Part shown: positions 1 through 64,000 of the stretch, one piece after another
How positions within the stretch are numbered: the first letter of the stretch is position 1
Layout of the letters: the number at the start of each line of letters is the position of its first letter
Virus record (IMG/VR): IMGVR_UViG_3300029305_002015
Span: 1-64,000 of that record
Reading direction: 5' to 3' (one strand)
Origin: a virus
Lineage: Duplodnaviria; Caudoviricetes
Length of the DNA stretch: 64,000 nt
The notes under the pieces: generated by a model
Database searches by the model: none
What the model saw: the letters and a program-made list of their open reading frames with translations, nothing else
Told to the model about the DNA's origin: nothing
Position numbers and translations under genes: made by a program

Positions 1-1903
1 TCTTGGCAATGTAATAAGAGGTAGTAACCTTAATACGCTTCCGGCTGGTAGGATCAAAGATCTCATAGTAACCAAGATCGATAGAAGTAGCACGACCCTC
101 GAACTCTTCCATCATATTGATTACATCCATCAGCTCATAGTTCATACCGATATTCTTCAGACCAACAAGGTTGCAGTCCAGATACAGAGAGCAACCAGCA
201 CCCATGTCAGGATTAATGGTCATACCATTACGGTTGCGGAACTCATTCAGGTCATACATGGCCTTCTTAACATTCAGGTCAGCGAAGTCAAGAGCGACGC
301 CACTGGTACCAAGAATGGCAAGCTGCTGAGCATCCTTATCGGTAAGAACGGTAGAGTTATTGAACAGACTGGAGATACTATTCTGAATATTCAGATCAGT
401 ATCAGTAGTCATGTTATAGTTAGCGTCAAACATGAAGTCCAGGTTAACACGGGAAGGAGAAAGGATCTTACGGTCCTTATTACCACGGAAAGCCTTAACA
501 TACTCACGAGATAGAAGAATCTTCATCTCGCTTTCAGTAGGACGACGGGTCTCACCACCAACAGTGATTTCCTGGAAGTCACCATCATGACCGCCACTTA
601 GCATGTTACCAACAGCCAGACCAATATTGACACCATCGTACTGGCTATCATCGATTGCACACTCTTCACCTTCATCATAGGTAATGTTGCCAGTATCAGG
701 ATCGATATGGGTTACAGTGTACATCCAACGAAGACCATCATGATGTCTATCAGCAACCATCAGAACCTTAGCACCAACAAAAGCAGAACTCCAGTCAGCA
801 ACGTTCAGAGGGAAGATAGGACCATCAACATCATAAGTCTTAGGAATCTCAAGGTCAGGAGCAACATATGCACCAGTGGCCTTGGTAGTATAGTTACGAT
901 AGTAGGGGATCATCTCGTTAGAACGAGTGTTAAGCTGCATACCGAACAGAGGATCGAAAGAATCCTGAACGATAGCATTTGCAATCTCCAGTTCAGCAAC
1001 ATCTTCTGCAGCCATACCAGAACCAGCGACATAGCGAGCATTCTCTGCAACAATTTCCTTGTAGAAATTGTACATAGTCTCGAAGCTATCATCGAAGGAC
1101 TGGATACGAACAGGAGCAGAACCAGTGGAGAACTGATCAATTACATCAGAGATCAGAGTGCTCATCTCATAACGAGTAGTCTGGAACAGAGAACCAGAGA
1201 ACATGTTAATGACACGAGTCACAGGGCTAGTGGTAAGCAGGTTGAAGCGATACATCTTCAGATCATATTCTTTCTCAGCATCACTATCACGAGCAATAGA
1301 GATAGAATAGTTGTTACCATACTGACCACGACCAATGCTACGAATGAAGCATACAGGAACGGTCATATAACCAGTCTGAGGATCAGCAGTAGGCTTAGCA
1401 AGACTACGAGCAAACTCCTCAATAGCAAGATCGTCCTTAGCACCTTCAACCAGATAAGGCTTGTTGGCATAAGCCAGAGAGAACTTAATCTCAAAACGAA
1501 CCTTACCAGTTTCCTGACCAAGCTCGTCAAGGATCTTACCCTTACGATAGTGAGCCAGGACTACAACGTTAGCATAGGTAGCATTGTCAGGAAGTACACG
1601 ACAGAACCAAACATTGGTGCTCCCATTAAAGAGAACATCAGCCTGAATGGAAGACTGGCCATACTTCTGGAAGTTACCCTTTCCGAACAGAGCTTGCTTA
1701 GTTTTCAGATCATTCAGTCGGACAAAGGTGTTGTCGATACCCGTGTCAGCACCAGTGACTACTACGGTTGCAAACGGTAAATCATCGGAACTGGCAGGAG
1801 TAGCGACTGTTTCATCATACCACGTATTATCCTGGATCACAGTATGCACATGTGGATGGGCATAATAAGGGATGATTTGAACAGTGGATTCCATATTATC
1901 CAT
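1..1903 (-). CDS. Contractile tail sheath protein (3'-partial, runs off window start)
   Basis: Not in the ORF track (no stop in window). Minus-strand frame from ATG 1903 with SD AAGGAG; translates MDNMESTVQIIPYYAHPHVHTVIQDNTWYDE...LFGKGNFQKYGQ, resembling the N-terminus of jumbo-phage sheath proteins; strong codon bias like the capsid gene. Confidence 0.65.
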   Translation of the reverse strand, partial: MDNMESTVQIIPYYAHPHVHTVIQDNTWYDETVATPASSDDLPFATVVVTGADTGIDNTFVRLNDLKTKQALFGKGNFQKYGQSSIQADVLFNGSTNVWFCRVLPDNATYANVVVLAHYRKGKILDELGQETGKVRFEIKFSLAYANKPYLVEGAKDDLAIEEFARSLAKPTADPQTGYMTVPVCFIRSIGRGQYGNNYSISIARDSDAEKEYDLKMYRFNLLTTSPVTRVINMFSGSLFQTTRYEMSTLISDVIDQFSTGSAPVRIQSFDDSFETMYNFYKEIVAENARYVAGSGMAAEDVAELEIANAIVQDSFDPLFGMQLNTRSNEMIPYYRNYTTKATGAYVAPDLEIPKTYDVDGPIFPLNVADWSSAFVGAKVLMVADRHHDGLRWMYTVTHIDPDTGNITYDEGEECAIDDSQYDGVNIGLAVGNMLSGGHDGDFQEITVGGETRRPTESEMKILLSREYVKAFRGNKDRKILSPSRVNLDFMFDANYNMTTDTDLNIQNSISSLFNNSTVLTDKDAQQLAILGTSGVALDFADLNVKKAMYDLNEFRNRNGMTINPDMGAGCSLYLDCNLVGLKNIGMNYELMDVINMMEEFEGRATSIDLGYYEIFDPTSRKRIKVTTSYYIAK

Positions 1904-1963
1904 ATCTACAGACACTCCTTTACTATTTATTTTGATTTAAAAATTTCCAAGGGGTTACCTCTT

Positions 1964-1975
1964 TAATAGAGTGTT
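1964..1975 (-). promoter_or_regulatory. Putative late phage promoter AACA-N6-TA (representative copy)
   Basis: AACACTCTATTA upstream of the sheath gene; related copies at 20139-20150(-), 24011-24022(-), 51335-51346(+). Confidence 0.45.
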
Positions 1976-1991
1976 ACTTACAACTACTGCA

Positions 1992-2705
1992 TCAGTAGTG
2001 TATAATCTTCTCAAGAGGTGATACAGGTTCTTCAATCCCTTCAATCGAGTTATTTATACCATTGGAAATCATATTACCAATATCTTCGAATACCATACCA
2101 CTGAATGTAGATAGGTCCTTAACAACACCACGGACATTACCAGTCTCATAGTCATAACCAGTAGGGTTAGATTGTTTTCCATAATACTGTCCATAACGCT
2201 GTTTCATGTTTTTAGGATTACGATAGATAGTAGCAATAATCATTTCAAAGATCTTCGAAGGAACTTTATATGAGATGCCTGATATTTCTAGGTTACGCCA
2301 CCAGATATCAATAACCTTGGTGTAGTTTAATGTTCTAGGTAATTTACCAGCTAACATCATATCTAGAAATGCATTTGCCACATCTCGACCTTTAGGAATA
2401 GTCTGATGCAAGATATATGCATCTTTTAGGAATTGTAGAGTCATAACATCTTGACTCATTCCATGAACTTTAATAGTTTCATATTTGAAGTCATATACCA
2501 TGATATTGACTTCAGTCGGAAGATTTAGTAATTGAATTGGTCCTTCTTGTCCATTAGGGAATGTCCTAACATATAGAAGTCCAAGTGTCTCAATGGAAGA
2601 TCCTTTATTCGTGGCAACTTTATTTTCGAAATATTCCATTGGAATGTAGATTTCAAGATATTCATTACAGTGGATTTTTCCACCTTCGGCATATAATACA
2701 CTCAT
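1992..2705 (-). CDS. Phage multisubunit RNA polymerase subunit, beta' C-terminal fragment
   Basis: YKVPSKIFEMIIATIYR and STFSGMVFEDIGNMISNG...SPLEKII parallel the beta' C-terminal segments INDKHIEVIVRQMLR and SFISAASFQETTRVLTEAA...GLKENVI; split RNAP subunits are typical of phiKZ/AR9-like phages. Confidence 0.6.
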   Translation of the reverse strand: MSVLYAEGGKIHCNEYLEIYIPMEYFENKVATNKGSSIETLGLLYVRTFPNGQEGPIQLLNLPTEVNIMVYDFKYETIKVHGMSQDVMTLQFLKDAYILHQTIPKGRDVANAFLDMMLAGKLPRTLNYTKVIDIWWRNLEISGISYKVPSKIFEMIIATIYRNPKNMKQRYGQYYGKQSNPTGYDYETGNVRGVVKDLSTFSGMVFEDIGNMISNGINNSIEGIEEPVSPLEKIIHY

Positions 2706-2727
2706 GATTCTTGCCCACCTCCTTCTT

Positions 2728-2925
2728 TTAAATTCTTTGATAATGACTTACTTTCGGGTTCTGTTCCATATCCTTAATGGCAGCATCTATTGAAGGAAAT
2801 ACACATGGGCAAATATGTCCTTTAGAAAGATTTATATATGAGTAGCCACTTCCATCTTTATGGGGAAGAATTACCACTTCAACAACGGAATTATCTTTCC
2901 TCGTAACTAAGTATCTATGAAACAT
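2728..2925 (-). CDS. Small hypothetical protein (65 aa)
   Basis: SD AGGAGG before ATG; sits between terminase and RNAP-like genes on the same strand. Confidence 0.7.
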   Translation of the reverse strand: MFHRYLVTRKDNSVVEVVILPHKDGSGYSYINLSKGHICPCVFPSIDAAIKDMEQNPKVSHYQRI

Positions 2926-2934
2926 AATCTCCTC

Positions 2935-5085
2935 CTAATAAACACTATTCAATGCATCAAAGAATGATGCATGAATGGAAACATCTTCATCATTTTTACC
3001 AGTTGAATTATCTCTAATCCTGCTATATAAACCATCATGGATGAAACCAAAAGTATTTACTAGATCTTTGATTTCGCCTTCAACTCTTGCTGCATCTTCC
3101 ATTACTTCTTCATCATATGACTTTTGAGATTCAGGTTTAAAGAAATTGGCCATATGATCTTTTTCAAGTAATTTCAACTCAGTATTTTCTTCGAGAGTTC
3201 CAATAGTTCCAGGAATAGGATGAAGTTCTTTAATGATTCCAAAGTGTTCAAGATTATCTCCAGTATAATAGATATAAATTGCATGAAGATAAGAAAGAAC
3301 ACAGTCATCATGTTCACCTTGGTCTGCTACAATTTTACCAGTAGAGGTCTTGATAAGTTTACACATATCATCTACTAGGTATTCAGTATTAAGAAGTTCC
3401 TTATGTCCATCTACGTGTTGGAATAAAAGTTCGAACATTGCATCTCGAACTTTCTTAGATAGATAAGTACCATACTTCTTATACTGAGCAGCCATACTTC
3501 TAAGTTCATAATCATCCGCAGATTCTTCTACCATTTCTTCTAGTTGTCTTGCTGATTCAGACCAGTACAGATTATCTCTAATAGAAGTTTCCAATAACAT
3601 TTGGATTAGATAGATGCCCATACTATTCTTTTCAGGAATGAGCACAGCTTTAGGAATATGATTTTGAACTAATTCCAGAAGCATCTTAACTGCATTGGGA
3701 CCAGAGATATATGGAGATTTAAACTCAGCCGCAATTTGAAGGTTATATGGATTAACTATAGTAACTGCAAAGTTATCTCCACCACCACCAGAAGCTGGGT
3801 CAATGCCAACTAAGTATGGAATATTCTCATCCAAATCTTTAGCTCTACCAAACTGGAATCCAGCCCCATGATCATACAAATGGTACAACCACTTTCCACA
3901 AATCAGAAGGTCTTTGGTAGACTTCTTCATATTGGAAATTAAGTATTCAATATCTTCAGGACTAAATGGAGAAGCATTAGAACCACGAAGTCTCTGTAAT
4001 AAAATCTCACGACGGATAGCCATTTTATCACCAGAGAGTTTATACTGTTCCAATACCCAGTCATAGGTTTTACGAACTTGGAAATACTGATACTCCATAT
4101 AGAAGATATCAACTACTTCACGGGTACGTTTCTCTTCACCAGCATGATATTCTTCCTGATAAGCAGATTTATATTCAGCTATTTGAGCATCTGTCATATC
4201 ATAGATCTTTTCAGTCCAAGGAATCATAGACTGAATAATTGGAAGAGCATCTCTACCTTCACGAGTATCTAAGTTACCGGGGGTTGTAGTAAAGATACGA
4301 CAGTGAGGTCTACCTGCAGCAGCTGCGTTTTCAGATGCAGTTTTATATAGAGGAGCGGAGTTAGAAAGAATCTCACCAAAGAATGGAGTATGTTCAATCT
4401 CGTCGAAGTATAGAATAGCACCAGAACCACCACGGCCCATACCTTGAGCATGTGATAAACTAGTAGGTTTAGGATGAATCTCTACGGTATTCTTTAATAA
4501 GTTATTCTCAAGCTTCTCTGTTGCTTGTCTAGACTTTTTAATTTTACCATCTTCTGCCATGTACTTTCTAAACTGAAGCCATTCAGGTAGAAGTTCAATA
4601 TTATTTTTCAAATGAGCCAAGTTTCGTTTGGTGTTGTCTGTTTCTTTTCCGAAGAAGTGAACATGTAAGTTCTTAGATAATTGAACTGCCCAACATACTG
4701 GTCCACCAATAGTACCAGTTGTCTTCCAAGTCTGACGAGGTTCATTAAGACAGAAGTCTTGTGATCGTTCGAAACACCATAAAGCAGCAGCCAATCCTCT
4801 ATGTAAGCCATAAGGAACAACACCCTTATCAGTTCTCATTCGTACCATTGTACGAGCAAAGAACCACATGTTGTTTCTACATTCTTGCATTAGAGCATTA
4901 ACTTCTTGGGCAGTGATATCGGGCTTAAATGGATCAATATCAGCAACCCTTGGATTATCAATTCGAAGCATAAAATAATAATTCTTAATACCGAGAGCTT
5001 TCAATTCTTTAGCAGTTAAAAGAAAACTTTCATTTCGACATCCAAAGTCGTAATATTTACCATTAATCTTTTTAATGTCAGACAC
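2935..5085 (-). CDS. terL: Terminase large subunit
   Basis: Walker A-like EPRQTWKTT, Walker B YFDEIEH, TTPG motif III, RNase H-like GIDPASGGGGD and C-terminal EHDDCVLS; GTG start with GGAGGTG. Confidence 0.9.
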   Translation of the reverse strand: MSDIKKINGKYYDFGCRNESFLLTAKELKALGIKNYYFMLRIDNPRVADIDPFKPDITAQEVNALMQECRNNMWFFARTMVRMRTDKGVVPYGLHRGLAAALWCFERSQDFCLNEPRQTWKTTGTIGGPVCWAVQLSKNLHVHFFGKETDNTKRNLAHLKNNIELLPEWLQFRKYMAEDGKIKKSRQATEKLENNLLKNTVEIHPKPTSLSHAQGMGRGGSGAILYFDEIEHTPFFGEILSNSAPLYKTASENAAAAGRPHCRIFTTTPGNLDTREGRDALPIIQSMIPWTEKIYDMTDAQIAEYKSAYQEEYHAGEEKRTREVVDIFYMEYQYFQVRKTYDWVLEQYKLSGDKMAIRREILLQRLRGSNASPFSPEDIEYLISNMKKSTKDLLICGKWLYHLYDHGAGFQFGRAKDLDENIPYLVGIDPASGGGGDNFAVTIVNPYNLQIAAEFKSPYISGPNAVKMLLELVQNHIPKAVLIPEKNSMGIYLIQMLLETSIRDNLYWSESARQLEEMVEESADDYELRSMAAQYKKYGTYLSKKVRDAMFELLFQHVDGHKELLNTEYLVDDMCKLIKTSTGKIVADQGEHDDCVLSYLHAIYIYYTGDNLEHFGIIKELHPIPGTIGTLEENTELKLLEKDHMANFFKPESQKSYDEEVMEDAARVEGEIKDLVNTFGFIHDGLYSRIRDNSTGKNDEDVSIHASFFDALNSVY

Positions 5086-5236
5086 CCAAAATCACCTCCT
5101 TGAAATAATTAATAGGATTTTAATAAGAGAGTTCGCATATAAAACAGTATGAATTATATATTCTAATTGTGTAGCGAACCAAGTTAACAATACTTTTGAA
5201 AATATATCTATTAAATATGTAAAGGAGTTGTTAAAA

Positions 5237-6211
5237 ATGTTGGAAAGTGTTTTGTTTACCCATGACGACATGGATGGTGCTGGGTGCAGAATTATTTATG
5301 AACTGGCCCATCGACACATGAAGAAGGGTAAAGACTTCATTGTCCTCAACTGCACCAATGGAGGAATTGATGATGATGTCATGAGAACCCTTAAGAGGGA
5401 AGACATCGATAGAACCACTGAAATTTGTTTTGGTGACATTGTCGCCAGCCGTGAGACTCTCGAGTACATTGTTGCGAACTTCTCTATGCCGAAGATCTGG
5501 GATCACCATAGAACTAACTTCTTCGCTACCTGGGTGGTTCCTGATGCTACCATTGTTCCTGAGAATAATCTCGGTGTCATGCAGTCTGGTACTTCTCTCA
5601 TGTATCAGTACTATTCCTCTCTCGATTCTGGAATTGATGTTAACAATGAAAAGTTCCTGGCTGATTTCGTTGATAACATCAGATCCTATGATACCTATGA
5701 GTGGAAGAATACTGATAATCTCAATGCTAAGAAGTTGCAGACCTTGTTCACTCTTCTTGGTATGGAGAGATTCTGTGAGCAGTACATCAACCGACTGATC
5801 AATGATGATAATACTGATCTGATCAACATCGGTGATCTTAAGTTCGTTGAAGCTAAGCTTGAAAACGAGCAGAGGATCATCGATAGCGTTACTCCTGATG
5901 ATGTATATCACATTGACGTTAAGGGTTTGAAAACTGCTTTCGCCCTTGGAGGGTTCGGAGTCAATGGTAGTGAGCTGGCATACCAGTTCCTGATGAAGTA
6001 TCCTGAGTTTGATATGTTTGCCAGTTTCAATCTCTGGCGCGGCGGCGAGTTCAGCTTCCGTTGTACTAGAGATGACATTGATACTGGTAAGGATATCGCT
6101 CTCCCCATCGGTGGTGGTGGTCATCCCAAGGCATCTGGTGCTCCTCTCGATGAAATTCTCAGAGAAGAAATTGTCAACATGCTGATCACTCATCTTAACA
6201 AGGCAGGTTGA
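5237..6211 (+). CDS. DHH/DHHA1 family phosphoesterase (oligoribonuclease NrnB-like)
   Basis: HDDMDG, DHH and GGGGHPKASG motifs; ATG 5237 after AAGGAG. Confidence 0.85.
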   Translation: MLESVLFTHDDMDGAGCRIIYELAHRHMKKGKDFIVLNCTNGGIDDDVMRTLKREDIDRTTEICFGDIVASRETLEYIVANFSMPKIWDHHRTNFFATWVVPDATIVPENNLGVMQSGTSLMYQYYSSLDSGIDVNNEKFLADFVDNIRSYDTYEWKNTDNLNAKKLQTLFTLLGMERFCEQYINRLINDDNTDLINIGDLKFVEAKLENEQRIIDSVTPDDVYHIDVKGLKTAFALGGFGVNGSELAYQFLMKYPEFDMFASFNLWRGGEFSFRCTRDDIDTGKDIALPIGGGGHPKASGAPLDEILREEIVNMLITHLNKAG

Positions 6212-6217
6212 TAACCT

Positions 6218-6628
6218 ATGTTCACTTCCCGAGATAAGCGCTTCTTCAATATGGCAGCACACCTAGCCGACTATGCTACATATAAACGTTACAAGGTTGG
6301 GTGTGTTGTCGTATACCATAACAAGGTTCTCTCTACTGGTTTCAACAGAGATACGACACACCCTCTTCAGAGGAAGTACAATAAGTACAGGAACATACCA
6401 GATTGGAGTCCTCATAAAATGCATGCAGAAGTCGATGCTATTCGCCACATAATTGATTTAGACATTGACTGGAGTGGGGTATCGATTTACATTTATCGCA
6501 AGTTGAAAGATCGTCCGTTTGGATTAGCCAAACCCTGTAAATCATGCATGCAATTAATTAAAGATCTAGGGATCAAACATGTCTACTATACTGGAGATGA
6601 GGATTTCCAATATGAGTATCTTGGGTAA
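6218..6628 (+). CDS. Zn-dependent cytidine/dCMP deaminase family protein
   Basis: HAE...PCxxC (HAEVDAI / PCKSC) deaminase signature. Confidence 0.8.
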   Translation: MFTSRDKRFFNMAAHLADYATYKRYKVGCVVVYHNKVLSTGFNRDTTHPLQRKYNKYRNIPDWSPHKMHAEVDAIRHIIDLDIDWSGVSIYIYRKLKDRPFGLAKPCKSCMQLIKDLGIKHVYYTGDEDFQYEYLG

Positions 6629-6631
6629 TTG

Positions 6632-6669
6632 AAAAGAAAGGGAGGGCCATAAACCCTCCCTTTCTTTTT
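6632..6669 (+). terminator. Intrinsic terminator
   Basis: AAAAGAAAGGGAGGG-ccataaa-CCCTCCCTTTCTTTT stem with T tract right after the deaminase stop. Confidence 0.85.
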
Positions 6670-6692
6670 ATCGTATATTTTGGAGATTCCTG

Positions 6693-6702
6693 TATATATT
6701 AT
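6693..6702 (+). promoter_or_regulatory. Putative early phage promoter, core TATATT[A/C]T (representative copy)
   Basis: Same core at about 5157, 6695, 16768, 24336, 31326 and 63601, each upstream of a plus-strand non-structural gene. Confidence 0.55.
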
Positions 6703-6769
6703 AATGGTGAATGGATATAAAGTATATTTTAGTCTATTCAAGAAATTTGATTATAAGGAGATTAAGAAC

Positions 6770-7171
6770 ATGGCTAACAAATATTTCAATTATGAGAACT
6801 ACAAGGAACTGATCAAGATCCTCAAGAGCAACAGTAGCACTGATGAGAAGGTTACCATGGCTGTCAAAATGATGGAAGACAACATGGAAAGTTTCAATGA
6901 CTACGTAAACACCGTTGTGAATGGCGAAGTTAAGATCGCTCTTGCCTATGCAACACTGGAGGGTCAGGAGCTGCGTGATCGTGTTATGGAACTTGATTAC
7001 AGAAGAAGATGTTCCCATGAAGCAGCAATCTCCTCCGTTGGCATCTGTAACCGAATCGCCAGTATGTATGGCGTTGGTAACATTTATGAAGGTGAGATCA
7101 CCGATCGTTACCAGGTCGCCGACTTCTGTCAGGAAGTCGTCAATGATCTGTTTACCAATCGCAGTAAGTAA
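6770..7171 (+). CDS. Hypothetical protein, DUF3232-like (133 aa)
   Basis: True start taken as ATG 6770 after AAGGAG (track start 6680 runs through the promoter); LDYRRRCSHEAAISS...NRIA...DRYQVADF resembles clostridial DUF3232. Confidence 0.55.
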   Translation: MANKYFNYENYKELIKILKSNSSTDEKVTMAVKMMEDNMESFNDYVNTVVNGEVKIALAYATLEGQELRDRVMELDYRRRCSHEAAISSVGICNRIASMYGVGNIYEGEITDRYQVADFCQEVVNDLFTNRSK

Positions 7172-7210
7172 AAATAAAGGTGGGGCGATAAACCCCACCT
7201 TTATTTTTTT
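7170..7210. terminator. Bidirectional intrinsic terminator
   Basis: AAAATAAAGGTGGGG-cgataaa-CCCCACCTTTATTTT between convergent genes. Confidence 0.85.
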
Positions 7211-7212
7211 AT

Positions 7213-9444
7213 TTAACCTTCATACCCCTTAGGATATTTGATATCAATGATTGGACGGTCATTAGGATTAACAATCTTTACTTCCATGATCTTTTTGAAA
7301 CAAGCAAGAAGCTGGGTTCTTAATGATTCAAGATAAGGTTTAGAATGAGGAACAATATATTTTTTACTGCCAACTTCAAGCAGTTCAATATACCATTCAA
7401 CAATTTCAATCTTACCTAAACAATAGGATGAAATCATCATCTTATCATTAGCATCACGGATAGCTTCAGTTTCAATTGTAATGTATGCAACAAGATCTGC
7501 AGGAATCTTCTTAAGTTTCTTAACTCCCCACTTCTCCTGTAGATACTTTACTTCAGGATTCTTCTGTCTATGAAGCCAATCACGATCAATATGAGACTCA
7601 GCAAATTCTTCATTGTGTGCTTCAAGAATATTTTCAAATCCACCAAAGAAATAGTTATTAACTGCATCAGATAGATATTGAAGTTGAATTACATTTTCAT
7701 TCATAGGATCACAAGACTCACGTAGAGCCTTGACCATCTTATCTATATCCTCAACAATCTGTTTCTTTTCCTTTTCAGGAGCAGCATAGCGAGTATAGAT
7801 ATTACGAATGAATTGATTTACAGTCTTAATATCTTCCTGAGAGATCTTGAAGGTATCCTTATTATCCATCTTCACATCATCAAAGATGAATAACAACTGC
7901 ATAGGACAAGTAATGATACCACTAAGTTTAGTAGTAGAGATAAGATGTTTCATCTCATGGTTAAGTTTCATAGCTTCTACCATAAGCTTATCACTATACT
8001 TAGTTAACCCAGAATCATAGTACTTGATAGCAGCTTTAAAGAAGTTATAAGCATCATCAGGATTCTTCATAGTATGGAAGATACGAGGAGACATTCTAAT
8101 ATTAATTTCAGGATGTCTACGAATCAAACCATTGATAGTTTCTCTACCTTGAATAAATCTAGATACAAAGTCCTGAGTCATCTTAGGTACTTTGAATTCA
8201 AATGTAAAGAAAGACTGGTAACTATCAAGAGTGATAGTCATTTTACGGAATCCCTTAGCCCAGAGAGGAAGTAGATTCTTGCTAATAATATTGGCATAAA
8301 TATTAGCAGTATACTGAGTTACCTTATAATCCTTCTTTTCAGCAATACCAGTAATAATACCTTGAGACAAAGATCTGAGAGTGCGTTTAGCTTCAGCTTC
8401 ACTCATATCAGTATTATATTCAGGCTTCTCATTATTAGCTTCTAAGAAAGGATCAAAGACAATATCAGTAGACTCTTTAATCTCATCTTCTTTTTTCTTA
8501 GGCTCTATATCTTTTTCTTCTTTAGCTTCAGTTTTCTCAAGCCATTCCCAAACCTTTTCAGCATAGAAAGAATCTAAAGCTACCGTAAATGTGTATGTAG
8601 AACCATTTTCAGACACATAAAGTCTCTTGGTAGGATCATCAATGATATTTTCCATCATTACCTTAGTTGATTCTTTATGGAAATTATCAATATCACATTC
8701 AACAATATCTACATCACCATGAATAATTCCATTTTGTTTACGTAGACATACAATCTTATCAGCTCGATTATAGTTCCCTGCTAAGAAGTCAGCAGCCAAC
8801 TGAGCACTACTTTCTTGTAGTTTAGTCTGAATGGATTCCATTACTCCATTCATAGTATTATTAATTACATCCTGTGCACCTACAGGAAGTTCATATAATT
8901 CAGCAAACATTCTCTCATATGTAACTTCACTATCAGCACTTTCTTTCATAGGCTTAATACGTTTAATCTTCTGATCTTCAAACAGTTCCCAGATAACAGC
9001 AGCCATTTTAGATGAAGTCCAAACATCAAAACCTTCAAAAGGTTCACCATGCTCACTCTCACAAGTGAGTTTCATATCAAACTGTTTACGAACTTTAACC
9101 TTTAGATCCTGATGGACATGTCTAAAGAAATCGTGTAACAATTCATGATTAATATCATTGCGATGATTCATAACATGACCAGTTAATTGAATCATACAAC
9201 TAAATCTCTTACCCTGTTTATATACACGAACAGAACCAATCTGAGTTCCATTAGTAGGTTGAGCACAGAACTCATCAATGGCAGATTTAGCCCAATCCTC
9301 ATTACGAATAGGATCGTATGCTTTATCTTCCCATACCTCTTTACAAACAGAGAGTAGTTGTTTATGAATGTTCATAACCTTGAGCTGAATAGCTTCAGGT
9401 AAATCACCTAGATAGCCATCTTTAACTTGTTTACTAATAGCCAT
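7213..9444 (-). CDS. Putative virion head protein
   Basis: Long ORF next to the capsid gene; many hydrophobic-x-E-[SA] motifs; start placed at ATG 9444 after GGAG. Confidence 0.5.
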   Translation of the reverse strand: MAISKQVKDGYLGDLPEAIQLKVMNIHKQLLSVCKEVWEDKAYDPIRNEDWAKSAIDEFCAQPTNGTQIGSVRVYKQGKRFSCMIQLTGHVMNHRNDINHELLHDFFRHVHQDLKVKVRKQFDMKLTCESEHGEPFEGFDVWTSSKMAAVIWELFEDQKIKRIKPMKESADSEVTYERMFAELYELPVGAQDVINNTMNGVMESIQTKLQESSAQLAADFLAGNYNRADKIVCLRKQNGIIHGDVDIVECDIDNFHKESTKVMMENIIDDPTKRLYVSENGSTYTFTVALDSFYAEKVWEWLEKTEAKEEKDIEPKKKEDEIKESTDIVFDPFLEANNEKPEYNTDMSEAEAKRTLRSLSQGIITGIAEKKDYKVTQYTANIYANIISKNLLPLWAKGFRKMTITLDSYQSFFTFEFKVPKMTQDFVSRFIQGRETINGLIRRHPEINIRMSPRIFHTMKNPDDAYNFFKAAIKYYDSGLTKYSDKLMVEAMKLNHEMKHLISTTKLSGIITCPMQLLFIFDDVKMDNKDTFKISQEDIKTVNQFIRNIYTRYAAPEKEKKQIVEDIDKMVKALRESCDPMNENVIQLQYLSDAVNNYFFGGFENILEAHNEEFAESHIDRDWLHRQKNPEVKYLQEKWGVKKLKKIPADLVAYITIETEAIRDANDKMMISSYCLGKIEIVEWYIELLEVGSKKYIVPHSKPYLESLRTQLLACFKKIMEVKIVNPNDRPIIDIKYPKGYEG

Positions 9445-9507
9445 AATATAGTCACACTCCATTTCTATGTTAATTTAATATTTAAACGTTATTAACTAGT
9501 CGGTGGA

Positions 9508-9551
9508 TAAAATAGATATAGTAGCCGGGTATTATACCCGGCTACTATATC
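9508..9551 (-). terminator. Intrinsic terminator of the capsid operon
   Basis: 16-bp stem GATATAGTAGCCGGGT/ACCCGGCTACTATATC followed by TATTTT on the minus strand. Confidence 0.8.
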
Positions 9552-9605
9552 CTATATTGGAAGGAGGCTGACTATGATAGACTTCTAAGCGCAGTCCATT
9601 ATAGA

Positions 9606-11456
9606 TTAGGGATTAGCAGGGAATACGGGAGTGCTCCAAGGAGCGCCAGTCACAGGAGGACGAGCGGGAGCAGTACCATAAACGCGATCAGAGTTCAGCA
9701 TGATCAGGTTAGCCTGGATACCCTGGACAGCCATGGTATGGAAGCGGCTGGTAGCGGTTACGATGTTGTAAGCGCCGCCAGGAGCAGTAGTGGACTGATA
9801 AGCAGTCTGAGACTGGCTGGTGAGCAGGTGGCTGGTGTACTTCAGATGACGGAAGGAAATGTGCTCAGCAGAAGTAGGATAGCCATATATGTGGAGGATC
9901 AGCTCACGAGCACCAGTGGTGTCAACAGCATCAACGGTATAGGCATCATAGAGGTTGGTGGCAACAACGCGAACGTTAGCACCAAGATCAGTACCGAAAC
10001 CATAGGAGTTGTTAACAGAGATACCACCGATGGAAGCACCATTCTGAGCCTTCCACTGAACAAACTCAGAGATCAGCTGAGTAGCCATGGGGTTACCAAC
10101 GATTACAAAGCTGAGGTCATCCAGCTTGGTCAGCTCGAGGATCTGATGGATGATGCTCTTCAGGCGGAACTGGATAGCAGTGCTGATGTACTTGAAGGGG
10201 TCACCAGCGAAGTAAGCAGGAGGATTCAGGTCAACAGTATAAGTCTGAGCCATGGACTCCAGCTTATAGATGTCAGTCTGAACACCATTGTACTTAGCGA
10301 ACTCGTCATTCAGGAACTTGATAACGGTCATGCACTCGTTCATTTCCTGAGTACGGACGATTTCATCAACCATGCGGTTGTAGTAGTTCATGTCGAGCAG
10401 AGCTGCGGCATCTTCAATCTCCTCAATGGAGAAAGGCATATTCCAACGAGCACCATCCTCGATGGTGAAACGCAGAATGTCGCGCTTCTCACGAACAGAG
10501 ATGCTGCGCAGGTTCTTCTCATTGGACAGATAACCAGAGAAGACAACGCCAGTAACCTGACCAGAAGCAGAGGACATGGAGATGGTACCATTCTTGAAGT
10601 CAACCTGACCAGACAGAGTATCCTCAATCTGAGTACCATTGTAGTTGAAGTTCAGATCACCATTGACCAGAGTGCCGTTGGTGGAGAACTCAACAGTGAT
10701 GCCGTTGCCAGGCAGACGAATAACGTCAGCACCAACCTGAACACCGATGATCTTGAACTGGAAGGACAGCTTGTCAACACCAGGAGTACCATCAGTTAGC
10801 TCACCAATGATATCATACTTCCACAGACGACCATCAGTCAGAGGTACAACTTCCTCACGGATCTTGTGGCCCTTAGAAGCATTCCACAGAGCTTCCCAGG
10901 TACCATCAAACAGGCACTTAGGATACTCATACTCATCACCAGTCTGATTGTCTACCATGTAAGTAGTACGAATGTGCTTGGTGATGTTAGGAGACTTAAC
11001 AGCCTCAACCTCGATAATATCCTTCAGGATAGAGCTGAAGAACTGCTTAACCAGAACAGGGAACTCCAGAGTTGCGATAGGCAGGAAGCCAGCCATAGAA
11101 GCAGACTCAGTGTAGGACTTAACCTTAGTATCCCAGAACATATTGACGTTGTCAATAACACTCTGGACGTGGGGATCGTTGGGGGACATCTCACGGAAAG
11201 CCTCAAATACAGGCTCCATCAGATCAGCCTTGTACTGCTCCATGAAGGAACGGTCGGCCATCATAGCCTTCATGTCACGCTTAATGTCGATGCCATGATG
11301 CTCTTTGTAGGATTCATACAGATCATTGAAACGTTCATCGAAAGTCTTGGTTCCATCCTCCTGGAAAGCCCGGAAAGAACTTCTCTGAGGCTGGTAACCG
11401 TTGTGATTGCGCTCGCTGGCAGATTCATAGAACCAGCTTACATTGCTTTTAGCCAT
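9606..11456 (-). CDS. Major capsid protein precursor
   Basis: 616 aa, strongest codon bias in the window, N-terminal propeptide-like region ending near YTESASMAGFLPIATLEFP, head-gene context; fits jumbo-phage MCPs. Confidence 0.75.
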   Translation of the reverse strand: MAKSNVSWFYESASERNHNGYQPQRSSFRAFQEDGTKTFDERFNDLYESYKEHHGIDIKRDMKAMMADRSFMEQYKADLMEPVFEAFREMSPNDPHVQSVIDNVNMFWDTKVKSYTESASMAGFLPIATLEFPVLVKQFFSSILKDIIEVEAVKSPNITKHIRTTYMVDNQTGDEYEYPKCLFDGTWEALWNASKGHKIREEVVPLTDGRLWKYDIIGELTDGTPGVDKLSFQFKIIGVQVGADVIRLPGNGITVEFSTNGTLVNGDLNFNYNGTQIEDTLSGQVDFKNGTISMSSASGQVTGVVFSGYLSNEKNLRSISVREKRDILRFTIEDGARWNMPFSIEEIEDAAALLDMNYYNRMVDEIVRTQEMNECMTVIKFLNDEFAKYNGVQTDIYKLESMAQTYTVDLNPPAYFAGDPFKYISTAIQFRLKSIIHQILELTKLDDLSFVIVGNPMATQLISEFVQWKAQNGASIGGISVNNSYGFGTDLGANVRVVATNLYDAYTVDAVDTTGARELILHIYGYPTSAEHISFRHLKYTSHLLTSQSQTAYQSTTAPGGAYNIVTATSRFHTMAVQGIQANLIMLNSDRVYGTAPARPPVTGAPWSTPVFPANP

Positions 11457-11530
11457 AGTAGCATATCTCCTTTACTAATTATTTTTTGAAATTCTACGCC
11501 TGAATTTTCTTGGTAGATTTACATGATGGT

Positions 11531-12145
11531 TTACCCTATTGTCTTAATTCCTTTCTTGACATTACTATCAAAAACATCATTAAGCAACTTCAGCAAGTTC
11601 AAGCACTTGTTAAAGAATAGTAGGTTTTTTGAGTAATTCTCATTGAGAAAAGAATTCTTTAGGTAAAGACGAATGTTTTCATCGAGTTTCTTCAAGGATT
11701 CTACAATATCAAGTGAGTCAGCAGATAGTGTATGCAAGATATCACTATTATTTTTGATCATAGTCAATTGCCCACCAATTGTATTTAATAATGACAGATA
11801 TCTTTGATAAAGATTCATATTCATTATCGCAGATATCTTTTCATCTAATCCTAAATTCTTTAATTTATCGTCAGGATTTTCTTCTGCCCCTTCTTCTGGC
11901 ATATCACCTGAAAAATCATCTTCACCCATTTCATCAGGCATGTCGGGAGGACCATCATCTGCACCACCTGCATCTCCACCATCAGTACCAAAGTCATCAG
12001 GTGGCATATCCATATCTGGCGGTGCTGCATCGTTTTCAGCTCCTGCTGGGACATCAGGTGGAGTTTGATCTACCATATCAGGTGGGACCTCATCTCCTGG
12101 TGCCTCAAATAGGAACCTCTCAAAGATGTTATTGTTATCAGCCAT
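11531..12145 (-). CDS. Acidic head/scaffold-like protein
   Basis: D/P/G-rich N-half (PPD repeats) and helical C-half; immediately upstream of the capsid gene; FLFEA motif. Confidence 0.45.
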   Translation of the reverse strand: MADNNNIFERFLFEAPGDEVPPDMVDQTPPDVPAGAENDAAPPDMDMPPDDFGTDGGDAGGADDGPPDMPDEMGEDDFSGDMPEEGAEENPDDKLKNLGLDEKISAIMNMNLYQRYLSLLNTIGGQLTMIKNNSDILHTLSADSLDIVESLKKLDENIRLYLKNSFLNENYSKNLLFFNKCLNLLKLLNDVFDSNVKKGIKTIG

Positions 12146-12185
12146 AATCCCTACTATTCACCTCCTTTCCTGCGTAAGAAGCCAC

Positions 12186-14879
12186 TTAAATCATCTTCCG
12201 CATATGTCTGTCTCCTCCAACTCGAATAAGCTTCTTATTTAATTCGTTCTTGAATCTCATAAGCTTATATTTGGCAGCATTATCACCTTTGCTATCCGCA
12301 TCTTTGATTTTCTCATCAATGATGGCCATCTCTGTTTTGATCTCACCAATCATTTCATTTCGGATACGCATCATACGTTTATTTTTACCAAACTTTAGAG
12401 AAATAGAAAGGAACATAAACACAGGATTGAATAGTAGACCAGCTTTCATTAGTGATCCAGTTTTAATAGACCATCTAATTGCAGAGAATAGATTGTTCCT
12501 AGTTTGAGGATCAGCCATCTTCTCTTTCATCTTAGTTTCGTCTGCGTCTTTCCAGTCAGTAATAATTTTATTTACCCAAGCCTTAGATCTATTAAGTGGC
12601 TTCATAGCGGCTCTACCAGCATTTTGGACATCTTGGATAGCTTTCTTAGCTTTTTGCTGGCCTTTCATTAGCCCCTTATCAATATCCATTAAAGTATCTC
12701 TTATAGGGTGATCTGACTTAGGCTTGTTATCATCAGCATCACCAACTTCTTCAACAAATGGTTTTGATTCAAAAGATAAATTCAAATCCCAAGGATTTGT
12801 AGATTCTCCAACCTTATCTTCAGGTTTCTCATCTTCATCAATTTCCGGTTCAAGAGTATTAGTATTATGACTATTCATAGTCTTAGAATGGTCATCTTTT
12901 GTTACAGAATGATTATCTCTAACACTATTATCCTTGTTGAAAGAATTACTATTCTTATTCAAGGAATTAGTGTAAGTGTAATAATAGTTATTGATAACTC
13001 TCTTATCATCCTCGGATACAGATTTTCCAGAAGTACGATTATCGTCATCATCAGATGTATGGAATGCAGATGGTAAATTCAACTGAGAACCAGCTTTATC
13101 ATCTGCAGAAGGTCTCTTATAATCATCTAATGTTGGCTCTGTAGGAGGAGTAACATTTTTCTTCTTAGTGCTATCCTCTTCACCATAATCAATATCATGG
13201 TTATTAGAAAGATAAGCAGGAATTTCACCAGTCTTCTTATTACGAGTGTTAACTACAGACAATGATTCATTGAAGTTTTTCTGGATAAAGGATTTAGCAT
13301 CCATGTAGAGATATAGACTGCATACAATATAACCAGATTCTTCAATAGCTTTATATTGTTTATCAATCCATTTATTGTATGCATCGTCATCTTCATCATC
13401 ATAATCTCCAGGATACTCTTCAGGGCCACCTTCACATATACCAGCTCTAGTATAGATTGACCACAGTCCACCAGAATCATCTCCAGGAAGATCATCATTA
13501 CTTTTAGAAAGGCCAAATTTGATGTTAGGATCAATCTTATTAAGTTTCTTAGTAAGAGCCTCAACATCAGATTCTTTAATTAAACCAGTAATGATATCAT
13601 CAGTAGTAAGTAACAACTTATCACCTACAGACTTATCACCATTTAGATTATATGTGAAATAAGCAGATAATTCATCAGGGAGTCTATAAAAATCATCATA
13701 GGTATCATATTTATAGAATGGATTGATAAGATCTTTTTTGTTTTTAGAGAAGATTGAGTTAAAAGCTGTCTTAGCTTTTTCAAGATATTCTTTAGTAGAT
13801 TTAACTTTCTTCCCAGTGATTTCAGATAAATCTGCTAAAATCCTTTTCTTGAATTTACTATTGGCAACTTTACAGCTAACCATCCCAGCTATGAAAAGAG
13901 GTGCGATAAATATAATAGGAGCTGCTAATAGACCAACTGCAATACCAGCACCTACTCCTTCAGTTAGTACATCCTCTTCAATCTCTCCTTCAGGATCAAG
14001 GACTCCATCAAGCATTTCATATAGGCTATAAATCTCACGTTGAATATCTTCAGTTGCCTCATGTAATTCATCAGCCCATGTAAGTTGATATTCTTTAAAT
14101 GAAATTAGATCTCTAATAGATTCAATATCACTTTCAGTATACTCAACTTCAATATCTTCCTGATTAAGAATTACACTTTCACGGAAAGCTTGATGCTCAC
14201 GTTTCTTAACATTATCTACTACTGCAGATACAGAGTTGGCCCTAAACTGCTCGAGAATTTCTACTGGACGATTCTCAATCGAAATATCTTTAGATACTGT
14301 GAGTAACCACTCGTAGATTATCTTAGAATTTTGATCATACTTACCACTGACATATTCGAGTACGGTGCGCACTGCTTTCTCACCCATCATATCAGCAGTA
14401 ATAATTGCATCTGGAATAGCACCTTCACCAAAGTGTGTAATCATTCCAGCAATCAATCTATTATTTTGGAATCCTTTTTCATTCTTACGATAATAGGTTG
14501 ATACATAATTAGGTTTCATTTCAGAACTATAATTTTCATACATCATGAAACAATTGATATACTTAGATCTGAAATTTTCAAGATAGTTAACCATTTCATT
14601 ATAACCAGATGCATCCTTATTATAAACTTCACATTTACGAATGCATTCAGTTATAACATCCATTATCGGTTCATAACAAGCAATAGGTAAACCATTCTGT
14701 TCAATGAAGGGTTTAAGCGTATCTAAACCGATAGAAGATGAAATGATATATTCTAATTGTGTGACATAACCATTAGGATCATCTTTGATGAGTTCCTGAA
14801 TGGCTTCTGAATAAGCAGAAATATCTGCTGGTTTCCCACTGGATTTAGCAGTGAGATATAAGGATTTAATATCTTTCAT
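12186..14879 (-). CDS. Putative virion head protein (897 aa)
   Basis: Long ORF in the head operon; repeated x-x-E-[SAG] motifs, low-complexity linker, basic helical C-terminus. Confidence 0.5.
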   Translation of the reverse strand: MKDIKSLYLTAKSSGKPADISAYSEAIQELIKDDPNGYVTQLEYIISSSIGLDTLKPFIEQNGLPIACYEPIMDVITECIRKCEVYNKDASGYNEMVNYLENFRSKYINCFMMYENYSSEMKPNYVSTYYRKNEKGFQNNRLIAGMITHFGEGAIPDAIITADMMGEKAVRTVLEYVSGKYDQNSKIIYEWLLTVSKDISIENRPVEILEQFRANSVSAVVDNVKKREHQAFRESVILNQEDIEVEYTESDIESIRDLISFKEYQLTWADELHEATEDIQREIYSLYEMLDGVLDPEGEIEEDVLTEGVGAGIAVGLLAAPIIFIAPLFIAGMVSCKVANSKFKKRILADLSEITGKKVKSTKEYLEKAKTAFNSIFSKNKKDLINPFYKYDTYDDFYRLPDELSAYFTYNLNGDKSVGDKLLLTTDDIITGLIKESDVEALTKKLNKIDPNIKFGLSKSNDDLPGDDSGGLWSIYTRAGICEGGPEEYPGDYDDEDDDAYNKWIDKQYKAIEESGYIVCSLYLYMDAKSFIQKNFNESLSVVNTRNKKTGEIPAYLSNNHDIDYGEEDSTKKKNVTPPTEPTLDDYKRPSADDKAGSQLNLPSAFHTSDDDDNRTSGKSVSEDDKRVINNYYYTYTNSLNKNSNSFNKDNSVRDNHSVTKDDHSKTMNSHNTNTLEPEIDEDEKPEDKVGESTNPWDLNLSFESKPFVEEVGDADDNKPKSDHPIRDTLMDIDKGLMKGQQKAKKAIQDVQNAGRAAMKPLNRSKAWVNKIITDWKDADETKMKEKMADPQTRNNLFSAIRWSIKTGSLMKAGLLFNPVFMFLSISLKFGKNKRMMRIRNEMIGEIKTEMAIIDEKIKDADSKGDNAAKYKLMRFKNELNKKLIRVGGDRHMRKMI

Positions 14880-14946
14880 AGCTCATTCCAACCTCATTTC
14901 TAAAAGATTTGTTTATAAGTTATTACTTGGTGAAGGAGAGTAACGC

Positions 14947-16713
14947 ATGGCGAAGAATAGTAAAAATAAACCCACCAGTTTGACTAAAGCCAAAGATGTT
15001 AAAATGGATAAGATCGGAGTATTCTTTAAACGATCTACCTTAAAATCTATTGTTAAAATTCTTACAATGGAACATAATGGCTTTAGAAGTTTCAAGACAG
15101 TTAAAAATATAAACCGTCTATTTACGAATATTGATATGTCCAAATATAAGAATAATCATGAATTGGAATCATATATTTGGGTCATTAATTATATATCGAA
15201 GCAATGGCTTGATGGCGTCATGGATGTTGAAAATATAATTGCCATGGCTAAACGTCAACCGGATTTTGATAATATAAAAAATGACATTATTACATCGTGT
15301 AAGGATGATCCTAATATTATCTCTGCAATGGATGCAAAAGTAATATTTGATATGGTTGCAGAAGCACTTCAATATGGATATATTACATCGATGAAAGAAG
15401 AGTATATCAACTTACTTGATGATATTAGCTTAGATGATCCAGGAGCATTTCGTCAATTAGTTGATAGATTATTTATGGTATCTCAATCATTATTAGATAT
15501 CAAACATAGTACAAATATGATGACTAACAAAGTTGAATTTAATACTGCAGATTTAGATTCAGTTAGAGTTTCAATTAGTCAAACTATTGGATCTTTAAAG
15601 TCTGCAAATAATATTTTCAAGACTGGAATTAAAAGACTCAATACATTATTATCTCCTGGATATATGAACGGTAAACTTTATACATATCTAGGATTGCCAT
15701 CTAGTGGTAAATCATTATTGTTATTGAAGTCTGCATTAGATATAAGAAAGTATAATCCTGAATATAAGTCTAAGACTCCTGGAATGAAACCAGCTGTATT
15801 ATATGTAACCATGGAGAATACTTTCACAGAAACAATTGAAAGAATTTGGAATATGTCATTTGATGAACCTATTATTGACTTTCCTGAAGAAGTAGCAATG
15901 GAAAAACTTTGTAAGGAATTGGGAATTGATAGAATTCTGAAAGATGATGTTGAGGCTCATATTATCAATGATGAAGGTGAAAAAGAAAAGACACTTGATG
16001 CGTTATTAGTAGAAGAAAATAGTAATACTCCTAATGGAAAAACGAATATTGAAATTGTCATGCAGTATTATCCATATCGATCTATTAGTACTGATGACTT
16101 ATTTACAATTATTCAAGATTTAAGAGATGAAAATCTAGAAGTTTGTGCATTGGTATTTGACTATATAAAACGAATTGAACCTGCAACTCCAGCAGCAGAT
16201 AATGTAAAACTTGAGTTAAATAGAATCATCAATGAACTTAAAGCACTAGCTGTCATTTCTGATATCCCAGTTATCACTGCTCACCAGATGAATAGAGCTG
16301 CAGCAGCAACGGTTGACGCAGCAGCACGTCAAGGTAAAGGGGATACTAATAAACTTGTTGGTCGTGAGAATGTCGGGGATGCCTGGGAAGTTATTGAGAC
16401 ATCAGACTGGGCAGCAGTACTTAATAGTGAATATAAGCCAGGTACGGATGAAAAGTATATGACTATTAATGTAGTCAAAAGAAGACGTATCGATATGGCT
16501 GATTCTGAAATGGAACGTTATACTTATCTTGCTCATCCATTTGCGAAGAATAATGGTTTAAGACTTATTGATGATATTTATCTTGGAAAGATTTTATCAC
16601 TCAAGAGTCTTACTTCTGATATTGATATAGTTGGTAAAGAAAAAGCTAATGCCGTTCCTAGATTAAAAAGTATGGATCAACATGACTTCATTGAATATGA
16701 AGAAGAGTATTAA
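14947..16713 (+). CDS. Replicative DnaB-like (SF4) helicase
   Basis: Walker A GLPSSGKS, LYVTMEN, VFDYI (Walker B), PVITAHQMNR. Confidence 0.88.
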   Translation: MAKNSKNKPTSLTKAKDVKMDKIGVFFKRSTLKSIVKILTMEHNGFRSFKTVKNINRLFTNIDMSKYKNNHELESYIWVINYISKQWLDGVMDVENIIAMAKRQPDFDNIKNDIITSCKDDPNIISAMDAKVIFDMVAEALQYGYITSMKEEYINLLDDISLDDPGAFRQLVDRLFMVSQSLLDIKHSTNMMTNKVEFNTADLDSVRVSISQTIGSLKSANNIFKTGIKRLNTLLSPGYMNGKLYTYLGLPSSGKSLLLLKSALDIRKYNPEYKSKTPGMKPAVLYVTMENTFTETIERIWNMSFDEPIIDFPEEVAMEKLCKELGIDRILKDDVEAHIINDEGEKEKTLDALLVEENSNTPNGKTNIEIVMQYYPYRSISTDDLFTIIQDLRDENLEVCALVFDYIKRIEPATPAADNVKLELNRIINELKALAVISDIPVITAHQMNRAAAATVDAAARQGKGDTNKLVGRENVGDAWEVIETSDWAAVLNSEYKPGTDEKYMTINVVKRRRIDMADSEMERYTYLAHPFAKNNGLRLIDDIYLGKILSLKSLTSDIDIVGKEKANAVPRLKSMDQHDFIEYEEEY

Positions 16714-16720
16714 AATGTAT

Positions 16721-16756
16721 AAATACACGGCCCAGTTGACGGGCCGTGTATTTTTT
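16721..16756 (+). terminator. Intrinsic terminator
   Basis: AAATACACGGCCC-agttgac-GGGCCGTGTATTT with T tract after the helicase gene. Confidence 0.85.
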
Positions 16757-16830
16757 ATGTAAAATTATATATTCTTATAATGTAGGAAGTAGAGTAATTC
16801 GTCTCAAAAAACAAAAGAAAGGTGGTAACG

Positions 16831-18252
16831 ATGCATTCCTCTACAATGTTTATTCGCGGCCAAGTTTGGTATTGGGAAGATCCAATGTTCGGAAGAAAAG
16901 AAAACAAATCACATGTCACTATCGGTGAAGCAACGATCAGATACAATAGATATTGTATCATAGCACAGACAACAGAAACTATTTCCAACAATACTGTATT
17001 GGTCATTCCTTGTAGCTCTACTAACAACACACCCCACGATGTGAAGGTACCTTTGGCTCATACCTTCAGAGAAAATTTCACTTATGCCAAAACCAGATCA
17101 ATGTTCCCCGTTCACCCGAAGTTCCTTAATCGTTATATCTGTACCCTTCCATCAGAGGTGATGAATCAGATTGACGCAGAACTAATCAAGCTTCTATTTC
17201 CTGCAATCACTGCTAACATGGATGATGATCATATCAAATCTACTCTTGGAATTGATATGGCTTTATCTCCTGAGGTTAAAGTTGAAAGCAGAGATATTGG
17301 AGTATTGATCAGATCTTTCATGAAAGAACATATCGAGCGTGCGGATGAAAGTTCTGTCGTATTCCCGAGGGAGTTAAAAGATGCATTTGATCAATACTGT
17401 GTCATCAACCAAATCCCTGTGATTGAAGATATTGTTGAGTTTCTGGACTCCTTTACATACATCGTGAATGGATGTTCTTATAACTTGACGGATCGATTCA
17501 ATTACAATAGTATGGAGTTCAAGGGTATCAAGATTAAGGACAACTTCAAACTTTCTATTGACGTTAATGTCGAGGATCCATCAGAACCTGATTTACAAAA
17601 GCCTCGTAGGTGGACTGATGAAAGTGTGATGGAGTTCTTGAAGTTCTACCATGATCATGATATCATGGAGGTCTATGAGAAGTTCAACATTAGACCGAAC
17701 ACCGCTAGAAGCTATTGGGCTAAATGGAAAGACCGTCTTCCAGTAATCGAAGAAGTAGCAACTATCCCACTTCCTACAACTGCCGAGGCTAACCTCAGTG
17801 TATCCAAAGTTGCTAACATGATTCGAGACGATCTTAAAGCTGGTGATATCTTTACATGTCTCAATGAGATAAAAACCAGTAAAGGTGATAGAATGAATCA
17901 GGAAGAATTCTATGATCGTCTCGGATCAACGATCTACTTCTCCTTGATTGATTTCTTGGGGATTGTTCAGCATGACTGGAAAAATTTCTATATTCCCAAG
18001 ATTCACCAGAAGAGCAAGAACATTAAGTCATGGCACTTCTTCGATAAAGTGTATCATGACAAACGAGTGTCAGTTGAAAAGACGGGCCAGGAAATGGTCA
18101 AGAAATATGTCGAACACTATGGCGACATCAACACTGGTATCGATCGTGAGTGGATTGATAAGCTCAAGTCAAAACTCTCTAACAAATTCATGATCGATGA
18201 TGATTCCATTAACTTCATTTGCGAATGCATTAGCGAAGTTTATTGCAATTAA
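16831..18252 (+). CDS. MazF/PemK-like domain fused to a long unknown C-terminal region
   Basis: N-terminal ~125 aa RGQVWYW...RYCIIAQ...NTVLVIPCSS...YICTLPSEVMNQIDAEL fits the PemK/MazF pattern; ATG 16831 after AAAGGTGG. Confidence 0.7.
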   Translation: MHSSTMFIRGQVWYWEDPMFGRKENKSHVTIGEATIRYNRYCIIAQTTETISNNTVLVIPCSSTNNTPHDVKVPLAHTFRENFTYAKTRSMFPVHPKFLNRYICTLPSEVMNQIDAELIKLLFPAITANMDDDHIKSTLGIDMALSPEVKVESRDIGVLIRSFMKEHIERADESSVVFPRELKDAFDQYCVINQIPVIEDIVEFLDSFTYIVNGCSYNLTDRFNYNSMEFKGIKIKDNFKLSIDVNVEDPSEPDLQKPRRWTDESVMEFLKFYHDHDIMEVYEKFNIRPNTARSYWAKWKDRLPVIEEVATIPLPTTAEANLSVSKVANMIRDDLKAGDIFTCLNEIKTSKGDRMNQEEFYDRLGSTIYFSLIDFLGIVQHDWKNFYIPKIHQKSKNIKSWHFFDKVYHDKRVSVEKTGQEMVKKYVEHYGDINTGIDREWIDKLKSKLSNKFMIDDDSINFICECISEVYCN

Positions 18253-18292
18253 AAAAATAAAGGTGGGGTTTATCGCCCCACCTTTATTTTTT
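18251..18292. terminator. Bidirectional intrinsic terminator
   Basis: Exact inverted copy of the 7171-7210 terminator, between convergent genes. Confidence 0.85.
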
Positions 18293-18596
18293 ATTCAATT
18301 GGCTCATTTATGATATCAGTATCATCTACGATATCATCCCCAGGATATGGATCAATATCATCCATAGGAATTTTCTCTCCTAAGAATTCATGTTCCTCAC
18401 ATTCACTATTCACCATATTGATCAAAGCTGCAAGCATAGTAGTTCCCATTTCAGCCATGGTTTCAAAGTCCTCACGATCCTTTGCATCTAGATCAGGATC
18501 TTCTTTAATCTCCATAATATCGTGTATGAATGCTTCCAGTTTCATAGCAGCTTGCTTGCATAATCCTAATGGAAGTTTGAATTCAGTATTTTCCAT
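18291..18596 (-). CDS. Acidic hypothetical protein (101 aa)
   Basis: SD AAGGAGGT; co-oriented downstream of the SF2 helicase. Confidence 0.7.
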   Translation of the reverse strand: MENTEFKLPLGLCKQAAMKLEAFIHDIMEIKEDPDLDAKDREDFETMAEMGTTMLAALINMVNSECEEHEFLGEKIPMDDIDPYPGDDIVDDTDIINEPIE

Positions 18597-18632
18597 AACT
18601 ATAACCTCCTTTACTTCAGTTAGAATATATGA

Positions 18633-20099
18633 TTATAGATCTATTACTTTGAAGGATTTAGATTTACGCCTTAATACATCAGCACGTTCATGAGCCCATG
18701 CTCTAAGCTGAGGTACTTGAGCATCAACAATATCCCACATGTATGTATCTTTACCATCATCACGACGACGTAATCTACCAGATACCTGATCGGCAAGAAT
18801 CCATGATTTAAATTGTTCAGCTACTACAAGCTTAGATAGACCCTTAACATCAAAACCTGTACCACAAGATTTTACAGTAGAGATTAAGATATCACATTCA
18901 GCTTTAACTCTATCATTCTCAGCTTTAGAATTTCTAGAGTTAATAGTGCCTATCTTTTTATTTGGAAACATTCTCGTGATGTGATCGTATAATACATTAC
19001 AAGAAGCAATAGTCGGTGATAGTACTAACATCTTTCCATATGTAACTTCTTTATCTGCCATTTGAACTACTTTCAATACATTACGTAGGAATTTAGTCAT
19101 AGTACCATCAGATGGAATAACTAATTCAGTATATGCAGGAATACTGATACCATATCTCATCCACTTACCAGCTCTTTCAGAATATCTCATAGTAGATGAG
19201 ACTTTAGCAATCTCTTCTTTAGATAATCCAGATTTAGTCCACATCATCTTTACATGCATATGAGGTTTCATTCCATATACATTGCCCGGTTTTCTATTGA
19301 ATAGAGTTGGTTTCTTTTCTTTTTCTCTGAAGATGGCAAGATCACCAAACATCTCTTGATATAGATCATTTTCTTCCTGACCAGATCTACCAAATGTACC
19401 AGTGAGATACCAATTGTTTGCAATATTAGAATTAGCATCAACCTTGATGATATTATGAAACCACATTTGAACTTCATCAATTACTTTGATACCAAACTTA
19501 TTATCTTTCATAATCTTCTCGAGATTATAAGTTTTATTTAATACTGCAAGAGAAGCTTGACTTACAATAACAAAGTCTGCTTTAACATTAATGAAGTCTT
19601 TAGGTGTGTTTACAAGTTTAACTCGTTCCTCAGGAACCTTAAACATTTTAACTAGAGTCTCTCCCCATTGAACTTTAATACCACTAGTAGGTACAATAAT
19701 AAGAGTACGGACTCCAACCTTAATGGCAGAGTAACATGCCATAAATGTTTTACCAGTACCAGGAGATAAAATACCAGCAAGATTTCTTTTCTTATTTGCA
19801 TTCTCTAACACAAATTGAATGAAATCTATCTGTAGTTGGTTTCTAGGTTGAGCATTATGTTCTACTGGAGTAATAGCTGCATAATCCCAATATTCTTTAG
19901 AATGATCCTCAATTGGAATTCTAGGAAATGCTTTTTTAACACTCTCTTCCATTCCAGTAGGAAAACCAATCATATTGCCATCAGGATCTTTATATGCAAA
20001 TACTTTATCCATAGTACCAACTAAATCATCGAGCTTTCGCTCTTCAGCTGGTGTATAGTCTGTAAAGATTAAACGAGTTCTTTCTTTAACTATTCTCAT
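18633..20099 (-). CDS. Superfamily 2 DNA helicase (UvsW-like)
   Basis: LSPGTGKT, IDEVQ, LTGTFGR, GTGFDV, QVSGRLRR motifs. Confidence 0.88.
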   Translation of the reverse strand: MRIVKERTRLIFTDYTPAEERKLDDLVGTMDKVFAYKDPDGNMIGFPTGMEESVKKAFPRIPIEDHSKEYWDYAAITPVEHNAQPRNQLQIDFIQFVLENANKKRNLAGILSPGTGKTFMACYSAIKVGVRTLIIVPTSGIKVQWGETLVKMFKVPEERVKLVNTPKDFINVKADFVIVSQASLAVLNKTYNLEKIMKDNKFGIKVIDEVQMWFHNIIKVDANSNIANNWYLTGTFGRSGQEENDLYQEMFGDLAIFREKEKKPTLFNRKPGNVYGMKPHMHVKMMWTKSGLSKEEIAKVSSTMRYSERAGKWMRYGISIPAYTELVIPSDGTMTKFLRNVLKVVQMADKEVTYGKMLVLSPTIASCNVLYDHITRMFPNKKIGTINSRNSKAENDRVKAECDILISTVKSCGTGFDVKGLSKLVVAEQFKSWILADQVSGRLRRRDDGKDTYMWDIVDAQVPQLRAWAHERADVLRRKSKSFKVIDL

Positions 20100-20161
20100 A
20101 TTATCAACTCCTTTATCCAGATTTAAATATAGAATCGTTAATCAAACGTTTGACTGATAAC

Positions 20162-20320
20162 AGAAACAATATAGATGGGTGGTCTTATGACCACCCATCT
20201 ATACTGCACTTAGGAGGAACTGTCATCGAGCAAATCATCAAGGTCTTGGAGGTAAACGGAGGTACACATGCCGATCATATACCACTAATTATATTCCCCT
20301 TCTAATTAATGATATACTTT
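20162..20320 (-). ncRNA. Candidate small RNA with three CCUCC (anti-SD) motifs
   Basis: 15-bp hairpin (20170-20203) with a minus-strand TTGTTT tail in a divergent intergenic region with no gene to terminate; late-promoter-like TACA-N6-TA at 20320-20331. Confidence 0.4.
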
Positions 20321-20405
20321 ATTAAATTGTATATAAATAAAGAATCGATTTAGTTTTACCGCTTAATAATTGATCATTCATTTATTAATGAAAGGAGAAT
20401 TTATA

Positions 20406-21716
20406 ATGCCTACTCTTCAACAATTAAAAATCAATAATAGTAAAAATGCAGCTATTAAAACTGGTAGTTGGTCTAATCCTGGTGCTAAGTTTTATGATAG
20501 GCTACTTAATGCATTTTACTGCGAGGGAGATATCCCTGAAGGTGCTAAAGAATTAGAAAAGAAATTAAAAGATGGAAAGTATTTACAATGGAATGATTTC
20601 TTAAAAGAAGCTTATCTGATTGCTCCAGTTAAAGATATTAAGAATTCTCCATATGGTGTAACTCCATTTTCTAATTCTGGATGTAAGTATCCTCATCATG
20701 AAATCCGTAATGGTGAATTAGTACTTTCTGTACCTGGTGTAAAAGCTGCTTATGCTAGAGCTAAACAACAAGGAGTATATTCTGGTGAATTAAAAGCTCA
20801 CCTTGAAAGACATATGAAGGAACTTGGGGAACTCGTTAATTTTGAAGAAAGAATAGAAGATAACTTTGATTATATCTATAACTACATCAAAGAATCTACA
20901 GGTATAAATTTATTTGATAATATTGAAGAGAGATTTATTTCTGAGGCAACTGGTAAGGATGTAGATAAATCTTCAGATAGTGTTAAGAAAGAAAAATTTG
21001 TTCCTATCTTTGGCATTGCTAAATCTTATAGTCACCTGAAGGTTCGTAATGATGGAACTCCTAAATCAAAAAGTGAGTTAAACTCTATTAAGTTCTCTAA
21101 GATTATCAATAGACTTACTAGAGGAGATAACTATTCACATGCTTTAGTATCATTTGATGATTCCTTCACTAAAATGTATTCATATGAAGATGAAGGATTC
21201 GATATTGATAATATCATGGAGAATGATAGTTGGATGGGAACAGAGTCTATCTATATCTGTGTAATGTTTGTTAAGAAAGAAGATAAGAAGAGGATGCAAG
21301 ATTTCGTAAAGTATCTTATTAAAAATAGAAACGAAACCAAGTATGCATCTGCTAATCTTCTTAAAGCATTCATTGCAACTCCTGCTAAAGTTGATAAACG
21401 ATTTGTTTGTAGTACCTTTAGTGGATACATTCTATCTTGCTCTGATCCAAAGAATCTACATAGAGACTATAGTAGATTGCGTCCTGATGATCTAACTATT
21501 CTTCCTCGTGCATTCTATGTAATGAATGTAAAGGATAGAGAAGAGTTTATTGCTAAGAAGTCTGAAATTAAAGCAAAAGTAAAAGCTATCTACGATGAGT
21601 ATTATGATGAGATTGATGATTACAATAATCATCTTCCTAAACTAATGCTACAAGATCGAGTTGATAATCTTAAGTTCTTAGATAAAATCTTTGACTGGAT
21701 TATAGATAGAATGTAA
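20406..21716 (+). CDS. Putative virion protein with permuted NlpC/P60 (papain-like) domain
   Basis: YSHALVSFD...RFVCSTF His-before-Cys arrangement; ATG 20406 after AAGGAG. Confidence 0.5.
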   Translation: MPTLQQLKINNSKNAAIKTGSWSNPGAKFYDRLLNAFYCEGDIPEGAKELEKKLKDGKYLQWNDFLKEAYLIAPVKDIKNSPYGVTPFSNSGCKYPHHEIRNGELVLSVPGVKAAYARAKQQGVYSGELKAHLERHMKELGELVNFEERIEDNFDYIYNYIKESTGINLFDNIEERFISEATGKDVDKSSDSVKKEKFVPIFGIAKSYSHLKVRNDGTPKSKSELNSIKFSKIINRLTRGDNYSHALVSFDDSFTKMYSYEDEGFDIDNIMENDSWMGTESIYICVMFVKKEDKKRMQDFVKYLIKNRNETKYASANLLKAFIATPAKVDKRFVCSTFSGYILSCSDPKNLHRDYSRLRPDDLTILPRAFYVMNVKDREEFIAKKSEIKAKVKAIYDEYYDEIDDYNNHLPKLMLQDRVDNLKFLDKIFDWIIDRM

Positions 21717-21739
21717 TTATCAAAGAAAGGAGTATAGTC

Positions 21740-23773
21740 ATGGAATCAAATGAATATATTAGACTATTCACTGAAAGTTCTGAAGATATGGGAATCATGT
21801 TTGAAAGTTATAAAGATATCCCTGAGATCATCAGAAATTTCATGAGTTTAGTTGAATCTAATATTGAAGAATTGATCAAGAATCCTAAGAATAGTAATAT
21901 CAACATGAATGAGCAGATTGTTGAATTCAAGAATAGTATTACTCGTGAATTCCAACCTAGTTCAATTGTTATTAGTGAAATTCCTAAAACTCATAAGATG
22001 ATTAAAGGATTCCGTAAAGATCTTGATCATATTCTTGATAGACTTGCTAAATTAAAAAATAGGGTTAGCTTTGGTGGAAACTTTGTTAGAGCAATCCTAT
22101 TAAGACCTAAAGTTTATAGTAAGAACATCGAGTCTGAAGCATACGATAATATCAATACAAGTATTAGAAATATTGATAGATCGTTAGACTGGATTGAAAA
22201 AGTAATGATTGATCTATACAACATGGTCGATCAGGATCTAAACATTCTCACTATAGTATATAGAATCTATGCTAAGCGCAAGATCTATGAGGGAGGTGAT
22301 AGTATACATAGTCCTCATGAGGACTATAAAATACCCAACTTAACCCTCAATCAGCAATCTAGTTTACACGAAACAATTCAGGAATCTCTTAATTGGATAG
22401 AGGATTTTGTCCGTGATGAAGAGTTTCGTGAGAATGCATATAACATGATGATCAATCTTGAGAATCCTAATTCACTAATGATGTGGATGAGAAATAACAT
22501 CAAGTATGGATGGAAATCTATGGAAGATAATAAAGTCCATGGTACTGGAGAGGAAGATGATGAGAATTATTTCTTCAAATATTATCGTCTACAATCTCCT
22601 ACTGATGTTGCTCTAAACAAAATTGGTGTATGTTGGGATCAATGTGAACTTCAACGTAGATGGTTTGGTAAACATGGTATTGAACATGGAATCTTCTATA
22701 TTGAACTTCAGGATGAACAGTGCTTGCCTACTCATACATTCTTGGCTTATAAACAGAATGGTGTATATTGGTGGTTTGAACATTCTTGGGGTGACATGAG
22801 GGGTATTCGTAGATATGATGATCTAAAATCATTGATTCTTGATGTTGTATTAAAACATCAGGCTGCCAACAATGATAGGAAATCACCTGTATATGTATCC
22901 TGGTTAATGGAACCTCCAACATTTGGTATCACCTGCGAGCAATATATGAATTATGCCCATAGTCAAAAGCAATTAGATGTAAATAATCTTCCTACTGACT
23001 TTTATGAATCTGCATATACTGAAGCTGAAGATTCTACTGAAGAAGAGGAGACTAAACCTAATGAAGATGATACCAAACAAAATGATGTCCCACCGCCTGA
23101 AGGACCTAGTGAAGAACCTCCCGAAGAACCACCAGTACAAGAAGAGGATACCTCTGAGGAACCACCTCCATTGGAAGAACCCCAAGAGGAGGAAAATCCT
23201 CCTGAAGAGAAATCAAGTGAAACTGTAACAGATGAACCTGTTGAGGAGCCTAAAGAAGAACCTAAACCAGAATCATTACCTAAGCAGACTGATAGAGCTG
23301 AATCTGATAAGAATGGGGTAAGAAGGAAAAAACTTTATATAGCATTCATTGAATGGTGTAAAGAATATAATCCTAAAAATTCATTTGGAAGTATATTCGA
23401 TAAAGATGCTTTCAAAGTATCTTATCCTTTTATCCCAGATGAAATGAGATACTTCTACAGATTAGCAAATCCAATGCTTTGTGTATTGGCTGGTGATTTA
23501 ACCTTCTTCCCAGTTGCTGAGTTGAGGAAGTTAAATGAAAAGAATACTCAAATGGATAAATTCCTAATCTTTGCTGCTACACCTAATGATCTTCGAGTAT
23601 TTAATATTGAAGATAAGAAAGTGTATAGAGCAACTGAAGAAAATGGAACCATTACAACTCATGAGATGTTGGGTGATACATTTGATTTGTATATCCAGAA
23701 GATGGTTAATAAGGGTGACATTCTAAATGGACCTTTAGAAGAATCTACATTTGTTACTCCTATATGGTGGTAA
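21740..23773 (+). CDS. Multidomain putative virion protein: transglutaminase-like domain, P/E-rich linker, SMI1/KNR4-like C-terminus
   Basis: WMRNNIKYG...GVCWDQ...THTF...WWFE (transglutaminase-like core); IPDEMRYFY...FLIFA...LGDTFDLYI resembles SUKH. Confidence 0.5.
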   Translation: MESNEYIRLFTESSEDMGIMFESYKDIPEIIRNFMSLVESNIEELIKNPKNSNINMNEQIVEFKNSITREFQPSSIVISEIPKTHKMIKGFRKDLDHILDRLAKLKNRVSFGGNFVRAILLRPKVYSKNIESEAYDNINTSIRNIDRSLDWIEKVMIDLYNMVDQDLNILTIVYRIYAKRKIYEGGDSIHSPHEDYKIPNLTLNQQSSLHETIQESLNWIEDFVRDEEFRENAYNMMINLENPNSLMMWMRNNIKYGWKSMEDNKVHGTGEEDDENYFFKYYRLQSPTDVALNKIGVCWDQCELQRRWFGKHGIEHGIFYIELQDEQCLPTHTFLAYKQNGVYWWFEHSWGDMRGIRRYDDLKSLILDVVLKHQAANNDRKSPVYVSWLMEPPTFGITCEQYMNYAHSQKQLDVNNLPTDFYESAYTEAEDSTEEEETKPNEDDTKQNDVPPPEGPSEEPPEEPPVQEEDTSEEPPPLEEPQEEENPPEEKSSETVTDEPVEEPKEEPKPESLPKQTDRAESDKNGVRRKKLYIAFIEWCKEYNPKNSFGSIFDKDAFKVSYPFIPDEMRYFYRLANPMLCVLAGDLTFFPVAELRKLNEKNTQMDKFLIFAATPNDLRVFNIEDKKVYRATEENGTITTHEMLGDTFDLYIQKMVNKGDILNGPLEESTFVTPIWW

Positions 23774-24011
23774 ATAAACGACATAATGTACAGGGCCCTC
23801 CGCTAGGCCCTGTACATTATGTTCCAAAGGAGAAAAGAGGGGAGGTGAAAATGAACGAAGTATGCCCGCAAGCTGTATATAATCCCAAGATATTATATCT
23901 GGGTTAACTAGGATTAATAGGGTATTGCGATATATGTAAACTGGATGGGTGATCCAAGTTGTTTTAATCAGTAATTAACTCAGTATAATATCTTTATTAT
24001 AGAATGCGATT
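23773..24011 (-). ncRNA. Candidate small RNA ending in a 17-bp terminator hairpin
   Basis: Perfect stem ACATAATGTACAGGGCC/GGCCCTGTACATTATGT (23781-23822) with its T-rich tail on the minus side; AACA-N6-TA at 24011-24022; CACCUCCCCUCUUUUCUCCUUU tract before the stem. Confidence 0.35.
23851..23907 (+). CDS. Possible 18-aa micropeptide MNEVCPQAVYNPKILYLG
   Basis: GGAGGTG at short spacing before ATG; may instead be the antisense face of a small RNA. Confidence 0.25.
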   Translation: MNEVCPQAVYNPKILYLG

Positions 24012-24119
24012 ACTAATATGTTATATATGGATATACTCACTTTTTACAGTAGAATAAATAATGTAACTTATGAACATTATTTATTTCTAATTTTAATGAG
24101 AAAGGTGGGTTAGTGAAAA

Positions 24120-24314
24120 ATGGATGAATTTTTGATGTTCCTGCAAAGCTGTACATTCTGTAAAATTATATCCGCATTATTAGTATTATTCTTAATCTCT
24201 ATGATAGTTAATGTAGTTTCAAGAGCAGTAAAGCTATATCGCATTAAACAGAGAATGGATAATACAGTTTATCACACATGTATTTCATACCTATGTAAAG
24301 CTGACCACCAATAG
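24120..24314 (+). CDS. Small membrane protein (64 aa)
   Basis: One hydrophobic helix IISALLVLFLISMIVNVV; AAAGGTGG upstream. Confidence 0.55.
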   Translation: MDEFLMFLQSCTFCKIISALLVLFLISMIVNVVSRAVKLYRIKQRMDNTVYHTCISYLCKADHQ

Positions 24315-24406
24315 TATCTAGATGCACTCCACGTATATATTATAAATATAAGAATGTCAGATAGAAACTGACTTCGAATTATATTATAATACACGGAGGT
24401 ACCCAG

Positions 24407-24442
24407 ATGACACAGCGCTTCAATGCTTTTCATTTAGAGTAG
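24407..24442 (+). CDS. Possible 11-aa leader peptide MTQRFNAFHLE
   Basis: GGAGGT at 24395 with good spacing; stop abuts a hairpin. Confidence 0.3.
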   Translation: MTQRFNAFHLE

Positions 24443-24444
24443 AT

Positions 24445-24515
24445 ATAGGAGGTTCCGGTAAGGGGCCTCCTATACCTGCTTTAGTATGTACATCTCCTAA
24501 GAAAGGAGGTGTACA
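24445..24515 (+). promoter_or_regulatory. Tandem RNA hairpins, the second sequestering the RBS of the 24518 ORF
   Basis: TATAGGAGG...CCTCCTATA stem, then TGTACATCTCCT-aagaa-AGGAGGTGTACA directly before ATG. Confidence 0.6.
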
Positions 24516-24517
24516 AA

Positions 24518-24607
24518 ATGGATGAATCTAGAGATCTTTATGATACTACAGTAGAATTAGATGATAATGACGATGATGAATCAGATAAATCGGAGGATGA
24601 CGAATAA
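24518..24607 (+). CDS. 29-aa highly acidic peptide MDESRDLYDTTVELDDNDDDESDKSEDDE
   Basis: AAAGGAGGTG SD; below the ORF-track cutoff; TAATG overlap with the next ORF. Confidence 0.55.
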   Translation: MDESRDLYDTTVELDDNDDDESDKSEDDE

Positions 24608-24777
24608 TGCCATTTGATGAAATTGCTGAAAAGATGGAAGAACGAGATAAAGAGAGGGAATATCTCCGTACAGGCCTTAAAGGTGATAGATCTAGTATAT
24701 GGCCTAGAGATCCTTCACCTAGTGAAATAGGTATTAATAATTATATTCCTGAGCCTAAAAATAATAATGAAAAATAA
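24607..24777 (+). CDS. 56-aa hypothetical protein MPFDEIAEKMEERDKERE...
   Basis: GGAGGA SD, TAATG translational coupling, terminator directly after the stop. Confidence 0.6.
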   Translation: MPFDEIAEKMEERDKEREYLRTGLKGDRSSIWPRDPSPSEIGINNYIPEPKNNNEK

Positions 24778-24779
24778 TG

Positions 24780-24818
24780 AGAAAGGGAGGGCCATAAACC
24801 CTCCCTTTCTTTTTTTTT
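24780..24818. terminator. Intrinsic terminator (copy of 6635-6669)
   Basis: AGAAAGGGAGGG-ccataaa-CCCTCCCTTTCT plus T tract, between convergent genes. Confidence 0.85.
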
Positions 24819-27111
24819 ATTTTGTTACGGCTCCGCCGAGTGCATACCATCCGGGAGGTCTCATACCATAACCGAATGTCGGGTCATTCTTATAAGATGT
24901 ATTATACAAGAATGCAATACCAGTTGCACCATTTACATATAGAACCTTGTCAGTGATATCAACTTCAATTGCTTTAGAAGTTTCAGGATCGATTCTAGTT
25001 TCAGTAAATCTCTGATTAGGTTCAGGATCAGTCTGATCAATGTGAAGATAAGCTCTAGAAGTTGCGTTCTTATTATTAGATACTACAGTGTCAGGATTAC
25101 GATTCATACTATCAAACATAGAGTCTAGCATGAACTTGTAATAGTTATTAAAGTTATTAGTATCATAATTGGAAAGGTATAGAGCTTTAATATCACAAGG
25201 TCTTTCAATACCCATAGGACCTTGATCAACCCATTTACCAGTGAATACCTGGATATCATCTCTGATAACCCAAGTAGGATTCTGAGTATTAATTACATAC
25301 TTGAATAGGTGGACATGCACACCAGCAGTTGCATTACCACCATGCTCATGGAATGCCACACCAGAAGTATATTCATTAGGTACATCACCACCACGTCCAG
25401 AGTTAATGCCAGTGAAACCAGGACCTGCAGCAGTACTTCTAATATTGATTAATCCATTCTGGCTATCAGGTTCATTAATATCAGACCAAGGAGTAGAGTT
25501 GTCAGATCTTACTGTAGGTGTAATATCAACGTATGCATACAGATTATTTTTTATCTGAGTTGCATGTGTTTCAATTGTAACTCTACTGATTACTTCAAGT
25601 TTAGCACCATGACCAACACCAGTAGTATTTACAAAGTCGATGCCAACACCATGAGTAGAAGGATCTTCATCAAATACTCTCTCAACAAGATTTTGATATT
25701 TACCTTTTTGGATTTGACCATTTACACCTACCTGAAGAACTTCATAAATGAATACATCTTCACCAAAGGTCCAGGATAGTAAATCGCCTACTTGATATTG
25801 CTCACCAGATTCAACGATATCAATATTGATATCCTTAGAGTAATATCTTAAATCAATTCTATTATATCTCCATTGATATAGTTTACCAGCATGGAAAGGT
25901 TCCTCACCAGTTTGAGCCATTCGGCTATAAGGTACAGGTTCTCTTTCTGCAACAGATAGTTCCATATTATTTGGATTTAGAGATTGGGCTAGATAAGAGT
26001 CATTATACATAGCTCTATCAAACCAATTAGGAGACCACCTACCATCGAAGATATAATAGTTATGCCTACGACGGGCACCAGGAGTATCCTTATGAGTTAA
26101 AGGAGTTTGAACCTGATCGATTAGATCTACGCGCTCTAACTCTTCAACAGACCTAAAGATTCCGGGTAGATATCCACCAGGATGATCAATACCACTGAAT
26201 CGACGATTGTGATTATATGCAGATATAGCTTCACCAAGTCTATCACCAAAGTCTCCTAGATCAGGATTTTGACCAAGATCAGGTTGAGTATTCTTGTCAA
26301 TTAATCCATCACTCTCAGCATAAACTTGTTCACCATTTAGGCCAACACGATAATTCTGAATATAATCTCCACTTTCATCCTTAGCAATTTCAGGATATAC
26401 AAAAGTACGATCATCAATATTATCCAGTACAAATCGATTGGATGTAGTAAAGTTATTATCCGTATGATGGTAGTCAGGATCTGCAATGAAATGTAGATCA
26501 TTTTTTAGTTGAGTAATTCTTGTAGGAACATCTCCCATACGAGCAATAGCCCTAGCAGGGATTCGGTCTTCTACAGCTCTAGATTCATTGTTAACATAAT
26601 TTGGATCATCATTACTATATAGAATAGCTCTACCATCATATGGATCTAACATAATACCAGCCATTCTATTTTCGGTCTTAGTAACCATGTCACCATTGTC
26701 ATCAAGACCATAACCAAATTTACCAGGAATCTTAGCCAATGCCATTAACATTGTACGGTTAACAACTTGCTTCAGTGATTCTTCACTTAAAGCTTTATCC
26801 CACTTATCGAGATTATGTACAATACCAAATACACCGCTATCATTTACAATACCAGCGTATCCAGGATATGCATTGTTATCAGGGAATGTACGAAGTTCCA
26901 TTCTCTGATACATACCATTATTATGAAGCTCACCACTGAATTTAAATAGAAGCTGATTGTCATAATAATCAGCATCTTTATTAGGCTTTAGATTCCATCT
27001 TAAACGTTCTTGACGGAGTAACTGACGTAGACCATCTGGATTCAAATATCGTAATATCTCTTCCGGCGTTACCAACAGTTCTTCTCCGCTAGGAAGAATA
27101 GTTCTGCCCAT
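24817..27111 (-). CDS. Putative virion structural protein (764 aa)
   Basis: Long G/N/D-rich ORF with SD GAGGTG; no enzyme motif recognised. Confidence 0.45.
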   Translation of the reverse strand: MGRTILPSGEELLVTPEEILRYLNPDGLRQLLRQERLRWNLKPNKDADYYDNQLLFKFSGELHNNGMYQRMELRTFPDNNAYPGYAGIVNDSGVFGIVHNLDKWDKALSEESLKQVVNRTMLMALAKIPGKFGYGLDDNGDMVTKTENRMAGIMLDPYDGRAILYSNDDPNYVNNESRAVEDRIPARAIARMGDVPTRITQLKNDLHFIADPDYHHTDNNFTTSNRFVLDNIDDRTFVYPEIAKDESGDYIQNYRVGLNGEQVYAESDGLIDKNTQPDLGQNPDLGDFGDRLGEAISAYNHNRRFSGIDHPGGYLPGIFRSVEELERVDLIDQVQTPLTHKDTPGARRRHNYYIFDGRWSPNWFDRAMYNDSYLAQSLNPNNMELSVAEREPVPYSRMAQTGEEPFHAGKLYQWRYNRIDLRYYSKDINIDIVESGEQYQVGDLLSWTFGEDVFIYEVLQVGVNGQIQKGKYQNLVERVFDEDPSTHGVGIDFVNTTGVGHGAKLEVISRVTIETHATQIKNNLYAYVDITPTVRSDNSTPWSDINEPDSQNGLINIRSTAAGPGFTGINSGRGGDVPNEYTSGVAFHEHGGNATAGVHVHLFKYVINTQNPTWVIRDDIQVFTGKWVDQGPMGIERPCDIKALYLSNYDTNNFNNYYKFMLDSMFDSMNRNPDTVVSNNKNATSRAYLHIDQTDPEPNQRFTETRIDPETSKAIEVDITDKVLYVNGATGIAFLYNTSYKNDPTFGYGMRPPGWYALGGAVTK

Positions 27112-27280
27112 AGAAAATCACCTCTCTTAATATTTATATATTTTAACGATAAATATAGCATAAATCATTTATAAAGGAGTATGAATCCTTTCAAAGAAGT
27201 ATCATAATTAATATATGAAATCAATAAACATGTTTTCTAAAAATAGATAAAACTCAATTTATTGAAAGGATTTATTAATT

Positions 27281-27934
27281 ATGGAACGAGGAAAATTTAT
27301 TAACCTAGAAGGAATTGATGGAGCTGGTAAAACTACACAGCTTTCAATGGCTAAACCTAAGATCGATGTACCTTGTCATTTTACAAGAGAAGCTACAGAT
27401 GGTCCTATCGGTAAATTACTCCGTTATACTTATTTGGCTGGAGTTCGTAAATGTGATGAAAGAGTAATTAACATGCTCTATGCAGCAGATCGTTTTGATC
27501 ACATTACAAATGAAGAAGATGGACTTCTGAAATATTTAAACCAGGGAATTCATGTGCTTTCTGATAGATACTATTTATCTTCTATGGCATATAATACATA
27601 CATGATGCCTACTGAAGATGAAGTAAAAGAAATGATTGAGCATACTATCACCATGAATCGTTATACAATGGAAACTCTTCGTCCAGATCTAACTATCTAT
27701 ATTGATTTAGATCCTGAAATTGCTTTACAAAGAATGCATGATGGTAGAGATGAAGCTAGTGTATATGAAACTTCTGAGAAGTTAAATAAAATCTATCGAG
27801 CATATCAGCTTTCCATGGATATTCTACGTGAACGTTTCAATGATAATATTGTTATTGTTGATGGAAACAGATCAGCTGAAGAAATTCATGTAGACATTAT
27901 GAGTCTAATTCACAATGAATTTAATAAAAAATAA
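27281..27934 (+). CDS. tmk: Thymidylate kinase
   Basis: LEGIDGAGKTT P-loop, TRE, DRYYLSSMAY, PDLTIYID. Confidence 0.92.
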   Translation: MERGKFINLEGIDGAGKTTQLSMAKPKIDVPCHFTREATDGPIGKLLRYTYLAGVRKCDERVINMLYAADRFDHITNEEDGLLKYLNQGIHVLSDRYYLSSMAYNTYMMPTEDEVKEMIEHTITMNRYTMETLRPDLTIYIDLDPEIALQRMHDGRDEASVYETSEKLNKIYRAYQLSMDILRERFNDNIVIVDGNRSAEEIHVDIMSLIHNEFNKK

Positions 27935-27957
27935 AAATTAAGGAGGATTACTTAATT

Positions 27958-29013
27958 ATGAAAATTATTAAGCCTAGTGTCAAGATCTTTGATCTGCCTG
28001 AACCTACTGATCACGATGGTGTATTGATGCACCTGGAAAGAATTGGTCGAACCTGCTACAAGAGTGAAGACAAGATTACCACTGATAGTGCTGCCAAGTT
28101 CCTTCAGAACATTCGTAATCGTAAGCATTGGGCAATGCTTGAGCACTACATCTTTGCTCTTAGTGTACCATTTTGGATGTATGATGATTTCAGAGGTATG
28201 GTTAAGAGAGCATGTGCTGCTCATGATTCTGAACTTCTTACCAAGCTTAGCTTTATTCACTTTACTGAATGGGAAGATTTCTCCGATGCTAAGTATCAGT
28301 ATGTAGTTTCTTTCAATGCTACTGCACTGAATTATCTTGTAGCAACTGATACTGTTATGAAGAACTCTGGTTGTGCTATCAATCATCTCTTCCAGTTCAT
28401 GAAGAATAATTATCCTGAACTCATGATGGATCCTGGTATTTCTTCTGTATCTATTGACTGGAATATTAAGTTCCTTTCTCGTGAAGAAGTAAAAGCTATG
28501 CCTATGTGGCTGAGAGATGTTCATGACTTCATGTCTGTCCTCTTTGTAGTTGACAGAGGTGTTACTCATGAAATCGTTCGTCATCGTCCTGTATCTTATG
28601 CTCAGGAATCTACTCGTTATTGCAACTATTCTCAGGGTAAATTTGGTAACGAGATCACTGTGATTCTTCCCAGCTTCTATGATACTGGAATGGGTACCAT
28701 GAGCAATAGTCTTGTATTTGATGAATGGAAAGCAGCTTGTGAAGCTTCTGAGCGTCGGTATAATAAGCTCATTGAGATGGGTTCTACTCCTCAGCAGGCA
28801 AGAAGTGTACTCCCCAACTCCTTAAAGGCAGATCTAAATATGACTGCATATCTGAAGGAGTTTAAGCACTTCTTTAATATGCGTTGTGAGAAAGGCGCTC
28901 ATCCTCAGATGAGAGAAGTTGCTTGTCCTCTTCTCATTGAAGCTAATAATGAGAATGAATACTATAAGGGTGTATTTGAGGAGAATATGCATCTTCTTGA
29001 TAAAGCTGAATAA
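27958..29013 (+). CDS. thyX: FAD-dependent thymidylate synthase
   Basis: RGVTHEIVRHRPVSYAQESTRY motif, ARSVLPN, AHPQMR; N-terminal GRTCYKS...HWAMLEH. Confidence 0.92.
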   Translation: MKIIKPSVKIFDLPEPTDHDGVLMHLERIGRTCYKSEDKITTDSAAKFLQNIRNRKHWAMLEHYIFALSVPFWMYDDFRGMVKRACAAHDSELLTKLSFIHFTEWEDFSDAKYQYVVSFNATALNYLVATDTVMKNSGCAINHLFQFMKNNYPELMMDPGISSVSIDWNIKFLSREEVKAMPMWLRDVHDFMSVLFVVDRGVTHEIVRHRPVSYAQESTRYCNYSQGKFGNEITVILPSFYDTGMGTMSNSLVFDEWKAACEASERRYNKLIEMGSTPQQARSVLPNSLKADLNMTAYLKEFKHFFNMRCEKGAHPQMREVACPLLIEANNENEYYKGVFEENMHLLDKAE

Positions 29014-29025
29014 GGAGGATGTATT

Positions 29026-29277
29026 ATGGCATTTACACCTGGACCTCATGAGAGGACATTTGAACTTAAACCCATTGGTGTAAAGTATATATGTGAATTC
29101 TGTAATGAAGGTGAAATGGTATATAAGAATGATCAACCTATAATGGTAGAACTTGTTAATACCAAGCCTACACTTCACAGACATGTATGTATGAAGTGTG
29201 GAAAGACTATGCAACTTCCAAAGATTTATCCTTATATTGAATGGCTTTCTGAAGATGACCAGAAAGATAATCAATAA
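29026..29277 (+). CDS. Small zinc-ribbon protein
   Basis: CEFC...CMKC; SD AAGGAGG. Confidence 0.65.
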   Translation: MAFTPGPHERTFELKPIGVKYICEFCNEGEMVYKNDQPIMVELVNTKPTLHRHVCMKCGKTMQLPKIYPYIEWLSEDDQKDNQ

Positions 29278-29291
29278 AGGAGGTTTCCATT

Positions 29292-29579
29292 ATGAATCAG
29301 ATGAAGTTTGTTTGGTTATCCAACAATATTCCTGGGGTCAAAGTTGAAATGGGTCCTGATGGAATTACTACTGTACATCTCCGTCCTTTGATTGATATTA
29401 CTCATAACTCTAAGATGAGAGATCTGATGTTAATTGAATTCAAAGATAATAAGAGGAAGTACATTATTCCTGATCAGAAAACCCTGGAAGAGATTTATCG
29501 TATGCATATGGAAAATACTGAAGTGATGTATATTATGAATCATTATTGTGAGGATAAACTTCCACGAGCAACCAAGTAA
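29292..29579 (+). CDS. Hypothetical protein (95 aa)
   Basis: SD AAGGAGGT; last gene of the tmk-thyX operon. Confidence 0.7.
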   Translation: MNQMKFVWLSNNIPGVKVEMGPDGITTVHLRPLIDITHNSKMRDLMLIEFKDNKRKYIIPDQKTLEEIYRMHMENTEVMYIMNHYCEDKLPRATK

Positions 29580-29613
29580 AAATATGGGGAGCATAATGCT
29601 CCCCATATTTTTT
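29578..29613. terminator. Bidirectional intrinsic terminator
   Basis: AAAATATGGGGAGCA-taa-TGCTCCCCATATTTT between convergent genes. Confidence 0.85.
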
Positions 29614-31270
29614 ATCCTAATCTTGAAGTAAAATGATTTTCAATCCAATCAACTACGCCACTACCAAAGTCTTGTAAGAATAGAGCATGATCAAAATATT
29701 CACCAATTGCTTGGAAGTTAGCATTTCTTTGTTTAGCATATGTATCTTGTGAAGGCATTAAACCTGCTAAATTACATAGATAATCATTTAGTGTTTCATT
29801 GTACATAAATGATGCAGGGTCATTAGCAGGAGAAATAGACATTGCATTATATAATTCTTCGATAGTAAATGTAACTTTTACTGTTAGAGGAAATCCATTC
29901 ACAGATACATGGTTTGTAGATGGATTCTTAGTAATAGTCATATTTTGAATGATGCCTAATTGACAAGTACACATACCAGGAATATACGCTTGTACTACGA
30001 ATGGAGATGCAACAGTATTTGCAGAAATCATTCGAGGAGCAGTTAATGCAATTAAATGAAGTAGAGGTACTACAATATTCATGAAGTAGTTATATGGATC
30101 TCCATATGGTGTAGTTAATGTAATAGAGAATTCATAATCCATTATACTTTCAGAATAATCATAAATCTTAGGATAGATCATCTTCTGACCTTTGATTGCT
30201 GAAATTGCACCAGTAAATAGATTCTTGGTAAATCCTCCACCAACACCTTGTACAAGTTCACCTACAGCCTGACTAGCACTCTGAACAGTATCACCTAAGA
30301 AATTCATTAGATCACCAATCATACCAGTATCAGCATTTGAGTTAGTAATCCATGCAATTTCTGTACCAATACCTTTAGTAATACCATCAATCATACCTTC
30401 AATAAATGAATCTGCTGTAGTGTTTCTAAGTTGTTCTGTAAATGCAATTGGTTCTACCATAAAATCTACGGAAGATAATTTACTACTGATATTACCTAAT
30501 ACCGAACTTGCTGCAGATTGTTTAGCAGAGTCAATCCATTCTGCAACTTCTCCACTGGTTTGTCCAAGTGTTAATGTGTCAAGGATGCTTGCACCACTAC
30601 CAAAAAAGTTATCAATATTAACTCCAACAAACTTTCCTAATTGATCTGATGGATTGCTGTTACCTCTTTCAGCTCCCATACGATAATTCTGCCAGTCTAT
30701 AGAGTCAAAAGTCTCCCATCCACCACCAGATGTATGACATCCGTTAGGGAATGATGCTCCAGTTGTTAAACTCATATGAGTAGCTGCAGTCTTACACATG
30801 TAATTCACATTCTGAATATACTCATAGTAAGTTTCTCTAAATCCAAACATTCGTCCTTGTAGTTTCTTACCCATACCAAATATCATGGCACTACCAAGGT
30901 TATTAAATGCAGCCTCACCTAATGACATATTTCCTGCACTAGATACTACATCTCCATATATATTTAGTAATAGATTATACAAAGAAGTTTTATTTTGATC
31001 TCCAGTATAATGAGGCATGCCAGGACGTATATGGAGTATTGGACTATTCAACATAAAGTTTCGTAAATATTCATTTCCTAATTCACTATTGATCTCAGAA
31101 AATCTTTTATCAACTGAATCAAGTAATTGGAATGGAGCTCCAAATAATCTATTACTATATTGACTTATATATGAAGCACCACCGCCATCAGCGCCAGTCA
31201 TTGGGTTTTGACCATTATTGCCTTCTTCGTTTAATAATTGACCTACTAAAGATCCAGCAATGTTACTCAT
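29612..31270 (-). CDS. Putative baseplate/tail structural protein
   Basis: LFGAPFQLL N-terminus and C-terminal beta-rich segment (GIIQNMTITK...PLTVKVTFTIEELY) like tube/baseplate-junction proteins; ATG 31270 after GGAGGTG. Confidence 0.5.
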   Translation of the reverse strand: MSNIAGSLVGQLLNEEGNNGQNPMTGADGGGASYISQYSNRLFGAPFQLLDSVDKRFSEINSELGNEYLRNFMLNSPILHIRPGMPHYTGDQNKTSLYNLLLNIYGDVVSSAGNMSLGEAAFNNLGSAMIFGMGKKLQGRMFGFRETYYEYIQNVNYMCKTAATHMSLTTGASFPNGCHTSGGGWETFDSIDWQNYRMGAERGNSNPSDQLGKFVGVNIDNFFGSGASILDTLTLGQTSGEVAEWIDSAKQSAASSVLGNISSKLSSVDFMVEPIAFTEQLRNTTADSFIEGMIDGITKGIGTEIAWITNSNADTGMIGDLMNFLGDTVQSASQAVGELVQGVGGGFTKNLFTGAISAIKGQKMIYPKIYDYSESIMDYEFSITLTTPYGDPYNYFMNIVVPLLHLIALTAPRMISANTVASPFVVQAYIPGMCTCQLGIIQNMTITKNPSTNHVSVNGFPLTVKVTFTIEELYNAMSISPANDPASFMYNETLNDYLCNLAGLMPSQDTYAKQRNANFQAIGEYFDHALFLQDFGSGVVDWIENHFTSRLG

Positions 31271-31380
31271 ATAAATCACCTCCTATAATAAATTAACTTA
31301 ATGGTATAAAAATCATTATTAAATGTATATTATAATAATGGGTAAGAGATAATCAACGTTACTACTATAGGAGGTACTTT

Positions 31381-31665
31381 ATGGAAAACTTAACAAAGAA
31401 AAAACTGTGCGAACTGATTCTTCGCCAGTATGGTCATCGTGAATTAAAGATGCCGATGCCTGTTGATATTAGTAAGATCCCAACTAATGTCATCTATGGC
31501 TCTTCAACTATTGGGGTCTGTATGGAAGTACTAGGAATGATCGATGATTATGATGATGCAATGTACATCAAGAATAGAGGAGGAGTAGCTCTAATCTCTC
31601 ATGATGAGAACGGTGAACCTGCTGTTATATCATTCAGGGACATTCTGGATTCAATGAAAGAATAA
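31381..31665 (+). CDS. Hypothetical protein (94 aa), probably early
   Basis: GGAGGT SD, TATATTAT motif upstream, terminator downstream. Confidence 0.7.
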   Translation: MENLTKKKLCELILRQYGHRELKMPMPVDISKIPTNVIYGSSTIGVCMEVLGMIDDYDDAMYIKNRGGVALISHDENGEPAVISFRDILDSMKE

Positions 31666-31666
31666 G

Positions 31667-31703
31667 ATAAAGGGAGGGGAATCAACCCCTCCCTTTATTT
31701 TTT
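31667..31703. terminator. Bidirectional intrinsic terminator
   Basis: ATAAAGGGAGGGG-aatcaa-CCCCTCCCTTTAT plus T tract. Confidence 0.8.
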
Positions 31704-32625
31704 AATTATTTGAAGATTCTTTGAAGTAGTTAACAGCACTCTCATTGATGAGAATACCTTTACCATAACGAATACGACTTGCGAACTCACGGAACTGACC
31801 AGAAGGTTGACGGAATACAACATCAAACTGATTTAGAGTAGATTCACGTATTGCCATTGCAATCATATCATTCTGCATCTCTTCAGTAATATTAGTATTT
31901 TCCTTCATCAGTTTCTGCTGAATATAATTCAGAGCAATAGAAGTGGTAGATTCCATCTTCTCTTCAGCATCAGCAATAGGAGTAGTATCGAAGGTCATAT
32001 TGTCTTCTTCTTTTTTATCATTGATAATCTTAGATACATCATCAACAATCTTATCGATAGTCTTCTTCTTAAGAGCATCTACGAAATTATCATATTCAGT
32101 ATCACTGGTAATATCAACCAGCTGACTCTTGATCTGATCATCTTCAGTATCAGGTTTTTCAGGTTCAGGAATAGGCTCGCCAGTTTCCTGAGCATCTTTA
32201 AGCTCAGCCTCAGCTTCTTCCATATATCCTTTACCAATGTTATTTACTGAACGAATGATGAATTCAAGTAAAGGAGCATTAGTAGCTTCATAACAAGAAG
32301 TCATATATTGAGTAGCAGTCATACCTTTATTAGCAAGCATGCTATCAATATCCTGTTTCATCATACCATGATGTCCATGGATAAAGTCATGATCAAGAGG
32401 AAGGATCTTGCAATAAACATCCAGAAGTAGATGTTTATAACAATCATTCTTTAGATCATTACAACAATTGACAGCTTTATTACGCCATACTAATGCATTA
32501 GGGGAATTATTAAACCCACCAGGTCCCATTTTTACACTCATTGCTCCACCAGCAGGAGATTCATCATTATTCAGTTTCTGTTTAAGATTATCATAAAACT
32601 GAGTGAGATTGGTTTCGTTAGCCAT
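31702..32625 (-). CDS. Putative virion head protein (307 aa)
   Basis: C-terminal cluster of x-x-E-S motifs (KMEST, IREST, INESA, FKESS). Confidence 0.4.
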   Translation of the reverse strand: MANETNLTQFYDNLKQKLNNDESPAGGAMSVKMGPGGFNNSPNALVWRNKAVNCCNDLKNDCYKHLLLDVYCKILPLDHDFIHGHHGMMKQDIDSMLANKGMTATQYMTSCYEATNAPLLEFIIRSVNNIGKGYMEEAEAELKDAQETGEPIPEPEKPDTEDDQIKSQLVDITSDTEYDNFVDALKKKTIDKIVDDVSKIINDKKEEDNMTFDTTPIADAEEKMESTTSIALNYIQQKLMKENTNITEEMQNDMIAMAIRESTLNQFDVVFRQPSGQFREFASRIRYGKGILINESAVNYFKESSNN

Positions 32626-32736
32626 CTTTAAAACACCTCGTTTTCTTAATATATTTGAAGGTTACTTCTTTAATAGTTTAGTTATCAACCTGATCATAAC
32701 GTATATAAATTTTATAAAATATGAAGGGGTGATGAT

Positions 32737-34557
32737 ATGTCTGCATGTAAAGAGATCATCTTCTATGAAGATATTAATAACCCCGGTATGGCACGAGTCC
32801 TTGAAGATGAGGTCAGATACTGGTGGGAAATTAATAAGGATACTATGAAAATTAAACATAGTATCTTTGGAGTTATTAGGAATGAGGAAAGTCCTTCTAA
32901 AGCTCAAAAAATTCTAATTGTTCATTATGAAGGTGAAGCTGGTACTAATCCATTTACCTGTGATCATGAAAATCATCGTATTGATGTTATTAAAGAAGCG
33001 GAATGTACAAGTTTCGGTGAGGAAGATCATTGGTGTGAAGATTGTAAAATCTTCTTAGAAAAACTTTTTCCTCCAGGTTTAAATCATGATTATGTATGGG
33101 TGTCAAATGGTGATGCAACATGTTTAGAAGATGGAACTAAAACCGGTTCTTGCAGTAGATGTGATAGTGTGCTTGTTGAACCTGATGAAGGATCTGCATT
33201 AGGTCATAACTATATTAGAACTATTCATCAAGCTGCTACATGTATTGATAACCGAGTTGATGTTGATACATGTTCTAGATGTCAAGATAAGATTTTCTAT
33301 ACAATTGAAAATACAGCTCTTGGTCATACTTGGTCTAATGAAGTATATGATAATAATGCTACATGTGAACAAGATGGAACAAGAAGCGTTACTTGTAGTC
33401 GTTGTGGTTTAAGAACTACAACTACTGCACCTGGTACAGCGTTGGGTCATATGTATCCTAACGAATGGACAGTAAGAACTCAACCTACTGTAACAACAAC
33501 AGGTTTACGATATAAGAGATGTGTAAGATGTAGCCATGAGATTACTGAAGTAATGCCAATGGTTGAATTCCAAATTACAACAGACTATATCAACGGTATG
33601 GCAAGGAATACTGCTTTCAGTCAAACTCTGACAAGTAGTGCACCAACAGGTAGTACAACTTGGTCTCTATCTGCTGGATCTTTACCTACCGGTCTATCAT
33701 TAAGTAGTACCGGTGTATTAAGTGGTACTCCTACAACTACAGGGGTATACACGTTTACAGTTAAATGTATTTATAATGGTACTACTAAAACTAAACAATA
33801 TTCAGTTAATGTTGCAGCTGGATTTGTTACCGTCACATTCAATGCGAATGGCGGTACTTGTTCTGAAAAGACTAGAAAGATTGCATCTGGTTCTACAATC
33901 GGTTCACTACCAGCACCAACTTTAAGTGGTCAGGTATTTGGTGGTTGGTTTACTGCACTAACTGGTGGTCTAAGAGTAGACTCAACGTACTCTGTTAACA
34001 ATGATATTACACTATATGCTCGTTGGGGTCAATCTAGTGATATTGTATTTGGTGATGCAACGACACAGTTTAATATCCAGATTAATGGTGATCGTACAAA
34101 TTATGCAAATGCTCCATATACATTCTATCATAGATACACCAATGGATCTACATCTAACCTAACTTTACAAACTGCAATATCTAGTGTTAATGGTTCCAAT
34201 AATATGACCAGTACCAATAATACAGTAACATTGTATGTTAAGGTAACAAATAATGGTGCTGCTGGTAACTTCGATATTGGTTTCCATTGTGACTCTTATG
34301 TTGCAGGAAATGATAGAGTTATTGTTACAAGAATTGCTAATGGTGTTAATCTTGGTGGGTTCAATGTTACTGTTCCTTATGCAACTTCAATTTGGGTTGG
34401 TAACTATAGTCAGAGAACATCTAACCTATATGCAAATCATGCTGTTGGTACAACATCTGGATCTGGAGTTGACTCTGGTTATGCATTCACAATGAATAAT
34501 ATCTTTATCAATAATGGATCCTATGCAATACTTGAAGTCACTTTCAAACTTGGATAA
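32737..34557 (+). CDS. Surface/decoration protein with Cys-His repeats, Ig-like and InlB B-repeat domains
   Basis: About five ATC...CxxC...LGH repeats; GSLPTGLSLSSTGVLSGTPT (putative Ig); VTFNANGG...FGGWF...LYARW (InlB-B). Confidence 0.7.
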   Translation: MSACKEIIFYEDINNPGMARVLEDEVRYWWEINKDTMKIKHSIFGVIRNEESPSKAQKILIVHYEGEAGTNPFTCDHENHRIDVIKEAECTSFGEEDHWCEDCKIFLEKLFPPGLNHDYVWVSNGDATCLEDGTKTGSCSRCDSVLVEPDEGSALGHNYIRTIHQAATCIDNRVDVDTCSRCQDKIFYTIENTALGHTWSNEVYDNNATCEQDGTRSVTCSRCGLRTTTTAPGTALGHMYPNEWTVRTQPTVTTTGLRYKRCVRCSHEITEVMPMVEFQITTDYINGMARNTAFSQTLTSSAPTGSTTWSLSAGSLPTGLSLSSTGVLSGTPTTTGVYTFTVKCIYNGTTKTKQYSVNVAAGFVTVTFNANGGTCSEKTRKIASGSTIGSLPAPTLSGQVFGGWFTALTGGLRVDSTYSVNNDITLYARWGQSSDIVFGDATTQFNIQINGDRTNYANAPYTFYHRYTNGSTSNLTLQTAISSVNGSNNMTSTNNTVTLYVKVTNNGAAGNFDIGFHCDSYVAGNDRVIVTRIANGVNLGGFNVTVPYATSIWVGNYSQRTSNLYANHAVGTTSGSGVDSGYAFTMNNIFINNGSYAILEVTFKLG

Positions 34558-34566
34558 TTAAATGAT

Positions 34567-34603
34567 ATTAGGAGGAGGGATTATCCCTCCTCCTAATTAT
34601 TTT
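34567..34603. terminator. Intrinsic terminator
   Basis: TTAGGAGGAGGGA-tta-TCCCTCCTCCTAA between convergent genes. Confidence 0.8.
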
Positions 34604-34961
34604 ATTTCTTACGAGGTTTATTATGTTTATCTACTCCACGATTCTTGAGTTTAACCTTTTTATTTTTATCAAGTTTATCTGGATCTAGACATTCATGATT
34701 AGGATTATTTCCAGCAGGAACTAATTGCCATTCAATATTATCTTTACCTACATACATGGCAATATATGGAAAATCGTCTATTTCAATTTCATCTCCGTCT
34801 TCGATATCCTCATCGGTATCTTTACTTTTCAACTTCGACTTTTTATGAGCTTCCTTAGCTTCTTCTTTTTCCTGCTTTTCTTGTTCCTTTTGTTCCTTCT
34901 TATCTTCCTTAGCTTGTTCCTTATCGAGTTTCTCTTGTTCCTTATCTTTATCCTTAGCCAT
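34602..34961 (-). CDS. Highly charged small protein (K/E-rich coiled coil)
   Basis: SD GGAGGTG overlapping the end of the upstream gene; KEQEK repeats. Confidence 0.65.
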   Translation of the reverse strand: MAKDKDKEQEKLDKEQAKEDKKEQKEQEKQEKEEAKEAHKKSKLKSKDTDEDIEDGDEIEIDDFPYIAMYVGKDNIEWQLVPAGNNPNHECLDPDKLDKNKKVKLKNRGVDKHNKPRKK

Positions 34962-34964
34962 AGA

Positions 34965-37724
34965 TTACACCTCCTCGATAATTTCAATATTGGAAGAATC
35001 AATACGAATCATTTCAGGTACATGAGGTTGAAGTTGATCTTCACGTAATTCACTAATGTGATCATATTTAACAAATATCGATTGCTTGTTTGCATCATAA
35101 TCATTGAATCCAACAAATCTGATGTAACGAACATTCGGTTGATTGTTAATAATGATATGAATTAGATCAGATACATGAATATCAACCCTAGTACCACTGT
35201 TTAGAGAATCAAAGAATGTTTTGATCTCATTTACAACTGCTTCTACTGTTTGAGTATAAATAGATCTATCATATACTGCCATTCGGAATTTGATCTTAAC
35301 ATAAACATTATCCAGTAGAATGTCAGAGTTCCATAAAACATCATCGCCATCTTTTGGACCAATGTAATAGTTATTAGATCTTCCATAAGTATTAAATAAC
35401 TTAAAGTCAATACTAGAGTTTCCATCAAGTTTATTTAATACAGGCATCATTGCATCATACTGCTCATCAAATGCTCTAATGAAATAAGACATTTTCTCTT
35501 CATCAAGAGGAAGATCATATTTCAAGAATGGAATCAAAGATGCTTTTACAGTATAATTATTATTTTCTCCTTCGAAACCTATTACAGATCTCATCATACT
35601 CATAGGTTTATACAATGAAAGATTACGATGAGCATTACCAAACCTATTGGTCATTATATAACCCTTATAAGAATTATTACCAAAAAGATTAGTAGTGTAT
35701 TTACCTTCGAAATCCTTCATCATACATGCAAAGTGGAAACTAGTCTCCTGAGAATCAATAAATACTCTACCTTCTCTAGGACCAGTAGTAATCAGAGAAG
35801 TCATTCCAGGTGTACGATCAAGATCGACCTCAAGCATCATATCAGACTGGATATTGTCATATACTGCAATCTCAGTTTCAAATAATATTGCTCCTCCATT
35901 ACGTTTTTCAACAGGAGTCATTTCAATATAACCAGTCTCACCGTCTACACTAGATCTGGTAATCAATACTAGACGAAGATTATTATTGGCAACAGGAAAA
36001 TCTTCACCAACACCTTCAATGTATTTCAAGTTAGTATCAGTTGTAACTACAGGAACACAGATAACACTGAGTTTATACTTGTTATTATACTTTCTTGAAA
36101 TAGATCTCTCAACAGAAAATGTTGCTAACTGAAATTGATAGAAGCAATCTGTATTAACCATGATATCTTCTGGCCATGAAGTATCATTAATCAAACAATT
36201 GTAGTTTGCAGAAATAGTAGGATCTCTATAGATTTTAATGTAGAATGGATTTACAAACATAAACGGTCTATCAGTAGATAACTGAGGAATTGCTTCATCA
36301 GAGATCATTGCCATACCATCTGTACCTGTAACCATTCGTACACAATCTCTACAGATTTCTCCATCCTTATCTGCATATTCCCAAAGGTGACCGGGTTTAA
36401 TAATAAATTCTTGATTCACTCCATCTGCATCACTATTAATGAAGTCAAATTGATCTTGTGTAACTTCAATACCTAAAGTATTAGTAGGATACACATAAGA
36501 ATTATCATTAATAGCAATGAATTGAGAGAAGAGTCTACCAGAAGGATCATCTCTTCGTTTAAAGAATTCTGCACGAGTATTATATTTCTTAGCATAGTTA
36601 TTAAAGTATAACTGTAGATCTTGATCTGTAGTCAATACGTTAGCAGTATTATATGCTAATATAACATCATCACGCAGAAGTTCAATATCACCTTTATCCA
36701 ATCCGCCAACTGATCCAGTATAACACAAAGCTACCATTTTAGTGTTTGCATTATAAGAAAATCTCTCACCAGTCTTTTGGACAGGTACACCAGCTTTACG
36801 ATCATAAGAATCAAAGTTAGCAGCCTTTCCTTTACAAGTATAGATAGTAGCTTCAACTTTACTATTGAATGCAGGTGTAAAATAACCTTTATTACTAGAG
36901 AATGATAAAAGGATTTTATTATCATTAGAAAATGTATACCATGCGAATGGGTCAATATCTTCTTTAGTATATTGAACTTTCTTTTTCATTGGAAGTCTCT
37001 CACCTTGAGGGGTAATATATACAAGATCAATACCTGCAATTTGACGACTCCACTTCAGCTCAATATCACTATTCGTAGTAACTAGATTATCTGTAATAGA
37101 AACAGTTTCAACTTTACGATCAAATTCCTGTAAGTCTACAAATAATACTAGCCAGTTAATCGATGTAACTTGATGTCTTACATATTTATTCGAAACAATA
37201 GAAATGGAATTCTGTTCTTCCATATCATAGTATACATTAAATACTCTCTTACCATCAATGAATTGATGATCTATAATGATATCATAATCAAGACGATACA
37301 TGTTATCACCAAGGATAACTTTAGTATCTTTATCAATTACAAATCGTTGAGTATTAGAATTTTTAACAGCAGTAGAGTATTTAATGATATCAGGTAGCCA
37401 TACCTGTAATGCGAAACTGCAAGCACTCGGTTTAGCAAAAGTATATCCCAAGTTAAATAAAGATGCTTCCGAATATATGGAACTAGGAAGTACAGCTCTA
37501 GTGATAAATGACTCATTCATCATAAGTGATGCAGTACCATGAGCATCTTCAATTGCTTGAGAGATCATTTCAGAAGTAATACCAGTAAATCCTAGATTAA
37601 GTTTATTCATAGGAACAGTAGGAAATGCTTTAGGTATTAATACTTCTTGTATGAATTCTTTGATATCAAAGTTGCTTGTATAATTTCTTACATATACATC
37701 TTTATTTCCAACTTTCTCAAGCAT
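34965..37724 (-). CDS. Baseplate wedge protein (T4 gp6/baseplate J-like)
   Basis: NESFITRAVLPSSIYSEA, YTCKGKAANF, GGLDKGDIELLR...LTTDQDL pattern of wedge proteins; tail-module context. Confidence 0.65.
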   Translation of the reverse strand: MLEKVGNKDVYVRNYTSNFDIKEFIQEVLIPKAFPTVPMNKLNLGFTGITSEMISQAIEDAHGTASLMMNESFITRAVLPSSIYSEASLFNLGYTFAKPSACSFALQVWLPDIIKYSTAVKNSNTQRFVIDKDTKVILGDNMYRLDYDIIIDHQFIDGKRVFNVYYDMEEQNSISIVSNKYVRHQVTSINWLVLFVDLQEFDRKVETVSITDNLVTTNSDIELKWSRQIAGIDLVYITPQGERLPMKKKVQYTKEDIDPFAWYTFSNDNKILLSFSSNKGYFTPAFNSKVEATIYTCKGKAANFDSYDRKAGVPVQKTGERFSYNANTKMVALCYTGSVGGLDKGDIELLRDDVILAYNTANVLTTDQDLQLYFNNYAKKYNTRAEFFKRRDDPSGRLFSQFIAINDNSYVYPTNTLGIEVTQDQFDFINSDADGVNQEFIIKPGHLWEYADKDGEICRDCVRMVTGTDGMAMISDEAIPQLSTDRPFMFVNPFYIKIYRDPTISANYNCLINDTSWPEDIMVNTDCFYQFQLATFSVERSISRKYNNKYKLSVICVPVVTTDTNLKYIEGVGEDFPVANNNLRLVLITRSSVDGETGYIEMTPVEKRNGGAILFETEIAVYDNIQSDMMLEVDLDRTPGMTSLITTGPREGRVFIDSQETSFHFACMMKDFEGKYTTNLFGNNSYKGYIMTNRFGNAHRNLSLYKPMSMMRSVIGFEGENNNYTVKASLIPFLKYDLPLDEEKMSYFIRAFDEQYDAMMPVLNKLDGNSSIDFKLFNTYGRSNNYYIGPKDGDDVLWNSDILLDNVYVKIKFRMAVYDRSIYTQTVEAVVNEIKTFFDSLNSGTRVDIHVSDLIHIIINNQPNVRYIRFVGFNDYDANKQSIFVKYDHISELREDQLQPHVPEMIRIDSSNIEIIEEV

Positions 37725-37777
37725 TATATGTCACTCCTTTCATTTCATATGAGTTTCATGTAAAAACATAATTTACT

Positions 37778-39664
37778 TTAATCCGTGAAATGACCATCTA
37801 AGGCTGCACGATATAACAGAGAATCAGGAATCTTATTATAAGGACGGAATTTCAATCTGATAGAGGATCTATCCTTATTATAATTTACCCTATTTGGTAA
37901 CAGTGAAGGATCATTCAGTTCCATCTGAATAAACGGTGAGCCAACATATGGTCTAGAGGAGTGACCTAACTCTACATTGAAAGAGTTTTCAGATCTACCA
38001 AGTGTTACTCTTGCATTATCATTAAACTCAATCAATGAAATTGGTGATAAATCTTTCTTAAATGAATATCTAAATCTAATACTAAGTTTAGGTGTATTTC
38101 CAATTGGAGTTTCAAGATCCCAACTTAGTGCATTGGCTCCAGTACTAATAGGGAATACTCCATAATACTTAGACCAGTATAAGACATCCTCACCATCAGG
38201 TCCACATTTGAATACATAAACAGATGCACCATAGTCAAGAGTTTTAGTATATACATGACTACCATTTCTAGAAGTACTAATTCCATTGGAACTGTTCAAT
38301 GAATATGAAGGGCTCCATGCTCCACGTGCAACATTATCTATGTATGTGACCCACAATTTGATTAAGTTAATAATAGAATAATCCGAAGTCTCATTAAAGT
38401 TGCAACTAAATTCACCAGCAGCTCTACCAGTATACGCATCGCCATATACCATCTGGTAGTCATTCCAAGATTTACCTGCTTCAACGCTGCTAATTTCCTC
38501 ATCTTTAATGTCAAAGGAGGTAACCTGATTAGATAATAACATATTGAAATTATTATCATCATCACCACAACGTGATCCATCCACAAGTAATTTGAATAAC
38601 TCTGGATTGCGACGCCAAATTAAAGCTGACTCACTATGATTCAACGTTTGGGCATTAGCGGTTGGGTTAGTACCCCTAGTTAGAATATTCAAATCAGGTC
38701 TGGTAAAAAATACATGTGTAACTGATTTATTATGTGCCATATTAAGATCAGGCACTTTAAATCTATTATACATATAATATTTCATAGCTTTTGCTATTTC
38801 ATTATTACCATGAACTGGGATACCAAATGCTGCTCTTGCTTCCATCAATTTGTCTTCGAGTCGAGTCATAGCCACAAATCTCTTATCACCAGGGATAATT
38901 TGATAATCATACTTTGCTGCGAGTAGCCCCTGGGAGGCTCTTTTCAAAATTGGGAAACTTTGATTATTCTGAATATTTTCAATGTCATTATTCAGCATCT
39001 GGCGTTTCTTATTTGGATCTTGCCAAGCAGTCTTCTGATGTAGTACTTTTACACTATCATCAATTTGAACATTTGCACCTATACTTTTCTTTTCTTGAGT
39101 ATTAAGAGTTCTTAGAGTACCAGTACCTCTATTCTTATACTCAAATGATCCATCTTGACCAACCGCATCAGCTTGTGAAATATATTTAGTTGATGCAGCA
39201 GTAGTGGATACATTTCCTCCAGTTGTCTGGGTTGATGCTCTGAGACCAGTTCCCCAAGAGGATTGATCTTTCTTTATGACAAAAGCATCATTACTTAAGA
39301 CAGCTTGAGAGGATCGTCTGGTAACTTGTACTGTCAGATCTTCTTTACCTTGGTCGGTAGGTGGTAAACTAGGAGCGGGAGGATCAGGTTTAGTTTGAAC
39401 AGGTTGATGAGAAGATGTAACTACAACTATATCTTCAGGTCTAACCTGCCATACAACAACGCCATCGTTGCTACACCTAACTTTAGTAACAGTGGAGGGT
39501 AATCCCCATCTACTACCTGTCTTCCAGTTGTCATCAATTAAAACAACTTTACAGGTTAGAGGTCCACCTTCACCATACATTCTTCCTGATTTTGCTCGGT
39601 TACCATTAGTGACGTCTATGCCGCCATTTCGGATCTGAACAACATCTCCTACATAAACATCCAT
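37778..39664 (-). CDS. Baseplate/tail tube-like protein
   Basis: C-terminal HVFFTRPDLN...YWSKYYGVFP...LSIRFRY tube-like domain; adjacent to the wedge gene. Confidence 0.5.
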   Translation of the reverse strand: MDVYVGDVVQIRNGGIDVTNGNRAKSGRMYGEGGPLTCKVVLIDDNWKTGSRWGLPSTVTKVRCSNDGVVVWQVRPEDIVVVTSSHQPVQTKPDPPAPSLPPTDQGKEDLTVQVTRRSSQAVLSNDAFVIKKDQSSWGTGLRASTQTTGGNVSTTAASTKYISQADAVGQDGSFEYKNRGTGTLRTLNTQEKKSIGANVQIDDSVKVLHQKTAWQDPNKKRQMLNNDIENIQNNQSFPILKRASQGLLAAKYDYQIIPGDKRFVAMTRLEDKLMEARAAFGIPVHGNNEIAKAMKYYMYNRFKVPDLNMAHNKSVTHVFFTRPDLNILTRGTNPTANAQTLNHSESALIWRRNPELFKLLVDGSRCGDDDNNFNMLLSNQVTSFDIKDEEISSVEAGKSWNDYQMVYGDAYTGRAAGEFSCNFNETSDYSIINLIKLWVTYIDNVARGAWSPSYSLNSSNGISTSRNGSHVYTKTLDYGASVYVFKCGPDGEDVLYWSKYYGVFPISTGANALSWDLETPIGNTPKLSIRFRYSFKKDLSPISLIEFNDNARVTLGRSENSFNVELGHSSRPYVGSPFIQMELNDPSLLPNRVNYNKDRSSIRLKFRPYNKIPDSLLYRAALDGHFTD

Positions 39665-39724
39665 ATAGAACCTCCTAATAAAATCATTGAAAGTTAATTT
39701 TAAGTAAAGGAGTGATTAATTGTT

Positions 39725-42700
39725 ATGGGACAGCTAAAGGATAAAAGAATTGTCCAGTCTCGTGTATGGCTGGAACCTAATCCTAGTCCAATTCCCCAAT
39801 ATGATTATGACTATACATATCCTATTTCTGTATATGAAGCAATCAAAAGAAATATGGATGATAACGCCACAAACCTATCGGACGAATTGGATAGTATCTA
39901 TCGTTTAATAAACGAAAAACAAAATATCATTGAAGCTGGAATCCCGGGTAATGTAATGACCTGGACTGGAACAAGAGGAAATATTGGATCCATTGAGATC
40001 CTGAAGATGATCAACTCCGATCCTTCTCTTCGTTCCCATCAGAAACTTGTAAGCGAAAGGGCTATTGGTGATATCCTAGATTCTAAAGTATCAGCTGGTG
40101 TATTTAATGCTCATATCAATGAGACTTCTATTCACGTAACTGATATCGAAAAGAATCGTTGGAATTCTATGGCTCCTCTCAGTACTTTGCATTCTCACAT
40201 CAATAATATTGCAATGCATATTACTGAGGCAGAACGTGGTCGTTGGAATAATAAGGCTGACCAGTCCTTCGTAGATGATCATGTCTACAATATCAACAAT
40301 CCTCACAATGTAACTGCTCATCAGGTTGGTACATATAGTCGTAAAGAAATCGATAATATGTTTGAAAACCTTCGTGAGTCTTTCTTCAATTATCTGAATA
40401 TTTATTGGGATGATAGACAGAGTAAGGCAGAGCTGGTTGAGTATCATGCAACTAACTGGAATCCTAACTATGTATTAGAATATAGTGATAGCCTACCAGA
40501 AGTTGAAAATAATGATTCTACTTATTTCGCTCTGAAACCTGCTACTGACTATAAGATCAATGAATCTCAGGATTGTATCATCTACATTAAACGTCCTGGT
40601 ATGATTTGGCAGGAAGTCGGCTTCCAGACAATGGATGTCGGCGACATGGTAATTCGTTATCCTGATACTGCTATGTACGTATGGGTACAGGGACGTTTCA
40701 TGGGTCTATTTACTGGTGCTTCAGGAGGTTCTGGTAGTAATGGATCCGATGGTGAAGATGGTAGTGCTGGAGGTACTGGTGGCAACAGCGACATGATGTG
40801 GCGTCCAGTAATCGATGAGACTACTGGAACCTTAACTTGGGTCAAATCCAAGAGTTCTGATCCTCCTGGTCCTTATGTAATTAAGGGTAAGGATGGTTAT
40901 AATCCTATCAAGGGCATTGACTATAATGATGGTAAAGATGGCGTAGGTGTTCCTCCTGGTGGTATGACTGGTGAAGTCCTCGTTAAGATGACTGATGAAA
41001 ACTTTGAGACTACCTGGAAAAACATTATCGATGTTCTTGGTGACTTAATCATTTCTGGTGGAGGATTACCTGCTGGTATCATTAGCTGGGATATGATTAA
41101 GGGTAGACCTGAGTGGTATAATGAGCTTGGTGATAATGAAGATGGATTCATTACTCAGAGAGCTGCTACTCGTCAGTTTGAGATTGTAAATAACTCTATC
41201 AGTGAGCTTCTTGAAAAGATCATTGGCAATGGTGGTCTTGATTCCGTCAAGGAAGATCTATATGCCCACATCAATGACTTTAGTAATCCTCATAGAGTTA
41301 CTACTGCTCAGATTGGTGCAGTTAGTGTTGCCACATTCACTGAACATGTTCAGAACTTCCATAATCCTCATAATGTTACTGCACAGCAAATCGGTTTAGG
41401 TAATGTAAATAATACCTCCGATATGGATAAGCCCATTTCTAATGCTGTACAGGAAGCTTTGGATGATATCCTCGATAAGATTGGTATTGTAACTGGTAAC
41501 GTATCTGGTATCAACTATGTTGATACTGTTAACTGGAGCGATCATAATACTACTCTTACTTTCATCTATAAAGATGGAACTGAAGTTGATGTTCAGATTC
41601 CTATTACGGATATCTTCAATAATATCTACTTCGATCCTGTAGAGGGTGAACTCGTAATTGTACTACCTGATGGCAATGAAAATAGAATTGATATCAGTGC
41701 TATGATCAAAGTCTATAGTGGTAGTATGAGTAAGAATATTCAGGTAGAAGTTTCTACAGATAATATTATTAAGGCTAGCATTCTACCTAATACTATTGGT
41801 GAGGATGAGCTGAAAGTTTCTGTACATCTGCCTGGTTCTCCCACTACAACTACTCAGCCTGTAACTGATAGATCTACTCGTATTGCTACTACTGAGTTCG
41901 TTCGTAATCAGGTTATTGATAATCTGATCTCTTATGAGACTGACCGCGCTCTATCTGCAAATATGGGTCGTATCCTCAATCAGCGTAAGGTTGATATTGA
42001 AGATATTATGGAGATCATTAATGATCTCGAGGCAATTGATGTAATTGATAACCTTGAATCTACTAACTCTCTTGCAGCTCTGTCTGCTAACATGGGTAGA
42101 TATCTTGATCTTACTAAAGCACCTCGAGTTCATACATCTTCTTCTCCTTCTACCTTTGGTAGAGCAACCATCAGTCTGTTTGGTCACGCCCGTGCATCTG
42201 ATATTGATCCTCTGATGGATGGTACTGTATTCCGTGGTACTGATGATGGTTATTATGCTCGTGCAGACCATCGTCACCCCACTGATAGTTCTCGTGCTCC
42301 TGTTCACTTCCCTGATGTCACTAATGGCATTGATAGCTTTACTGGTGAGCCCAAGACTACTGTACCTCCTGATGATTCTAACGATACTCGTATTCCTACT
42401 ACCAGCTGGATTAGAAGGAATGCAGTTGGTGTTCAGATGGGTGAATGTGATTCCGATAGTTATGCTGTCAATAAGATCGTTGTACTAAGATCTGACTTTA
42501 TGGAAGAGCCTGTCTTCATGCGTCAGACTGGTAGTACTGTATCTGTCACATTCCTTGAGGATGACCTTGCTGAAGATACTGTATTTATGGATGTCCAGGG
42601 TTCTGGTCCTGCAATGGTTGTATTCGGTGGTCTACCGATTGTAAATGGTATGATTAAAGCAAATCATACTTATACCTTTACTTTCGATGGTACTAACTGG

Positions 42701-43519
42701 AGACTGATGAATCCTTCTGGTATCCATACTTTACCTGATGATGATAACTCTAACTCGTTCATTTCTTCTGAATGGGTACGTAGAAACTTAGTTGGTGTAA
42801 CTAAGGGTGAGTCTGCTACTGCAGGTGGTAACCCCAATAAGGTTGCAACTCTTCGTTCTACTTTCATGGATCCTGTTGTATTCATGCGTCAGATTGGTAC
42901 CACTATTGCTATTACCTTTGAACATGAAGATCGTAGTGGTGATACACCTACTACATTGAACGTCAATGGTACTGGAGCTGCTAAGGTCCTGTTTGCCGGT
43001 GGTCCTCTATCTACTGGTATGATTGGTAAGAATCATACTCACATGTTCGTATTCGATGGAGAAAACTGGAGACTCATTAACCCTGTACCTGGTACTGGTA
43101 TTGGTGGTCCTGATGGTATTACCATTGGCCCTGGTACTCCTCCTGGTGAAGATGATCCTGAAGATCCTGAGAATCCCACTCCTGAGATGATCATTAACCA
43201 AGATACTGGTCACATTGGATTTACAATAGTTGGTGATAATGGTGCTGATGATGATGGCCAAGTTGATGAAGTATGGGTTACCTTACAATATGCTCCTAAG
43301 GCTGGTGGTGTAGAGGTTACTCTTGCTGAGGAAGATACTGCATGGGCAGTCAAGTTTGGTGATGGTACAATCCGTAGAGTCACGACACCTGTTGTTAGGG
43401 AAGTGAATGAGACTAGCGCCATTATCCAGTTTACTCTCATGGATGTATATCCATCTAACTCTCCTTGTCATCTACTCTATCGTACTAATAAGGCATGGAT
43501 CAATATTAAAGAACTATAA
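39725..43519 (+). CDS. Tail fibre protein (1264 aa)
   Basis: HxxxxxNPHxVT repeats, QIGLGNVNNTSDMDKPIS, RIATTEFV, ALSANMGR repeats, two FDGxNWRLxNP modules. Confidence 0.8.
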   Translation: MGQLKDKRIVQSRVWLEPNPSPIPQYDYDYTYPISVYEAIKRNMDDNATNLSDELDSIYRLINEKQNIIEAGIPGNVMTWTGTRGNIGSIEILKMINSDPSLRSHQKLVSERAIGDILDSKVSAGVFNAHINETSIHVTDIEKNRWNSMAPLSTLHSHINNIAMHITEAERGRWNNKADQSFVDDHVYNINNPHNVTAHQVGTYSRKEIDNMFENLRESFFNYLNIYWDDRQSKAELVEYHATNWNPNYVLEYSDSLPEVENNDSTYFALKPATDYKINESQDCIIYIKRPGMIWQEVGFQTMDVGDMVIRYPDTAMYVWVQGRFMGLFTGASGGSGSNGSDGEDGSAGGTGGNSDMMWRPVIDETTGTLTWVKSKSSDPPGPYVIKGKDGYNPIKGIDYNDGKDGVGVPPGGMTGEVLVKMTDENFETTWKNIIDVLGDLIISGGGLPAGIISWDMIKGRPEWYNELGDNEDGFITQRAATRQFEIVNNSISELLEKIIGNGGLDSVKEDLYAHINDFSNPHRVTTAQIGAVSVATFTEHVQNFHNPHNVTAQQIGLGNVNNTSDMDKPISNAVQEALDDILDKIGIVTGNVSGINYVDTVNWSDHNTTLTFIYKDGTEVDVQIPITDIFNNIYFDPVEGELVIVLPDGNENRIDISAMIKVYSGSMSKNIQVEVSTDNIIKASILPNTIGEDELKVSVHLPGSPTTTTQPVTDRSTRIATTEFVRNQVIDNLISYETDRALSANMGRILNQRKVDIEDIMEIINDLEAIDVIDNLESTNSLAALSANMGRYLDLTKAPRVHTSSSPSTFGRATISLFGHARASDIDPLMDGTVFRGTDDGYYARADHRHPTDSSRAPVHFPDVTNGIDSFTGEPKTTVPPDDSNDTRIPTTSWIRRNAVGVQMGECDSDSYAVNKIVVLRSDFMEEPVFMRQTGSTVSVTFLEDDLAEDTVFMDVQGSGPAMVVFGGLPIVNGMIKANHTYTFTFDGTNWRLMNPSGIHTLPDDDNSNSFISSEWVRRNLVGVTKGESATAGGNPNKVATLRSTFMDPVVFMRQIGTTIAITFEHEDRSGDTPTTLNVNGTGAAKVLFAGGPLSTGMIGKNHTHMFVFDGENWRLINPVPGTGIGGPDGITIGPGTPPGEDDPEDPENPTPEMIINQDTGHIGFTIVGDNGADDDGQVDEVWVTLQYAPKAGGVEVTLAEEDTAWAVKFGDGTIRRVTTPVVREVNETSAIIQFTLMDVYPSNSPCHLLYRTNKAWINIKEL

Positions 43520-43536
43520 TAGGAGGTGAGCATCGA

Positions 43537-46500
43537 ATGGCACTGATTAACAAACGCACCGGTTTCTATGGTTTCACTGCTGATGGACTCGGTGGGATTA
43601 AGAGCGATAAGACTGGTAGTGTTAAAAAATGTATCATTTCTATTGCATATCAAGTGCATTTGAGAAATGTTAGATTTAGTATCTCTGGCGGTGCCGATGA
43701 TTGGGGTGCTCAAATGGGGGATGGGTCCATCATCCCCCTCTCCAACCCCAATACGTTGTACGTAAACCGTGATAGTGCTATTGTTGAGTTTGACATGGCT
43801 ACGGCTTACGCCGCCAATTCCCCTTGTGCATTAGTATACAGAAGTGATACTGCTGCATTTAAAGTTGTTGAAACTGATGATGGATCTGAAGTATATGAAA
43901 ATACTTTAAGTGGTCACTTTGCATTTACCGTTGAAGGTTATGGTGGTAAGAGTTATGACCTCGGATATGTAGATCGTGTTCTTGCTACTATTCCTTTCCC
44001 TGTACAAGTATCTGATGTTGAATTCAGTATTAGTGCAGGTGATGATCACTGGGGTGCTAGAATGGGTGATGGATCTATCATTCCATTAGTCAATCCTGAG
44101 GTTTTAGTCACTAATGCTGATAATGCTGTTATCAAATTTGAAATGACTCAACCTTATCCCTCTAACTCCCCCTGTATGATTGTATACAGAAGTCCTGAAG
44201 CATCTTTCCACCTGGAAGTTGTAGTTATTCCTCCTGAATATGTTCCTGTAACAGATATTACTGAGGTTCCTGAATCTCTTGTTGCAGGTACATCTGTAGA
44301 CTTGTCTCCTTGCTGTGTAGCTCCTACTGATGCTACTGTTCAGGGTATCTCTTGGATGGTAATGAGTGGTCCTGCTAAAGTTGAAGGTGATACCTTAACT
44401 ACTACTGGCCAGGGAACTGTTGTTCTGAAAGCAACTGTCGCAGGTGGTAAAACTGAAGAGGGTGAAGACTTTACTAAAACATTCAATATTCCAGTAAAGG
44501 CTAATAAGATTACAATCTTGGCTCATCCTACTCAGGAGACTACCTTGACTCATGGAGTTGTTCGTGGTAACTTAACTGTTATTGCTAAATCTGATACTGG
44601 TGTAATCAGTTATAAGTGGTATCAGAATAAGATCAATTCTTATACAAATGCTACTCCTGTTCATAATGGTGCCAAATCTAGTTATACATTCCCTGTGGAT
44701 ATTAGTGCCGGCATCCATTACTACTTCTGCGAGATTAGTAGCCCTGGTGCAACTAGTGTAAGATCTAATATTGCCAAGGTAAATGTTTTAGTAGAACTTG
44801 ATTCTGTAACTATTATTCCTGAAATTAGTTCTATGCTTATCACTTCTACTCAGAAGTTTGATATTACTCATTTACCTGAAGATGCTCATAAACCTCAGAT
44901 TGCTTGGACTTCTAGTGATCATAACGTTGTCCAGATTGATGAGGAAGGTAATGCACTGGCAGTTAACCAGGGTTCCGCGGTGATTACCGCGACAACCCTT
45001 GATGGAAGATATAGTGATAGTATCAAGATTACTGTTCCTGCATATGTCTCTGTAACTAACATCACTGGTTTAATTACTACTCTATCAACTGGTGTCTATA
45101 GTTCGTTAGTTGGTACAGTAGTTCCTTCTAATGCTACAGAGAAATCTATCCAATGGGCAATTATTGACCAGGGTACTACTGAGGCAATAATTAGTAACAA
45201 TAGACTGTATGCATCTAAGGCTGGTACAGTTAGATTGAAAGCAACCATTATCAAGGGTATTTCTCCTACTCAGGATTTCATTAAGGAATTCTCTGTAATT
45301 GTTACTAAAGCATTTATTGCTGTAACAGATGTTACCTTAGTAGATTTCCCTGTTCCTATCAGATGTGACCAGACTGCAATGGTAAAGGGTAAAGTTACTC
45401 CTGCAGATGCAGATTATACGGATATCATTTGGACTATTAGTCAGCCTGGTTCAACTGGTGCTACTCTAGTAGATGGAGTTATTAGTTTTACTGATCCCGG
45501 TACTGTAATATTACTTGCTACTATTCTTAATGGTAAGAGCCCTTCTGTAAACTTTACTAAAGAATTCTCTATTAAGATTAATGATCCTTGGGTAGCAATT
45601 GATCATGTAGAGTTGACTCCTACTGAGTATGACCCTAACCCGACAAATGGTGAAGCTATTAAATTAACTGCTATTGTATATCCTGAAAATGCAACAAAGA
45701 AAGATGTCATCATGAAAATGCTTGATGACAGTGTTGCAAAAGCTACATTTGATGCAGCAACTCAGATGCTTCAAGTTAATCCTAAGAATATGAAGCCTAC
45801 TGATGAGCCTGTTGTAATGATGGAGCTAACTGTAATCGATGGATATACTGAGGGTAGAGATTATGTAGTAACTCATAATGTCCGTATTATTCCTCCTGCT
45901 CCTGAGGATGAATATGTTCCTATTGATCGTATTGATCTAGTATATCCTGAACCAATGAGATGTCATTATCCTGTTCTATTAGAGCGGTTTACTGTATATC
46001 CTTGGAATGCTTCAGAAATCAATGCTAGATTTAGATCTCAGAGAGCTCAAGAATATGGCGGTGCAGATAACATCATTTTCAATCCTAATGAATATGCATT
46101 TAGCCATACTCAAAAGAAAGAATTCTTTGATTGGGGATTGGATGAAAACTATCTGTTCCCATATGACCCTGGTAAAATTAATCTAAACCTAACCGTTGTT
46201 AAGGGTTTAGGTCCTGAACCTGGTCAGGATTATATACGAAACTTTGAACTCGATATGCTTCCTCCTTATATTGCAGCTAAGGATATCTCCAATATTCCAA
46301 TTGAAGTTCCTGTAGGTAAGGACTTTATCCTCTCTGGTGAAGTCGAAACTCAAGGAGGTATTGGATACCATAATCCTACATGGGATGAGGAAGTGCCTAG
46401 CTTCGATAATATTATTTGGAGAATTGGTGATGACTACTTCGATACTGATGAATATCCTAATAGGGCTAATGCAGTATTGAAGGGTGAGAATGGTAATACT

Positions 46501-49500
46501 CTATACTGTAATAGGTCTGGACAATTTACTATCCAAGCATATATCGAGAATGGTAAAGCTGATGCTGTAAAGTGGTATGATAAGACTCAAATTGGTGAGC
46601 CTTTCACTAAACTCTTTACGATTAAAGCTGTCAGTGATACCACTTATAACAAAGCGATTGTAACTCTTACTCTTAATACTGGTACTAAAGTTCGTGTATA
46701 TTCAATGGGTGATCTGAATAATCTTTGTAATGATTTACCATCTGATACCACGATTACCATTAATGGAACACCATTCAGGAAGGATCAAGTTGTTGGAGTA
46801 AGTTTCTGGGAAGAAAGTTATGTAACTGATTCTACTGTTGCAATCAAGGATATTTCTCTTGATAAGATTGAACTAGAACCTTACGAACTTATTGCTCCTG
46901 AAGTAGAAGTAGAGTCATTTGATGGAATTACTCCTAGTAATGATAGTGATGGTTGTATTACTATCATGGATACCAAGAGTGCATTCTACGGTATGAAGAT
47001 CTTACCTGACAATGTATATCTACTTCCTGATGGTACTATTATCAGATATTATGACTCTAAGAGTTACTTTACTACTGATGGATCTGGAACTATCACCGGT
47101 TTAACTCCTGAGGGTAAGGCAATGTTAAATCTGCCTATTCCTTCTATTATCGATGGTGAAGAAATTACTGCTATTGGTAGTAATGCATTTGATGGTGCAA
47201 CATTCTCAATTGTGCTTATTCCTAAAACTGTAACTATCATCGGAGCTGGTGCATTTAACAATTGCTCTAATCTTACCACTGTTATCATTGATAATGGTAT
47301 TGAAACTATTGAAGATGGAGCATTTGCTGGTTGTGATGATCTGATTAATGTTTTCTATACTGGATCTGAAGAAGATTGGAATGAGATTGATATCTCTAAC
47401 ACAGATGATTCTAATGCTGTATTAATTAATGCAACTAAAGAATTTGAATATGATATTAATCTGGCAAATTCTGTCAAATTCATGATCGATGAAGTTGAAT
47501 ATACTGCACTAAATGGTATGACTTGGGAAGAGTGGGTAAATAGTGAATTTAATACTAAAGGATTTACTTCCAATGGTGCTAATATCACTGAAACTGTTGC
47601 TGATGAAACCATGTATGTTGCAGTTAATGAAGAAGATGGAATGAGAGTATTATCTACTGATATTATCAATGCAAATCACCACTATGTTACTGGTACTGCT
47701 GATTCTACCCATAGCCCTGATTTTGCAGCTCTTAATATTGGTGATGGTGATGATGTTATTCTTAACCTTAAATATGCTCATGACATCTTCAAAGTAGATC
47801 CTTCCATTATTCAGATTCCTGATTCTTTTGTAAGATATGATAATGGATGGGTTGGCATTCCTGCTGGTACTATCTTAAGTACCTCTGGTAGCTTAATTGT
47901 ACCTAACCCTGAATATGGTGCAACTAGTTTCCATGTAACGGGTATTGTTACCTATTCTGATGGAACACCGTTTGTTGGAGCAAAGGTTCGTGCTATGATG
48001 GGAACTCAGCAAGTTGGTGCAGAAGCTACTACATCTCCTGAAGGTAAATACACTATTAAGAATCTACCTATTGGAAATTACAGGTTGATTGCCGATAATG
48101 GCTATGGTGATACTGTCGCAACTGATTTTATGATTGATGGTGAAACTGAAATTGTTGACCTGAAATTCTCTACTCTTTATTATGAAGCATCTCTAACAAT
48201 TGCCACTAAAATTATGGATAATCAGAAACTCAGTGACATCAGTATTAGTGGTATTGCGTTAACTGTTGATGATAAAGAAGTAGCTGGTAAATTCTCGTGG
48301 GTAACAACCGATGATGAATTCGATACTTCTTATTCTACCAGCGATGCTTTATGGAAATTCACTCCTAATAATACCAATAGGTATCTACCCGTATATGGTA
48401 CTGTAACATTTACTGTGTTATCAAGTATCATTAAGAAAGCTCCAAGTCCTGTAACTGATATATTGATTCATAATGGATCTCGTAAATCTCCTACATGGAA
48501 TGATTATGATTCTGATCAATTAACTATGGGCGGAGATACTTCTGGAACTGACGCTGGTATGTATTATACCACATTTACTCCTAAGGGTTTATTCACTTGG
48601 GAAGATGGAAGTCAGAAGGAAGTAAGCATTTCCTGGGGCATTTATATGCCTTTCCATGTTACTAAGAGTAACAGGGGAACGGTTGGATATGATTCTGATA
48701 GCTCAGACTTTACCATGAAGGAAACCTTCATCTCTAGTGGTATAATGTATGCACCTACTAGTATGGATATCCATGTATTTGATAGCTGTACACATCTAAA
48801 GACTTTATCTATTCCTGGAACAATGACCGAAATTTCTGAAATGGCATTCGACCAGTGTTCTGGATTGACTAAAGTTGTTATCAATGAAGGTGTATCTATC
48901 ATTGGTGCATGTGCTTTCCAGCAATGTAGTTCACTAACAGAAATTACAATTCCAGCATCTTTAACCCAAGTTGGTTCTAATGCTTTCTCTGGTTGCAGCA
49001 AATTATCTACTGTGAATTATGGTGGAACTAAAGAGCAGTGGAATAAACTTAAGGTAAATATTTCTAGTGGTAACAGTAGACTTACTGGAGCTACTATTAA
49101 ATATACTGAAGAAGTTGCAACTGTTGAGGAAGAGGGTGAAGAGGCACCTGTTATTGATCCTACTACTCCTTCTACTGGTGGTAGCACTACTGTTGTACCT
49201 GAAGATACTGAAGAAGATGTTGTTGAGGATAAAGAGCCTAACTATGATGTATATCCGATGCTATATGAAATCTCTATTCATGGTATAGTATTTGATCATA
49301 CTACTAGTAGGATTTTATTCCCTGATGGTACTTGTATCTTGAATGCTTCCAAAATTCTTTTACCTCACAATTACACCTATGATCCTGATACAACATATAT
49401 CGACCCTGTCAGTGTTGATGAGTCTGATATTTTGATAAAGATGCCTTATGGTGTTTACATGAATTCTTCTAAACAGATTTGTGTTCTTGATCTAAAGAGT

Positions 49501-51279
49501 TTGGTTAGAGGAATGACTGCTGTAAACACTGAAACTGGTAATTTCCTCAGACTTACTGATGGATCCCTAATTCATGAATCTGGTATTGTTTACACATCAG
49601 CAGGTAAGCTTTATGATATTTATCAGAGAGCTATCAATGAAAACTCTTACTTCAATCTTACTGGTGGTGTAAACTTTACTCCAAGTAACGCATCTAACAA
49701 ATCCATTGATTGGACATTTGATGAAATTCCTGAAGGTACTGTAGTTGCAACATTGCCTACAAATGGCGGAGACACTCTGCTTATTATTGCAGGTAATAAA
49801 TCTGGTTACATGATTCTAGATGCATATGTCACTAATGGTTATAGTAGTAGAGATGACTATGAACAAAAACTTCTAATTGCTATTGGTGATGTATCTGATG
49901 AAGAGGATCGGTTGATTGATATCAACTTTGGTTCTGTAACTAGAACTGTATACAAGGGCTACAGTAGTACCAATACAACTTTAACAATTGATCTATTTGG
50001 TACAAGTGAGGAGATCGAAGATCTTGCTGCCGAGGATATTGAATGGTCAATTACTGGTGGTTATAAACCTAGCTATGGTGGTGGATATGGTAGATATGGT
50101 GCAAGTCCTACGGTGATCTATCCTAGGAGTGATAATCTATCAGCATATCTCTATATTAGTAGTTACCAAGAAACTGGTAGTACTATAACCGTAACCGTTA
50201 CTTGTGGCGACTTTAAGAAAGAACTGAAAGTAAATGTTGCTACGAAGTATAGCTATGGTGAACCTTATGTCGGATCTCTTCGTAACTTTGGTAGAAACTT
50301 TATTAATCTGAAATCTATAAACCATATTCCTAGTACAGTAAATGGTGATGACTGTTTAAGAAACTTCCTCATGGGATGTACAAGCTTTAATCAGGCCATT
50401 ACTATTCCTGATAGCGTTGCTGGTGATAGATGTTTACAGTACTTCCTGAGAGATTGTACGAGTTTCAATTCTAAGGTTACTATTCCTGAGGAGATTTATG
50501 GTGAAGATTGCTTACATGGTTTCCTGTATGGATGTGAAAGCTTTAATAAAGCTATCACTATTCCTGAAGGCGTAACTGGTAATGGTTGTCTTGAGAGATT
50601 CCTCATGTGTTGTAAGTCTTTCAATCAGAATATCACTATTCCGGAAGGAATTCAGGGTGATGCATGTCTACGTAATTTTATGACTGAATGTCATGCATTC
50701 AACAGACCTATTAGAATTCCTGATGGTATTACTGGTGAAAATTCTATGGATCTATTTATGAGAGACTGTAATGCAATGGTTTCTAATGTAACTATTAGCA
50801 AACAAGCTGCTCGCAGTGTTGGCGTTAATGGTCAGACATTGTCTACTGTATTTAGTCAGTCCGATATGTTCATCAATGGTGTTCCTATTATTGGTGATGG
50901 TGCTAGACTCTTTATGCGTAAAGCATATAATGTTCTTGGAGCACCTCCTTATCGTAAATTAAGTACTGTAGAACCTGAGGATGAAGAATTCACCATTACA
51001 GTAAACCAGGTTGAAGGTGTTAATGTAACTACTGATCTTGATGCTGCATTTGAAATTGATACTGTAGAAGTTACAGTTGAAATTACAGATGAGCTAGTTA
51101 CAGACGTTCAACTTTCTATTGATGATCCTGATATTGAGCTTGTGTCAATCGGTGAGAATAAATACGAGTTCACAATGGGTATCAAGAATGTTGTAATTGA
51201 TGTAACTGTAACAAGACGTGAACCTGATCCTGAACCTGTAGAACCAACTCCTGAAGAAGGAACCGACACAACTGAATAA
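43537..51279 (+). CDS. Giant tail-associated adhesin-like protein (2580 aa): Ig-like repeats and BspA-type LRRs
   Basis: VxPxNATxxxIxW Big_2-like repeats, IPxxVTxIGxxAFxxC LRRs, carboxypeptidase-regulatory-like segment, C-terminal 26-aa Cys-rich LRRs. Confidence 0.8.
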   Translation: MALINKRTGFYGFTADGLGGIKSDKTGSVKKCIISIAYQVHLRNVRFSISGGADDWGAQMGDGSIIPLSNPNTLYVNRDSAIVEFDMATAYAANSPCALVYRSDTAAFKVVETDDGSEVYENTLSGHFAFTVEGYGGKSYDLGYVDRVLATIPFPVQVSDVEFSISAGDDHWGARMGDGSIIPLVNPEVLVTNADNAVIKFEMTQPYPSNSPCMIVYRSPEASFHLEVVVIPPEYVPVTDITEVPESLVAGTSVDLSPCCVAPTDATVQGISWMVMSGPAKVEGDTLTTTGQGTVVLKATVAGGKTEEGEDFTKTFNIPVKANKITILAHPTQETTLTHGVVRGNLTVIAKSDTGVISYKWYQNKINSYTNATPVHNGAKSSYTFPVDISAGIHYYFCEISSPGATSVRSNIAKVNVLVELDSVTIIPEISSMLITSTQKFDITHLPEDAHKPQIAWTSSDHNVVQIDEEGNALAVNQGSAVITATTLDGRYSDSIKITVPAYVSVTNITGLITTLSTGVYSSLVGTVVPSNATEKSIQWAIIDQGTTEAIISNNRLYASKAGTVRLKATIIKGISPTQDFIKEFSVIVTKAFIAVTDVTLVDFPVPIRCDQTAMVKGKVTPADADYTDIIWTISQPGSTGATLVDGVISFTDPGTVILLATILNGKSPSVNFTKEFSIKINDPWVAIDHVELTPTEYDPNPTNGEAIKLTAIVYPENATKKDVIMKMLDDSVAKATFDAATQMLQVNPKNMKPTDEPVVMMELTVIDGYTEGRDYVVTHNVRIIPPAPEDEYVPIDRIDLVYPEPMRCHYPVLLERFTVYPWNASEINARFRSQRAQEYGGADNIIFNPNEYAFSHTQKKEFFDWGLDENYLFPYDPGKINLNLTVVKGLGPEPGQDYIRNFELDMLPPYIAAKDISNIPIEVPVGKDFILSGEVETQGGIGYHNPTWDEEVPSFDNIIWRIGDDYFDTDEYPNRANAVLKGENGNTLYCNRSGQFTIQAYIENGKADAVKWYDKTQIGEPFTKLFTIKAVSDTTYNKAIVTLTLNTGTKVRVYSMGDLNNLCNDLPSDTTITINGTPFRKDQVVGVSFWEESYVTDSTVAIKDISLDKIELEPYELIAPEVEVESFDGITPSNDSDGCITIMDTKSAFYGMKILPDNVYLLPDGTIIRYYDSKSYFTTDGSGTITGLTPEGKAMLNLPIPSIIDGEEITAIGSNAFDGATFSIVLIPKTVTIIGAGAFNNCSNLTTVIIDNGIETIEDGAFAGCDDLINVFYTGSEEDWNEIDISNTDDSNAVLINATKEFEYDINLANSVKFMIDEVEYTALNGMTWEEWVNSEFNTKGFTSNGANITETVADETMYVAVNEEDGMRVLSTDIINANHHYVTGTADSTHSPDFAALNIGDGDDVILNLKYAHDIFKVDPSIIQIPDSFVRYDNGWVGIPAGTILSTSGSLIVPNPEYGATSFHVTGIVTYSDGTPFVGAKVRAMMGTQQVGAEATTSPEGKYTIKNLPIGNYRLIADNGYGDTVATDFMIDGETEIVDLKFSTLYYEASLTIATKIMDNQKLSDISISGIALTVDDKEVAGKFSWVTTDDEFDTSYSTSDALWKFTPNNTNRYLPVYGTVTFTVLSSIIKKAPSPVTDILIHNGSRKSPTWNDYDSDQLTMGGDTSGTDAGMYYTTFTPKGLFTWEDGSQKEVSISWGIYMPFHVTKSNRGTVGYDSDSSDFTMKETFISSGIMYAPTSMDIHVFDSCTHLKTLSIPGTMTEISEMAFDQCSGLTKVVINEGVSIIGACAFQQCSSLTEITIPASLTQVGSNAFSGCSKLSTVNYGGTKEQWNKLKVNISSGNSRLTGATIKYTEEVATVEEEGEEAPVIDPTTPSTGGSTTVVPEDTEEDVVEDKEPNYDVYPMLYEISIHGIVFDHTTSRILFPDGTCILNASKILLPHNYTYDPDTTYIDPVSVDESDILIKMPYGVYMNSSKQICVLDLKSLVRGMTAVNTETGNFLRLTDGSLIHESGIVYTSAGKLYDIYQRAINENSYFNLTGGVNFTPSNASNKSIDWTFDEIPEGTVVATLPTNGGDTLLIIAGNKSGYMILDAYVTNGYSSRDDYEQKLLIAIGDVSDEEDRLIDINFGSVTRTVYKGYSSTNTTLTIDLFGTSEEIEDLAAEDIEWSITGGYKPSYGGGYGRYGASPTVIYPRSDNLSAYLYISSYQETGSTITVTVTCGDFKKELKVNVATKYSYGEPYVGSLRNFGRNFINLKSINHIPSTVNGDDCLRNFLMGCTSFNQAITIPDSVAGDRCLQYFLRDCTSFNSKVTIPEEIYGEDCLHGFLYGCESFNKAITIPEGVTGNGCLERFLMCCKSFNQNITIPEGIQGDACLRNFMTECHAFNRPIRIPDGITGENSMDLFMRDCNAMVSNVTISKQAARSVGVNGQTLSTVFSQSDMFINGVPIIGDGARLFMRKAYNVLGAPPYRKLSTVEPEDEEFTITVNQVEGVNVTTDLDAAFEIDTVEVTVEITDELVTDVQLSIDDPDIELVSIGENKYEFTMGIKNVVIDVTVTRREPDPEPVEPTPEEGTDTTE

Positions 51280-51286
51280 ATCCTCA

Positions 51287-51321
51287 ATATGATGGGGAGA
51301 CAATTGTCTCCCCATCATATA
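51287..51321 (+). terminator. Hairpin/terminator after the giant gene
   Basis: ATATGATGGGGAGACA/TGTCTCCCCATCATAT stem. Confidence 0.7.
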
Positions 51322-51386
51322 TTAAGCAACGTTAAACTTTTAATTAATATTATCCTAATATATTATTTTAGAAGGAGGAATTAGCA

Positions 51387-51869
51387 ATGGCTGATAATTC
51401 TCAGATTAAACAACATGTAAGTCTTGAGGAGCGTAATAGATGGGATAAGCTCGTTGAAGACTTTGCGAATCACCTTGGTTCAGGTGGTACTAATAACCAT
51501 GCTATGGCAAATGGTACTGTTCCTGGTTTTAGCCAGAATAACTATACCACTACAGAGAAGAATAAACTTGCAGGCATTCAGGAAGGTGCATTGAATAACC
51601 CTCACCCTGCAACTCACCCTTATACTATGATCACAGGTCTTAGTACTGTTGCTCATACTGGTAGCTATACTGACCTGCTTAACATTCCTAAAACCTTTAT
51701 TGCAGGTGGCGGTAATGCTGATACTGTTGGTGGTATCAGATTCACTGTTGGACCTACTTCACCTGGTTCTCCTGTAAATAATAAAGATGTTTGGTTTGAT
51801 ACCGCTACCAAGCTTGTTAAAGTATATACTGGTAATACCTGGGTACCTTTTAACGCAGTATATGCATAA
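51387..51869 (+). CDS. Short tail-fibre-like protein (160 aa)
   Basis: HVSLEERNRWD, YTTTEKNKLAGI, HPATHP, VAHTGSYTDL, GGNADTVGG fibre motifs. Confidence 0.7.
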   Translation: MADNSQIKQHVSLEERNRWDKLVEDFANHLGSGGTNNHAMANGTVPGFSQNNYTTTEKNKLAGIQEGALNNPHPATHPYTMITGLSTVAHTGSYTDLLNIPKTFIAGGGNADTVGGIRFTVGPTSPGSPVNNKDVWFDTATKLVKVYTGNTWVPFNAVYA

Positions 51870-51887
51870 TAAAATAAAACAGGCTAT

Positions 51888-51918
51888 TCACGGGTGGGAT
51901 TTAATGTCCCACCCGTGA
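51888..51918 (+). terminator. Hairpin between the short fibre gene and the CHxD-repeat gene
   Basis: TCACGGGTGGGA/TCCCACCCGTGA stem; weak T tail. Confidence 0.55.
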
Positions 51919-51972
51919 TTACTACTTCTATAAATAGAAAATAAATCTCATGTAAAGGAGAGTGTAAATAAT

Positions 51973-53280
51973 ATGGCTGTTGCAGTTGGAAATGCTATTA
52001 ATGTGGCTGATATTGCTAATTTATTTAATAGCACAGTTATTGCTAACATTACAAGTGGAGCACATCATCTAAACAATCCTCCTATGGATGGTTCATATTT
52101 TTGTGTTCCATCTAATATGATGGATGACATTAATAATTTACCTACCCCTAGTTTTGGTGTTAGTGGTGGTAAAATTACTGCATCATCAATTGCTACCGCT
52201 CTTATTAATGTTACTCAAAACTTAACTAGAGTTGGTACATTCAGTTATGTACGTACATATCGTACACTTCGAGAAATTCGTAGTAGATATGATCCTCTAT
52301 TACAAAGTACATATAGAGGATATGGTGTTGGATATGTTATTACAAATACCAATACGGTTCGAGCTCAAAAGAATGGTAAAGTTATATTTACTAATAGCTA
52401 TGTTCGACAGCTTGGATCTACTACAGGTGCTACCGCATTAAATTATTCACCTGCTAGCTACTTTGTAGTTAGTGGTGCAACTATTACTGGATTAACCGCA
52501 ACCGGTCTTGCAGCAACATCTATTGTAGTACCTGCTGCTATCAATGGTGTTACCATCACAGCCATTGGCAGTAATGCATTTAGAGGAAGTGTGGCAAGAA
52601 CGATTGAAATTCCTTCTAACATTACAAGTATTGGTAATTCTGCATTCCAGGCTTGTACAGCTCTAACAACGTTAACAATCTATGGTTCTTCTACATCTAT
52701 AGGTCAGTATGCATTCTATCAGTGTACAGCATTAACTACAGTAACATTCTATGGCACCATATCTAGTATTGGTATGTATGCATTCAGACTTTGTAGTGCA
52801 TTGACTGATGTTAATTTCTATTGTAATATTCAGACCATTGGTCAATATTCGTTCTACCAGTGTAGTGCAATTAAATACATTAGATTGCCAAGCTCTGTAA
52901 CAACGATTGGTACATATGCGTTTTATCTGGCTAATGCTATTACTACAGTATACTATGAAGGATCTCAAACTAACTGGAATGCATTATTGATCCAAGCTCA
53001 AAATGGTAATATTACAACTTGTACAAAGAGTTATAATTTTACTATTCCTCAGCCTCCTCAAACAACTACTGCTGGTGCAAATGTAAGTCATACAGTTGTT
53101 GCAAACAATCCGATTACTGTTGCTGCATTAAATGCTTTATGTTCTGCATGTTTACTGGCATGGCAGCGCACATCTAAATATCATTATAGCTATACAAATG
53201 CTACATGTCATAATGACTGTCATAGTAGTTGTCATTATGATTGTCATAATGACTGTCATAGTGACTGTTATAGTGATTAA
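51973..53280 (+). CDS. Tail-module protein with BspA-type LRR and C-terminal (C-[HY]-x-[DS])6 tail; putative radical SAM substrate
   Basis: SIGxYAFxxC LRRs; ends CHNDCHSSCHYDCHNDCHSDCYSD-stop; upstream of three radical SAM genes. Confidence 0.75.
   Translation: MAVAVGNAINVADIANLFNSTVIANITSGAHHLNNPPMDGSYFCVPSNMMDDINNLPTPSFGVSGGKITASSIATALINVTQNLTRVGTFSYVRTYRTLREIRSRYDPLLQSTYRGYGVGYVITNTNTVRAQKNGKVIFTNSYVRQLGSTTGATALNYSPASYFVVSGATITGLTATGLAATSIVVPAAINGVTITAIGSNAFRGSVARTIEIPSNITSIGNSAFQACTALTTLTIYGSSTSIGQYAFYQCTALTTVTFYGTISSIGMYAFRLCSALTDVNFYCNIQTIGQYSFYQCSAIKYIRLPSSVTTIGTYAFYLANAITTVYYEGSQTNWNALLIQAQNGNITTCTKSYNFTIPQPPQTTTAGANVSHTVVANNPITVAALNALCSACLLAWQRTSKYHYSYTNATCHNDCHSSCHYDCHNDCHSDCYSD
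53206..53277 (+). repeat. 12-bp tandem repeat, six copies (TGT-YAT-N6)
   Basis: tgtcataatgac tgtcatagtagt tgtcattatgat tgtcataatgac tgtcatagtgac tgttatagtgat. Confidence 0.95.
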
Positions 53281-53303
53281 CTAAATAAGGAGGAACTATC
53301 ATC

Positions 53304-54053
53304 GTGAAATATCTCACATTACCATTGGATATTGGAGTTATTGAAAATTTTAATCAAGAAGATATAATGATTGATATGTCAGATTTACAATTCCCCTGTA
53401 AACCTGAATTAAAAATAAGATCTGCATTTATCTTCATTCGGAATGTTGATTTAAATATGAATTTGGATTTTTCTAAATGCTCCTTTAAAATGAAGGAAGA
53501 ATTCTTATTAATGTATCTAACAGGGAATATTGGTGTAAATATTCCCTGTATACGTGATACATGGATTGATATTCTTCTATATAGATATAATAAGGACAAT
53601 TTACTTATTGGAATCATGGATTCAAAAGAGATAGAGAAATTCAGTCTGAAACATAATGATCTAATTACAGAAGTATATACATTGATTGCATCTCTACCTG
53701 TAATGGTCATATATCAATATTCTAAATCTCCTGCAACATATGCCGAATTAATAAAATTTGATGGAGAATTTGAAGAGTCTGATTATGATAAAATCAATTT
53801 CAGTAATTTTTCAAGACTTACTGAAAGTAGAAGATTTGGAGGAGTAATGATTGATGTTGATAAATACCCACAGAAATTTTATAAACATTATTTTGCTGGG
53901 AATGATCAAATATCAATGGCTAGGTTAAATGAGAATCTTCCTTTGATGAATCTTCTAAATATCTTCTTTTCTCCTAAAGATACTCAAGAACGCTTTATTA
54001 GCGGATTAAATGATTTACTAACTACGGAGGAGGTAAGTGAAAATAATGAGTGA
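53304..54053 (+). CDS. Hypothetical protein in the radical SAM cluster (249 aa)
   Basis: GTG start after AAGGAGG, 23 bp after the CHxD gene. Confidence 0.75.
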   Translation: MKYLTLPLDIGVIENFNQEDIMIDMSDLQFPCKPELKIRSAFIFIRNVDLNMNLDFSKCSFKMKEEFLLMYLTGNIGVNIPCIRDTWIDILLYRYNKDNLLIGIMDSKEIEKFSLKHNDLITEVYTLIASLPVMVIYQYSKSPATYAELIKFDGEFEESDYDKINFSNFSRLTESRRFGGVMIDVDKYPQKFYKHYFAGNDQISMARLNENLPLMNLLNIFFSPKDTQERFISGLNDLLTTEEVSENNE

Positions 54054-55308
54054 CCATATGTACAATGAACTACAATTGAAAGTTCAACTTCCTCAAATGA
54101 CAATGGATAATTATTTTCTAAGTAAAAATGATTTATCAATATCTCGTCATTTGAGTACTAAGCAAGTTATAAGAATTCCTGCTGCTGAAGTAAAGGAGAT
54201 TCTAGCTGAAAAAGAATATGACATGCCTGATTTCTTGGTCATGTTTGAAGATGGTTTAGCTGAATCTGATGTATCTAAGTATGCTGATATGAGCGATGGT
54301 TATCAAATGTCTGAATACTTCAGTAAAGCAGATTTTTATATTCCTACATTTGATTACTTTAGGGCTGTTAAGTTTGGTGGAATTGATTGTATCATGAATA
54401 TTTATAATGGTAGACAATGTAAGATTCCATTTAAACAGGTTCTAAGTAAGATTAAGATTGAAACTCCTGAGGAACAGGAAGCACATACTGATGTATATCC
54501 TTTCCCAATGATCACAAAGGATACTATTAATTATACGAAGTTCAAGAATGTATCTTATTGTGATAATCTTCGTACTCAGACATATATGTATAGATTTCCT
54601 GCTCTATGTTTAAATCTCCCATATAAGTATTATAAATCTCAGAATATCCCTGAGAATATTTACTTCTGGGATGTTGATACTAAAGAGTTAGGATTTGCTG
54701 GACATTCTACAGATGAAATCTTTGAATGGTTTGAGGATATTTGTAAGCATGGTTTACAGAAACCCTTATATTTCCAAATCTCTCAAGGACAAATTGTTTC
54801 TGCTACAGATGAGGATTACATTAAACTATTAATTGCTCAATATCTGAAGATTCCTACAATTCCAGTTGTAGCATATATGTTAAATAACTCTGCTAAGAGT
54901 AGTATGCTTATTAGTATGAGACCTTGTGATATTATAGGAGCTCGCACAGGTAGCTTAAATACTGATAAAGAAACTTTAACTCTTATCAATGAAATCTGTT
55001 CTCCATATTTTATCTTCTTTAATTCAAACCTTACTGATTCTTTATCAGTAAATGAAAATGTGCATGAGGATATGGAAAATAAAGATGGCCCAGTTTATAA
55101 TCAAATATTTGATTCAACTCATAATGATTTAGATTATAATGAATCATATCTATTACAGAATGATGATAGTAATATATTTGATGATAATCTTGGTGATCCT
55201 ACTCCTTCTTATATTCTCCATGAAAATATGAGGAATGATATTCAGAAACAAATCAATGAAGATATAGAAAGATCATTAAAGCAATTGGAATTGTTATCAG
55301 GTCAGTGA
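54037..55308 (+). CDS. Hypothetical protein in the radical SAM cluster, possible degenerate ParB/Srx-like segment
   Basis: Overlaps the upstream stop, GGAGG SD (start 54037 or 54046); DICKHGLQKPLYF...LLIAQYLKIPTIPV loosely ParB-N-like. Confidence 0.6.
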   Translation: MKIMSDHMYNELQLKVQLPQMTMDNYFLSKNDLSISRHLSTKQVIRIPAAEVKEILAEKEYDMPDFLVMFEDGLAESDVSKYADMSDGYQMSEYFSKADFYIPTFDYFRAVKFGGIDCIMNIYNGRQCKIPFKQVLSKIKIETPEEQEAHTDVYPFPMITKDTINYTKFKNVSYCDNLRTQTYMYRFPALCLNLPYKYYKSQNIPENIYFWDVDTKELGFAGHSTDEIFEWFEDICKHGLQKPLYFQISQGQIVSATDEDYIKLLIAQYLKIPTIPVVAYMLNNSAKSSMLISMRPCDIIGARTGSLNTDKETLTLINEICSPYFIFFNSNLTDSLSVNENVHEDMENKDGPVYNQIFDSTHNDLDYNESYLLQNDDSNIFDDNLGDPTPSYILHENMRNDIQKQINEDIERSLKQLELLSGQ

Positions 55309-55316
55309 TAAATACA

Positions 55317-55366
55317 ATGATATAGATTATATGGCATTGCGCCATATAATCTATATCATCTTTTTT
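55317..55366 (+). terminator. Intrinsic terminator
   Basis: ATGATATAGATTATATGGC-attgc-GCCATATAATCTATATCAT plus T tract. Confidence 0.8.
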
Positions 55367-55409
55367 AACAGCTTAAGTAAAAATCTTATTTTATCAAGGG
55401 GGAATAAAA

Positions 55410-56390
55410 ATGGAGTTAATTATTAAACCTACTGGTAGATGTAACTTTGCATGTACATTCTGTTCAGCAGGAGATATGACTATTCAACATCCTAAGGATG
55501 ATAAAGTTCCTGAACAAATTAAAGACTTAATCAATCGAATGAACCCTACAAGATTAATTATTACTGGTGGGGAACCTTTAATGGTATCACCTGAATATTA
55601 TTATGAACTTCATGAAATGGTACCTGATGCTTATATTAGTCCTACGACTAATCTTAAAGATTTCTATCTAAATCCTGAAAAATGGGCTCCTCTATTTAAT
55701 GAGGAATGGTTTAAAATTACTACATCATTTAACTATGGTGATAGTAGACGATGGGATAAAGATACAGTATTTACAGAAGAAATGTTTATTAAGGTAATGG
55801 ATAAATTCAGGGAGTATGTACCTAATAAATCTCTTCCAATGTTTATTGCTGTAATTGATGAAAGTAATGCTGATAAAGTTATGGATCATATTTTATTAGC
55901 AAAGCGGCTTGATTCTATGTGTAAACTTAATAGAGCTATTGGTGTTGGATATCAAGAAGTTGGTTATCAGCGTTATAAAATTATGAAAGATTATCTTGAT
56001 ATTATTGATGCTGGCTTAGAAAAATATGAATGGAATTGTGCTAATAGAGCAAATGGTACATGTCCATACAATATTCATCATACATGTGAATCTACAATTA
56101 GGTGTGTATATGTAGCTTGTGATGGTACATTACATGTAGGAACATGTGATGAAAGAGTATCTATGGGATATGAAATTCCTGAAGATAAACTAATCAATCC
56201 TTCATATATTCCTAAATATGAGCATATTAACCCATCAGATTATATTAGTCCCAAATGTGCATATTGTGAGTTATTCAATTTATGCAATGCATGTGGAACT
56301 AATAGAATTGAAGCTAAACTGGATCCAAATTATTGTGATGAAATGAAGAAGCTTGAGTCAAGAATAATTGAATCTGGTTGGGCATTATAA
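55410..56390 (+). CDS. Radical SAM enzyme with Cys-rich SPASM-like C-terminus
   Basis: CNFACTFC (CX3CX2C), TGGEP, C-terminal CAYCELFNLCNAC...C. Confidence 0.9.
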   Translation: MELIIKPTGRCNFACTFCSAGDMTIQHPKDDKVPEQIKDLINRMNPTRLIITGGEPLMVSPEYYYELHEMVPDAYISPTTNLKDFYLNPEKWAPLFNEEWFKITTSFNYGDSRRWDKDTVFTEEMFIKVMDKFREYVPNKSLPMFIAVIDESNADKVMDHILLAKRLDSMCKLNRAIGVGYQEVGYQRYKIMKDYLDIIDAGLEKYEWNCANRANGTCPYNIHHTCESTIRCVYVACDGTLHVGTCDERVSMGYEIPEDKLINPSYIPKYEHINPSDYISPKCAYCELFNLCNACGTNRIEAKLDPNYCDEMKKLESRIIESGWAL

Positions 56391-56402
56391 AGGAGGATAT
56401 AA

Positions 56403-57224
56403 ATGTATAAGCGTAAAACCATCTATGCATTATTAACTAGAAAATGTAATCTCTCCTGTCCACATTGTGATGTCCATAATATTGTAGATGATTTTGATAA
56501 AGAGAAGTTTCTTAGTAGGTTAATTCAAACAGAAGGAAAGATCATTCTGTTTGGAGGTGAGCCTACTTTATATCAGGATCGTCTATTTGATATTGTAAAT
56601 GAATGTAAAAAAGCTGGTAGAAAAATTGGATCTATATCTACCAATCTGATGATTCTTAATGACCAATTATTAGCTCTATTTAAAGAAATTGGTAGTGTTG
56701 CAACGTCATGGAATCCTAATAGATTTACACCCATTCAATATGATATATGGTATAAGAATTGTATCAATCTTGCTATAACAGTGAATGTTAAACCAACCCT
56801 AATGATCACATTAGATAATGATCTAATGGAGATGGGTGTTGATGAATTTCTAAAAGTTGTTGATAATTGGGATCCAAATGTATTTAAGAAGATTAAAATG
56901 GAACATCTCAATTGTATTGATAACACTCCAGAATATTTTGATCGAGTAGATGATTTCCTATGTGAATTATATTCTAAATGGAGATCTGATATTTATAATG
57001 ATATCAATGGACGGATCAAGAATTGGTGGTTTGATTGTACAGGAGTATGTACAATTGAGCCTAATGGAAATATTATTCCTAAATGTCCACATGATGTAAA
57101 TCCAACTATTCCTGAAGAGTGTTATTCATGTGAACGAGCGGATGTATGTAGACCTTGTGTATTACAACATCATTGCTCATTCCCAAAAAAGTTTGCTAAA
57201 TTAGTTTCTGATGGAGGTAATTAG
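56403..57224 (+). CDS. Radical SAM enzyme with short SPASM/twitch-like C-terminus
   Basis: CNLSCPHC, FGGEP, C-terminal CYSCERADVCRPC...C. Confidence 0.9.
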   Translation: MYKRKTIYALLTRKCNLSCPHCDVHNIVDDFDKEKFLSRLIQTEGKIILFGGEPTLYQDRLFDIVNECKKAGRKIGSISTNLMILNDQLLALFKEIGSVATSWNPNRFTPIQYDIWYKNCINLAITVNVKPTLMITLDNDLMEMGVDEFLKVVDNWDPNVFKKIKMEHLNCIDNTPEYFDRVDDFLCELYSKWRSDIYNDINGRIKNWWFDCTGVCTIEPNGNIIPKCPHDVNPTIPEECYSCERADVCRPCVLQHHCSFPKKFAKLVSDGGN

Positions 57225-57225
57225 A

Positions 57226-58368
57226 GTGACATTTAAAAACTTTCCAACATATATGACAGAAGATGAATTTATCCAATTCTGGAAGGAATACTTCGAAGAA
57301 CATCAGATGAAGGAGAAAGAAGATGTAAACATTTATGTACACTATCCATGGTGTAGAAGTGTATGTAAATTCTGTATCTTTGGTGCTTTAAAACTAGAAG
57401 AGAATCGTCATCTGGTGGAACCGTATGAACGAGCAACTTTAAGAATGATGGAACGAATGGCTCCAATTATAGAAACTCAAAAGGTTTCTGAGTTGTTCTT
57501 TGGTGGTGGTACCCCTAGTTTATGGACTATGGAATCATTAAAAAGAATGACTGAAATCTTACCAAATTATGATAAGATTGGGATTCGTCGTACAGAGATA
57601 CATCCATCTGATATGACTGATGAGCGAATGGAATTTATGATTAATACGATGAAGTTTCATCATATCAGTATTGGAGTTCAGTCATTTGATAAAGCATCTT
57701 GTAAAGGTCAGAACAGAATTCATATTTCTCCAGAACAACTTGCTCATGTTGTTAAGACGTTTCAGAAAGCAGGTTTATATGTAAACTGCGACCTAGTAGC
57801 ATTATTCAATGGACCTGATGAGAAGAACTGGGATATCTTTAAAGAAGATCTACGAATAATGGAAACAGTTGTCCATCCTGATGCAATGACTGTATCTCCA
57901 AATTATCGAGAAGATTATTATAATAATTCTATTAAATTCCGTAAGATCATCAAAGAGTTCAATGATACTCAAACTGGTGGGTATCATTTGAATTATGGAG
58001 ATCAGGCATTTTCTCTTGATAAGATGGATATTATTCGTCATATGGATAGACCTTATATTTTCCTTACTGATGAATATGCAAGATTTGTATTAGATCATCC
58101 AGTACTTAGTGAAACTAAAACTAAGGAAGAAATGGATAATCGAAATATGATTGCTTTTGGTGGTATTGATGGTGAAGGTGCATTTAGTAGAACTGCTGAA
58201 TATCACTACATCAATGGTATATACATCCCTCAAGACGATGAATTCCATTATAGATGTAAAAAGAAATCAATGTTTGAAAGATTGAATATCAAGAATGATA
58301 ATGATTTCTATAATAATGAAATTCATATTGGTCAGGGATTTGTACTTCCACCTCCAACCCGTGAATAA
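57226..58368 (+). CDS. HemN/HemW-like (class C) radical SAM enzyme
   Basis: YVHYPWCRSVCKFC, FFGGGTPSL, ISIGVQSF, VNCDL; GTG 57226 after GGAGGT (track start 57211). Confidence 0.85.
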   Translation: MTFKNFPTYMTEDEFIQFWKEYFEEHQMKEKEDVNIYVHYPWCRSVCKFCIFGALKLEENRHLVEPYERATLRMMERMAPIIETQKVSELFFGGGTPSLWTMESLKRMTEILPNYDKIGIRRTEIHPSDMTDERMEFMINTMKFHHISIGVQSFDKASCKGQNRIHISPEQLAHVVKTFQKAGLYVNCDLVALFNGPDEKNWDIFKEDLRIMETVVHPDAMTVSPNYREDYYNNSIKFRKIIKEFNDTQTGGYHLNYGDQAFSLDKMDIIRHMDRPYIFLTDEYARFVLDHPVLSETKTKEEMDNRNMIAFGGIDGEGAFSRTAEYHYINGIYIPQDDEFHYRCKKKSMFERLNIKNDNDFYNNEIHIGQGFVLPPPTRE

Positions 58369-58405
58369 CCGACAGTTCTTTAATATATTTAAGGAGGTTT
58401 AATTT

Positions 58406-58612
58406 ATGGAATTTACTGAAAGAGATCAGCAAGCTATTAAAGAATATCTTGGATATATCCGTGCTGGTTCTAAACGTATCTATGAAATTGATGATAGTAG
58501 ATATCGTGATGAAATTGCAAAGTTGATGCAAGAGGATGTAGATGCAGGTAGATCTACTGGTCATGAACGTAGAGCATTACGTGAATATAATGAACGCTAT
58601 AGAAAGGATTAA
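58406..58612 (+). CDS. Small hypothetical protein (68 aa)
   Basis: AAGGAGGT SD. Confidence 0.7.
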   Translation: MEFTERDQQAIKEYLGYIRAGSKRIYEIDDSRYRDEIAKLMQEDVDAGRSTGHERRALREYNERYRKD

Positions 58613-58623
58613 GGTGAACTAAT

Positions 58624-58830
58624 ATGGCTAAGAAACATGTTATCAAATATTGGGCTAGATTACTTCAGAAAGGAACTTTTAAAGAATCCGAAGTTCCTGA
58701 AGATATCAGAGCTGAAGTAGTAGCAACATCCTTATCTCTTCCTCCTCGTGAAAGTATTTTCGATGATACGAAACCTGTTGTAGAGGAAGATGCTGAATCT
58801 ACTAACACTAGTGAACCTACAGAAGAATAA
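58624..58830 (+). CDS. CD1375-like small phage protein
   Basis: YWARLLQKGTFKESEVPEDIRAEV resembles the CD1375 pattern found near Firmicute phage tail modules. Confidence 0.5.
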   Translation: MAKKHVIKYWARLLQKGTFKESEVPEDIRAEVVATSLSLPPRESIFDDTKPVVEEDAESTNTSEPTEE

Positions 58831-58833
58831 AAG

Positions 58834-58866
58834 AATAAGAGGGAGCACAATGCTCCCTCTTATTTT
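58834..58866. terminator. Bidirectional intrinsic terminator
   Basis: AATAAGAGGGAGCA-caa-TGCTCCCTCTTATT between convergent genes. Confidence 0.85.
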
Positions 58867-58871
58867 ACTTA

Positions 58872-60776
58872 TTATACATAAGCTTCAACGGTTTCATTAT
58901 GAGATTCATTGACATCACTGTCAAGGAAGATACACTGATTACCAGAGATCAGAATCTTGATAAGTTCAGATGCTACAGACAGAACCATTGCATCAGTCTC
59001 AGCAGAAGTAATGATATTCTCATTATACTCAAGAGTCTCAAGATCGAAAGTTTTATTCTGCTGGATAGAACTATTAATGATCTCTGCACCCTTATCAATT
59101 GCAGCCTGTTCAAGAGCAGCTACTGCTTCAGGTTCATTGGAAGTATACTGCCAACGATCAACGAGTTTGATCATACCCTGACCAGTTGCACCATGTAGAA
59201 CCTGAGCATATACCATTCGAACTGCATCATAGATCATATCCAGAATACCATATCTGAGACGGATATCATTAGTAAGGCTCTTCATGTATTCATTCGGATT
59301 CTCGGTCTTCTCAGGAAGGATATCTCTCATTGCATCAATACATGCACGAGCAATTGTGATCTGACAACCAGGAACAACACCATACTTGATTGCAGAACGT
59401 ACACACTTTATTACATCTTCAACGGAGTCCCAAATAATCTGTTTCTGAAGATCACTATCTGCACCAATGTAATAGATGAAGTTCTTCATCTCTAACTGAA
59501 GTACACGAGCATTGGCTTCATAGATCTTGGAAGAATAAGACTGCTTCTCTGCATCAGTAGTAGCAGTAATCTGCTCAAGATCAGTACGAGCACGGCGAAG
59601 TGCATCCTGATATTTCTCATCAGATTCAATATCCTCAACACGGAAGATAGAACCTGTATTACAAGACAGAAGAGCTTCTGCTGCCTTACCAATTACTCGA
59701 TGGAACTCATAACTGTTATTATTGAGAACATCTTCAACCCATGCGTCAACAGTAGCACGATCAAACTTTTCAATCATACCAGTATACAGTTCCTGAGTAA
59801 TAACTTTAGCTCTGAGAATAGTAGCCAAGTCAACAAGCTGATTAGGCTCAAGTTTACCCATTGCATACTGAGCCATAATGATATTAATTCCACCCTTATT
59901 TCTCATCTCATAAGTGAGATACTGATCAACAACAGTTTCACACATATAAGCATCATAGAAAGGAGCAAGGATAAGAAGTTTACTACCCATGGCTCTCATA
60001 CATTCATTGATAGGAATAATGAACTTGTTAAACATATCAGTTTCAACTTTGTGATCAAAGATCATTACAAATACATTCTTCTCAGTAGCACTAAGATCCT
60101 GATTACGAACAAAAGCATCACTGATAAGATTGGCAGGGAAATCAAATCCATTGATTGCAGATACATAAGACTTATTAGTAGGAGAATCCTTCATTTTAAT
60201 GGAAGGAGATTTAGCATTCTTATAAGTCTCAGCAATAGCATGAGCAATCTCTTCATTACCATTAGACGTTACATATGCAATATTATAAATGGAATCATAA
60301 TCAGTAGGATCAATAGGTCTAGCAGCACTATGAACTCTATTCTTCAGATCCTCAATAATTTCATCCCAAGCTCTATTGAACTGACGAGGAAGCCTATATA
60401 AAGTGTTAAAAGCAGCCTTACGGCTAATAACACCATTACCACCATTATATTGCTTGAATAAAGCATTGGTAAGGACGATAGCAGTAGTAGTACCATCACC
60501 TACGGTATTATTCATACGAATACAAGGTGCTTTGATAAGATTATATATCATCCTCTTATAACGGTTATGGAAACGATACTTCATTAAGATGGCATGTCCA
60601 TCTTTCGTAGCCTCAGTCATCATACCATCAAGAATGGTAGCAGATGAACCTAGAGGTCCTAACGACTTGCTTAAATTATCGGAGATAACTCCAAATACCT
60701 CATTGATCAATCCCTCGAATTCTTCTTGAGGAATAATGTTGCAATGATTCTGATTAGAATAGTCTAAAAATCCCAT
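58872..60776 (-). CDS. Phage-encoded GroEL-like chaperonin
   Basis: SLGPLG, TKDG, GDGTTT ATP-binding motif, VEDVIKCVRSAIKYGVVPG. Confidence 0.88.
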   Translation of the reverse strand: MGFLDYSNQNHCNIIPQEEFEGLINEVFGVISDNLSKSLGPLGSSATILDGMMTEATKDGHAILMKYRFHNRYKRMIYNLIKAPCIRMNNTVGDGTTTAIVLTNALFKQYNGGNGVISRKAAFNTLYRLPRQFNRAWDEIIEDLKNRVHSAARPIDPTDYDSIYNIAYVTSNGNEEIAHAIAETYKNAKSPSIKMKDSPTNKSYVSAINGFDFPANLISDAFVRNQDLSATEKNVFVMIFDHKVETDMFNKFIIPINECMRAMGSKLLILAPFYDAYMCETVVDQYLTYEMRNKGGINIIMAQYAMGKLEPNQLVDLATILRAKVITQELYTGMIEKFDRATVDAWVEDVLNNNSYEFHRVIGKAAEALLSCNTGSIFRVEDIESDEKYQDALRRARTDLEQITATTDAEKQSYSSKIYEANARVLQLEMKNFIYYIGADSDLQKQIIWDSVEDVIKCVRSAIKYGVVPGCQITIARACIDAMRDILPEKTENPNEYMKSLTNDIRLRYGILDMIYDAVRMVYAQVLHGATGQGMIKLVDRWQYTSNEPEAVAALEQAAIDKGAEIINSSIQQNKTFDLETLEYNENIITSAETDAMVLSVASELIKILISGNQCIFLDSDVNESHNETVEAYV

Positions 60777-60888
60777 AGTTTCAAATCCTTTCTGTTTTAT
60801 TAGAATTACTTTAGATTGTTATAGCTTCAGCTATTAATATACAAGTAAAAATGCTACAGCTACTTTAATTAAAAAGGAGGTGTTCTAA

Positions 60889-61476
60889 ATGAAACGAAGA
60901 GAAGATATAATTTATGATCAAAAATTTGGACACATTCCTGACAGCCAATTAGAACGTATCACACATATACTTGGTAAACGTGCAGGAAATGAAAAATATA
61001 ATGCTATGATTGCCTCTGAAGCAAAGAGGATAAAACGGATTAAAACTACTACTATTAAATTTACTATGTGGAAGATAGTTAAACCATCTGCTCGTCCCAG
61101 ATTCAATCGTCGTGGTGGTTATGTGCGAACATATGTACCTCATGCAAAGGAAAATGGAGATTGGTTTGAAGAGTTTGCTAAAGAAAATAATCTTCCATTT
61201 ATTGATACTCCATGTACCCTTAACATGTCTATTTATGAAAAGACTCCTGATTCATTTAATATGAAACAAAAGGTATTAGCTGAATTAGGTTTAATAAGAC
61301 CATGGAAACGAACTGGTGACTTTGACAACTATGCTAAAGGTATAGCTGATGCTATTCAGCATGGTATGTTAGCTGATGACTGTTTAGTAGTTGAATCAAC
61401 TCAGAAACTATATTACAGTATTAAACCTCATGCAGATATTGAAATTGTGTATATGAATAAGTTTCCTGAGTATTAA
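60889..61476 (+). CDS. RusA-like Holliday junction resolvase
   Basis: PSARPR and GDFDNYAKGIADAI...LADDCLVV catalytic Asp/Lys motif. Confidence 0.82.
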   Translation: MKRREDIIYDQKFGHIPDSQLERITHILGKRAGNEKYNAMIASEAKRIKRIKTTTIKFTMWKIVKPSARPRFNRRGGYVRTYVPHAKENGDWFEEFAKENNLPFIDTPCTLNMSIYEKTPDSFNMKQKVLAELGLIRPWKRTGDFDNYAKGIADAIQHGMLADDCLVVESTQKLYYSIKPHADIEIVYMNKFPEY

Positions 61477-61490
61477 GGAGGTAATATCTT

Positions 61491-62114
61491 ATGATGGGTA
61501 AAGATGTTGAAAGAATACTAGGAGGTATTAATGCAGTAAAAGATGCAGCTACCTCATGTATTTCTTCATTAGCAAATGCTACTGCATATAGATTAACTCA
61601 TGAAGCTACTCATGGTGGGTTATCTACTGCACCATGTTATCCTATTGAACAAGAACATCCTGCAGGAGCATCTGGATTTGTATCTCCTATTAGAGCTGCT
61701 ATGAGTGGTATAGCTTCTGATAAAGGTAAGATGGATACTCTTGCTAGTGGCCTATATACCAGCTCTAATAGTTTTAATAATGGATATGGTAGTCCTTGGA
61801 CTGAACTAAATAAACTAGAAGAAGCTATTTCTACGGCAGAAGCATTTGCAGGTGCACATGCTAATCTTGATTGGTTAGGTGAGAAAGCTGGTTTATTAGG
61901 ATTACTTAATGCTGTACTAAGTGCAGCTGTTGATGCCAAGTGGGCATTAACAATTTATCATGATTATATCCAAAGAGGATATGATAATAAATTCAATGGC
62001 AATAAACCTAGTATCACATTTACATCAGGTATTCAAAAAGAAACTGTTGGTAATATTAATCACGAGTATACCGACAATGTTCATATTGAGAAACCGTCTA
62101 TTGATCCATTCTAA
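61491..62114 (+). CDS. Hypothetical protein (207 aa)
   Basis: AAGGAGGT SD; Ala/Gly/Ser-rich. Confidence 0.7.
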   Translation: MMGKDVERILGGINAVKDAATSCISSLANATAYRLTHEATHGGLSTAPCYPIEQEHPAGASGFVSPIRAAMSGIASDKGKMDTLASGLYTSSNSFNNGYGSPWTELNKLEEAISTAEAFAGAHANLDWLGEKAGLLGLLNAVLSAAVDAKWALTIYHDYIQRGYDNKFNGNKPSITFTSGIQKETVGNINHEYTDNVHIEKPSIDPF

Positions 62115-62129
62115 ACTGGAGGTATTATT

Positions 62130-62396
62130 ATGGAACAACTTATTGAAATTATCGTTAATAATTTCTGGCAATTACTAATTATAATTGCTTTACTGTCTCA
62201 TCGATCTTGTTGGAAATATGGTATATTCCTATTATTCACAGAATTATTCTGGGGATTTAAATGGTATCTATACACCATTGTATTCATCTTCGCATTCATA
62301 TTTGATGTATTTGATCTTAACCAAAAGATGAAATCTCAATATGAAAGAAAAATAAAAGATTTAGAAGATAAACTTAGAGATCCTGATTACAGATAA
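62130..62396 (+). CDS. Small membrane protein with C-terminal coiled coil
   Basis: GGAGGT SD; 2-3 hydrophobic segments then charged tail. Confidence 0.65.
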   Translation: MEQLIEIIVNNFWQLLIIIALLSHRSCWKYGIFLLFTELFWGFKWYLYTIVFIFAFIFDVFDLNQKMKSQYERKIKDLEDKLRDPDYR

Positions 62397-62428
62397 AAGA
62401 TAGGGAGCACAATGCTCCCTATCTTTTT
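62395..62428. terminator. Bidirectional intrinsic terminator
   Basis: AAAAGATAGGGAGCA-caa-TGCTCCCTATCTTTT between convergent genes. Confidence 0.85.
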
Positions 62429-63560
62429 ATTTATATGACTCATTAATATACGCAGTTAATTCTTCCAATGACATTGGATTATCATACATCTTACTGATAT
62501 ATCTATGAATCTTATCAGGAATAGCTAATGAGTTATCAAGTATGAAATCATATTCATCTTCTATTTCCTCTTTGGCATCAGCAATTAGTTCAGTAGCTGT
62601 TTCTTTAATAAGAGGAGATATATGAGTATCATTAAATAGAATTGCTTTTAGATTTTCTTTAAATGAAGGATCAACATTCTCAGGTGCTCTAAAGATTATT
62701 CTGATCTTACCATGATTATCTCCTTCAAAGACTTCGGGATTATCTTCTCTAATCTTATCTATCTCTCTGATAATCTCATCAGGATTTTGAAATACTTTAG
62801 AGTCAGGAGTAAACTCATATGTTTTATATACATATGCTTGCTCATTCTCATAGAATGTGAATATACCATTTTCAATTATTCCATAACCCTTGGGTTCTTC
62901 CTGGCCAAATGAATCTCTAAATAATGATCCTAAATAGAATACATTATTTCCCATTTGAGTAAAGCTATGATAATGACCAAATACAGTTATATCAGATATT
63001 TCACTGAATGTATTAGATTGAAATCTAGGTACTCTCTTCTCATCATTCTTATGGCTACTGAATGAAATAATTGGAGGCATACCATCTTCAATTGTACCAT
63101 GGCCAAAGATATAGTTATATCTTTTTCCAGAATAAATAGTATTACCATAAAACTTCTGTTTGTTGTTGATATACTCTTCTGGAACATACAAAATATTGTA
63201 TCCATCAATGTTTTCCTCAGTCACTGTATCGAGTAATCTGATATCAACTGTAGTATCGGTAAAGTGATAATTGAATAGTTTATATTGTGCCATCTCATGT
63301 GATTCAGTTCCATATATGATTCTTATTTTTGTATTAGATCTTTCACATGCTCTAATTAGGAATGACATTACATTGATTGCGCATGACACATATTCTTCAT
63401 TTACTTTAAATAACCTATGGAAGTAATCTCCAAGAATAACTACCATATCAGTCTTTGTAAACATTACTTCTTTTTCAATGATATCAGTTATAACGTTATA
63501 TGTGTAAGTAGTATCTTTGATACTACCAATATGAATATCAGCAAATAACAATATTCTCAT
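62427..63560 (-). CDS. SbcD/Mre11-like metallophosphoesterase nuclease
   Basis: DIHIG, LGDYFH, GTESHE, FGHYH, YLGS motifs; ATG 63560 after GGAGGT. Confidence 0.85.
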   Translation of the reverse strand: MRILLFADIHIGSIKDTTYTYNVITDIIEKEVMFTKTDMVVILGDYFHRLFKVNEEYVSCAINVMSFLIRACERSNTKIRIIYGTESHEMAQYKLFNYHFTDTTVDIRLLDTVTEENIDGYNILYVPEEYINNKQKFYGNTIYSGKRYNYIFGHGTIEDGMPPIISFSSHKNDEKRVPRFQSNTFSEISDITVFGHYHSFTQMGNNVFYLGSLFRDSFGQEEPKGYGIIENGIFTFYENEQAYVYKTYEFTPDSKVFQNPDEIIREIDKIREDNPEVFEGDNHGKIRIIFRAPENVDPSFKENLKAILFNDTHISPLIKETATELIADAKEEIEDEYDFILDNSLAIPDKIHRYISKMYDNPMSLEELTAYINESYK

Positions 63561-63653
63561 ATCTAAAACCTCCATAAGATTTTATTTTATCACTTAATAA
63601 TATATTATCGAATGAAGAATAAAATAATAAACACATTAAGGAGGATCTATCAA

Positions 63654-64000
63654 ATGACACGCAAATTAATCCAACGGCAGCCCAATTATATCAGAATTGG
63701 TAGTACTCACATGTGGTTTAACCCCACGGCACAAAACTATTATCAAGTAAATGATAATTTTACTAGAGCAGATGATGTACATGTTTACTTAACTAAAGCA
63801 TCTGTAATTACCAATGAATTACAGGAATTTCTATCAAAGTTTTTCAAAAATGGATATAATTCTCCTTTAGTTACTATCCATATTCCTAGATATATAAAAG
63901 ATAGTGAAACTATTCTTGAAGATTTCGTATTCTCAGATACATTTTATGTTAATCCAGAGGATCTGCTTAGATTCGAAGTCCAGTATGTATTGAGTGAAAT
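63654..64000 (+). CDS. Hypothetical protein (partial, runs off window end)
   Basis: AAGGAGG SD, TATATTAT motif upstream, open frame MTRKLIQRQPNY... to the window end. Confidence 0.65.
   Translation, partial: MTRKLIQRQPNYIRIGSTHMWFNPTAQNYYQVNDNFTRADDVHVYLTKASVITNELQEFLSKFFKNGYNSPLVTIHIPRYIKDSETILEDFVFSDTFYVNPEDLLRFEVQYVLSE

Follow-up and report, generated by a model that had tools for sequence, protein, structure and literature searches.

The six co-oriented genes at positions 51973-58368 of the window (the whole 64,000-nucleotide stretch of giant-phage DNA analyzed here) make up, by homology of scaffold, tract and partner gene, a derived member of a widespread cassette carried by phages and predatory bacteria. 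In this cassette, radical SAM/SPASM enzymes and a partner of the u249 family would serve one folded protein with a C-terminal Cys-His-x-x repeat, and the cassette probably modifies the C-terminal end of this tailed protein chemically. The best overall reading, which we hold to be reasonably probable, is that two enzymes, rSAM1 and rSAM2, modify the tract of an LRR protein within this member of the cassette.

The tailed protein and its gene neighborhood

All six open reading frames follow the tail-fibre genes on the + strand, as the sequence-only reading had described, except that the last one begins at 57211 and not at 57226. The first encodes the presumed substrate, the CH-tract protein (51973..53280, +; 435 aa), in which a Pfam profile search detected an LRR_5/BspA domain (PF13306, 121.8 bits). 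Its final residues before the stop are CHNDCHSSCHYDCHNDCHSDCYSD, and its six-unit C-[H/Y]-x-[D/S] tract (aa 412-435; 53206..53277, +) is visible in the DNA as a 12-bp tandem repeat. Across all frames of the 100,955-bp contig, this tract is the only run of four or more CXXX units. The one full-length relative, at 43% identity, keeps the six units and the terminal CYSD, and a relaxed tail motif occurred in 0/773 background ORFs of unrelated viral loci; the tract is therefore not a chance feature. In the alignment of 34 divergent family members (13% mean identity), the sole invariant columns were C412, C416 and H417, all within the tract.

A 205-aa LRR-free family member aligned by BLAST with the CH-tract protein in two blocks (E 1e-7 and 5e-7); because of this match and the family alignment, the BspA-type LRR domain, at about aa 180-345, is read as an insertion into an older scaffold (aa 1-165 and 385-411) that already bore the tract. 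This replaces the initial picture of a core simply fused to a virion protein. The AlphaFold model of the CH-tract protein averaged a pLDDT of 77 and gave the tract low confidence, and the family scaffold was confidently predicted as a folded domain (pTM 0.73).

A conserved fibre block precedes the cassette. It opens with a 1264-aa tail-fibre protein (39725..43519, +) matching many tail-fibre and tail-collar PHROGs, homologs of which (50-55% identity) lie upstream of the cassette in the related loci L058 and L060. A 2580-aa giant fibre/adhesin-like protein with LRR segments follows in the ORF list (43537..51279, +), and L055, L058 and L060 each have a homologous giant protein at the corresponding place. 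Directly 5' of the CH-tract gene in this subclade lies g160, a 160-aa tail-fibre-like protein with weak tail-fibre PHROG matches (51387..51869, +), whose homologs are likewise placed in L055 (80%), L060 (62%) and L058 (53%). The order fibre, giant adhesin, g160, CH protein, u249, u423, rSAM1, rSAM2 is conserved in these three loci. In Atu_ph07, gp170 is the CH-tailed protein (gene numbering verified), and a sentence of the Atu_ph07 paper places virion proteins within 'CDS 170-215'. Gene order, together with that indirect statement on a CDS range, suggests that the LRR protein may be part of the tail-fibre apparatus or virion.

Downstream of the CH-tract gene lie u249 (53304..54053, +; 249 aa), single-copy across the cassette family and matching phrog_20767, and u423 (54037..55308, +; 423 aa), restricted to the window's subclade, with homologs only in L055, L057, L058/59 and L060. 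Neither matched a Pfam or NCBIfam family; u423 also lacked a PHROG match, and an Atlas search with it returned sub-threshold leads only. Between these substrate/helper genes and the enzyme genes, a 19-20 bp hairpin followed by a T-run (55317..55359, +) is a candidate attenuator or terminator; a 292-kb relative keeps it, with compensatory upper-stem changes from GGC/GCC to CCC/GGG. The enzyme genes are rSAM1 (55410..56390, +; PF04055, 52.3 bits; phrog_1802), rSAM2 (56403..57224, +; 33.2 bits) and a HemN-like radical SAM gene (57211..58368, +; 55.1 bits), which overlaps rSAM2 by 14 bases. Two 68-aa ORFs (58406..58830, +; 54% and 62% identity in the 292-kb relative) close the co-oriented unit, which ends at a strong, bidirectional terminator-like hairpin (58832..58866; 16-bp stem, T-run on both strands). 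Beyond it lies a GroEL-like gene, convergent with the unit.

Both rSAM1 and rSAM2 exceeded the Radical_SAM (PF04055) cut-off and combine CX3CX2C near the N-terminus with a Cys-rich C-terminus. The invariant cysteines of rSAM1 (at least 290 relatives; 312 matching stretches in IMG/VR) are C11/C15/C18 and C218, C226, C246, C283, C286, C292, C295 and C309, the C-terminal set being SPASM-like. Among 30 relatives of rSAM2 (285 at E <= 0.001), C15/C19/C22 and C212, C228, C240, C243, C249, C252 and C258 are invariant, a seven-Cys SPASM signature. Both enzymes keep Cys sets of the SPASM type, which speaks for the proposed modification. Among solved structures, the rSAM1 profile was nearest to anSME (PDB 4K36, E 6e-8), SkfB and SuiB, all of which have proteins or peptides as substrates. 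Neither enzyme came near the cut-off of any curated maturase family in NCBIfam, so homology does not reveal their chemistry. For the HemN-like enzyme, the best NCBIfam families were HemN, HemW, ChuW and STM4012 (67-77 bits, all far below cut-offs), and the PDB matches included HemN (2e-11) and NocN (8e-7); with homologs only in L055 and L058/59, it is by distribution a subclade-specific accessory.

Linkage of tail and enzymes across the cassette family

The association was assessed in two directions. Among 84 loci selected via rSAM1, with tails of three units allowed, 61 CH-tailed proteins were found in 58, so that the enzymes, rather than occurring without a CHxx-tailed neighbor, mostly had one; this count and those that follow are inflated by the loci's shared ancestry. 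The tailed loci include the cultured jumbo phages RSF1, Atu_ph07 and DT01, the tailed proteins being ORF071 in RSF1 and PA10_00065 in DT01, and most of the tails read (C-H-x-S)x3-RxRR. The reverse search, by the tail DNA motif alone, found the motif in at least 120 viral contigs and recovered radical SAM relatives at 98/120 loci; at those of at least 8 kb (n=75), an rSAM gene was present in 67/75 and a u249-family gene in 69/75, and most other tail-motif loci carry a second radical SAM subfamily. The partner is similarly constant: in 64/84 loci a single protein of the locus groups with u249, RSF1 ORF073 among them, and a u249-family gene accompanies the tail in all 58 tail-bearing loci. Rearrangement does not break the linkage: L057, L058 and the window have the tailed gene upstream, L061-L063 have it downstream. 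The neighborhood of tail and enzymes first noticed in the window thus recurs from the enzyme side and from the tail side, and this comparison supports a functional link between the tract and the enzyme genes. As for the peptide-maturase reading, the comparative genomics of linkage largely speaks for it, and the failure of rSAM1 and rSAM2 at the curated cut-offs speaks against it.

The block is placed in the family because the window protein shares scaffold and tract and u249 matches the family HMM (E 1.7e-40). Together with the 292-kb relative, the window represents a rare variant in which the tract has six units with Asp in fourth place and lacks the RxRR end, and a HemN-like enzyme is added. 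The HemN-like enzyme and u423 were found only with N/D-rich tracts, and cupin and 2OG oxygenases mainly with Ser-type tracts. No cupin or 2OG oxygenase was found in the window or the 292-kb relative; as the window contig is only about 37% complete, such genes could lie elsewhere in its phage. In another phage, of 315 kb, PapB-like rSAM/SPASM genes directly precede the gene for a 167-aa CHSN/CHSD-tract protein, an independent analog.

Relation to characterized systems

The sequence-only reading knew of no characterized system of this kind. No published description of the cassette was found in the literature, but HXS (PMC13128918) and CrpC/CrpA (PMC13692751) are experimental precedents for radical-SAM maturation of repeat-bearing proteins. 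In the HXS antiphage system, HxsA is matured by the radical SAM enzymes HxsB and HxsC with HxsD, and mapping placed a +8 Da covalent change on SHRSS within a repeat (Li et al., Nat Commun 2026, PMC13128918). The phage cassette similarly pairs several radical SAM enzymes and a non-enzymatic partner with one repeat-bearing folded protein, and its repeat is His-centered, being C-H-x-S, which contains H-x-S, in most of the family. It differs in the invariant Cys register and extreme C-terminal position of the repeat, in its occurrence in phages and predatory bacteria rather than a Pseudomonadota defence island, and, for the window variant, in an acidic tract with Asp replacing Ser.

CrpC of Methanococcus voltae, a SPASM radical SAM enzyme, forms ranthionine links on the 29-kDa Cys-rich CrpA, whose motifs are C-X-X-Q/D, CAVD being one that is modified (PMC13692751). 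The window would share with it the action of a radical SAM/SPASM enzyme on a large protein and not a short peptide; the C-X-X-Q/D spacing equals that of C-H-x-D, with Cys ahead of the acceptor residue. In contrast to the window's back-to-back tetrads, CrpA repeats are 17-residue units without a His/Tyr register, and the system is archaeal and chromosomal, features that set it apart from the window cassette. PapB, whose targets are six CXXXD motifs, accepts spacings from i+1 to i+7, a range that includes the i+3 spacing of the window tract (PMC12373016). Six repeated Cys...Asp motifs are common to the window and PapA (freyrasin, NF047865), where one SPASM enzyme cross-links them; PapA, however, combines leader and core in a short peptide with CXXXD motifs, whereas the window has CXXD with an obligatory His/Tyr in a 435-aa protein. 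Against NF047865, rSAM2 reached 23 bits (cut-off 340) and rSAM1 gave no match. Tried as a member of HXS, CrpC/CrpA or PapB, its nearest characterized counterparts, the window cassette falls outside the defining features of each.

The CXXX-repeat system (maturase TIGR04115; partners TIGR04114/04116/04117) also has Cys at every fourth residue beside a radical SAM/SPASM gene, but its partner protein is different, and the window has just six units with position 2 fixed. The window enzymes gave no TIGR04115 match, and the tract scored 12.9 bits against a TIGR04117 cut-off of 50. A true TIGR04115 cassette lies elsewhere in the genome of the 292-kb relative. The anSME enzyme, the solved structure closest to the rSAM1 profile, is a minimal rSAM/SPASM enzyme targeting Cys or Ser residues in a folded protein; the match is limited to the N-terminal 135 residues, TIGR03942 scores far below cut-off and the tract lacks C/S-x-P/A-x-R. 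Each window unit also holds an aromatic-x-Asp/Ser triplet, [H/Y]-x-[D/S], like substrates of triceptide (three-residue cyclophane) formation, and this register is cross-linked by triceptide maturases such as XyeB, GrrM/OscB, FxsB and YhhB. Matches to the YhhB and AmcB models were only weak and N-terminal, and triceptide chemistry has no use for the invariant Cys.

Proposed modification and competing explanations

Most likely, rSAM1 and rSAM2 would act post-translationally on their putative substrate, the LRR protein, at its six C-[H/Y]-x-D units; u249 or u423 may help, and the HemN-like enzyme could carry out a further step, such as one-carbon transfer. The chemistry that we prefer would be one intramolecular cross-link per unit, joining the Cys sulfur to the carbon adjacent to the Asp carboxylate in a ranthionine-type bond by analogy with PapB and CrpC. 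Such a bond could not be family-wide, since most members have Ser and not Asp at position 4, and a Cys-to-Asp thioether leaves the strict His/Tyr at position 2 unexplained. A His/Tyr-centered link would be the second choice.

It is unlikely, though worth weighing, that the tract is instead an unmodified metal-binding or iron-sulfur site (a structural zinc/iron site in the fibre, or a cluster or electron donor for the adjoining enzymes) and that the radical SAM enzymes act elsewhere, for instance on a nucleotide, a cofactor or a different protein. Classical metal ligands include Cys, His and Asp, Tyr is a ligand too, and strict His/Tyr at position 2 is ligand-like conservation. Dihydrofolate reductase genes adjoin the cassette in RSF1, the enzymes stay under the cut-off of all curated peptide-maturase families, and CrpA, the closest experimental analog, is itself a suspected metal binder (PMC13692751). 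Yet the tract always forms the very C-terminus of a protein that is hypervariable elsewhere, and both search directions link it one-to-one with SPASM-type enzymes and u249; the SPASM relatives nearest by profile have protein or peptide substrates, and enzyme content and tract chemistry co-vary. Enzymatic modification and metal binding are, moreover, compatible with each other.

We give little credence to the tract as a core peptide whose modification is followed by cleavage, releasing a small molecule with a cofactor-like or bioactive role, as for PQQ or mycofactocin, with the folded scaffold as merely an oversized leader. The lack of a protease or exporter in the conserved core, the confident prediction of the scaffold as a folded domain and the conservation of the block at the end of the tail-fibre block weigh against it, even if a variable remainder, a conserved C-terminal core, several radical SAM/SPASM enzymes and the oxygenases of most relatives recall peptide-derived cofactor pathways. 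The common RxRR end may be a processing signal, but the window variant lacks it; the window scaffold has also gained a receptor-type LRR domain, an acquisition that would be pointless unless the scaffold had its own function. Slightly less credible still is a phage-borne counterpart of bacterial HXS defence, whose matured His-x-Ser-like effector, not a virion part, would act at the cell envelope in superinfection exclusion or counter-defence. HXS does mature an HxS-repeat protein with two radical SAM enzymes and a small partner (PMC13128918), H-x-S lies within the common family tract, and HxsC is among the best, though weak, NCBIfam matches of rSAM1 and rSAM2; but HxsB/HxsC scores were about 27-29 bits against cut-offs of 268-370, and no HxsD match was found. 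HxsA requires a signal peptide and a peptidoglycan-binding domain, neither of which was obvious on inspection of sampled family N-termini. The window tract, acidic and free of basic residues, contrasts with DNA-engaging HxS repeats, and its gene sits inside the tail-fibre block.

If the preferred reading, enzymatic modification of the tract by rSAM1 and rSAM2, is true, the LRR protein would end in a compact knot that resists reduction and proteases and may bind metal.

Gene content of the block and its tract-bearing LRR protein

The source of the window is a jumbo phage; the stretch covers positions 1 to 64,000 of an IMG/VR viral contig that measures 100,955 bp and for which CheckV gives a completeness of ~37%. 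The sequence-only reading had described a gene cluster that combines a Cys-His-tailed LRR protein with three radical SAM enzymes, and this was confirmed by the ORFs, by the PF13306 and PF04055 matches and by the tract itself. Upstream of the block lie, in this order, the genes of a tail-fibre protein (1264 aa), a giant protein (2580 aa) and a fibre-like protein of 160 aa. The closely packed, co-oriented genes that follow (51973-58830, plus strand) encode the 435-aa CH-tract LRR protein (51973-53280), u249 (249 aa, 53304-54053), u423 (423 aa, 54037-55308), rSAM1 (326 aa, 55410-56390), rSAM2 (273 aa, 56403-57224), the HemN-like enzyme (385 aa, 57211-58368) and two small ORFs of 68 aa each (58406-58830). 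The block is closed by a strong bidirectional terminator at 58832-58866. Beyond it, convergent to the cassette, a GroEL-like chaperonin of 634 aa is encoded on the minus strand (58872-60776; phrog_5725, 4e-67), and just past this gene lies a RusA-like resolvase (60889-61476, plus strand).

A hairpin with a 19-20-bp stem and a T-run separates u423 from rSAM1 (55317-55359). The 292-kb relative, the complete phage contig that carries the sole full-length relative found of the 435-aa protein, keeps this hairpin, and the differences in its upper stem are compensatory. The hairpin suggests that read-through to the enzyme genes is regulated, and it is a candidate attenuator that may set the substrate:enzyme ratio. 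The order fibre, giant adhesin, 160-aa protein, CH protein, u249, u423, rSAM1, rSAM2 is retained in the subclade formed by loci L055, L058 and L060. A megablast comparison of the block with cultured phages returned no match.

The CH-tract protein ends in six units, CHND-CHSS-CHYD-CHND-CHSD-CYSD-stop (53206-53277), which are unique of their kind across all frames of the 100,955-bp contig and are encoded by a 12-bp tandem repeat. An alternative-frame ORF of 50 aa over the tract (53132-53284, plus strand), with Ile, Val and Met runs that stem from the same repeat, is almost certainly spurious. Residues 196-320 match the BspA-type LRR family (PF13306, LRR_5) at 121.8 bits, against a cut-off of 27.7. 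The predicted model of the whole protein shows a beta-solenoid and has low confidence over the tract, and its structural matches are LRR proteins only, among them phage LRR proteins. No signal peptide was evident by eye.

BLAST aligned the protein in two blocks with a 205-aa, LRR-free family member from locus L058, one covering residues 1-162 (E 1e-7) and the other the last 60 residues (E 5e-7). Across 34 aligned members, whose columns average 13% identity, full invariance is confined to C412, C416 and H417 (numbering of the window protein), with H413 and C420 nearly invariant. The first three window units line up with these fixed C, C and H positions. Given the two-block match and this alignment, an LRR domain of ~230 residues was inserted into a pre-existing scaffold that already bore the tract. 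The scaffold belongs to phrog_35144, a family with no assigned function; its predicted fold, of fair confidence, consists of helices and a long beta-hairpin. A Foldseek search of the PDB with the LRR-free scaffold model (pTM 0.73) gave no match at E <= 0.001, and a chain of the phage Milano baseplate complex, considered as a relative, was rejected because its best VIA Z of 5.1 is within the noise range.

The full-length relative shares 43% identity with the window protein and ends in CHTV-CHNN-CYRD-CHDD-CHDD-CYSD-stop, and its contig is syntenic with the window over the whole block. This pair alone shows conservation of the tract, not independent linkage. The same contig carries a second cassette on the minus strand (locus L053, G001:C1:268000-287999, 9589-15619), in which a 759-aa radical SAM maturase matching TIGR04115 at 1.2e-99, its CX3CX2C motif apparently split by an intein-like insert, is followed by a 316-aa Cys-rich protein and a protein of 892 aa whose CXXX-repeat core spans ~400 aa. 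This cassette adjoins LRR and fibre-like genes and is absent from the window's 101-kb contig.

Radical SAM enzymes and partner proteins

All three enzymes belong to the radical SAM superfamily, with PF04055 scores (52.3, 33.2 and 55.1 bits) above the cut-off of 29.5, and CX3CX2C is invariant among their relatives. Beyond C11/C15/C18, rSAM1 conserves eight or nine further cysteines, including a CX2CX5CX2C motif, and rSAM2 conserves C15/C19/C22 together with seven cysteines in the canonical SPASM arrangement. Although the NCBIfam and Pfam models TIGR04085 and PF13186 gave no match, the conserved cysteines of both enzymes fit the SPASM signature, taken here as seven to eight C-terminal cysteines in the order C..G....C, CX2CX5CX2-3C and C, which corresponds to two auxiliary 4Fe-4S clusters. 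rSAM1 and rSAM2 are thus likely SPASM enzymes. Searches of the PDB with single rSAM sequences were uninformative; with a family profile, rSAM1 was placed nearest to anSME (E 6e-8), followed by SkfB and SuiB, all of which act on protein or peptide substrates.

The third enzyme scored 76.7 bits against TIGR00538 (cut-off 324.95), 67.1 against TIGR00539 (cut-off 205.4) and 71.0 against TIGR04107 (cut-off 400). These matches cover only the radical SAM core and place the enzyme outside the HemN, HemW and class C methyltransferase families; it is HemN-like by fold family, with no assignable function.

Among the partners, u249 matches its family HMM at E 1.7e-40, and this family is a single-copy partner in 64 loci and occurs in 58/58 tail-bearing ones. 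u423 and the HemN-like enzyme are restricted to the window's subclade. Sub-threshold ESM Atlas matches of u249 to citrate synthase (fragments, 0.80) and of u423 to ParB_N (0.87) were discarded. Cupin-like and 2OG-Fe(II) oxygenase-like partners, which are frequent though not universal across the cassette family, had no HMM match in the entire 100,955-bp contig, itself ~37% complete.

Linkage of the tract to radical SAM genes in phages and predatory bacteria

The rSAM1 family, of phrog_1802 type, comprises at least 290 proteins, with 312 matching stretches in IMG/VR; within ENA/Logan, the nearest relatives of rSAM1 share 64-77% identity with it. Homologues at 31-34% identity occur in the cultured jumbo phages RSF1, RSL2, FLC6, FLC8, S13, DT01, Atu_ph07 and Phosso, where they sit among multiple radical SAM, cupin-like and 2OG-oxygenase-like genes. 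Cys-repeat proteins seemed to be absent from these phages, which proved to be an artefact of a filter demanding at least five CXXX units. A relaxed scan for at least two C-[H/Y]-x-x units within the last 40 residues of any ORF, applied to 83 loci, found the tails: nearly all of these loci encode a protein of ~100-300 aa ending in three C-H-x-x units and R-x-R-R-stop, such as RSF1 ORF071, Atu_ph07 gp170 and DT01 PA10_00065.

After removal of false matches, and with the window's own locus added to the 83, the final set of 84 loci held 61 CH-tailed proteins in 58 loci, many of the other loci being incomplete at their ends. Three units with the consensus C-H-[S/T]-S are present in 54 of the 61 proteins, and 57 of them end in RxRR (RGRR, RSRR, RARR or RNRR). 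The relaxed motif occurred in 0/773 ORFs from 397 kb of unrelated viral loci. In the reverse direction, the DNA pattern for three CHxx units followed by RxRR-stop was found in at least 120 viral contigs, for which the chance expectation, estimated from degeneracy, is far below one match. Among the matches listed, radical SAM relatives were present in 98/120 pattern-selected loci, and the 75 listed loci of at least 8 kb contained rSAM in 67 cases and a u249-family gene in 69. In most of the remaining loci the radical SAM genes are of a second subfamily, termed the '358-aa family', in which 141/147 members have CX3CX2C. The linkage persists despite changed gene order.

The co-occurrence of (C[HY]xx)n-tailed proteins with homologues of the enzymes, which the sequence-only reading had named as a check, is thus borne out. 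Although the counts are inflated by the shared ancestry of the loci, the association of the tract with radical SAM genes goes far beyond chance in both search directions. Two further scans were set aside: a degenerate scan for at least five C[HY]xx units returned mostly low-complexity repeats of giant-virus bins rather than ORF ends, and a metagenome scan for CHxD-CHxD-CYxD-stop yielded a single ORF, of 114 aa, which has no radical SAM genes around it and is probably a DNA repeat that arose by chance. Two tandem CH-tailed proteins of ~100-140 aa each are encoded at loci L085, L091, L097, L113, L124 and many others, where several radical SAM copies of the 358-aa subfamily replace the rSAM1-type array.

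The cassette is hosted by hundreds of uncultured phages and by cultured jumbo phages of Ralstonia, Burkholderia, Pseudomonas, Agrobacterium and Sinorhizobium. Among prokaryote genome bins, an RxRR-type tract, (CHxS)x3-RxRR, with radical SAM and u249-family neighbours was found in ~37 of 47 matches (L257-L303), mostly in Bdellovibrionota (Bdellovibrio, Bacteriovoracaceae, Halobacteriovoraceae) and including contigs of 1.3-2.8 Mb; the ~10 other matches, from high-GC genomes, were attributed to chance. Since the tailed protein, rSAM and u249 are found together in Bdellovibrionota bins, the cassette is common to large phages and predatory bacteria, including predator chromosomes.

The window shares with this family a scaffold with C-H-x-x units at its extreme C-terminus, as well as an rSAM1-family enzyme and a single-copy u249 in one locus. 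In place of three units and a terminal R-x-R-R it has six units and a CYSD end, a combination seen among the 61 proteins only here and in the 292-kb relative, and the cupin-like and 2OG oxygenase-like partners are missing from the available contig. The feature is real, and within a cassette that is widespread but unpublished it represents a rare variant. u423 and the HemN-like gene were found only alongside Asn/Asp-rich tracts; enzyme content co-varies with tract chemistry, a relation confounded by phylogeny. Other tract forms include many CHSSCHSN-type units followed by RGRR (L134, 6503-7183), a five-unit tract (L070, 7379-7933) and an internal CHTNCHSDCHSN tract followed by an additional Cys-rich basic extension (L060, 7386-8183).

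In a separate 315-kb jumbo phage, five radical SAM genes on the minus strand (L054, G002:C1:205000-224999, 10466-18734) comprise one B12-type methyltransferase-like, one twitch type, two PapB-like and one other. This series closes with the gene of a 167-aa protein bearing a long CHSN/CHSD tract, beyond which lie fibre-like genes. The locus is an independent analogue built from other enzyme subfamilies.

Known maturation systems and the proposed chemistry

None of the characterised systems compared here accommodates the window enzymes. For the His-x-Ser system, HxsC (TIGR03977), whose cut-off is 267.9 bits, scored 28.9 and 27.1, no HxsB (TIGR03978) match was reported, and u249 and u423 had no NCBIfam match that would make either of them HxsD (TIGR03976). 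The substrates also differ: HxsA combines a signal peptide, a peptidoglycan-binding domain and His-x-Ser repeats, whereas the window protein combines an LRR domain with H-x-D units. Against the PapB ranthisynthase model (NF047865, cut-off 340), rSAM2 reached 23 bits over its N-terminal 90 residues only, and rSAM1 had no match; the PapB-like substrate feature of repeated Cys followed by Asp/Glu is nevertheless present, with Asp at i+3 in 5/6 window units and in 4/6 units of the relative. The enzymes did not match TIGR04115 of the CXXX-repeat system, the tract scored 12.9 bits against TIGR04117 (cut-off 50), and curated models placed neither SPASM candidate in the anSME family. By these comparisons, the cassette would work like the HXS, PapB, CXXX-repeat, anSME and HemN systems but is a member of none. 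Our search of the literature on RiPP-type modification of phage tail proteins, CXXX repeats and SPASM proteins in phages found no description of it, and papers on the cultured phages give its genes merely as accessory proteins of unknown function.

We infer that the tract is the substrate of the radical SAM enzymes; this putative enzyme-substrate link is well supported by the linkage of their genes. By analogy, the favoured chemistry would be one cross-link per unit, joining the sulfur of Cys to the side chain of Asp. PapB cross-links Cys to Asp in six CXXXD motifs and tolerates spacings of i+1 to i+7 (PMC12373016), and CrpC cross-links the C-X-X-Q/D motifs of a 29-kDa protein (PMC13692751). 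A Cys-to-Asp link would, however, leave the obligatory His/Tyr at position 2 unexplained, and position 4 is Ser in most relatives; moreover, the His-x-Ser repeat of bacterial HXS receives a different modification of +8 Da, a precedent for other chemistry (PMC13128918). For these three reasons, a link centred on His/Tyr and an unmodified metal site are kept as possible alternatives to the Cys-to-Asp cross-link.

Evidence on the location of the tailed protein comes from Atu_ph07, whose virion proteome, according to its publication, is said to cluster in 'CDS 170-215'. The CH-tailed protein of this phage is gp170, and RefSeq numbering agrees with the paper, which is at most suggestive of its being among the virion proteins. 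For PhiRP31, ORF70-75 are listed solely in supplementary annotation tables, which do not establish a CH-tailed protein.

The most far-reaching reading, possible if rather doubtful as a whole, is that in large phages and Bdellovibrio-like predators a dedicated radical SAM battery chemically finishes a Cys-His tract at the C-terminus of a particle protein or cell-attack protein. In the present phage the tract would have grown to six Cys-His-x-Asp units, carried at the fibre tip by a receptor-type LRR protein; a thioether or a His-centred link would staple each unit, and the HemN-like enzyme would tailor it further. The variant in the window is informative because tract and enzyme set changed together: Ser gave way to Asp and three units to six, the HemN-like enzyme and u423 were gained, and the oxygenases are absent on the available contig. 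This makes the variant a natural comparison for assigning roles to individual enzymes, and the insertion of a receptor-type LRR domain would tie the tract to host recognition.

That radical SAM enzymes mature whole proteins was demonstrated by experiment only recently, in papers of 2026 on HXS (PMC13128918) and CrpC/CrpA (PMC13692751). Up to a dozen radical SAM paralogues accompany a single tract of 12-24 residues. If the reading is true, the window encodes the first enzymatically cross-linked phage receptor-binding protein, together with a new protein-modification chemistry, and the cassette would make whole-protein radical-SAM chemistry a large-scale feature of virus particles.

Follow-up and report, generated by a model that had tools for sequence, protein, structure and literature searches.

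The C-terminal repeat tail of P0001, a 435-amino-acid protein encoded in a 64,000-nucleotide stretch of phage DNA (hereafter the window), most likely serves two SPASM enzymes as a RiPP-like substrate, as judged from comparative sequence analysis. The tail gene was found to be obligately linked to genes for rSAM070-type and rSAM079-type enzymes and for a protein of the R_073 family. P0001 originates from a faecal jumbo-phage fragment. The features of the region are listed below.

51387-51869, + strand: 160-aa protein directly 5' of the tail gene (phrog_18608 match)
51973-53280, + strand: P0001, 435 aa, with an N-domain (about residues 2-135), a BspA-type LRR insert, a C-terminal helix and strand, and the repeat tail (translation, Pfam, HMM, AF2 model)
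52558-52932, + strand: BspA-type leucine-rich repeat (LRR) region, inserted by comparison with the canonical family of 130-250 aa (Pfam PF13306)
53119-53205, + strand: predicted helix and strand leading into the tail, residues 383-411, a candidate recognition segment (prediction, alignment with the canonical family)
53206-53241, + strand: repeat block 1, CHND-CHSS-CHYD (translation, Tandem Repeats Finder)
53242-53277, + strand: repeat block 2, CHND-CHSD-CYSD, duplicating block 1 (Tandem Repeats Finder: period 36 bp, score 104, 83% matches)
53304-54053, + strand: P0124, 249 aa, R_073 family (HMM of 84 R_073 proteins, E 2.6e-20)
54037-55308, + strand: P0125, 423 aa, lineage-restricted (homologues in G003 and G001)
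55317-55359, + strand: terminator-like strong hairpin and T-run between the putative substrate and enzyme genes (19-20-pair stem, then CTTTTTT)
55410-56390, + strand: P0121, 326 aa, radical SAM/SPASM enzyme 1, rSAM079 orthologue (CX3CX2C at 11-18, Cys-rich SPASM-like C-terminus, Pfam Radical_SAM)
56403-57224, + strand: P0122, 273 aa, radical SAM/SPASM enzyme 2, a short rSAM070 relative (CX3CX2C at 15-22)
57211-58368, + strand: P0123, HemN-like (class C-type) radical SAM protein whose gene overlaps the 3' end of that for enzyme 2 (NCBIfam HemN/HemW/ChuW-like, E 1e-21 to 1e-18, all below cut-off)
58832-58866, no strand assigned: terminator-like bidirectional hairpin closing the enzyme operon

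Translation of bases 53206-53277 gave CHND-CHSS-CHYD-CHND-CHSD-CYSD, with the TGT of unit 1 starting at 53206 and the TAA stop codon at 53278-53280. These 24 residues, preceded by TNAT, are the C-terminus of a 435-aa LRR protein and not a short precursor peptide. The initial annotation had placed the array exactly, and its unit pattern C-[H/Y]-x-[D/S] held in 6 of 6 units: position 3 varied as claimed (N, S, Y, N, S and S in units 1-6), position 2 changed only from His to Tyr (a single Tyr, in unit 6), and position 4 only from Asp to Ser (a single Ser, in unit 2). Tandem Repeats Finder reported 5.9 copies with a period of 12 bp (79% matches, score 79) and 2.0 copies with a period of 36 bp (score 104); because the longer period outscored the shorter one, the array is a block of three units that has been duplicated. 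The DNA of unit 4 is the same as that of unit 1, and within the array there is a 21-bp perfect direct repeat 36 bp apart.

In the 100,955-base record, the array was the sole site of (C-H-x-x)x3 (3 overlapping matches on the forward strand, 0 on the reverse strand and 0 in controls). P0002, the one full-length homologue of P0001 (43% identity), also carries six units, CHTV-CHNN-CYRD-CHDD-CHDD-CYSD, and Ralstonia phage RSF1, which is GC-rich, encodes the same motif with different codons (TGC/CAC/TCG/AGC). The six units in P0002 and the other codons in RSF1 indicate that the array is not simply a DNA repeat that arose by chance. It had also been suggested that the 12-bp unit could expand or contract. 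The number of units did change in evolution (2, 3, 4, 5 or 6), but the expanding unit was the 36-bp three-unit block, and nothing indicated that the array contracts or expands rapidly, since six units were retained in two phages only 43% identical to each other. In a scan of viral contigs for (C-H-x-x)x3-C, most of the matches were simple-sequence repeats read in frames that are non-coding. Contigs with the array came only from animal faecal metagenomes, had a depth of 3-5 and broke inside the repeat; no RNA data set containing it was listed. Megablast of the gene cluster against phages, tblastn against phages with the P0001 N-domain and a marine tail protein as queries, and a single-protein scan of viral contigs produced no match.

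Pfam LRR_5 matched residues 196-320 of P0001 (E 2.2e-35), and this insertion was missing from 28 canonical members of the family (alignment A3). In the AF2 model of P0001, the LRR region was confident and the tail (residues 414-435) had pLDDT < 50; in the model of the canonical family, the body was well folded (pLDDT 90.7) and the tail had a pLDDT of about 58. The repeat tail is accordingly predicted by these models to be unstructured as a monomer. A helix (383-400) and a strand (405-413) predicted ahead of the tail align with the pre-tail helix and strand of the canonical family. Employing the canonical body as a query, we found nothing in the PDB at E <= 0.001 with Foldseek and a best Z of 3.7 in a VIA-align wide search, neither search matching a solved fibre structure, only uncharacterised family members in BFVD, and no usable match in the ESM Atlas.

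An HMM of canonical-tail proteins (52 members) matched two parts of P0001, namely residues 2-135 (E 1.5e-10) and, towards the C-terminus, about 370-421. Canonical members matched phrog_35144, which P0001 itself did not reach in hmmscan, LRR phrogs dominating. Profile similarity thus shows P0001 to be a member of the uncharacterised phage family phrog_35144. The family profile retrieved 871 clusters at 50% identity. The usual C-terminus of the family is (C-H-x-S)x3-R-x-R-R, the R-x-R-R end being present in approximately 85-90% of the family. P0001 lacks this end and terminates in CYSD; a second lineage without R-x-R-R ends in CHGS[L/I]. In the branch of the window, the LRR domain was inserted, the R-x-R-R end was lost and the three-unit block was duplicated.

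To describe the tail across the family, we surveyed 150 representatives with 452 units. Position 2 was His in 450 units (~99%) and Tyr in 2; position 4 was Ser in 362, Asn in 66, Ala in 15, Asp in 6, Gln in 3 and Gly in 0; position 3 was free, with Gly in 78 of the 452 units. Cys was invariant across the surveyed tails, partly through the search rule. The number of units ranged from 2 to 6 and was mostly 3 (135 of the 150 representatives). The same conservation picture was obtained with 54 locus-derived tails. The Cys register and the aromatic-x-Asp/Ser register postulated earlier were therefore both kept family-wide, with position 4 mainly Ser or Asn. Asp as the conserved acceptor was not borne out: Ser and Asn take its place, and Asp accounts for ~1% outside the lineage of the window. 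By this survey, Asp at position 4 is a lineage quirk of the window branch, and the array is a doubled, unusually acidic form of a nearly invariant Cys-His-x-Ser tail.

Upstream of P0001, there are tail-fibre genes (Pfam Phage_fiber_rpt in a 1264-aa protein) and the gene for the 160-aa protein, relatives of which immediately precede the tail gene in G001 (40% identical) and in the complete sister genome G003 (80%). P0124, P0121 and P0122 are all encoded within 4 kb downstream of the tail. Across the family, the tail gene is followed by R_073; P0124 showed no Pfam or NCBIfam match. P0125 gave no family matches in Pfam, NCBIfam, PHROG and PADLOC searches, and its homologues adjoin the tail module in G003 (55%) and G001 (30% over 138 aa). 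P0121 showed 31-34% identity over its full length to enzymes of RSF1, Pseudomonas phage pPa_SNUABM_DT01 (DT01) and Atu_ph07, and an rSAM079 orthologue was present in 71 of 71 tail-bearing loci with adequate flanks (67 ending in R-x-R-R and 4 without). P0122 has the seven invariant SPASM cysteines (alignment A5), and its best match among cassette enzymes was rSAM070, which usually lies directly upstream of the tail gene; G001 carries both the P0122 type and a full-length rSAM070. The P0123 type is restricted to the cassette of the window lineage: it was found in G003, was not found in G001 by tblastn and was labelled in no canonical locus. PADLOC yielded nothing beyond weak pVip-like matches, which were N-terminal and involved the radical SAM core. 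As alternative precursors, we also considered two 68-aa ORFs located past the enzymes (58406-58830), but rejected them because they are devoid of Cys and of the repeat motif.

The association of the tail with SPASM radical SAM enzymes was confirmed in both directions. Cassette radical SAM genes were present in 80 of 80 loci chosen by tail homology, whereas 0 of 80 unrelated viral control loci matched any cassette protein. When loci were chosen by an rSAM1 homologue, the tail protein was found in 58 of 80, and the misses were truncated loci. Among 54 tail-chosen loci not overlapping the first set, 49 had the order rSAM070-TAIL-R_073. This linkage is largely among related phages; nevertheless, the gene order differs in the window, G001 and the marine type.

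The composition of the cassette varied with the end of the tail. All four rSAMs were present with the 67 tails ending in R-x-R-R, and the canonical cassette also contains oxygenases, a JmjC-like cupin and R_085. The 4 tails without R-x-R-R were accompanied by an rSAM070-type enzyme, rSAM079 and R_073 only, which is the set of the window. In G003, there was no further cassette gene; the module is reduced to six genes, and no other candidate substrate was found among them. No conserved protease or transporter was found in the module. That tails without R-x-R-R keep just this enzyme pair fits an action of the two SPASM enzymes on the C-H-x-S/D units, the co-variation being drawn from two independent lineages.

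Comparison with curated models did not place the enzymes in a known maturase class. The window enzymes scored 15-33 bits against curated peptide-maturase models with cut-offs of 340-450, including 23 bits for P0122 on the PapB model (cut-off 340) and 15-22 bits on YhhB and AmcB (cut-offs 425-445). The rSAM070 of RSF1 aligned nearly full length to the PapB, DynA and anSME models; its top NCBIfam match was PapB (E 8.9e-14, 51.5 bits; cut-off 340), and it scored 46 bits on YhhB. XyeB and GrrM matched RSF1 enzymes only (18-23 bits; cut-offs 310-450). On HxsC, the window enzymes reached 28.9 and 27.1 bits (cut-off 267.9), and rSAM075 of RSF1 reached 25.4 bits on HxsB (cut-off 370); overall, HxsB and HxsC scores lay between 25 and 31 bits. 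TIGR04115 matched only RSF1 rSAM070, N-terminally (25.4 bits; cut-off 350), and gave no match with the window enzymes. P0001, P0124 and P0125 had no NCBIfam match to HxsA (TIGR03979) or HxsD (TIGR03976) at E <= 0.01. No cut-off of a curated model, those for triceptide maturases and PapB included, was reached; with all matches far under the cut-offs, any assignment of the chemistry type is a guess.

A homologue has been detected in phage particles. gp170 (31.9 kDa) of Agrobacterium phage Atu_ph07 is virion-associated, with 8 peptides and 35% coverage (PMC6102473 Table S5). It spans gel fragments 1-9 with its peak in the top fragment 1; in the same gel, the maximum for proteins of ~30 kDa lies in fragment 8 and that for the 117-kDa sheath in fragment 2, and none of the enzymes neighbouring gp170 is on the virion list (PMC6102473 Table S5). 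As the loading buffer lists no reducing agent, disulfides could account for the high-mass gp170. The location of P0001 after tail-fibre genes is consistent with a virion protein, the detection in particles being that of the homologue gp170.

Based on these results, the tail is probably a flexible core of a phage particle protein that is modified post-translationally by the neighbouring SPASM enzymes. The C-terminal (C-H/Y-x-D/S)x6 would be the core, the two SPASM enzymes encoded 2 kb downstream (55410-57224) would be its modifiers, and P0124 would probably assist them. The folded body with the pre-tail helix and strand may stand in for the leader peptide of RiPPs. The enzymes would take hydrogen from the beta-carbon of position 4 (Ser, Asn, Asp or Ala, never Gly), which would then be joined to the Cys sulfur (ranthionine-type, PapB-like), to a carbon of His/Tyr (triceptide-type), or one each. 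The product would be a row of small rings or, alternatively, links between subunits. The six units presumably arose by duplication of an ancestral three-unit block, and loss of the R-x-R-R end may have been accompanied by loss of R_085, the cupin and the two remaining radical SAM enzymes. Because the tail ends an LRR (adhesin-like) protein encoded just after tail-fibre genes, we infer that the modified tail would form a tip exposed on the surface, either chemically stapled or metal-holding.

A less probable explanation, which still deserves serious weight, is that the tail is a plain metal-binding (Zn, Fe or Cu) or disulfide motif, possibly between fibre subunits, and that the enzymes act elsewhere. 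Cys and His, the two invariant positions, are classical metal ligands, so their conservation alone also fits plain metal binding. Known phage fibre tips hold metal via repeated His motifs, such as HxH in T4 gp37; the predicted disorder of the monomeric tail and the high-mass migration of gp170 in a buffer without listed reductant agree with this explanation as well. It leaves unexplained, however, the flanking of the tail gene by rSAM070 and R_073 and the 80/80 versus 0/80 linkage, the pairing of R-x-R-R loss with loss of exactly half the enzymes, and the exclusion of Gly and bulky residues from position 4, which is a non-ligand site; nor does the six-gene module of G003 offer the enzymes another candidate substrate. 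Metal binding after modification is compatible with modification of the tail by the SPASM enzymes.

It is improbable that the enzymes oxidise Cys in the manner of anSME, to formylglycine or another dehydro form, with the aldehydes then cross-linking the protein to partners. Such a reaction could account for the ladder of high-mass gp170 species, and two RSF1 enzymes, rSAM079 (E 2e-9) and rSAM070 (E 6e-11), align with the anSME model from one end to the other. The sulfatase motif is C-x-(P/A)-x-R, which the last canonical unit, C-H-x-S-R, resembles in its Cys/Arg spacing. The anSME scores (37-42 bits versus a cut-off of 349) were nevertheless no better than those with PapB or DynA, the window tail contains no Arg, and the invariant His and the Gly-free position 4 would be unexplained. 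Still less credible is a sacrificial tail, excised into a small cofactor or metallophore as with PQQ or mycofactocin, with the body as carrier: a C-terminal core does lie beside several radical SAMs, plus oxygenases in the canonical cassette, but the carrier would be a well-folded 130-435-aa protein found in purified virions from which the enzymes are absent, and the module lacks a conserved protease or transporter. Least credible of all is a contingency locus in which the 12-bp array slips often to vary the number of sites; despite the direct repeat in the array and the variation of unit number between lineages, three units predominate in the family, six persist in the two diverged phages, and the units are only 79% alike.

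Modification of the tail by the SPASM enzymes has partial parallels in known systems. Freyrasin, a ranthipeptide made by the maturase PapB, contains several Cys-X3-Asp thioether rings, and PapB is reportedly promiscuous. Like freyrasin, P0001 has a C-terminal row of Cys...Asp units beside a SPASM enzyme, and PapB was among the matches of P0122; unlike in freyrasin, the spacing is C-x-x-D rather than C-x3-D, the family-wide acceptor is Ser or Asn, and there is an invariant His, for which a system forming only thioethers would have no need. The CXXX-repeat target maturase family (NCBIfam TIGR04115) is a predicted system in which the target likewise has Cys at every fourth residue; we found no paper on it in the open-access literature. 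Metal-holding HxH repeats occur in the tips of phage fibres and spikes (T4 gp37, gp5.4-type spikes). These are also short repeated His units ending a protein of the phage adsorption apparatus, but the units here are C-H instead of H-x-H, the monomer is predicted to be disordered, enzymes are obligate neighbours, and no fibre structure was matched.

In the HXS antiphage system, His-Xaa-Ser repeats of HxsA are matured by the radical SAM proteins HxsB and HxsC, plus HxsD, and one HxS unit was found by mapping to be covalently changed (+8 Da on SHRSS; Li et al. 2026, PMC13128918). Both systems comprise a full-size protein with tandem H-x-S units, two radical SAM enzymes and a small or uncharacterised partner, and HxsB and HxsC were among the weak best matches of the cassette enzymes. 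HxsA, in contrast, has no Cys register, its repeats are basic and internal, and it serves Pseudomonadota as a cellular defence effector in the periplasm, whereas the carrier here would be a phage virion protein; no model of HxsA or HxsD was matched. Triceptides contain cyclophanes from His-C2 to C-beta, formed by rSAM/SPASM enzymes on HAA of HaaB, HNR of YhhB and HTK of HtkB (PMC11499958). H-x-[S/N/D/A] is likewise a repeated aromatic1-X2-X3 motif ([H/Y]-x-[D/S] in all six window units) in which position 4 always has a beta-carbon. Triceptide precursors differ in being short peptides without an obligatory Cys, the putative substrate here being a folded virion protein.

The linkage and the conserved tail together suggest that a virus structural protein is finished by an enzymatic step not yet described. 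We found no paper describing the cassette; phage genome papers just list radical SAM, cupin and 2OG genes. The balance appears about even for a broader proposal: that this is a pathway widespread among phages, with at least 871 protein clusters, by which the Cys-His tail of a virion protein is cross-linked in RiPP style by SPASM radical SAMs, the first radical SAM tailoring of a virus structural protein, with a modular construction of which the window phage is a natural minimal version. One enzyme pair would serve the C-H-x-S units, and two more radical SAMs, the JmjC-like cupin and R_085 would serve the R-x-R-R end; the window phage would have the first module only, its body being an LRR adhesin and its core doubled. 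With its cassette cut to six genes and its core doubled, it would be a compact reconstitution system, and setting it against cassettes with R-x-R-R allows a prediction of the part of the tail on which each enzyme acts.

Radical SAM/SPASM maturases have so far been associated with small secreted peptides and, since 2026, with one bacterial defence effector. Phages seem to apply the same logic to their own particle protein, in hundreds of soil, marine and gut lineages. If the tail is truly stapled or metal-holding, it would represent a new virion chemistry beside the isopeptide chainmail of HK97-type capsids, and the enzymes would be a new protein-modifying family that takes a folded protein as 'leader'.

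The array at 53206-53277 consists of six 12-bp units of the pattern TGT-CAT/TAT-NNN-NNN, followed by a TAA stop (53278-53280). Its product, CHND-CHSS-CHYD-CHND-CHSD-CYSD, forms the final 24 residues of P0001, the 435-aa tail-bearing protein (ORF 51973-53280, + strand), and the translation agrees exactly with the position-by-position description in the initial annotation. In Tandem Repeats Finder, a 36-bp period (2 copies, 83% matches, score 104) outscored the 12-bp period (score 79). Because of this score, the identical DNA of units 1 and 4, and the pairing of units 2/5 (CHSS/CHSD) and 3/6 (CHYD/CYSD), the array is, judged from its sequence, a three-unit block in duplicate. No other such site occurs in the viral record of 100,955 bases that contains the window (estimated completeness 37%). 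Residues 196-320 of P0001 form a BspA-type LRR domain (Pfam LRR_5, E 2e-35). The surroundings of the gene are as follows.

Upstream of the tail gene: 1264-aa protein with phage tail-fibre repeats
Upstream of the tail gene: 2580-aa fibre-like giant
After the fibre-like giants, before the tail gene: 160-aa gene
Downstream of the tail gene, same strand: 249-aa ORF (P0124) and 423-aa ORF (P0125), no family matches
55317-55359, 3' of these two ORFs: strong hairpin with T-run
3' of the hairpin, same strand: two radical SAM enzymes of 326 aa (enzyme 1) and 273 aa (enzyme 2), with CX3CX2C and Cys-rich SPASM-type C-termini
Next to the two SPASM-type enzymes: HemN-like radical SAM protein, 385 aa
After the radical SAM genes: two small ORFs without Cys motifs
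After the small ORFs, before the GroEL-like gene: terminator
58872-60776, opposite (-) strand: diverged GroEL-like chaperonin, 634 aa (phrog_5725, E 4e-67; far under the NCBIfam GroEL cut-offs)

The two SPASM-like enzymes proposed initially are therefore real, both carrying CX3CX2C and the Cys-rich C-terminus. The HemN-like gene begins 14 bases before the enzyme 2 stop (57211-57224) in an overlapping frame, an arrangement that suggests translational coupling. The window and its sister genome (L001, 16739-18646) both have the GroEL-like gene beside the radical SAM operon.

Among 5.8 billion proteins searched, only P0002 (43% identity) was similar to P0001 over its full length; the remaining matches had only the LRR part in common. 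P0002 is encoded by a complete 292-kb viral contig with the same gene order as the window, and it likewise has six terminal units (CHTV-CHNN-CYRD-CHDD-CHDD-CYSD). Full-length homologues of enzyme 1 (31-34% identity) were found in cultured jumbo phages (Ralstonia RSF1/RSL2; Burkholderia FLC phages and S13; Pseudomonas pPa_SNUABM_DT01; Agrobacterium Atu_ph07; Sinorhizobium Phosso), in each case among several clustered radical SAM genes. A six-frame scan revealed one tail protein per cluster, directly 3' of a radical SAM gene, ending in CHSS-CHSS-CHGS-RGRR, CHSS-CHAS-CHNS-RSRR or CHTS-CHTS-CHSA-RGRR. The motif codons in RSF1 are quite unlike those in the window, so the tail is conserved at the protein level. 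This canonical family corresponds to phrog_35144, annotated 'unknown function', and has no Pfam match. Since the canonical-tail profile matched P0001 at residues 2-135 (E 1.5e-10) and in the C-terminal part (about 370-421), P0001 is a phrog_35144-type family member, with an LRR domain inserted after the N-domain and ahead of the C-terminal helix.

The complete 270-kb genome G001 (IMGVR_UViG_3300045988_133206) encodes, in order, a 161-aa protein, a 210-aa tail protein ending in CHSS-CYYD-CHGS-RGRR, a radical SAM/SPASM enzyme and a P0124-like protein. It has both the short enzyme 2 type and a full-length enzyme of the rSAM070 family, and this relative bridges the window-type and canonical forms. 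The cassette of G001 is scattered: R_085-rSAM1-rSAM2 lie at 20-22 kb, the region 39-45.5 kb contains the tail module together with two more radical SAM genes, and the full-length rSAM070 gene is found at 106.7 kb.

Linkage of tail gene and enzymes was examined from both sides. In 80 loci picked by enzyme 1 homology from 282 relatives, the tail protein lay within 10 kb in 58; loci without it were mostly short contigs or showed a marine gene order, with the tail gene ~10 kb off behind a row of paralogues. Cassette radical SAM genes were present in 80/80 loci picked by the tail (from 202 relatives). Of these loci, 54 were outside the first set; at least two such genes were found in 46 of them, at least three in 41, and the order rSAM070-TAIL-R_073 in 49. 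In the control set of 80 unrelated viral loci (717 kb), no cassette protein was matched. The canonical cassette comprises a cupin, rSAM070, the tail protein, R_073, rSAM075, rSAM079, rSAM081, R_074 paralogues, R_085 and 2OG oxygenases. Of the window's proteins, P0124 belongs to R_073 (profile E 2.6e-20), enzyme 1 is of the rSAM079 type, and enzyme 2 is a short rSAM070 relative keeping 7/7 SPASM cysteines. The HemN-like type was not found in any canonical cassette examined.

The R_074/R_072 paralogues (340-370 aa, no family matches) stand in rows of two to five in canonical cassettes (L152, L181, L187, L196, L197 and others; RSF1 ORF072-074) and, in the marine order, between the tail gene and the enzymes; the window lineage has no such rows. 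In L128 (IMGVR_UViG_3300021426_000113), a 21-kb locus with a relative of the enzyme pair, TAG seems to be read as sense: the long-ORF sum was 1,262 aa with the standard code but 7,569 aa when TAG=Q was set, and translation with table 11 splits the enzyme genes.

A tail profile run against 1.84 billion cluster representatives retrieved 871 at E <= 1e-3 (654 at <= 1e-10). Residues and units were counted in the best 150 of the 871 (452 units), as follows.

Units per tail: 3 in 135; 2 in 7; 4 in 4; 5 in 1; 6 in 2
Position 2: His 450, Tyr 2; Phe and Trp, permitted by the search rule, not seen
Position 3: free (S, G, A, N, T, D, Y, others); Gly 78/452
Position 4: Ser 362, Asn 66, Ala 15, Asp 6, Gln 3; Gly 0
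C-terminal end: R-x-R-R in 130/150, some with Gly before

The 54 locus-derived tails gave the same residue picture. Of the Cys and aromatic-x-Asp/Ser registers described initially, both are kept family-wide in these two samples, the aromatic residue included, but the register reads Cys-His-x-Ser/Asn and Asp at position 4 is rare. The Asp-rich tail is a peculiarity of the window lineage. Because position 4 always has a beta-carbon and never a large side chain, a C-beta link would fit better than a C-alpha link. A few tails (variant set P0136, P0241, P0259, P0261, P0183, P0210, P0278) depart from the usual layout: N-V-V separates three CH blocks in P0136, P0241 and P0259 have six contiguous units followed by RARR, P0261 has a poly-Pro spacer ahead of a single CH unit, and rare tails carry G-D-G-P-G-x-G-G-G-V/R in place of R-x-R-R.

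The model of a canonical member showed a compact alpha/beta domain (pLDDT 90.7, pTM 0.84) from which the tail sticks out at lower confidence; in that of P0001 the LRR was confident and residues 414-435 had pLDDT < 50. No solved structure resembling the canonical body was found with Foldseek, and the best VIA Z was 3.7. The BFVD matches were all uncharacterised relatives, including Atu_ph07 gp170. Three others, A0A8S5USJ8, A0A8S5USJ7 and A0A8S5USV2 (504-660 aa), share the body fold and come from one gut myovirus (Myoviridae sp. ctijX18); other gut phages may have enlarged, domain-inserted versions, possibly several per genome.

The tail protein of Atu_ph07, gp170 (31.89 kDa), was detected in the virion proteome with 8 peptides and 35% coverage (PMC6102473, Table S5), whereas the adjoining enzymes gp164-169 and gp171 are absent from the virion list (PMC6102473). 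It was found in gel fragments 1-9 with a peak in fragment 1, while the maxima of ~30-kDa proteins and of the 117-kDa sheath in the same gel lie in fragments 8 and 2, respectively (PMC6102473). Judging from gp170, the family is therefore a particle protein migrating far above its monomer mass. The loading buffer as stated contained SDS, with heat, and no reductant, so disulfides may account for the high mass.

Counting only unique tails with good flanks, those with R-x-R-R (n=67) were accompanied by rSAM070-type, rSAM079, R_073 and rSAM075 genes in all 67 cases, rSAM081 and R_085 in 66, and the cupin in 59. The 4 tails without R-x-R-R, from two lineages (CHGS[L/I] type and window type), had rSAM070-type, rSAM079 and R_073 in all 4, and rSAM075, rSAM081, R_085 and the cupin in none. 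No further cassette gene occurs anywhere in the complete sister genome G003. This co-variation suggests two modules, a repeat module that is always present and is the sole one in the window, and an R-x-R-R module tied to that end; with two independent losses, the split is suggestive rather than proven. It fits the earlier idea that the two SPASM enzymes act on the C-H-x-D/S units. The RSF1 cupin matched JmjC_2, a family with arginine hydroxylases among its members.

In the best-supported reading, the tail is a substrate of the SPASM enzymes and would resemble a RiPP core joined to a folded 'leader'. The candidate reactions are a PapB-like link from Cys-S to the position-4 C-beta, a triceptide-like link from a His/Tyr carbon to the position-4 C-beta, or one link of each kind. 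PapB was the top match of RSF1 rSAM070, near full length, and links at His-C2 are an established product of HaaB, YhhB and HtkB (PMC11499958). Given the near-invariance of both Cys and His and the constant presence of two or more SPASM enzymes, a single known chemistry is less likely than two distinct steps, or than one link combined with metal binding through the leftover ligand. Every model score lay far below its curated cut-off, so membership in those families is not claimed. Another possibility is anSME-like Cys oxidation of the tail.

Among described systems, the closest is bacterial HXS defence, in which HxsA with HxS repeats is accompanied by HxsB and HxsC; a +8 Da change on one HxsA repeat has been reported (PMC13128918). 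The logic is common to HXS defence and the phage tail cassette, but the proteins are not. Triceptides, ranthipeptides and the CXXX-repeat family each have part of the tail motif. Our literature search found no paper on the cassette, and reports on the cultured carrier phages merely list its genes. Overall, the six-unit observation of the initial annotation was confirmed and its interpretation gained support in part: the data point to radical-SAM maturation of a repeat-bearing substrate, here on a phage particle protein, by chemistries that are candidates only. The window contributes a divergent branch (LRR insert, doubled Asp-rich core, R-x-R-R end missing), a smaller set of cassette genes together with a HemN-like enzyme, and the co-variation that would assign enzymes to parts of the tail.
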